From positions 20,143 to 44,142 of the forward strand of contig NZ_JBBMEU010000010.1 in NCBI RefSeq assembly GCF_040096415.1: a stretch of 24,000 nucleotides of DNA, given 5' to 3'. The DNA comes from Megasphaera intestinihominis (GTDB taxonomy: Bacteria > Bacillota > Negativicutes > Veillonellales > Megasphaeraceae). The notes beneath the pieces were generated by a model. That model did not search any database. It was given only the letters and a program-made list of their open reading frames with translations, and had not been told where the DNA came from. Below are positions 1 through 24,000 of this stretch, piece by piece (the stretch's first letter is position 1; each line of letters begins with the position of its first letter). The position numbers were made by a program, and so were the translations under genes.

Positions 1-540
1 ATAAATGTTACAATGTGATACAACGTGACCAAATCTGGCACAAAATCAATAAATGTCAAGCGAAAAAGCGCTTATTTAAGCCGTTTTGAACAATTTTGTA
101 CCATTCTGGACATTACTTACGATAATTTAACGTTATCGGAAGTAATCGAGGGGCTACTTCTACCCCATGCTCAAAATGACTGCAAAATCGCTGTATCGAG
201 TTCTTCACAGTCATTGATTGAATTCATTTATTTTATCTTGGCTATTTGTGATTCTCCCTGCTGATATGCTATTATTTTTTTGATGAAAAGTTTTTCTGTG
301 TTTTATAATATATATCTGTATCTGTTTGCAGAGATATATATATTGTTAGGCTTATGCAGGCTGGTTGGAATCGGATATAGGATCCGTGGTATTTTTGGGT
401 ACACTAAGCGGAGTCGACGCCTGGATTGTGCGAATCGCTATATAGTCCGCGATATTGTCGTATTATCGCATGATTTAGTATCAGGCTGATGTGTTATATT
501 ATCTATGGATATGGGCCTTTTTTCTATACAGTAGTGTTTT

Positions 541-563
541 AATAGTTGAGCTAATCAACTATT
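541..563. promoter_or_regulatory. Perfect palindrome AATAGTTGA-N5-TCAACTATT, candidate operator upstream of the MFS gene
   Basis: Arms 541-549 and 555-563 are exact reverse complements. A third half-site, AATAGTTCA, lies at 589-597 just upstream of the -35 box. No regulator gene is visible in the window. Confidence 0.4.
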
Positions 564-609
564 TGCAAAATCAGCCTTTTCTCGTAAAAATAGTTCAAAA
601 AATTATTTC

Positions 610-638
610 TTGCGAATGATTTTCTCTGGCAGTATAAT
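610..638 (+). promoter_or_regulatory. Sigma-70-type promoter for the MFS gene (TTGCGA-17 nt-TATAAT)
   Basis: TTGCGA at 610-615, 17-nt spacer, TATAAT at 633-638, about 43 nt upstream of the ATG at 681. Confidence 0.5.
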
Positions 639-680
639 TACATTTATCTATCAATTTATTTTTACGGAGGGTTATTCGCG

Positions 681-2039
681 ATGCAGCGATTTTTATCTTA
701 TGAAAATACGATTTTAGCCGTCGTCATGATGGTATCTTTCATCAATCCTTTTACCAGCAGCGCCCTGACGACAGCCCTGCCTAGCATCGGTACGGCTTAT
801 GGTGCGACTGATGCTCAGCTCAGTTGGGTCATTGAGTTGTTCTTGATTTCTTCGACCGTGACCATCATGCCAATCAGCAAGATTGCCGACCGGATTGGCA
901 AGCGTCATATCTTTTTATTCGGCGTCTCCTTGTTCTGTGTCTCTTCGCTGGCCGTTTATTTTGTGAACTCCTTGTACGGTCTGTTCTTGCTGCGCATCCT
1001 GCAGGGGCTGGGCAGTGCCAGTATTTTCGCGACCAGCATGGCCATCGTATCCCTGGTCACGCCGCCACAGCGCCGCGGCCGGGCCATGGGCTTTACGATT
1101 GCCGCCGTATATTGCGGCCTGTCCTTTGGGCCTGTCCTGGGCGGCTTCTTTTCTTATTACTTAGGCTGGAAGACGATTTTTTATTTCATCGCCTTCATCT
1201 GTGCCCTGGCCTGGCTGATTGCAGCCCGCAGCATGACGAAGGAAGAATGGATCGTCAACGCGAAAGGCAGTCTCGATTTGCCTGGCAGTCTGTTGTATGC
1301 CCTGGCCATGATTGCCATTATGGTTGGCTTATCGGAAGTAATGACTCTGGCATACGCCAAATACCTCTTAGCTGCCGGTCTCCTCTTGTTCCTAGCTTTC
1401 TTATACGGTGAATGGCACCGGAAAAGCCCGGTCCTGCCAGTCCGTATTTTTGCAGGCAACCGCGTCTTCTCTTGTTCCAGTCTGGCGGCCATGCTCAATT
1501 ACTGCGCGACCTTCGGCATCAGTTTCCTCTTGTCCATTTACTTGCAGCGCATTACCGGCCTCAATGCCCGCGATACGGGGCTGGTTTTACTGATTCAGCC
1601 CGTACTGATGGCCCTCTTGTCCCCTGTCACCGGGGCCCTGTCGGACCGTATCAATCCAGCCGTCCTGGCTTCTTCCGGCATGATTTTGATTACCTTTGGC
1701 CTCTGTCTCTTAGCGGTGGATGTCTCTTACCCTTTTTTCTGGCTCATCGCCCTGGCCCTAGTCATCATCGGCATCGGCTTTGCCCTGTTCACGGCACCGA
1801 ATAACAATGCTATCATGGGGGCTGTGACGCCAAAATATTACGGCGCTGCCTCGTCTGTCGTCAGTACGGTCCGCCTCATCGGTCAGGTCCTCAGTGTGGC
1901 TATCATCACCCTGATTCTGTCGCAAAGCGGGGCCTCGGCTGCCTCGGATTGGCTGGCCCAGCACATCCAGCAGGCCTTCATCGTCTTTACGATTCTCTGT
2001 GCCATCGGCATCGTCCCTTCAGCTGCACGGAGTAAGTAG
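681..2039 (+). CDS. MFS transporter, drug/H+ antiporter-like
   Basis: 452-aa ORF with GGAGGG 9 nt upstream of the ATG. Hydrophobic multi-span protein. The loop ISKIADRIGKRHIFLFG resembles MFS motif A (G-x-x-x-D-R-x-G-R-K). Confidence 0.9.
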   Translation: MQRFLSYENTILAVVMMVSFINPFTSSALTTALPSIGTAYGATDAQLSWVIELFLISSTVTIMPISKIADRIGKRHIFLFGVSLFCVSSLAVYFVNSLYGLFLLRILQGLGSASIFATSMAIVSLVTPPQRRGRAMGFTIAAVYCGLSFGPVLGGFFSYYLGWKTIFYFIAFICALAWLIAARSMTKEEWIVNAKGSLDLPGSLLYALAMIAIMVGLSEVMTLAYAKYLLAAGLLLFLAFLYGEWHRKSPVLPVRIFAGNRVFSCSSLAAMLNYCATFGISFLLSIYLQRITGLNARDTGLVLLIQPVLMALLSPVTGALSDRINPAVLASSGMILITFGLCLLAVDVSYPFFWLIALALVIIGIGFALFTAPNNNAIMGAVTPKYYGAASSVVSTVRLIGQVLSVAIITLILSQSGASAASDWLAQHIQQAFIVFTILCAIGIVPSAARSK

Positions 2040-2068
2040 TGATTAGTAATTCGTGGTTCGTGGTTCGC
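2037..2068 (+). repeat. 7-nt-period array TAGTGAT TAGTAAT TCGTGGT TCGTGGT TCGC, starting at the MFS stop codon
   Basis: Read directly. The first unit contains the gene's TAG stop. Further TGA, TAG and TAA fall in the other frames. Confidence 0.65.
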
Positions 2069-2104
2069 AAAAAAGCGACTGTCCTATAAAGACAGCCGCT
2101 TTTT
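2069..2104. terminator. Bidirectional intrinsic terminator between the convergent MFS and secreted-protein genes
   Basis: A6 run, stem GCGACTGTC / GACAGCCGC (one mismatch), 7-nt loop, T5 run. Confidence 0.8.
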
Positions 2105-2119
2105 GAGTATTAAGTTTTG

Positions 2120-2140
2120 TAGTTTTTAGTGAATGATTAA
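2120..2140 (+). repeat. Stop-bearing heptads TAGTTTT TAGTGAA TGATTAA
   Basis: Three consecutive 7-nt units, each starting with a stop codon, just 3' of the terminator. Confidence 0.5.
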
Positions 2141-2160
2141 ATGTAAAGCCATCGTCTGCA

Positions 2161-2188
2161 AACTACGAACTTCGAACTATAAACTATG
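2161..2188 (-). repeat. 7-nt-period array AACTACG AACTTCG AACTATA AACTATG (minus strand: CATAGTT TATAGTT CGAAGTT CGTAGTT)
   Basis: Four units read directly. Positions 2158-2176 are an imperfect inverted copy of 2050-2068: 15 Watson-Crick pairs, 2 G-T pairs and 2 mismatches over 19 positions. Confidence 0.6.
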
Positions 2189-2192
2189 TTTT

Positions 2193-2726
2193 TTATTTTA
2201 CAAAATAATGAGCCGAGTCGTCGACGAGGCTGTTTTCCAGGAGGGCTTTGAATTCCGGTGCGCTCATCCCCGTTGCCTGGGCGGAGAACTGATAGTCCCC
2301 GACTTTCCAATGAGCCGCATAGGACGTGTCACTGATTTTTGCTATGCTGACGGTGACGCCGTCGATGACCTGGTCTTTCCAGGTTACGCTATAGATGCCA
2401 GAAATGTCTTTTATGGATTTATCGGCTTTCTGCGGCATCGTGCGGACGCGGACCGTCGTTTCCGGCTGTCCTAAGCGCTGGAAGCCGATATCTGCCGTGT
2501 TTTTGCCGATCAAAGAAAGATAGTAGCAGCTGAATCCGGCATCGCGGGTCAAATATAAGGGCGTAAAGCCGGCATCTTTGACGACACTTTCATAAGTATC
2601 ATAAGTTACGATGGGATTGGGCAGCCCCATGGCCTGGACCTTCGGCGTGCTGGCAGCCAGGGAAACGCTGCCGATCATCAAGGCCGCACAGGCTAATACA
2701 GCGGTTCTTTTTACAGTATATTTCAT
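2193..2726 (-). CDS. Secreted protein of unknown function
   Basis: 177 aa. GAGGTG lies 6 nt before the ATG. N-terminal signal peptide MKYTVKRTAVLACAALMIGSVSLAAS. I recognise no family motif. Confidence 0.75.
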   Translation of the reverse strand: MKYTVKRTAVLACAALMIGSVSLAASTPKVQAMGLPNPIVTYDTYESVVKDAGFTPLYLTRDAGFSCYYLSLIGKNTADIGFQRLGQPETTVRVRTMPQKADKSIKDISGIYSVTWKDQVIDGVTVSIAKISDTSYAAHWKVGDYQFSAQATGMSAPEFKALLENSLVDDSAHYFVK

Positions 2727-2778
2727 TTTCTACACCTCGTTCACCATAAAAAAAAAATTAAACGTTTAAGTAACTATG

Positions 2779-2807
2779 AGTATACCCAAACGTTTAATTT
2801 CTGTCAA
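2779..2807 (-). promoter_or_regulatory. Promoter TTGACA-17 nt-TATACT for the secreted-protein gene, overlapped by AAACGTTT palindromes
   Basis: Minus strand reads TTGACA (2802-2807), 17-nt spacer, TATACT (2779-2784). AAACGTTTAA at 2788-2797 sits in the spacer. TTAAACGTTTAA at 2758-2769 sits just downstream of the expected start site. Confidence 0.6.
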
Positions 2808-2815
2808 ACTAAAAA

Positions 2816-3157
2816 CTATTCCCACGTTTTCCAGACTTCTGGCACGTAGCCGACGGTCGCCTTGGCGCCATTGCGGACGATGGGCGTCTTTAAGACTTGC
2901 TGGTTCGCCAGCACATTGGCATCTCTTTCGTCATCGACGGCATATTGGATGCGGGCCAGCGTATCCTGATCCTTGCATTTCGGATTGAGCATGGCATTGA
3001 GGCCGCCGACGGCCTGCTTGACCTTGGTGTATTCGCCTTTACTCAGGCCTTTTTCTTTCAAGTCGATGAACTGGGCCTTGATGTTCCGTTCTTTGAAATA
3101 GCGGATGGCTTTCTTGGTATCAAAGCACTTTTTCGTGCCGAAAATCTGGATATTCAT
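2816..3157 (-). CDS. ArsC/Spx/YffB-family thioredoxin-fold protein
   Basis: The track ORF 2816-3346 is over-extended. GGAGG lies 6 nt before the internal ATG at 3157, giving 113 aa (MNIQIFGTKKCFDTKKAIRYFKERNI...). Size and the single N-terminal Cys fit the ArsC family. It starts 10 nt after the radical-SAM stop, so the two form an operon. Confidence 0.75.
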   Translation of the reverse strand: MNIQIFGTKKCFDTKKAIRYFKERNIKAQFIDLKEKGLSKGEYTKVKQAVGGLNAMLNPKCKDQDTLARIQYAVDDERDANVLANQQVLKTPIVRNGAKATVGYVPEVWKTWE

Positions 3158-3167
3158 GGGATTCCTC

Positions 3168-4589
3168 CTAATGAGTAGCGGACTGAGGGCTGTGGACCTT
3201 CTTTTCCGCGGCTTCTTTTTCTTTATTAGCTTCGATTTCAGCCCACAACTTGTCGGCTGTCGGTTTCCACTGTACGGCATAAGCCTTGCATTTATTACAT
3301 AAGTGTTCTGCCGATTCCGGCGACTGCAGGTCCGTCGATTTGGCACCGCTGCGTTTGACCATGGCGGCTAAATACTGCGGATTTTCAAGCATCGGACACG
3401 GGCGCAGATGGTTGTGGTTGAAGGGCTGGCCTTTGGCATATTCTTTGAAGAGCGGCTGCTGCAAGCATGAGAGCAGGCTCTGATTGTTGATATTAGCGCT
3501 GGAATAATGGATGAAGACGCACGGTTCGACGTCGCCATTGGGGTTGATATGGCAGTAATTGCGGCCGCCAGCGACACAGCCGTCGATGAACTGGCCATCG
3601 TTCTGGAAATCGATGGCGAAAATCGGCTTGCCACCCTTTACGCTGCGGATTTCGCGGACCCGGCGTACCATATAGGCCCGCTGTTCTTCTGTCGGCAGCA
3701 GGTCCAGCGAGGCGTCGTTGCCGACGGGCATATAATGGAAGTACCACGTAAACCAGACGCCCTTCTTGATGAGCAGGTCCAGGAATTCGTCAGACGTGAC
3801 GGTGTCGATGTTTTTCCGGGTATAACAGATGGACGTCCCAAAAACGATGCCGTGCTTGCGCAGGAGGTCCATGGCGTGCATGACCTTGTCGAAATCGCCT
3901 TCGCCGCGGCGGCTGTCATTGACTTCACGGAATCCTTCGATACTGAGGGAGAAGCTGAGATTGCCTACGTCCGTGACTTCGTCGCAAAAAGCATCATCAA
4001 TGAGCGTACCGTTGGTAAAAGCGTGGAATTCACAGTCCGGGTGTTTCCGGCACAGACGCAGGATATCTTTCTTGCGCATGAGCGGTTCGCCGCCCGTGAG
4101 TAGGTAGAAATGACAGCCTAGAGCCTTGCCTTCGCGGACGATTTTATCCATGACGTCGAACGACAAGTTCAGCGTATGACCGTATTCAGCAGCCCAGCAG
4201 CCGATGCAATGCAGGTTGCAGGCGCTGGTCGGGTCGAAGAGGATGGCCCAGGGAATATTGCAGTGATATTTCGCCTTGGCGGCGTCGCGCGTACGCAGGC
4301 CGTAAAATCCAGCTTCAAAGCCCAGGTCCATGACGGCCGTCTTGACGACATGCGGGTTCAAGGTGTCCAGAGCCGTATTGAGGAAGCGGAACCATTTGCC
4401 CCCTTCATCGATGAGTCTGCGTGCATCGTCAAAGGATTCCTTTTCAAAGAGGTCGCCAAACAGATGCTGCATGACATAAGATAAGCATTTCAATGTTTTT
4501 TGACGGTCTGCCGGATTCCGTTCGGCCATGATGCGGTCGACCAGGATTTCGACAGCCTTCTTTTCGATACGATGGGTTAACTTGCTCAT
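3168..4589 (-). CDS. Radical SAM enzyme with a Cys-rich C-terminal (SPASM/twitch-like) region, function unknown
   Basis: CNLHCIGCW (CxxxCxxC) follows an N-terminal extension of about 110 aa. Later cysteines: CVAGGRNYCHINPNGDVEPC and RPCP. I use the second ATG (4589) because GGAG directly abuts the first ATG (4598). Confidence 0.85.
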   Translation of the reverse strand: MSKLTHRIEKKAVEILVDRIMAERNPADRQKTLKCLSYVMQHLFGDLFEKESFDDARRLIDEGGKWFRFLNTALDTLNPHVVKTAVMDLGFEAGFYGLRTRDAAKAKYHCNIPWAILFDPTSACNLHCIGCWAAEYGHTLNLSFDVMDKIVREGKALGCHFYLLTGGEPLMRKKDILRLCRKHPDCEFHAFTNGTLIDDAFCDEVTDVGNLSFSLSIEGFREVNDSRRGEGDFDKVMHAMDLLRKHGIVFGTSICYTRKNIDTVTSDEFLDLLIKKGVWFTWYFHYMPVGNDASLDLLPTEEQRAYMVRRVREIRSVKGGKPIFAIDFQNDGQFIDGCVAGGRNYCHINPNGDVEPCVFIHYSSANINNQSLLSCLQQPLFKEYAKGQPFNHNHLRPCPMLENPQYLAAMVKRSGAKSTDLQSPESAEHLCNKCKAYAVQWKPTADKLWAEIEANKEKEAAEKKVHSPQSATH

Positions 4590-4654
4590 ACCAATCATCT
4601 CCTACAAAATTAAACAATTGAAACGGCGCTGTTTCTATTTCTTTGTATAGTTCT

Positions 4655-4682
4655 ATTATACGCTTATTTTAGCAAAAGTCAA
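4655..4682 (-). promoter_or_regulatory. Promoter TTGACT-16 nt-TATAAT for the radical-SAM operon
   Basis: Minus strand reads TTGACTTTTTGACT...GCGTATAAT. The proximal TTGACT (4677-4682) lies 16 nt from TATAAT (4655-4660). Confidence 0.55.
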
Positions 4683-4785
4683 AAAGTCAATATGAATTGG
4701 AAAACAAAAGACTTTTACTTTTTTAATGATATACTTTATAATATACTTGTATAATATTTATTTACACCATAAAGGGGAATTTTTT

Positions 4786-5982
4786 ATGGCTAAGAAAGAA
4801 AATAAGTTCAAGGGGTATGACATTTCGACACAGGCTGTACACACTGGTGCCGGCTATGACGCAGAAACGGGCGCTGTCCGCCGGCCATTGCACATGGCCA
4901 ACAGCTACAAGCTGCCCGATGATCTGTCGAAGGTCAACTATTCATCGACGGATTTGCTGATGTATGCCCGTAACGGCAACCCGAATCAACATTGGCTGGA
5001 AGAAAAAGTAGCGGCCCTTCATGGTGCCGATGACGCCATCGTCCTGGGAAGCGGCGTCGCCGCCCTTCACGCCCTGTTCTGGACCCTGCTCAAGACGGGC
5101 GACCGCGTCGTCTATCCGAAAGTCAGTTATATGGCAGTCTATCGCCTGTTCCACGAATTATTCAACCAGAAATTCGGCGTCGAAACGGTCATGGTCGATA
5201 TGACTGACCTGGAAGCCGTCAAGAAAGCGATTACGCCGGGGACGCGCCTAGTCCATATTGAAACGCCGGACAACCCGACTGATGGCATTTCAGATATCGA
5301 AGCCATCGCTAAAATCGCTCATGAAAACGAGGCTGTCTTGTCCGTCGACAATACCTTTGCGTCGCCTCTCAACCAGCGACCACTGGACCTGGGAGCCGAT
5401 TTCGTCGTCGAATCGCTGACGAAATATATCAACGGCCATGGCGATGCCCAGGGCGGGGCCATCATTTCCAATGATTTGGCAGCGATGGACCGGATCCGCT
5501 ATGAAGCCCAGGTCAACGTCGGCTCTGTCATCAGCCCCTTCAATACCTGGCAGATTTTCCGCGGTGCCGTGACCTTCCCCTTGCGGATGGAACGCATCAA
5601 CGCATCGACGCAGAAAATCGCCGAATGGCTGGAACAGCGGCAAAACGTCACCTTCGTTTCCTATCCCGGCCTGGCCAGCCATCCCGGTCATGAATTGGCC
5701 AAGAAACAGATGAAGCACGGCTTTGGCGGCGTCATTTCCTTTGGCATCGCAGCCGACGACAAGGCCGTCGAACGCTTCTGCGCAGCTTTGAAAGTCGTCA
5801 CCTTCGCCGTATCCCTCGGCCATGACGAAAGCCTGATTTTCCCGCAGCCCAGCTACGATGAACGCATCAATCTCTACCCGGAAAAATTCCGCAAGGGCTT
5901 CATCCGTTTCAGCATCGGCCTGGAAGACCCGGACGACATCATCGGTGACCTGGACCAGGCACTGAAAGCCATCGGCTTATAA
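4786..5982 (+). CDS. PLP-dependent enzyme of the Cys/Met-metabolism family (gamma-lyase / gamma-synthase / sulfhydrylase type), divergent member
   Basis: 398 aa from ATG 4786 with an AAAGGGGA RBS; the track start 4726 is upstream read-in. SLTKYINGHGD matches the PLP-lysine motif S-x-T-K-Y-x-x-G-H-x-D. The C-terminal block reads ESLIFPQPSYDE rather than the usual ESL..HPA.MTH, so substrate is uncertain. Confidence 0.85.
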   Translation: MAKKENKFKGYDISTQAVHTGAGYDAETGAVRRPLHMANSYKLPDDLSKVNYSSTDLLMYARNGNPNQHWLEEKVAALHGADDAIVLGSGVAALHALFWTLLKTGDRVVYPKVSYMAVYRLFHELFNQKFGVETVMVDMTDLEAVKKAITPGTRLVHIETPDNPTDGISDIEAIAKIAHENEAVLSVDNTFASPLNQRPLDLGADFVVESLTKYINGHGDAQGGAIISNDLAAMDRIRYEAQVNVGSVISPFNTWQIFRGAVTFPLRMERINASTQKIAEWLEQRQNVTFVSYPGLASHPGHELAKKQMKHGFGGVISFGIAADDKAVERFCAALKVVTFAVSLGHDESLIFPQPSYDERINLYPEKFRKGFIRFSIGLEDPDDIIGDLDQALKAIGL

Positions 5983-5984
5983 AG

Positions 5985-6746
5985 TCAGCGGAACCAGCGG
6001 CTGCCGTACAAGAGAATCGATTGGGGAATCCACCCCGACAGAAAACGGAGCAAGGTCGAGACGACATCCGGCGTGATGACGACTCGGCCTTTTTTCACGG
6101 CCTGGAAGGAGCGGCGGGCAATGGCTTCCTTCGTCCCGGCCAGGGGAAAATGGCGGAACAGCCGGCCTTCATCGGTCTGGCGGGCCGTCGCGATGAATCC
6201 TGTATCTTTCACCCAATACGGACAAACGGCAGATACGAGGATACCCTGCGGTGCCAGTTCCACGGCCAGTGCCCGGCTGTAGCGTAGGAGAAAGGCTTTC
6301 GTCGCCGCGTAGACAGCCAGTTCCGGAATGGGCAGGAAGGCTGCGCAGGAACAAATCTGGACCAGATGACTGCCGGCATGACAATAAGGCAGTACAGCCT
6401 GGACCAGGCTGACAGCGGCCCGGTCGTTGAGGTCGATCATGTTTTCCAGGACGCCTGCCGGAACGGCCGCCACAGGCCCCATCTTGCCAAAGCCGGCGGC
6501 GTGGATCAAATAACGGACCGTGACCTGGCAGGCCGCTAAGGCTTGCTGCAGCGTCAGCAAAGAAGCCCTGTCCGTCAGGTCCAGGGCGTAGATACGGCTT
6601 TTCGTCGTCAGTTCTCCAGCCAGGGTTTCCAACTGGGGCCGGCGCCGGGCGACGAGCCAGATTTCATCCAATCCTTCTTGGTCCAGCAATTTCGCATATT
6701 CCCGGCCCAGCCCGGACGAAGCGCCGGTGACGATGGCTATTTCCAT
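5985..6746 (-). CDS. Short-chain dehydrogenase/reductase (SDR)
   Basis: 253 aa from ATG 6746 with a GGAGGG RBS. TGASSGLG cofactor motif and YAATK (YxxxK) catalytic motif. Overlaps the upstream HD gene by 10 nt (ATGGAAATAG). Confidence 0.88.
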   Translation of the reverse strand: MEIAIVTGASSGLGREYAKLLDQEGLDEIWLVARRRPQLETLAGELTTKSRIYALDLTDRASLLTLQQALAACQVTVRYLIHAAGFGKMGPVAAVPAGVLENMIDLNDRAAVSLVQAVLPYCHAGSHLVQICSCAAFLPIPELAVYAATKAFLLRYSRALAVELAPQGILVSAVCPYWVKDTGFIATARQTDEGRLFRHFPLAGTKEAIARRSFQAVKKGRVVITPDVVSTLLRFLSGWIPQSILLYGSRWFR

Positions 6747-7288
6747 AAGACTCCCTCCTGACAAGAACGATAGCACTGCAAGTATTCGGCTTCGACGTCG
6801 GCAAAGGGACGCGGCCGGTAATCGGGGATACAATGGACCTGTGGCGGCTCGCCCTGAGGCTGGTCGTGCAAGAGACAGGTCAGGTCATACCAGAGGAAAT
6901 CATCGTCAATCCCTTTGAGGAGGCGTGTTTCCCCTTCCGTCAAGGGCTGGCCTAAGAATTTCTCATAAATGATAGCCAGCAATTTGGCTTCCGTCTGCCG
7001 GTATATCGGCATGAGCTGCTTCATCGGCCGGGGCACGTCGGACATATAACACTCCGTCGCATCGTGCAGTAAGGCGGCCAGGACCAGCCGGGACGGCAGC
7101 TGGCGGGCCATCACTTCGTTGGCGCATTGCAGACAATGCTGGCCGACGGAATAAAAAGTCATCACATGGCCGTTGCCCCGACAGATGAGGGACAAGGCGT
7201 GGGCAATATCTTCGATGCAGATGCTTGCCGGGTCGGGATGGGTGATATCGAAAAACTTTCCGCTATAGGTAGTGATTTGAGGAGACAT
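6737..7288 (-). CDS. HD-domain metal-dependent phosphohydrolase
   Basis: 183 aa. Contains IAHALSLICRGNGH and LLHDATE (the H...HD signature). Translationally coupled to the SDR gene. Confidence 0.75.
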   Translation of the reverse strand: MSPQITTYSGKFFDITHPDPASICIEDIAHALSLICRGNGHVMTFYSVGQHCLQCANEVMARQLPSRLVLAALLHDATECYMSDVPRPMKQLMPIYRQTEAKLLAIIYEKFLGQPLTEGETRLLKGIDDDFLWYDLTCLLHDQPQGEPPQVHCIPDYRPRPFADVEAEYLQCYRSCQEGVLWK

Positions 7289-7369
7289 GATATAAGGGGT
7301 TCTTCCTTCTCTATATTTTTGATTTTTGTTATATTATTCCGATAAGTATTGCTTATCGGAAAGTTAAGG

Positions 7370-7387
7370 TTTTATGCTATATTTACG
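7370..7387 (+). repeat. Left copy of an imperfect direct repeat TTTTATG-NN-ATATTTACG flanking the integrase
   Basis: TTTTATGCTATATTTACG here against TTTTATGGAATATTTACG at 8844-8861, 16 of 18 identical with the same internal spacing. Confidence 0.3.
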
Positions 7388-7418
7388 GCATCTTGCCGCC
7401 GCGTTTGCCGCCATGATT

Positions 7419-8534
7419 TCACAAAATCGAATCGAGCTTCTTCATGGCTTCCCGATTGCGTTTATCCGTAATCGTATCGTAAATGTTCGCCGTCGTGGCA
7501 ATGGTAGAATGGCCCAGCCGCTTGGAAACGTAGTCGAGCTCGATATTGTTTTCCAGCATCATCGTCGCATGGGTGTGGCGGAAGGAATGGAAACTGCCGC
7601 CGCCGAATTCCTTTTTGCACCACATATTGAAGTACCGCATGTCATTGCTGTTCATGGGACGGCCGTCTTCACGGGTACAGACGAAATCGCTTTCGACGTA
7701 GTCGTCGCCGTAAAGACGATGGTTCTTGGCCTGCTGGGCCTTATGGCGGAGCAGGGCCTTGTATAAGGTTTCATTAAAAGGAATGGTCCGGACCGACGAC
7801 TTCGTCTTCGGCGTGGCCTTGCAGACGGGCACACCCTTTTTGTCATACAAGGTACTGACCACGGAAAGCGTGCGGTTTTCCATGTCGATATGGGACCATT
7901 GCAGGGCCAGGCATTCGCCGACACGCAGGCCAGTACAATAGGCAATCATGCACGGCGCATAATATTTATGCCCTACCGGGAAGGCATGGAAAATAATCTG
8001 TATCTGCTGATGTGAAAAGATGACCGGCTTTTTCCGGGGAATATCGAATTTCGGCATCTTGACGTTGGCCATGGGATTGATTTCGATATACTGGCGGTTG
8101 GAGACGGCCCAGCGCATGGCGTCGTTGAAGACCGTGAAAATAGATTTAACCGTTGACCGGGAATAACCATCCTCTTTCAGGCTGTTGATCCAGTCCTGGA
8201 TTTCTGCCGTCGTCAGCGCTTCCAGGGCATAATTGCCAAAACGGGCACCAATATGCCATTTAATGATGCCGGAATAAGAATCATACGTATTAGGGCCTAA
8301 ATTGATGCGCACATCCTTTTCCAGCCAGTCCCGCAAAAAAGCCATGACCTTGACTTCCGGCTTTTCCGGCAGCTCCCCGTCTTCATCCAGGGCTTTCATG
8401 GCCTGGCGATAGGCTTTCGCCGCCTGGGCATACGAAGTACCGCCGACGCGTTCCACACGCTGCCTTCCCTGACCATCTTCCGTCGGGACTTCAATCGTAT
8501 AATACCATTTCTTGCCTCGTTTTCGTAAATACAT
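7419..8534 (-). CDS. Tyrosine-type site-specific integrase (phage-integrase family)
   Basis: C-terminal catalytic region HSFRHTHATMML...LGHSTIATTANIY (H-x-x-R ... Y). N-terminus MYLRKRGKKWYYTIEV is typical of the family. AAGGAGG lies 8 nt before ATG 8534; the track start 8543 is a GTG abutting the RBS. Confidence 0.9.
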   Translation of the reverse strand: MYLRKRGKKWYYTIEVPTEDGQGRQRVERVGGTSYAQAAKAYRQAMKALDEDGELPEKPEVKVMAFLRDWLEKDVRINLGPNTYDSYSGIIKWHIGARFGNYALEALTTAEIQDWINSLKEDGYSRSTVKSIFTVFNDAMRWAVSNRQYIEINPMANVKMPKFDIPRKKPVIFSHQQIQIIFHAFPVGHKYYAPCMIAYCTGLRVGECLALQWSHIDMENRTLSVVSTLYDKKGVPVCKATPKTKSSVRTIPFNETLYKALLRHKAQQAKNHRLYGDDYVESDFVCTREDGRPMNSNDMRYFNMWCKKEFGGGSFHSFRHTHATMMLENNIELDYVSKRLGHSTIATTANIYDTITDKRNREAMKKLDSIL

Positions 8535-8714
8535 ATGCGGCACCTCCTTTGTTTACTATTGTACTATGAGAAAAGACAAGATGCAACAAACGTTCCTGTT
8601 GAATTTGCCAATTTAAGGAAAATAAAACAAGTTTCCCATGTGATTACTCACAAGATGATAAAAAACGTCTCATAAGGCCATTTATGAAAATTAGGCGGAT
8701 TTTTTTGCAAATAA

Positions 8715-8763
8715 AGAAACTATGTTCGACGAAACGATTATCCCTTTAGCGAACATAGTTTCT
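8715..8763. repeat. Perfect 14-bp inverted repeat AGAAACTATGTTCG-N21-CGAACATAGTTTCT
   Basis: Arms 8715-8728 and 8750-8763 are exact reverse complements. No adjacent U-run on either strand, so it is not an obvious terminator. Confidence 0.5.
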
Positions 8764-8843
8764 ATTTGCTTTATTGGGCCGATATGGTACAATAAAAATA
8801 GAGAATTAGCAAATTGTTGGATTCGGTAGAAGCAAAGCACAAT

Positions 8844-8861
8844 TTTTATGGAATATTTACG
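8844..8861 (+). repeat. Right copy of the imperfect direct repeat flanking the integrase
   Basis: See 7370-7387. The copies are 1474 nt apart and enclose only the integrase gene and its upstream spacer. Confidence 0.3.
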
Positions 8862-8918
8862 CTGTTTATACATTCCTTTGTTATACTGAAAAGACTAGCA
8901 CAGAAAAGGAATGATATC

Positions 8919-9584
8919 ATGAAGAAACTGACTTATGAAAATATTGCCCATGCCAAAGAGCTGAATGTTTATTTAGAACAGGGAAACCGGGTCCTCGATG
9001 CTCTGGGGTATACGGACCATTCGCAAAAGCATACGGCTAAAGTGGCCGTCACGGCCGGCAAAATCCTGAAGAAGCTCGGCTATGACGCCCACATGGTGGA
9101 ACTTGTGCGCATTGCCGGTTATATGCACGATTTGGGGAACAGCATCAACCGCGTAGACCATGCCCATACGGGGGCCCTCATGGCGTTCCATTTCCTGCGC
9201 GACTGGGGCGCACCACCAGAAGATATTGCTGCCATCATCTCGGCCATTGGCCAGCACGATGAACGGAGCGGCATCGCCTTTGACCCCCTGTCTGCCGCCC
9301 TTATCCTGGCCGACAAGAGCGATGTCCGCCGGGACCGCGTCCGCAACACCGTACCGGAAACCTTCGACAAACACGACCGCGTCAATTATGCTGCCCTGTC
9401 GTCGAAGCTCCACGTCGACACGCACAAGAAAGTCATTACCTTGAACATCGAGCTCGATGAATCGATTTGCTCCATGATTGATTATTTTGAAATCTTTTCC
9501 CAGCGTATGCTCATGTGCAAGCGGGCAGCCGAAGTTCTGGGCCTGCGCTTCAAACTTGTAGCCAATGGCAATAAAATTGCATGA
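8919..9584 (+). CDS. HD-domain phosphohydrolase
   Basis: 221 aa from ATG 8919, with AAGGA 8 nt upstream and TGTTATACT (extended -10) at 8878-8886. Motifs HSQKH, GYMHDLGN and GQHDE. Confidence 0.8.
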   Translation: MKKLTYENIAHAKELNVYLEQGNRVLDALGYTDHSQKHTAKVAVTAGKILKKLGYDAHMVELVRIAGYMHDLGNSINRVDHAHTGALMAFHFLRDWGAPPEDIAAIISAIGQHDERSGIAFDPLSAALILADKSDVRRDRVRNTVPETFDKHDRVNYAALSSKLHVDTHKKVITLNIELDESICSMIDYFEIFSQRMLMCKRAAEVLGLRFKLVANGNKIA

Positions 9585-9654
9585 CAGCTTCTAACTACAT
9601 ATAATTACCATAAAAAGTACATATTTCGCAGCTTATCGAAAAGAAGGCGACACC

Positions 9655-9700
9655 TAATTTTTAACATTTAGGCATGTTGCCTTTTTTTTCCATGATACAC
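9655..9700 (+). terminator. Intrinsic terminator after the HD gene
   Basis: Stem AAGGCGACACCTAA / TTAGGCATGTTGCCTT (one G-T pair, 2-nt bulge) followed by a T8 run. Confidence 0.75.
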
Positions 9701-9739
9701 TTATAATATAGTTTAAAACATGTTGTAGAGAAAGGAATC

Positions 9740-10947
9740 ATGCATATGCTACGTTATGGAAAAGGAACACTTCTCACTACGGTGATGGCCGGACTGCTGG
9801 CCCTGTCCCTGCTGACGGCAGGCTGCGGCAGCACGACACCGACTAAGAGTGCCGCTGTGTCGGTCAAGGCCATGAAAGTCCTCCAGCAGGATACGGCTGT
9901 GAGCCACGACTATTCGGGTCAGATCAAATCGACCAACGCCGTCACCATCAAGCCCCGCGTTTCCGGAGAAATCGTAGAGAAATACTTCACGGCTGGCGAT
10001 CCTGTTGAAAAGGGCCAGCCCTTGTATAAAATCGATGACCGCCAATATGAATCGGAAGTCCTCTCAGCCAAATCGAATGTCGACAAGGCCCGGACGACGC
10101 CAACAACTCCCTCGTCGACTTGAACCGTTATCAGCAGCTGGCAGCTTCCGGCGCCGTAGCCGAACAGACCCTGACCAACCAGCAGGCCACGGTGGACAGC
10201 AATCAGTCGAGTTACGACGATGCCAATACCCTCTTGCAGAAGGCCCAGGAAAACTTAGACGACACCATCATCAGGGCGCCTATTTCCGGCAAGCTCTCTG
10301 TGGACGACGTACCCAGCGGGACTTATGTCACGCCAGGCAACACGGCCCTGGTATCGGTAGGTTCGATCAATCCTATTTACGTCTAGTTCTCGATCAGTGA
10401 AAATGAATTCTTGAACTTCCGCATGGCCAATGACAATGAGCCGGAAGACCCTACGCCGCCGACGGCATCCCTGACTTTGAGCAACGGTAAGAAATACGAT
10501 GAAACGTCGACATCGTACCAGTTCGACCGGGAAGTGTCGGACAGTACCGGTACGATTACGGTCAAGGCTCTCTTCAATAATGCCGATGGCGTCCTCCTGC
10601 CGGGGATGTTCGCCCGTGTTACCATGGAAGGCCACCCCTTGAAGGATGCCATCCTCGTGCCTCAGCGTGCGGTCCAGCAGGTCCTGGACCAGTCCTTCGT
10701 CATCGTCGTCGGGAGCGATAATAAGTCCGTCGCCCGCGTCGTCACCTTAGGCGACCAGGTCGGCAGCTACTATATCGTCAAGAGCGGCCTCGATAAGGAC
10801 GATATCGTCGTCGTCGAAGGCCTGAGTAATCTGAAGGAAGGTCAGGACCTGGACGTCACCATGACCACGGCTGATGAATTGGGCCTGTCCCTGACGGCAT
10901 CCGATTCGTCGGCTTCGACTTCTTCCGTATCGCTTACGGCTAAATAA
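9740..10947 (+). pseudogene. RND efflux periplasmic adaptor (AcrA/MexA-type lipoprotein), broken by one frameshift and one in-frame TAG
   Basis: Lipobox LLTAGCGS. The three track ORFs (9740-10123, 10120-10386, 10411-10947) join into one adaptor. The frame changes near 10088-10096 (...SNVDKAR / DDANNSLVDLNRYQQL...). TAG at 10384-10386 interrupts the conserved NPIYV-x-FSISENEF block in frame. Confidence 0.85.
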
Positions 10948-10958
10948 GGAGGCGCGTC

Positions 10959-13900
10959 ATGTCTAGTTTCTTCATCCGACGGCCTATTTTCGCCATCGTC
11001 ATTTCCATCATCATCGTCATCCTGGGGGGCCTGTCCCTCCTGTCCCTGCCTATTGCCCAGTATCCGCAGATTTCGCCGCCGACGGTCAATCTGAGTACGA
11101 CCTACACCGGTGCCAATGCGACCATCGTCAATCAGACCGTCGCCCAGGTCATCGAAGACCAGCTCAAAGGCGTCGATGATATGTCCTATATGTCCTCGAC
11201 GTCGAGCAACGACGGTTCGTACAGCCTGTCCGTCGTCTTCAGCCTGGACAGTGACGGCAATACAGATGCCATCAACGTCCAGAACGACGCCAATCTGGCC
11301 AAGAACAGCCTGCCCAGCGACGTACAGACCCAGGGCCTGACCGTCCGCAGAGCCTCTGGCGACATGGTCCTCATGGCTAACATCTATTCGCCGAACGGGA
11401 CGTATAACCAGGCGTTCCTCAAGAATTATGCCGATATTTACCTGCTTGACAAAATCCAGCGCATCGACGGCGTCGGCAGTGTCAATACCTTCGGTTCCAG
11501 CTATGCCATGCGCGTCTGGCTCAATCCGGAAAAACTGGCCGAACGCGGCCTGACCGTATCGGACGTCATTGCGGCCATCAAGGAACAGAATATGTCGGCT
11601 CCGGCCGGGACCATTGGCAGCCTGCCGGCACCGGCGACACAGGAAAAACAGTACAGCGCCAAAGTCGAAGGCCAGCTGTCGACGCCGGAACAATTCGGCA
11701 ATATCATCTTGAAGTCTACCTCGAATGGCCAGTTCGTCTACCTCAAAGATGTGGCCAATATCCAGACGGGGACGCAGAACGAAAGCAGCAACTCCAAAAT
11801 CAACGGCAAGACTCAACGGCAAGACAGGGATTGGCTTCGGCATCCAGCTTTCCAGCGACGCCAACGCCCTGGACACGATTACGGAAGTCAAGAAGGTCCT
11901 GGAACAGGCCAAGGAAACCTTCCCGCCGGACCTGGATTATACCATTGTCATGGATAACACGAATTTCATCAACGCATCCATCAACGAAGTCAAAGATACC
12001 TTTGTCGAATCGCTGCTCCTGGTCATCCTCGTCGTCTTCGTCTTCCTGCAGAAATGGCGGACGACGCTCATCCCGGTCCTGGCCGTGCCGGTTTCTATCG
12101 TCGGGACCTTTGCGTCCTTTAAGGTCCTCGATTTCACCATCAACACCCTGACCCTTTTCGCCATGGTCCTGGCCATCGGCCTGGTCGTCGACGACGCCAT
12201 CGTCGTCATCGAAAACGTCGAAGAGCATATGTCCAAGGATAAACTGTCGGCCAAGGACGCGACGGAAGCGGCCATGAAAGAAGTCCAAGGGCCGATTATC
12301 GCCACGACTGCTGTCTTGGCCTCGATTTTCATCCCTGTCGCCTTCATCGGCGGCGTCACGGGCGTCCTCTACAAGCAGTTCGCTGTGACCATCACCATTT
12401 CCGTCGTCATCTCGGCTTTCGTCGCCCTGACCTTGACGCCGGCCTTATGCGGTGTTCTCCTGAAGCCCGATGATAAGGCCATCCAGGCCGGGCCGCTGGG
12501 TGCCTTCTTCCGCGGGTTCAACCGGGTTTTCGATCATTTCAAGGACCGCTACACGGGGAAAGTCGGCTGGATGATCCGTCATCTGAAATATGCCGCTGTC
12601 TTCCTCATCCTGGTCACGGGCCTTATGGGCATCTGCTACAAAGTTCTGCCGTCGACGTTCGTCCCCGACGAAGACCAGGGCGTGTTTATGGCCAGTATCA
12701 CCATGCCCGAAGGGAGAATCGATTATCGCCAAGTTCAATAAGACTGTCGTTCCCAACCATCCCGAAGCCCGCGTAGCGGCTTTCAATCTGGCATCCCTCC
12801 CCGGCATGGGCCAGGAAGGCGGCTGGACCATGCAGCTCATGGATAATACGGGCCTGTCCGATACGGAACTGGGCAATGCGGCCAACCAGGTCGTCGCCGC
12901 CTGCTCGCAGCGGCCGGAATTATCCGGTGTCCGCACGAGCTATGCCACCAATACACCGAGCGTGGCCTATACGGTAGACCGTGAAAAAATCAAGAATCTG
13001 GGCATCGAATTGTCCGACGTCTTCACGGCGCTCCAGACCAATTTCGGCGGTTCGTCGGTCAATGACTTCACCCAGTTCGGCCGGTCGTACAAGGTCATCG
13101 TCCAGGCCGACACGTCGTATCGCTCTCAGGCAGACAGTCTGAAATTCATTTCCGTCAAGTCGTCGTCTGGGAAAATGGTTCCCCTCGATACGCTGCTGAC
13201 CAGCTCCATGACCACCGGCCCGTCGTCGATCACCCGTTTCAACGGCGTCCGCAGCGTCACCATCCAGGGCAGCGCCGCCAGCGGCTACAGTTCCGGTGAA
13301 GCCATGGCAGCGGCCGAAGAAGCGGCCAAGAGCGTCATTCCGACGGGGATGACCATCGAATGGTCCGGCCAGAGCCGCGAAGAAAGCACGTCGTCCAGTT
13401 CGACGACGAAAATCCTGCTCATGGCCCTGGTCTTCGCCTTCCTCTGCCTGGCTGCCCTCTATGAAAGCTGGTCCATGCCGTTCGCCGTCCTGTTCACCGT
13501 ACCGACGGGGATTTTCGGGGCTGTCGGCTCGGAATACATCATCCGCCAGCTGGCGACCTTGTTCAACGCCAATGCCAGCGGCTTCTTGAACAGCGTCTAC
13601 ATGCAGATTGGCGTCATCATGATCATCGGCCTGGCGGCCAAGAACGCCATCCTCATCGTCGAATTCGCCAAAGAGCGTGTCGACAAGGGTATCGACCCGA
13701 TGGAAGCTGTCGTCATCGCCTCCAAGCTTCGCCTGCGGCCAATCCTCATGACGGCCTTTACGGCCATCATCGGCTGCCTGCCTCTGGCCTTTGCCAGCGG
13801 TGCCGGCGCCGGAGCCCGCTGCGGCATGGGCGTCGCCGTCGTCGGCGGCATGACCTTTGCCACCCTCTGCGGCCTGCTCCTCATCCTGGCGTTCTACATC

Positions 13901-13984
13901 ATTTCCGAAAAAATGGCCCGCAGCTTCTGGAAAGCCACAGGCCTGAAACGAATCAAATTCAAACACCGCATGTTGAGGCGGTGA
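10959..13984 (+). pseudogene. RND inner-membrane pump (AcrB/MexB family), broken by a 13-bp tandem duplication and an internal deletion with frameshift
   Basis: GGAGG RBS. N-terminus MSSFFIRRPIFAIVISIIIV. Family blocks FVPDEDQG, LCLAALYESWS, AKNAILIVEFA and RLRPILMT lie in three different frames (track ORFs 10959-11957, 11725-12741, 12590-13984). Confidence 0.9.
11800..11825 (+). repeat. Exact tandem duplication TCAACGGCAAGAC x2 inside the RND pump gene
   Basis: Copies at 11800-11812 and 11813-11825 are identical. Removing one copy restores ...SKINGKTGIGFGIQLSSDANALD... across the two ORF fragments. Confidence 0.9.
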
Positions 13985-14019
13985 AAAAAAAGCTTGTCGC
14001 ATGTGCGGCAAGCTTTTTT
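13985..14019. terminator. Bidirectional intrinsic terminator between the RND pump and the convergent nitrilase
   Basis: A-run, 10-bp stem AAGCTTGTCG / CGGCAAGCTT (one G-T pair), 6-nt loop, T6 run. Confidence 0.8.
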
Positions 14020-14020
14020 A

Positions 14021-14055
14021 AGTGGTTAGTAGCTAGTGGTTAGCGGATGGTAGAA
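14021..14055 (+). repeat. 7-nt-period array AGTGGTT AGTAGCT AGTGGTT AGCGGAT GGTAGAA
   Basis: TAG at 14027, 14034 and 14041, spaced 7 nt, so one falls in each reading frame. Sits immediately 3' of the terminator. Confidence 0.65.
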
Positions 14056-14075
14056 ACCTTCACGCGACGCCATCC

Positions 14076-14964
14076 CTACTCATGTACGATGAGTTCCAGG
14101 ATGTCTGGGCGGGTGTAGTGGCCGGCGGCGTCGAATTCCATGTGGCGCAGGACGACTTGGTCCATGTCCAGGTCGGCGTAGATGATGGCTTCCCGGTCCC
14201 AGACGGGCTCGGTGACGTAGTGACCGCACGGATCCGATGATGCAGCTGCCGCCGCGGCAGGCCGTGTCGTTCAGTTTGGCGACGGCCCCGCTTTCGACCA
14301 GGTCGGCCGGGTACATGTCCTTAGTGAAATACTGGTCGACGTTGAAGACGTAGCAGCGCCCTTCGATGGCGATGTGCTTGACCGTATCCTGCCATTCCGG
14401 GTTGTCATTGGTATTCGGTGCCAAATAGAGGCTGACGCCTTTCTGGTAGAGCGCCGTCCGGGCCAGGGGCATATAATTTTCCCAGCAGATGAGCGAGCCC
14501 ATGGGCCCCCACGACGTCTGGACCATGGGGAAATACGTCGACGGGTCATGAGAATCAGCCCAGATATAGCGTTCTGCCCCAGTCGGTTTGATTTTCCGAT
14601 GATGAGCCGCCAGCGTGCCGTCCGGTGCCAAGATGACATTGCTGCAATACAGGGAATACGTCGTTTCATCCCGTTCGGTAATACCCAGGCTGACATAAGC
14701 CCCGGCGGCTTTGGCCGCAGCGGCTACGTCCTGCAAATCCTGACGGACGACGACGGCCTGGTCATAATAGCGCTTCCAGTCGGCCCGTTCGGCTTCGGAA
14801 CGGCTGCCGACGGTAAAGCCGAAGGTCAGGCCATAGGGATAGCATGGAACCAGCGATTCGGGAAAGACGATGAGCTGTGCCCCATTCCGGCCGGCCTCCT
14901 CGATTTGATGGACGACTTTCTGCAGCGTCGCCTGTTTATCGAAGAATACAGGCGCAACCTGCAC
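14076..14964 (-). pseudogene. Nitrilase (carbon-nitrogen hydrolase superfamily) with a C-terminal frameshift and no canonical start for its conserved N-terminus
   Basis: Catalytic Glu-Lys-Cys context: FPE, HRKIKPT, LICWENYMP. After GGSCII the frame breaks at GGATCC (about 14235). The shifted frame reads DPCGHYVTEPVWDREAIIYADLDMDQVVLRHMEFDAAGHYTRPDILELIVHE, stopping at 14076-14078. Family-like KKKLRAAIVQVAPVFF extends upstream of the GTG at 14964 with no ATG, GTG or TTG. Confidence 0.8.
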
Positions 14965-14998
14965 GATAGCGGCGCGTAGTTTCTTTTTTAAAAAAATG

Positions 14999-15007
14999 TG
15001 CTATACT
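14999..15007 (+). promoter_or_regulatory. Extended -10 promoter TGCTATACT for the pab operon
   Basis: TG at 14999-15000 and TATACT at 15002-15007. The -35 region is weak. Confidence 0.45.
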
Positions 15008-15034
15008 GATTCAGTCCACAGTTTACGGACCGAT

Positions 15035-15082
15035 AAGGATAACGACTGTGCAGTTTTCGGGCTGCCGTCGTTATCCTTTTTT
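15035..15082 (+). terminator. Terminator-like hairpin in the pab leader, between promoter and RBS
   Basis: Perfect 12-bp stem AAGGATAACGAC / GTCGTTATCCTT (15035-15046 / 15067-15078), 20-nt loop, then a T-run. The pabA RBS AAGGAGGG starts at 15091. Confidence 0.6.
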
Positions 15083-15101
15083 GTATGATAAAGGAGGGCT
15101 T

Positions 15102-15284
15102 ATGTATTTGCTTATCGATAATTACGATTCTTTTACGTATAATTTGGCCGATTTAGTGGCGGAAACGGGATGCGACGTACAGGTCTGCCGCTGCGACCAG
15201 ATTGGGCGGAATGAGATTGCCGCTTTGAACCCGCAGGGACTGATTATTTCGCCTGGGCTGAAACGTATCTCAAAGCCTATTTGA
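15102..15284 (+). pseudogene. pabA: pabA/trpG-type glutamine amidotransferase, N-terminal fragment only (about 52 family-like residues)
   Basis: MYLLIDNYDSFTYNLADLVAETGCDVQVCRCDQIGRNEIAALNPQGLIISPG matches the N-terminus of class-I amidotransferase component II. It then runs into LKRISKPI-stop. The catalytic Cys-His-Glu region is absent. Confidence 0.75.
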
Positions 15285-16444
15285 AAAAGCATTACCAGGC
15301 CAATCAGACCGCCCTGCCCTTGACAGCTGGGGCCATCGGCTATGTCAGCTATGACTACGGCCTGGCACTCCATGGGATGAAATCCCGCCACGCCCCTGCC
15401 TTTCCCCTGCCTGATATGAAGTGGGTCTTTTACGATTTCTTCATCATCGAACACCGGCAAAGCCACGCCGTATGGTTTGCTGCCAATGGCCAGACGATGC
15501 CGGCCGAAGCCCTGCTAGCACAGATGGAAGAGAAAATCCGGACTCGCCTTCAGGAAAAAACGCTCCCGCATACTGACGAAAATAGCCAATATGCCTTAAC
15601 CGTCCAAGCCGACAGCACGCCGGAAACCTATGGAAAGGCTTTACAAAAACTCCGAGATTATCTCTTTGCCGGCGATGTCTATGTGACGAATTTCACCAGC
15701 ACCTTAACCGTCCAGAGCCACTGCCCGCCGTACACCTTCTTTTCCCGTCTGCGCCGGGACAATCCGTCCCCTTTCGGGGCTTATTTACAATATGGCTCTT
15801 ATCAAATCATCAGTGCTTCCATGGAACGGCTGCTGTGCCTGCGCCATGACCAGATTGAAACGCGTCCCATCAAGGGCACACGGCGCCGCGGCAAGACGCC
15901 TGCTGAAGATGAAAAGCTGCGACAGGAACTGGCTCAATCGCAAAAAGACCAGAGTGAATTACTGATGATCGTCGATTTGGAGCGCAATGACCTGCACAAA
16001 ATCAGCCAGCCTGGCAGCGTTTCGGTTCCGACGCTGTTTGCCATCGAGCCATATGCCACGGTTTTCCATTTAGTCGCCGATGTAACAGGGACCCTGCGGC
16101 CTGGGCAGACAGCCATTGATGCCTTGATGGCCCTCTTTCCAGGCGGCTCCATTACGGGTGCACCGAAGCGGCGGGCTATGGAAATCATCGACGAATTAGA
16201 ATTCAGCTGGCGCCAGCTTTATACCGGAACGATTGGCTACCTGTCTTTAGATGGGAACTGTGACTTAAACATTGTCATACGGACGGCCGTCCACTACGAT
16301 GACCGATATACCATAGGCGTAGGCGGTGGTATTACGGCCGAATCGGACGTACATTTCGAATACGAAGAAATCTGGCAAAAAGCCAAAGCCTTGCTCAGCG
16401 CATTGAAAGGAGATGTTTTTGATTATGAATCTTATCTTAGATGA
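15257..16444 (+). pseudogene. pabB: Aminodeoxychorismate synthase component I lacking its N-terminal ~95 residues, out of frame with the pabA fragment
   Basis: Chorismate-binding blocks PIKGTRRRG, LMIVDLERND, FPGGSITGAPK and IRTA are present. Family similarity starts at ...ETYLKAYLKKHYQANQTALPLTAGAIGYVSYDYG. No SD-preceded start. The track start is a TTG (15281) overlapping the pabA' stop (TTGA). Confidence 0.7.
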
Positions 16445-17216
16445 TGGCTCCCAATTCGGATTGGGAGCTTTTGAAACCATTCCCGTCTATCAGGGTCGGC
16501 CAGTCTGGCTGGAGGCTCATGAAAGGCGTTTACGACATACGTTGGAATATTTAGGGATTGACCTTCCTTTTGATTGGGAAAATTATTTATGGGAGTATGT
16601 GTATGGTATGGATGGGGAGGATTGGGTGTTAAAAATACTCGCTTCCGATAAAAATATAAATTTTACATCCCGTGCCAATCCTTATGCATCTATGGCCGAC
16701 CGTCCAGGTTATGTCATCGCCCTGTCGTCCATTCGCCACAATGAAACGTCCCCACTGGTACGGCATAAGACCTTTAATTATGGCGACTCGATCTTAGCCA
16801 AACGGCAGGCCCGGGCCGAAGGTATTGACGAACCGATTTTCTGCAATATGCAGGGCCAATTGACAGAAGGCGCTGTCAGCAATCTCTTTTTCATCAAAAA
16901 CGGGCGGCTCTATACGCCGCCCGTCGAAGCCGGATTATTGCCAGGCATCATCCGGTCTTATCTCTGTCAATGTTATGATGTCATCGAAAAGCCCTTGTAT
17001 CCGGAAGATATCCGGACTTTCGACGAGTGTTTCCTGACGAACTCCCTCATGGGACTCATGCCGGTCCGCCGCTTTGGCACCGTCGCTTTTCCCGTATCCT
17101 CAGAGACGCAGACGGCTGCCTTATTCCGCCGTTATGAAGCAGACAAAAGCCTGTCCTTCCCACTCTCTATAAGACGAGCTGGTGAAAGACCTGGCCGTCC
17201 ATGTCCTTCCAGGTGA
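16425..17216 (+). CDS. pabC: Aminodeoxychorismate lyase (class IV aminotransferase fold)
   Basis: Overlaps the pabB end. Fold-type IV motifs: FETIPVY, HKTFNY (Lys) and EGAVSNLFF. Start is ambiguous among 16413, 16419 (TTG) and 16425. The 3' end overlaps the convergent yfcE-like gene by 50 nt. Confidence 0.75.
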   Translation: MNLILDDGSQFGLGAFETIPVYQGRPVWLEAHERRLRHTLEYLGIDLPFDWENYLWEYVYGMDGEDWVLKILASDKNINFTSRANPYASMADRPGYVIALSSIRHNETSPLVRHKTFNYGDSILAKRQARAEGIDEPIFCNMQGQLTEGAVSNLFFIKNGRLYTPPVEAGLLPGIIRSYLCQCYDVIEKPLYPEDIRTFDECFLTNSLMGLMPVRRFGTVAFPVSSETQTAALFRRYEADKSLSFPLSIRRAGERPGRPCPSR

Positions 17217-17712
17217 AGGTGTCCCCGTCCCAGAGGAGATAGCTGTGCGGGCTGTTTTCCTTAGGAAGCGACGTCGAGCCGGGATTCAAGTAATAGTTAT
17301 CCTGGCCGAAGGGCTGCCAGACCGGGACGTGCGTATGGCCGTGGAGCAGGATGTCGCCAGGCTGCATGGGCGGCAGGGATGCCAGATTGTAGCGGTCGCC
17401 ATGAGTCGCATAGACGAGGCGGCTGCCCTGGGTCAGGATGGCATAGGTGGCCATGATGGGAAATTCCAGGACCATCTGGTCCACGTCGGCATCACAGTTC
17501 CCGCGGACACAGAGGATGGCCTCTTTGACTGCGTTGAGCATGGCAAAGACTTCCTTCGGCGCATAGTCCTTGGGCAGGTCGTTGCGCGGTCCGTGATAGA
17601 GGATATCGCCGAGCAGGACCAGGCGGTCAGCCCCTTCCCGCTTCCAGGCGTCGAGCATACGGCGGCAGTAATAAGCCGAGCCGTGGATATCTGAAGCAAT
17701 GAAGAATTTCAT
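17167..17712 (-). CDS. yfcE: YfcE-type metallophosphoesterase (MJ0936 family)
   Basis: 181 aa. ASDIHGS, LGDILYHGPRN, VRGNCD and HGHTH match my recollection of E. coli YfcE along the whole length. Confidence 0.85.
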   Translation of the reverse strand: MKFFIASDIHGSAYYCRRMLDAWKREGADRLVLLGDILYHGPRNDLPKDYAPKEVFAMLNAVKEAILCVRGNCDADVDQMVLEFPIMATYAILTQGSRLVYATHGDRYNLASLPPMQPGDILLHGHTHVPVWQPFGQDNYYLNPGSTSLPKENSPHSYLLWDGDTFTWKDMDGQVFHQLVL

Positions 17713-18822
17713 TTATTTCGCCCCTTTCTTGGCATCGATGGCGGCAAAGACCGTACAGTAGTTGCCTTCCGGCGTCCGGCATTTCGAGCAGTGGACACAG
17801 CGGGCCGGCCGCAAATCGCCCTGGTTCCAGCGGCGGACCAAACCCGGTTCCGATAATAAGGGCCGGCTCAGGCCGATACCGGCCAGTTTCGATGTCTTCA
17901 AGGCCGTTTCCATCTGCCGCGGGTCCTTGAAGCCGCCCGTTACATAGACAGGGACGCGTACGGCGTCGGCTATGTCTTTGGCATAATCGAGGAAATATCC
18001 GCCGTCGCGGATGACGTGGCCATCCCATTCCAGGCCGATTTCCTGCTGGGCCTTGCCGTGGATATTGCCGCTCACTTCGATGGCGTCGATACCAGACTGC
18101 TGCAGGCGCCGGCAGATATCCAGCGAATCTTCAAAGGTCAGGCCGCCTTCAAAGAAATCGGAACAGGTAATCTTGATCCAGATGGGGAAATGCGGGCCCG
18201 CTGCCTGACGGATAGCCGCGATGATATCGCCGACGATACGGTAGCGATTGGCCGGCGAACCGCCATAGGCATCGCAGCGCCGGTTGTAATAGGGACTGAG
18301 GAACTGATTGAGCAGGTACGAATGGCCGCCGTGGATTTCGACAGCATCGAATCCGCTGTCGCGGACGCGCTTGGCCGCCTGGGCATATTCGCCGATGAGG
18401 TGCTGGATATCGGCCGGACTCATGGCGACACCGACAGTCCCGGTCTTTCGTTCCGGCACGGCTGACGGCGAAAAGATAGTCCGCCCTTCCCGCTCAAAGG
18501 TCGTCTTGGTCCCGCCATAGGCGATCTGCATCATGATCTTCGCCCCATAGGCATGGACGCGCCGGGTTAACTCCTGATACTGCGGGATAAAGGCATCGTC
18601 ATAAATGCCCATCATGCCGGCGTTGGGCCGGTCTTCCCCATCGACGCGGGCATAGCCCGTACAGATCAGGCCCACTTCGTTCTTGGCCAGCTGGTCGTAG
18701 ATGCGGTACTGTTTTTCCGACATATAACCCTTGGCATCGGCCAAGGCTTCCCACGTCGCACTGCGGAGGATGCGATTGCGCACGGGCATCCCGGCGATGA
18801 CGGCATGTTCCAATAATTTCAT
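17713..18822 (-). CDS. NADH:flavin oxidoreductase (Old Yellow Enzyme family) with a C-terminal Cys cluster
   Basis: 369 aa. TIM-barrel OYE blocks GFDAVEIHGGHSYLLNQFLSP and NRRCDAYGGS. C-terminal CVHCSKC...C. Its stop codon abuts the yfcE ATG, so the two form an operon. Confidence 0.85.
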   Translation of the reverse strand: MKLLEHAVIAGMPVRNRILRSATWEALADAKGYMSEKQYRIYDQLAKNEVGLICTGYARVDGEDRPNAGMMGIYDDAFIPQYQELTRRVHAYGAKIMMQIAYGGTKTTFEREGRTIFSPSAVPERKTGTVGVAMSPADIQHLIGEYAQAAKRVRDSGFDAVEIHGGHSYLLNQFLSPYYNRRCDAYGGSPANRYRIVGDIIAAIRQAAGPHFPIWIKITCSDFFEGGLTFEDSLDICRRLQQSGIDAIEVSGNIHGKAQQEIGLEWDGHVIRDGGYFLDYAKDIADAVRVPVYVTGGFKDPRQMETALKTSKLAGIGLSRPLLSEPGLVRRWNQGDLRPARCVHCSKCRTPEGNYCTVFAAIDAKKGAK

Positions 18823-18854
18823 ATATATAATCCCCCTTTTTTATCGATTAGTTA

Positions 18855-18882
18855 GCCACTAGCCACTAGCCACTAGCCACTA
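18855..18882 (-). repeat. Perfect tandem array (TAGTGGC)x4, GCCACTA on the plus strand
   Basis: Four identical 7-nt units. The CTAG palindrome at each junction gives TAG in all three frames on both strands. The array continues as TAACTAA TCGATAA toward the OYE RBS. Confidence 0.9.
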
Positions 18883-18886
18883 ATCC

Positions 18887-18915
18887 AGTATACGAATTTT
18901 TTGCTGAAACTGCAA
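18887..18915 (-). promoter_or_regulatory. Promoter TTGCAG-17 nt-TATACT for the OYE-yfcE operon
   Basis: Minus strand -35 at 18910-18915 and -10 at 18887-18892. The predicted start near 18880 puts the heptad array at the 5' end of the transcript. Confidence 0.45.
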
Positions 18916-18938
18916 GGCTGAAGGCTTCACGGTATCTT

Positions 18939-20411
18939 TCATCCTTCCAGCGAACGGACAACCACAGCCAGCTGACTGACAGCCTGGCGGAATTCTTCCG
19001 GCGTCGTATGGGCATAGGACAGGCGCAGAGACTGGGTGTGGCGGCTGGAATAGATATCGCCGGGATTGATGAGGACGCCAGCCGATACGGCTTTGCGGAA
19101 GAGCAGTTCCATGGGAAGTCTGCTGCGGAAGGTAAGCCAAATATAAAAACCGCCCTGCGGCACCTGCCAGTCTGCCATGTCCGCAAAGACTTCGGACAAG
19201 GACTGACAGGCTGCCTGGCAGCGCCGCTGCAATTCACAGCGCAGCCCATCCAGATACTGTTCATAACGGCCGCTGGTCAAGAACCGGGCCAAGACTTGCT
19301 GGGACAGGGAGCTGGCGCCATAGTCGATCTGCATCTTGACGTCGCCCAAACGCTGTACGACCGGTTCCGGCGCTATCATCCAGCCGATGCGCAGCCCGGG
19401 CGCCAAAGATTTGGAAACACTCCCCAAATAGAGGACCCGGCCGCCAGGGTCCAGGCTTTTCAGAGATGGCGGCGGCGTTCCGTCAAAGGTCAGTTCTTCA
19501 TATGCCCCGTCTTCAATGATGGGCAGGTCATAGCGGCTGCATAATTCCAGGAGCTGGATGCGGCGTCGGCGGCTTAGGGTCCGGCCTGTCGGATTGTGGT
19601 TCGTCGGGATGGTATAGAGGACGCTGTTGCCCCTATCTGAAGACTGGCGCAAGTGCTTTTCCAGGGCTTCCAGCGACAGGCCCTGGTCGTCCATGGGCAG
19701 GCCGCAGAGGCGAAGATGGGCAGACTGGAAGACCTGGAGCGATTTGACATACGTCGGGTCTTCGACGTAAACCGTCGCCCCGCCGCGGAGAAGCCCTGCC
19801 GATATGAGCTGGAGCCCCTGTAGGGCGCCAGACGTAATCAGGATGGACGACGGCGCCACGATTGAATTCCGCTTTCTGGCATACCCAGCCAGAGCCTGAC
19901 GCAGGGCGGGCATCCCCAACGGCTCGACATAGCCCAGGGAGGTAATGGCATCGGCCACATCCCGCAAAGTCTGGCGGAAGGCATCCTGCGGGAACAGCCT
20001 GGGGTCCAGTTCGCCCGTACCGAGACGGACCAGGCGGTCATCGAACTCCAGGGTATTGATGGCCTGGACGACTTCCTGATTGGCCCGGAAATAGCCAGCC
20101 GTCATGTAACGGTTCCAATCCGGCTGAACCGGCAGGCGCAGGGACCAGGCCGTACTGGCTACGACCGTCCCCTGGCTGCCCCGGCCCTGGAGTACGCCCG
20201 CTTCCAATAGCGGCTTCAGAGCCTGGTTCAGAGTACTCCAGTTCACCTGGAAATGCCGGGCCATCTCGCGCTGAGACGGCAGGCGCGTCCCGGCCGGCCA
20301 TTCACCGCTTTCCATTTTTCCATACATCCATTCGAGGATTTGCCGGTATACGGGCACGGCCTGCGCCGGGTCGGGATGCCATTCGATTTGCACGGGAATA
20401 TGCCGCTTCAT
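18939..20411 (-). CDS. MocR/GabR-type regulator (GntR winged-helix domain fused to an aminotransferase-fold domain)
   Basis: 490 aa from ATG 20411, with AAAGGAGA 7 nt upstream. N-terminal GntR motif LPSQREMARHFQVNWSTLNQAL. A long fold-type-I aminotransferase-like C-terminal domain. Confidence 0.88.
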   Translation of the reverse strand: MKRHIPVQIEWHPDPAQAVPVYRQILEWMYGKMESGEWPAGTRLPSQREMARHFQVNWSTLNQALKPLLEAGVLQGRGSQGTVVASTAWSLRLPVQPDWNRYMTAGYFRANQEVVQAINTLEFDDRLVRLGTGELDPRLFPQDAFRQTLRDVADAITSLGYVEPLGMPALRQALAGYARKRNSIVAPSSILITSGALQGLQLISAGLLRGGATVYVEDPTYVKSLQVFQSAHLRLCGLPMDDQGLSLEALEKHLRQSSDRGNSVLYTIPTNHNPTGRTLSRRRRIQLLELCSRYDLPIIEDGAYEELTFDGTPPPSLKSLDPGGRVLYLGSVSKSLAPGLRIGWMIAPEPVVQRLGDVKMQIDYGASSLSQQVLARFLTSGRYEQYLDGLRCELQRRCQAACQSLSEVFADMADWQVPQGGFYIWLTFRSRLPMELLFRKAVSAGVLINPGDIYSSRHTQSLRLSYAHTTPEEFRQAVSQLAVVVRSLEG

Positions 20412-20425
20412 CACATCGTCTCCTT

Positions 20426-20522
20426 TTTGGTTGGTATAATTCACATCGCTTTGGCTGGCTGGAATCCGGCATAGCTCTGTTATACTGTGATTATACCATA
20501 CGAACCAACTTTCTTTGGTTGG
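20426..20522. promoter_or_regulatory. Divergent control region: three TTTGGYTGG direct repeats and an inverted pair of TGGTATAAT boxes containing ATACCA
   Basis: TTTGGTTGG at 20426-20434, TTTGGCTGG at 20450-20458, TTTGGTTGG at 20514-20522. TGGTATAAT on plus at 20432-20440 and on minus at 20490-20498. TGTTATACT on plus at 20478-20486. Confidence 0.5.
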
Positions 20523-20541
20523 AAAAGAAGGAGGCTTTTTT

Positions 20542-21153
20542 ATGTTCTTTTTCCAAGGCCTGACCATGGGACTGGCTTACGTCGCTCCCATTGGCATGCA
20601 GAATCTCTTCGTCATCCATTCAGCGTTATCCCATTCCCTGCGCCGCACCGTCGTGACAGCGCTCATCGTCTTGTTCTTCGACATCAGTCTGTCGCTGAGC
20701 TGTTTTTACGGCATCGGCAGCCTGCTGGATCATCTTCCCTGGCTCAAAGCGGTCATTCTGGGCGCAGGTACGCTGCTCATCCTCTACATGGCCTATGGCA
20801 TGATTCGCCAGGTACCGGATGCGCTGACCCTTAAAGGTCAGCCGGCCTCTCTGGGCCAGACCGTTTCCAAAGCCTGTATCGTCACCTGGATGAAACCTCA
20901 GGCCATTTTAGACGGCACGATGCTCCTCGGCGCCTTCCGCATCACCCTGCCTGCCGCCGAAGCCACGACCTTCCTGACCGGTGTCCTCCTGGCATCGGGC
21001 CTGTGGTTCCTCTCGCTCACGGGCTGCGTCGCCGCCTTCCGCCACGCCATGACACCCCGCATCCTGCGCACCATCAACGTCCTCTGCGGCACCGTCCTCA
21101 TGCTGTACGGCCTCCATTTAGGCTATACCTTCGTGCAGTTCTTTCAAATCTGA
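20542..21153 (+). CDS. LysE/ArgO-family amino-acid exporter
   Basis: 203 aa from ATG 20542, with GAAGGAGG 7 nt upstream. N-terminus FFQGLTMGLAYVAPIGMQNLFV parallels E. coli ArgO ([22 protein letters not shown]) as I recall it. Confidence 0.85.
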   Translation: MFFFQGLTMGLAYVAPIGMQNLFVIHSALSHSLRRTVVTALIVLFFDISLSLSCFYGIGSLLDHLPWLKAVILGAGTLLILYMAYGMIRQVPDALTLKGQPASLGQTVSKACIVTWMKPQAILDGTMLLGAFRITLPAAEATTFLTGVLLASGLWFLSLTGCVAAFRHAMTPRILRTINVLCGTVLMLYGLHLGYTFVQFFQI

Positions 21154-21217
21154 GACGGATTCTCCATGATATGCAGGATTTCTGCATCGGTATGAGCCAT
21201 ACCTTGATTACCAAACT

Positions 21218-22402
21218 TTACTGATTTTTCAACTCTTTTTCGATAACGGGCCCGACTTTAGCTTCCCATGCAGCAAAATCTTTTGTTCCCGTCATGACAT
21301 GCCACGATTTAGCACGATATAAATGCCGGTACAACTTCTGATAATTCGGGTCCGACGCAGCCAATTCCTGCATGACGTCCCGACGAGCCGCTAAGAGATA
21401 CTGCGGTACGCCTTCTTTCGAAGCCGGTTTCAGGGCGGCCATCATGAAAGGCTTAGAAGTCAATAAGGCCACTAATTTTTTAGCCGATTCCACCTTATTC
21501 ACTGGAATCTGGGAAGAGATGCTGACGTAATCAACATAGGCCGTCGCTACATCGGGATGTTCACAGCTGGAAATGGCCTTCACTTCTGTATAATTACCCT
21601 GCCCGAAGCGGACAATGGCACTCATCGCTTCCGGATAGGCATACAACGCCCGGCCATGGCCCTGGGCAAACCATTCAGCCCGCGTAAATTCATTGCCATC
21701 GTCATAACGGCCCGTCGCAGTGCCCGTCATCGCGTACAATTCCTTCAAATACTGCATGGCATCTGCTTGAACGTCTCCCATGGCCTGCACGGGAACGACC
21801 TTTCCTGTATGGTCCTGAAGAATATTATAGTACTTCATTTCATTATTTAAGCTGAAATCAGCGATGACACCTTCGTCTCGTCCGGGAAGCAATGCCTGGG
21901 TCTTCCGTGGACCGATGGCTTCATAAAGCTGTTGCATCGTCTGGACACGGGATACGGCATGATCCTCTTTGTGGTAAAACAGCGTATCCATGCAGACCAT
22001 CTGCGGGATGCCGTAATACGTTCCCCGAGAGTACCCCTGTTCTAACGTCCAGTCTGGATAGGCAGAGCGGGCTGGAATGGTTTCTCCTAAGGGATAAAGC
22101 AACCCTTTTTCTATATATTGCGGCGCATAAAGGCCATCGAAGACAAAAACATCACTTTTCGGTTCTTCAAAATAGCAATCCCAATCGACGAAACGCAATG
22201 TCACATCGGGTTCGATATTCTTCCATTGCGCAGTCAAAGCCGTTTCAAAGGCCTTAATATCAGGAACATAGCGGAACAATCCTACAGTCAGCACCTTTTT
22301 GTCTGTCTCCGTTCCCTGTCCCGGTTCACTGGCCATCCCTGTCACCACAGTCATCATGGAAAAGGCCAGGCTTAAAATGATACGAAATAATCGTTGTCTC
22401 AT
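21218..22402 (-). CDS. Secreted periplasmic-binding-protein-fold protein, probably thiaminase I (thiamine pyridinylase) family
   Basis: 394 aa with a signal peptide (MRQRLFRIILSLAFSMMTVVTGMA). Blocks YVPD, DWDCY, DVFVFD, YGIPQMVCMDTLFYHKED, WFAQGHGRA and PQYLLAARR parallel my recollection of Paenibacillus thiaminase I, including a Cys at about mature position 110-113. Confidence 0.55.
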   Translation of the reverse strand: MRQRLFRIILSLAFSMMTVVTGMASEPGQGTETDKKVLTVGLFRYVPDIKAFETALTAQWKNIEPDVTLRFVDWDCYFEEPKSDVFVFDGLYAPQYIEKGLLYPLGETIPARSAYPDWTLEQGYSRGTYYGIPQMVCMDTLFYHKEDHAVSRVQTMQQLYEAIGPRKTQALLPGRDEGVIADFSLNNEMKYYNILQDHTGKVVPVQAMGDVQADAMQYLKELYAMTGTATGRYDDGNEFTRAEWFAQGHGRALYAYPEAMSAIVRFGQGNYTEVKAISSCEHPDVATAYVDYVSISSQIPVNKVESAKKLVALLTSKPFMMAALKPASKEGVPQYLLAARRDVMQELAASDPNYQKLYRHLYRAKSWHVMTGTKDFAAWEAKVGPVIEKELKNQ

Positions 22403-22460
22403 ATGCTTATCCCCTTCAACATAAATTAGCCAGCAGGCAAAGCCCTGCCAGCCAATTTAC

Positions 22461-22469
22461 ATTGTAGCA
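22461..22469 (-). promoter_or_regulatory. Extended -10 promoter TGCTACAAT for the thiaminase-like gene
   Basis: The minus strand reads TGCTACAAT, about 60 nt upstream of the ATG at 22402. Confidence 0.4.
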
Positions 22470-22500
22470 TATGTCATCATGCGTAGTCACTTTTACTTTA

Positions 22501-22528
22501 TAGTTTGAAGCACAGAGTTTGTAGTTTA
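22501..22528 (+). repeat. 7-nt-period array TAGTTTG AAGCACA GAGTTTG TAGTTTA
   Basis: [T/G]AGTTTG units at 22501, 22515 and 22522. Related to the 2113-2126 and 2161-2188 units. Confidence 0.45.
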
Positions 22529-22557
22529 CAGAGAAACCTTTTAAATTTAAAACCATT

Positions 22558-22585
22558 CGCTAACTGCTAACCGCTGACTGCTAAA
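22558..22585 (-). repeat. 7-nt-period array CGCTAAC TGCTAAC CGCTGAC TGCTAAA (minus strand: TTAGCAG TCAGCGG TTAGCAG TTAGCG)
   Basis: Plus-strand stops TAA 22561, TAA 22568, TGA 22575 and TAA 22582, spaced 7 nt, so every frame is covered. TAG occurs on the minus strand. Abuts the TerC terminator. Confidence 0.65.
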
Positions 22586-22617
22586 AAAGCACTGTCTTCA
22601 TGCGACAGTGCCTTTTT
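22583..22617. terminator. Bidirectional intrinsic terminator downstream of terC
   Basis: A6 run, perfect 8-bp stem GCACTGTC / GACAGTGC, 7-nt loop, T5 run. Confidence 0.8.
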
Positions 22618-22618
22618 A

Positions 22619-23296
22619 TTACTGTACAGCTCGTTTCCGGCTCATCCACAGGCCGATGGCGATGACACCGGCAGCTAGTACGGCCTGAAGGGTCATGGGT
22701 GCCCAGGCACCGGCCATTTGCTGCATCAGGGTCCCCAAGATTTTATCGTGGCCGATCATGGAACCGGCTGTCCAGCCCAGCAACCCGGCGCCGGCATAGA
22801 GGATGACCGGGAAGCGGTCCATGAGCTTGCCGATGACCGTACTGCCGCCGACGATGATGGGGATGCTGATGAGGAAGCCGCAGGCGACGAGGAGGAAGCT
22901 GCCGTGCGAAGCCCCGGCGATGGCCAGGACGTTGTCGACGCCCATGGCTGCGTCGGCGATGATGATGGTCTTGATGGCTCCCATGAGGCTGTCCGAAGCC
23001 GTCACGTTCTCATCGTGTTCTTCCGGAATGAGCAATTTCACAGCAATGGGCAGCAGGATGAGGCCGCCTAAGGCCTGTAAAAAGGGAATCGTCAACAGCC
23101 AGACGGCGATGAGGGTCATGACCAGACGGATGACGACAGCGCCGCCGGTCCCGATGAGGATGGCTTTGCGGCGCAGATTGGCCGGCAGTTTATTGGCCGC
23201 CATGGCGATGACGACGGCATTATCGCCGCCGAGGAGGATATCCAGTAAAATGATAGAGCCTAAAGCCATGAAAAATTGCATCGATAAGATTTCCAT
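22619..23296 (-). CDS. TerC-family integral membrane protein
   Basis: 225 aa. AAGAGG RBS. The motif LLDILLGGDNAVVIA recurs as ADAAMGVDNVLAIA, the TerC duplicated DN motif. Confidence 0.88.
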   Translation of the reverse strand: MEILSMQFFMALGSIILLDILLGGDNAVVIAMAANKLPANLRRKAILIGTGGAVVIRLVMTLIAVWLLTIPFLQALGGLILLPIAVKLLIPEEHDENVTASDSLMGAIKTIIIADAAMGVDNVLAIAGASHGSFLLVACGFLISIPIIVGGSTVIGKLMDRFPVILYAGAGLLGWTAGSMIGHDKILGTLMQQMAGAWAPMTLQAVLAAGVIAIGLWMSRKRAVQ

Positions 23297-23314
23297 AATA
23301 TACCTCTTTCTCTG

Positions 23315-23371
23315 AAAAACAAAAGAGACTTCCGCATGGTATCAGCAAAACTGGTATCATGCGAAAGTCTC
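23315..23371 (-). terminator. Expression-platform terminator of the Mn riboswitch
   Basis: RNA arms GAGACUUUCGCAUG / CAUGCGGAAGUCUC (14 bp, one G-U) followed by UUUUGUUUUU. The 5' arm reuses the aptamer P1 3' strand. Confidence 0.75.
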
Positions 23372-23457
23372 ACCCATTGCGATAGCAACGCTGCCACCAG
23401 CCGGTCAATGACGGCACGATGTTGATGACAACTGACGAGAGGTTACTCCCCTTCGCG
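23361..23457 (-). ncRNA. yybP-ykoY (manganese) riboswitch aptamer
   Basis: RNA reads GCGAAGGGGAGUAAC...GUCAUUGACCGG...GGGUGAGACUUUCGC. It carries the conserved GGGGAGUA and UUGAC elements and a closing P1 (GCGAAGG / CUUUCGC), upstream of a TerC gene, which is a classic context for this class. Confidence 0.75.
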
Positions 23458-23473
23458 ATTCGATTGTAGGCTA

Positions 23474-23502
23474 ATTATAACAGGCAATTCGTTCTTTGTC
23501 AA
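23474..23502 (-). promoter_or_regulatory. Consensus promoter TTGACA-17 nt-TATAAT (with TG extension) driving riboswitch-terC
   Basis: The minus strand reads TTGACAAAGAACGAATTGCCTGTTATAAT. Confidence 0.75.
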
Positions 23503-23556
23503 TATCGTTTCTTCCCGTTTCATGATATAATAAAAGAAAACACAGAGGAGGCATCA

Positions 23557-24000
23557 TCATGAAATGGGCTTTTTCCCTTCTGTAAAAGGGATCCATGCCT
23601 GTATTTGTGTCCCCTGTGTCACAAGTGCCTGCTGGAGCTCTTTTCGTCTGTAATAGATGTGTCACTCGACTTGGTTGACCATGGGGATAACATCACAGCT
23701 TCCGATAAAATCAAGATATTCCCGGGCATTGAAATTAGAAATGCCAATGGCCCGGATCACGCCCTGGCGGTAAGCTTCGGTCAAGGCCCGATACATATCC
23801 AAAGCCTCGTCGTAAGGCTCATGGATGAGCAGCAAGTCGATATAGTCGGTCTGCAACCGGGCCAGCGATTCTTCGATGCCCTGCCAGGCCAGCTCATAAC
23901 CGGCCCGGGTCTGGCACAGTTTCGTCGTAATGAAGACATCCTCCCGGCGAAGGCCGCTTTCGGCCACAGCCTGGCCGACGATGGCTTCGTTATCGTACAT
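23557..24000 (-). pseudogene. Aldo-keto reductase, 5' end outside the window, with an in-frame TGA and a truncated 3' end
   Basis: AKR blocks FITTKL, LLLIHEP and PMVNQVE, then TGA (23662-23664). The same frame continues HIYYRRKELQQALVTQGTQIQAWIPFTEGKKPIS, paralleling NQVE-x-HP...GI...AWSPL..G, then stops at 23557-23559. About 80 expected C-terminal residues are missing. Confidence 0.75.

What the first reader, a model, noticed from the sequence alone, without database searches (positions are those of the whole stretch)
18846..18886. Perfect (TAGTGGC)x4 array giving stop codons in all six frames, at the 5' end of the OYE-yfcE transcript
Four identical 7-nt units run from 18855 to 18882. Because 7 is not a multiple of 3, successive TAGs fall in frames 1, 2 and 3. 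Each junction is the palindrome CTAG, so the plus strand also has TAG in all three frames (18860, 18867, 18874). CTAG is generally among the rarest tetranucleotides in bacterial genomes, so four copies in 28 nt is unlikely to be neutral. The array lies between a plausible promoter (TTGCAG-17-TATACT) and the RBS, so it should be transcribed as a 5' UTR. It is the cleanest member of a family seen at three other sites here. Possible roles are a translation insulator, a protein or RNA binding array, or a slippage-prone contingency tract. I know of no described element of this kind.
Basis: partly seen in the sequence, partly recalled or inferred. Interest (0 to 1): 0.7.

Follow-up and report, generated by a model that had tools for sequence, protein, structure and literature searches.

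The report
Variable 7-base repeat before OYE gene
The four-copy TAGTGGC run is a real, strain-variable microsatellite (2 to at least 8 copies) between the promoter and the ribosome-binding site of a flavin oxidoreductase operon in the gut bacterium Megasphaera. It is a new example of a known kind of bacterial repeat, not a new kind of element.

Summary
(TAGTGGC)x4 sits at 18882->18855 on the minus strand with stop codons in all six frames. It has three CTAG, not four.

It is a heptanucleotide simple-sequence repeat (VNTR). In 32 sequences of this locus from one Megasphaera elsdenii-group species the copy number is 2, 3, 4, 5, 7 or 8, and the flanks stay conserved. M. elsdenii MSK.21.52 has 6 copies. 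Two sister species have none, yet keep the -35, -10 and Shine-Dalgarno sequences. The array is therefore a dispensable, slippage-prone insert in the OYE-yfcE leader.

As sense RNA it is predicted to pair with itself through G.U wobble. The hairpin lengthens with copy number (-10.6 to -39.9 kcal/mol) and leaves the ribosome site open. The closest studied analogue is the Haemophilus hmw1A (ATCTTTC)n 5'-UTR repeat.

It belongs to a Megasphaera-wide set of T(A/C)GTGGY heptamer arrays beside terminators: 16 in 218 kb, against 0 in shuffles. Units with TCG, which carry no stop, are mixed in. Stop-free control heptamers are also common in phage contigs. Six-frame stops are therefore probably incidental, and the "translation insulator" reading is not supported.

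Any effect on expression is untested. Verdict: new member of a known kind, moderate interest.

The parts
18855..18882 (-). (TAGTGGC)x4 perfect heptanucleotide SSR. This is the variable tract, with 2 to 8 or more units in other strains.
   Evidence: TRF; sequence; allele series.
18910..18915 (-). Candidate -35 hexamer TTGCAG.
   Evidence: CTTGC.GTT is invariant in 7 Megasphaera sequences, even where the upstream DNA differs. It is below the consensus-scan threshold. No transcript data.
18887..18892 (-). Candidate -10 hexamer TATACT, 17 nt after the -35 and 4 nt before the array.
   Evidence: CGTATACT is invariant in alignment A1. The start of transcription is inferred to fall at about the first repeat unit.
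18843..18854 (-). 3' flank TAACTAATCGAT. Its ACTAATC is complementary to the GATTAGT formed by the 5' flank plus the first unit.
   Evidence: Folds. The flank pair changes G-C to G.U to A-U between haplotypes.
18831..18838 (-). Shine-Dalgarno AAGGGGGA, 8 nt upstream of the ATG at 18822.
   Evidence: Invariant. Predicted unpaired fraction is about 0.54 at any copy number.
17713..18822 (-). OYE-family NADH:flavin oxidoreductase gene, first gene of the operon.
   Evidence: Pfam PF00724, E 1.5e-55.
17167..17712 (-). YfcE-like metallophosphoesterase gene. It starts directly after the OYE stop, so it is probably co-transcribed.
   Evidence: Pfam PF12850, E 5e-18; coordinates.
18939..20567 (-). Upstream MocR-type GntR/aminotransferase regulator gene. 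Its TGA stop lies 56 nt before the array.
   Evidence: Pfam PF00392 + PF00155. In strains L003, L005 and L006 a 520-bp segment with a divergent Sel1-like gene separates it from the promoter.
14020..14046 (+). Family member A: AAGTGGT TAGTAGC TAGTGGT TAGCGG, directly after a bidirectional terminator.
   Evidence: Nearly invariant among strains.
22559..22584 (-). Family member B: TAGCAGT CAGCGGT TAGCAGT TAGCGA after the TerC terminator, followed by ATGG-TTTTAAATTTAAA.
   Evidence: 16 of 21 strain copies are identical.
2037..2068 (+). Family member D: TAGTGAT TAGTAAT TCGTGGT TCGTGGT TCGC. It starts with the stop codon of the MFS gene and ends at a terminator.

Best explanation
The array is a hypervariable heptanucleotide simple-sequence repeat (a VNTR). 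It expands and contracts by strand slippage. It sits in the leader of the OYE-yfcE operon of a Megasphaera elsdenii-group bacterium, starting 4 nt after the -10 hexamer, which is at or next to the transcription start.

Shown:
- The units are perfect, and the copy number is 2, 3, 4, 5, 7 or 8 among strains of one species. A second species has 6. Two sister species have 0 and keep the same promoter and ribosome-binding site.
- Imperfect sister arrays in the same strains are almost invariant.

Inferred:
- The array is transcribed as the 5' end of the mRNA.
- In that RNA, GCUAGU pairs with itself (G.U, C-G, U-A, A-U, G-C, U.G). The tract therefore folds into one long interrupted hairpin that gains about 5 kcal/mol per added unit and does not mask the Shine-Dalgarno sequence.
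- The most likely consequence is a heritable, copy-number-dependent change in mRNA stability or processing: an expression rheostat of the kind shown for Haemophilus hmw1A. It is not a stop-codon barrier.
- The six-frame stops are a by-product of the unit sequence.

The array is one member of a genus-wide set of T(A/C)GTGGY heptamer arrays that flank terminators.
For: - Perfect array.
- Alleles, 32 sequences: n=2 x15, n=3 x1, n=4 x3, n=5 x2, n=7 x6, n=8 x5, on three flank haplotypes. Four contigs end inside the tract.
- Other genomes: M. elsdenii MSK.21.52 has n=6 and UMGS1114 has TAGTGGT TAGTGGC. Megasphaera sp. WILCCON 0056 and MGYG-HGUT-00612 have no array but keep TTGCAG-17-TATACT and the SD.
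- The operon has its own promoter: in L003, L005 and L006 the upstream gene is divergent.
- Imperfect arrays A and B are stable in the same strains.
- Folding: sense RNA gives -10.6 (n=2), -20.9 (n=4, z -4.0) and -39.9 kcal/mol (n=8, z -5.4). Antisense gives -8.4. The array-less leader gives z +0.75. SD and AUG accessibility is unchanged for n=0-12.
- The basal flank pair covaries G-C, G.U, A-U.
- Family: period 7 dominates the tandem repeats in 134 kb of Megasphaera-like DNA (GC 0.47-0.55, not taxonomically confirmed), with 24 arrays against 2-12 for any other period. There are 16 strict arrays in 218 kb against 0 in shuffles.
- Precedent: the hmw1A heptamer SSR is transcribed in the 5'-UTR, forms a hairpin cut by RNase III, and expression is inversely proportional to copy number (PMC12721329).
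Against: - There are no transcript data. The start site is predicted only. If transcription starts 7 nt after TATACT, the left flank of the hairpin base is not in the RNA.
- The -35 hexamer matches the consensus in only 3 of 6 positions.
- The downstream genes are a flavin oxidoreductase and a phosphoesterase. These are not the surface or restriction functions usual for contingency loci.
- The commonest allele is only 2 units. Allele size follows lineage (2/4/5, 7/8 and 3-8 on the three haplotypes), as expected for neutral drift.
- Sister species do without the array.
- Greater stability of the G/U-rich strand is inherent to any such sequence, so it is not evidence of selection.
- Covariation rests on a single pair, and a symmetric protein site would explain it equally well.
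Confidence: 0.55

Rival explanations
1. Neutral microsatellite. The tract is slippage-generated junk that is tolerated because it lies in non-coding DNA, and copy number has no effect on OYE-yfcE expression.
For: - It is absent from two sister species with an intact promoter and SD.
- Allele sizes track haplotype.
- Heptamers are the commonest long-SSR class in prokaryotes generally (Mrazek et al. 2007, as summarised in PMC4679880).
- Predicted SD accessibility is unaffected by copy number.
- The genes are housekeeping-type.
Against: - It lies exactly between -10 and SD, where leader length and structure usually matter.
- The predicted 5' hairpin reaches about -40 kcal/mol at n=8.
- A heptamer SSR in the same position is functional in hmw1A (PMC12721329).
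Confidence: 0.33
2. Six-frame translation insulator. The array exists to stop ribosomes in every frame on both strands between two transcription units.
For: - TAG occurs at period 7 on both strands.
- Any-stop runs at period 7 are enriched in the window: 9 against 2.3 +/- 1.5.
- TAGYGGY arrays (93 stretches) far outnumber the stop-free ATGYGGY (6) and GTAYGGY (12) in viral contigs.
Against: - The upstream gene has its own TGA 56 nt earlier.
- Family arrays mix in stop-free TCGTGGY units, and some are entirely TCG.
- Stop-free TTGYGGY (81 stretches) and TCGYGGY (51) are also common. Counting non-coding arrays only gives TAG 104, TTG 59 and TCG 24.
- Sister species lack the array.
Confidence: 0.04
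3. Protein-binding array or split operator. Either the heptads are tandem sites for a regulator, as ToxR/H-NS use the ctxAB TTTTGAT heptads. Or the flanking inverted repeat GATTAGT...ACTAATC is a dimer operator over the start site, whose half-site spacing is reset by slippage.
For: - The array overlaps the predicted start site.
- The flank half-sites change symmetrically between haplotypes, G/C to A/T.
- Heptad repeats are used this way in V. cholerae (bioRxiv 10.1101/2021.05.14.444153, abstract seen).
Against: - No candidate binding protein was identified.
- The neighbouring MocR gene is paired divergently with a LysE exporter gene. It is separated from the array by another gene in some strains.
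- The flanks are not conserved in L105 or L107.
- An intermediate haplotype is asymmetric.
Confidence: 0.06
4. Fragment of a dispersed REP/BIME-like or mobile intergenic element. On this reading it is not an SSR that arose locally, and it was brought in by recombination or transposition.
For: - Similar arrays form conserved mosaics with terminator hairpins, TAGCGGATGG and TTTAAATTTAAA at many loci.
- They sit beside IS1182 copies.
Against: - The OYE array lacks the mosaic's hallmark ends and has no adjacent terminator hairpin.
- The IS1182 boundaries are GGGGCTGTCGCAC...GTGCGACAGCCCC, and the flanks differ between copies, so the arrays are not part of the IS.
- Length variation is in whole perfect units, which is the signature of slippage.
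Confidence: 0.1

Closest known systems
Haemophilus influenzae hmw1A/hmw2A (ATCTTTC)n 5'-UTR simple-sequence repeat (PMC12721329)
   Same: - 7-nt unit, perfect tandem copies, strain-variable number.
- Located between the promoter and the start codon.
- The repeat takes part in a long 5'-UTR hairpin whose size depends on copy number.
   Different: - Unrelated unit sequence and unrelated organism (Negativicutes, not Pasteurellaceae).
- The hmw hairpin pairs the repeats with a separate G-rich arm, whereas here the repeat is predicted to pair with itself.
- hmw alleles have at least 11 copies, against 2-8 here.
- The regulated gene there is an adhesin, not a metabolic enzyme.
- RNase III dependence and an expression effect are untested here.
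TAACTGA intergenic direct repeats of marine Beggiatoaceae, cyanobacteria and Bacteroidetes (PMC4679880)
   Same: - Heptamer direct repeats, 2-6 or more copies, overwhelmingly intergenic.
- The forward orientation gives stops in all three frames.
- Many loci per genome.
   Different: - Different unit.
- TAACTGA sets lie within a few nt of start codons that mostly lack an SD. Here a strong SD follows 16 nt after the array.
- TAACTGA relatives are rarely repeated, whereas Megasphaera arrays mix several related units.
GGGNATC heptameric repeats of Xanthomonas and Nostoc (PMC4692102) and cyanobacterial STRR heptamers (from my own knowledge)
   Same: - Genome-wide, non-coding, G-rich heptamer arrays of 2 to 26 units.
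- Enriched within about 50 bp of stop codons or upstream of ORFs, between co-oriented genes.
- Transcribed.
   Different: - Those repeats carry GGG tracts and form G-quadruplexes, with a preference for four units.
- TAGTGGC has only GG doublets, and the alleles here show no preference for four.
Long simple sequence repeats (5-11 nt units) of prokaryotes, Mrazek et al. 2007, as summarised in PMC4679880
   Same: Heptanucleotide units are the most abundant class. They are intergenic and generated by polymerase slippage.
   Different: This is a general category only. It assigns no function.
E. coli REP/BIME mosaics (from my own knowledge)
   Same: For the wider Megasphaera family: dispersed intergenic mosaics next to gene ends and terminators. 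They are potential RNA hairpins and are targets for specific IS insertion.
   Different: REPs are imperfect palindromes of about 35 nt, not tandem heptamers. The OYE array itself is not in such a mosaic.

Membership tests
Prokaryotic heptanucleotide SSR / VNTR | Head-to-tail perfect copies of a 5-11 nt unit | tested here: met
   TRF: period 7, 4.3 copies, 100% matches.
Prokaryotic heptanucleotide SSR / VNTR | Copy number differs between strains in whole units while the flanks are conserved | tested here: met
   n = 2, 3, 4, 5, 7, 8 in 32 sequences; n = 6 in M. elsdenii MSK.21.52.
Prokaryotic heptanucleotide SSR / VNTR | Purity predicts instability: imperfect arrays are stable | tested here: met
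   Arrays A and B are identical in 10/11 and 16/21 strain copies.
hmw-type 5'-UTR SSR expression switch | The repeat is transcribed as part of the 5'-UTR | tested here: inconclusive
   It lies between the conserved -10 and the SD. The start site is predicted only, with no RNA data.
hmw-type 5'-UTR SSR expression switch | The repeat forms a stable 5'-UTR hairpin | tested here: met
   In silico only: -20.9 kcal/mol, z -4.0 (n=4); -39.9, z -5.4 (n=8).
hmw-type 5'-UTR SSR expression switch | Expression varies with copy number; RNase III processing | not testable with these tools
   Needs reporter fusions and an rnc mutant.
hmw-type 5'-UTR SSR expression switch | Sequence homology (ATCTTTC unit, hmw locus) | tested here: not met
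   The unit is TAGTGGC and the downstream gene is PF00724. It is an analogue, not a member.
TAACTGA repeat family | Unit TAACTGA, directly abutting start codons that lack an SD | tested here: not met
   Different unit. 32 nt, including a strong SD, separate the array from the ATG.
G-quadruplex heptamer repeats (GGGNATC) | Four or more G-tracts of at least 3 G; preference for four units | tested here: not met
   Only GG doublets. Alleles peak at 2 and at 7-8.
MITE / IS-derived element | Terminal inverted repeats plus target duplication, with the same flanked unit at other sites | tested here: not met
   The 7-nt flank complementarity is not found elsewhere in the DNA held. The IS1182 ends are different and exclude the arrays.
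Rfam RNA families | Match to a curated covariance model | tested here: not met
   No hit at gathering threshold in the window. None at E<=1 in 18780-18960.
CRISPR array | Repeats separated by unique spacers | tested here: not met
   The units are contiguous.

The most novel reading that the evidence does not exclude
The OYE tract is the expandable end-member of an undescribed, Megasphaera-wide REP/BIME-like system, with relatives in very diverse phage contigs. In this system T(A/C)GTGGY heptamer arrays, palindromic 'CTGTCGCA' terminators and TTTAAATTTAAA/CAAACTN modules form intergenic mosaics. These would act as wobble-paired RNA hairpins, as mRNA end-protectors or processing sites. At the OYE leader, slippage would turn such a module into a heritable expression rheostat.
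Probability: 0.2. Interest if true: 0.7.

Novelty: new member of a known kind. Interest (0 to 1): 0.42.

Why it matters
- SSR-driven heritable variation is well studied in host-adapted pathogens such as Haemophilus, Neisseria and Campylobacter. It is hardly studied in abundant gut commensals.
- Here a common human-gut Negativicute carries a clean, highly polymorphic 7-mer tract at a promoter-proximal site. The alleles can be read directly from metagenomes.
- If copy number tunes OYE-yfcE expression, this would be a simple model for non-surface, metabolic 'rheostat' loci in commensals.
- The tract is also a ready strain-typing marker for Megasphaera.
- The surrounding heptamer/terminator mosaics, and an IS1182 element that lands in terminator palindromes, suggest an unexplored repeat system in this genus.

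Tried and rejected
- Rfam, at gathering threshold and at E<=1: no family.
- Operator for the adjacent MocR regulator: rejected. The regulator is paired with a divergent LysE gene, is separated from the array by another gene in some strains, and the array is absent in sister species.
- Six-frame-stop selection. The first viral-contig controls looked supportive: TAG 93 against ATG 6 and GTA 12. Further controls overturned this: TCG 51 and TTG 81, with non-coding arrays only giving TAG 104, TTG 59 and TCG 24. Megasphaera arrays also mix TCG units.
- Array as part of IS1182 or a MITE: rejected from the IS boundaries and differing flanks.
- Chi-like (GCTAGTGG, AGCGG) arrays for RecBCD/AddAB. This was my own idea from memory. 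The four arrays in the window lie 2 on the + strand and 2 on the -, so they are not co-oriented. I did not pursue it.
- General terminator association of TAGYGGY arrays in phage contigs: only 3 of 108 have a perfect-stem terminator within 70 nt and 10 of 108 an inverted partner. The terminator link is therefore a Megasphaera trait.
- Orientation bias of family arrays relative to the upstream gene: about 11 sense to 4 antisense by my manual reading of the output, or 13 to 6 with a looser set. Not significant.
- Attempts to sample more of the genome. I wrongly took window ORF 4726-5982 for a multi-copy TnpB. It is a PLP enzyme and is not on record. P0001 gave only a 2.3-kb contig. P0002 worked.
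- Host assignment of phage contigs L098 and L046: only weak tape-measure and capsid similarities.
- Literature search for the array strings: primers only.

Full report
**1. The observation**

On the minus strand the window reads TATACT GGAT (TAGTGGC)x4 TAACTAATCGATAAAAAAGGGGGATTATATAT ATG. TRF scores it as period 7, 4.3 copies, 100% identity, at 18853-18882. TAG recurs four times at 7-nt spacing on each strand, so all six frames are closed.

Runs of at least 3 TAG at period 7 occur 3 times in the window. Dinucleotide shuffles expect 0.04, and other periods give none. CTAG is depleted 3.5-fold in the window, 14 against 49.

The array lies in the 116-nt gap between two minus-strand genes. Upstream is a MocR-type GntR/aminotransferase gene (18939-20567). 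Downstream is an OYE-family flavin oxidoreductase gene (17713-18822), which is followed without a gap by a YfcE-like phosphoesterase gene.

**2. Organism**

Exact look-up of the OYE protein found it in thousands of gut-metagenome blocks. It also found a 2.33-Mb complete genome, CP181255.1. A scan of one genome per species placed the closest relatives (94-97% amino-acid identity) in Megasphaera, including M. elsdenii MSK.21.52.

**3. It is a variable-number repeat**

I compared the window, ten contigs that encode the identical OYE protein, and 21 metagenome contigs found with the 3' flank as anchor. In these 32 sequences the TAGTGGC count is 2 (15 sequences), 3 (1), 4 (3), 5 (2), 7 (6) or 8 (5). 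The units are always perfect and the flanks conserved. Four contigs break inside the tract.

The alleles fall on three flank haplotypes (2/4/5, 7/8 and 3/5/7/8). Length has therefore changed repeatedly, but it also tracks lineage.

The imperfect sister arrays at 14020-14046 and 22559-22584 are almost invariant in the same strains. This is the classic dependence of SSR instability on purity.

**4. It sits in a conserved leader but is dispensable**

- M. elsdenii MSK.21.52 has six units.
- An uncultured Megasphaera genome (UMGS1114) has TAGTGGT TAGTGGC.
- Two further species have no array at all.
- All of them keep CTTGC.GTT, a 17-nt spacer, CGTATACT and AAA.GGGGGAT.
- In strains L003, L005 and L006 a divergent Sel1-like gene lies upstream, so the operon must have its own promoter there.

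The hexamers match the consensus too weakly for the scanner, but they are phylogenetically footprinted. The array begins 4 nt after the -10 hexamer, which is at about the predicted start site. No RNA data are available.

**5. Predicted RNA behaviour**

GCUAGU is self-complementary when G.U pairs are allowed. The sense leader folds into a single interrupted hairpin:

| Sequence | Energy (kcal/mol) | z-score |
|---|---|---|
| Sense, n=2 | -10.6 | -2.4 |
| Sense, n=4 | -20.9 | -4.0 |
| Sense, n=8 | -39.9 | -5.4 |
| Antisense, n=4 | -8.4 | -2.5 |
| Array-less leader of a sister species | -3.1 | +0.75 |

Predicted accessibility of the Shine-Dalgarno sequence and the AUG does not change from n=0 to n=12.

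The pair at the base of the hairpin reads G-C, G.U or A-U in the three haplotypes. This is a single covariation, and a symmetric protein site would explain it equally well. If transcription starts 7 nt after TATACT, that basal pair is not in the RNA.

**6. The family**

In the window, related arrays adjoin terminators at three sites:
- 2037-2068: TAGTGAT TAGTAAT TCGTGGT TCGTGGT
- 14020-14046
- 22559-22584

I sampled 134 kb of further Megasphaera-like DNA (GC 0.47-0.55; taxonomy not confirmed) through a related IS1182 transposase. There, period 7 dominates the tandem repeats: 24 arrays, against 2-12 for any other period.

A strict search for at least 3 units of T[AC]G[TC][GA]G[CT] finds 16 arrays in 218 kb and none in shuffles. 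All are intergenic. Most lie within about 60 nt after a stop codon or beside a terminator, and some form inverted pairs around it. Units with TCG, which carry no stop codon, are freely mixed with TAG units.

Recurrent neighbours, each seen at several separate loci, suggest dispersed mosaics rather than only local slippage:
- TAGCGGATGG
- TTTAAATTTAAA
- CAAACTN heptamers
- the string TTTTTGAGTATTAAGTTTGYAGTTTGTAG

Orientation relative to the upstream gene is about 11 sense to 4 antisense. This is my manual reading of the gene tables, and it is not significant.

**7. Are six-frame stops selected?**

TAGYGGY x3 occurs in 93 stretches of phage-derived contigs with GC from 37% to 71%. Two stop-free permutations are rare: ATGYGGY 6 and GTAYGGY 12. 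That looked supportive at first.

Two other stop-free units are common, however: TCGYGGY 51 and TTGYGGY 81. After removing arrays that lie inside long open frames, the counts are:

| Unit | Non-coding arrays |
|---|---|
| TAG | 104 |
| TTG | 59 |
| TCG | 24 |
| ATG | 5 |
| GTA | 6 |

Stops are therefore not the discriminating feature. Together with the mixed TCG/TAG arrays, the upstream gene's own stop codon and the array-less sister species, this makes the insulator reading unlikely.

**8. Comparison with known systems**

- Heptanucleotide SSRs are the most abundant long-SSR class in prokaryotes (Mrazek et al. 2007, as summarised in PMC4679880).
- TAACTGA arrays give stops in all three frames and lie upstream of start codons (PMC4679880).
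- GGGNATC arrays in Xanthomonas and Nostoc cluster near stops and starts and form G-quadruplexes (PMC4692102).
- The ctxAB TTTTGAT heptads bind regulators (bioRxiv 10.1101/2021.05.14.444153).
- The H. influenzae hmw1A (ATCTTTC)n tract is transcribed in the 5'-UTR and forms a hairpin cut by RNase III. It sets expression inversely to copy number (PMC12721329).

The present tract works most like the last of these, but it is not homologous to any of them. No paper in the library contains these array strings, and none links such repeats to Megasphaera.

**9. Verdict**

It is partly wrong: the kind of element is not undescribed, and the insulator role is not supported.

The best explanation is a slippage-driven VNTR in the operon leader whose RNA hairpin length, and possibly mRNA fate, scales with copy number.
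- That it is a VNTR: about 0.9.
- That it lies in the transcribed leader: about 0.7.
- That it has a real effect on expression: about 0.35.

A purely neutral microsatellite is the main rival.

Noticed in passing
L291-L300 (e.g. L292 9507-11800); L001 15590-17900; L005 3400-5700; L292 about 3405-3440: An IS1182-family element has ends GGGGCTGTCGCAC...GTGCGACAGCCCC. In nearly every copy it lies between an A-run and a T-run, exactly where an intrinsic-terminator hairpin would be. L292 about 3405-3440 holds the perfect palindrome AAAAGGGGCTGTCGCATGTGCGACAGCCCCTTTT, which looks like an empty target or a joined-ends footprint. Many resident terminators share the CTGTCGCA core. This suggests terminator-targeted insertion, or terminators derived from IS ends.
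   Followed up: partly
window 22490-22584; L109 4693-4782 and 11568-11617; L293 6828-6871; L292 13964-14010; L296 9410-9499: A recurrent intergenic mosaic: terminator hairpin, T-run, (TAGYNGY)n, TAGCGGATGG, (C/T)TTTAAATTTAAA, then CAAACTN heptamers. It occurs at several unrelated loci and resembles REP/BIME in organisation.
   Followed up: partly
window 2100-2136; L104 1723-1765; L107 7541; L292 11810-11845; L294 8507-8542: A near-identical 35-40-nt string, TTTTTGAGTAYTMAGTTTGYAGTTTGTAGTTTTTAGTGAA, directly follows a terminator at five separate loci.
   Followed up: no
L001 15470-15550, compared with the empty site in L007 14820-14850 and window 14047-14060: A 77-bp insertion flanked by a GATGG direct repeat. 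It contains TTTTAAATTTAAA and TTCAAAC-type heptamers. It is present in the strain that also carries the IS1182 copy there, and it looks MITE-like.
   Followed up: no
L011-L103 (e.g. L059, L019, L043, L089, L098, L100): TAGTGGT, TAGTGGC and TAGCGGT arrays of 3-11 units occur in 93 phage-derived contigs with GC from 37% to 71%. They are often surrounded by degenerate relatives (TTAGTGA, TTAGAGG, TTAGGGG, TCAGTGG) and sometimes form inverted pairs. Hosts are unknown.
   Followed up: partly
L003/L005/L006 9324-9770, compared with window 18916-18925: A 520-bp segment with a divergent Sel1-like small gene lies between the MocR gene and the OYE promoter in some strains. It is cleanly absent in the window lineage, at the junction GCCTTCA|GC.
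   Followed up: partly
window 22408-22450 (- strand): A conserved stem-loop, TTGGCTGGCAGGGCTTTGCCTGCTGGCTAA, lies between a TACAAT -10 box and the SD of the thiaminase-I-domain/solute-binding gene. It has no Rfam match and is a possible attenuator or unknown leader.
   Followed up: no
window 9740-13984 and 15122-16444; L002-L010 equivalents: The RND efflux, MFP and pabA/pabB-like genes are split into different fragments in different strains, and several IS types are nearby. Pseudogenisation in this region looks ongoing.
   Followed up: no
L275, L277, L281, L282: Four of the 21 metagenome contigs end inside the TAGTGGC tract. This is consistent with longer alleles or with mixed allele lengths within samples.
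   Followed up: no
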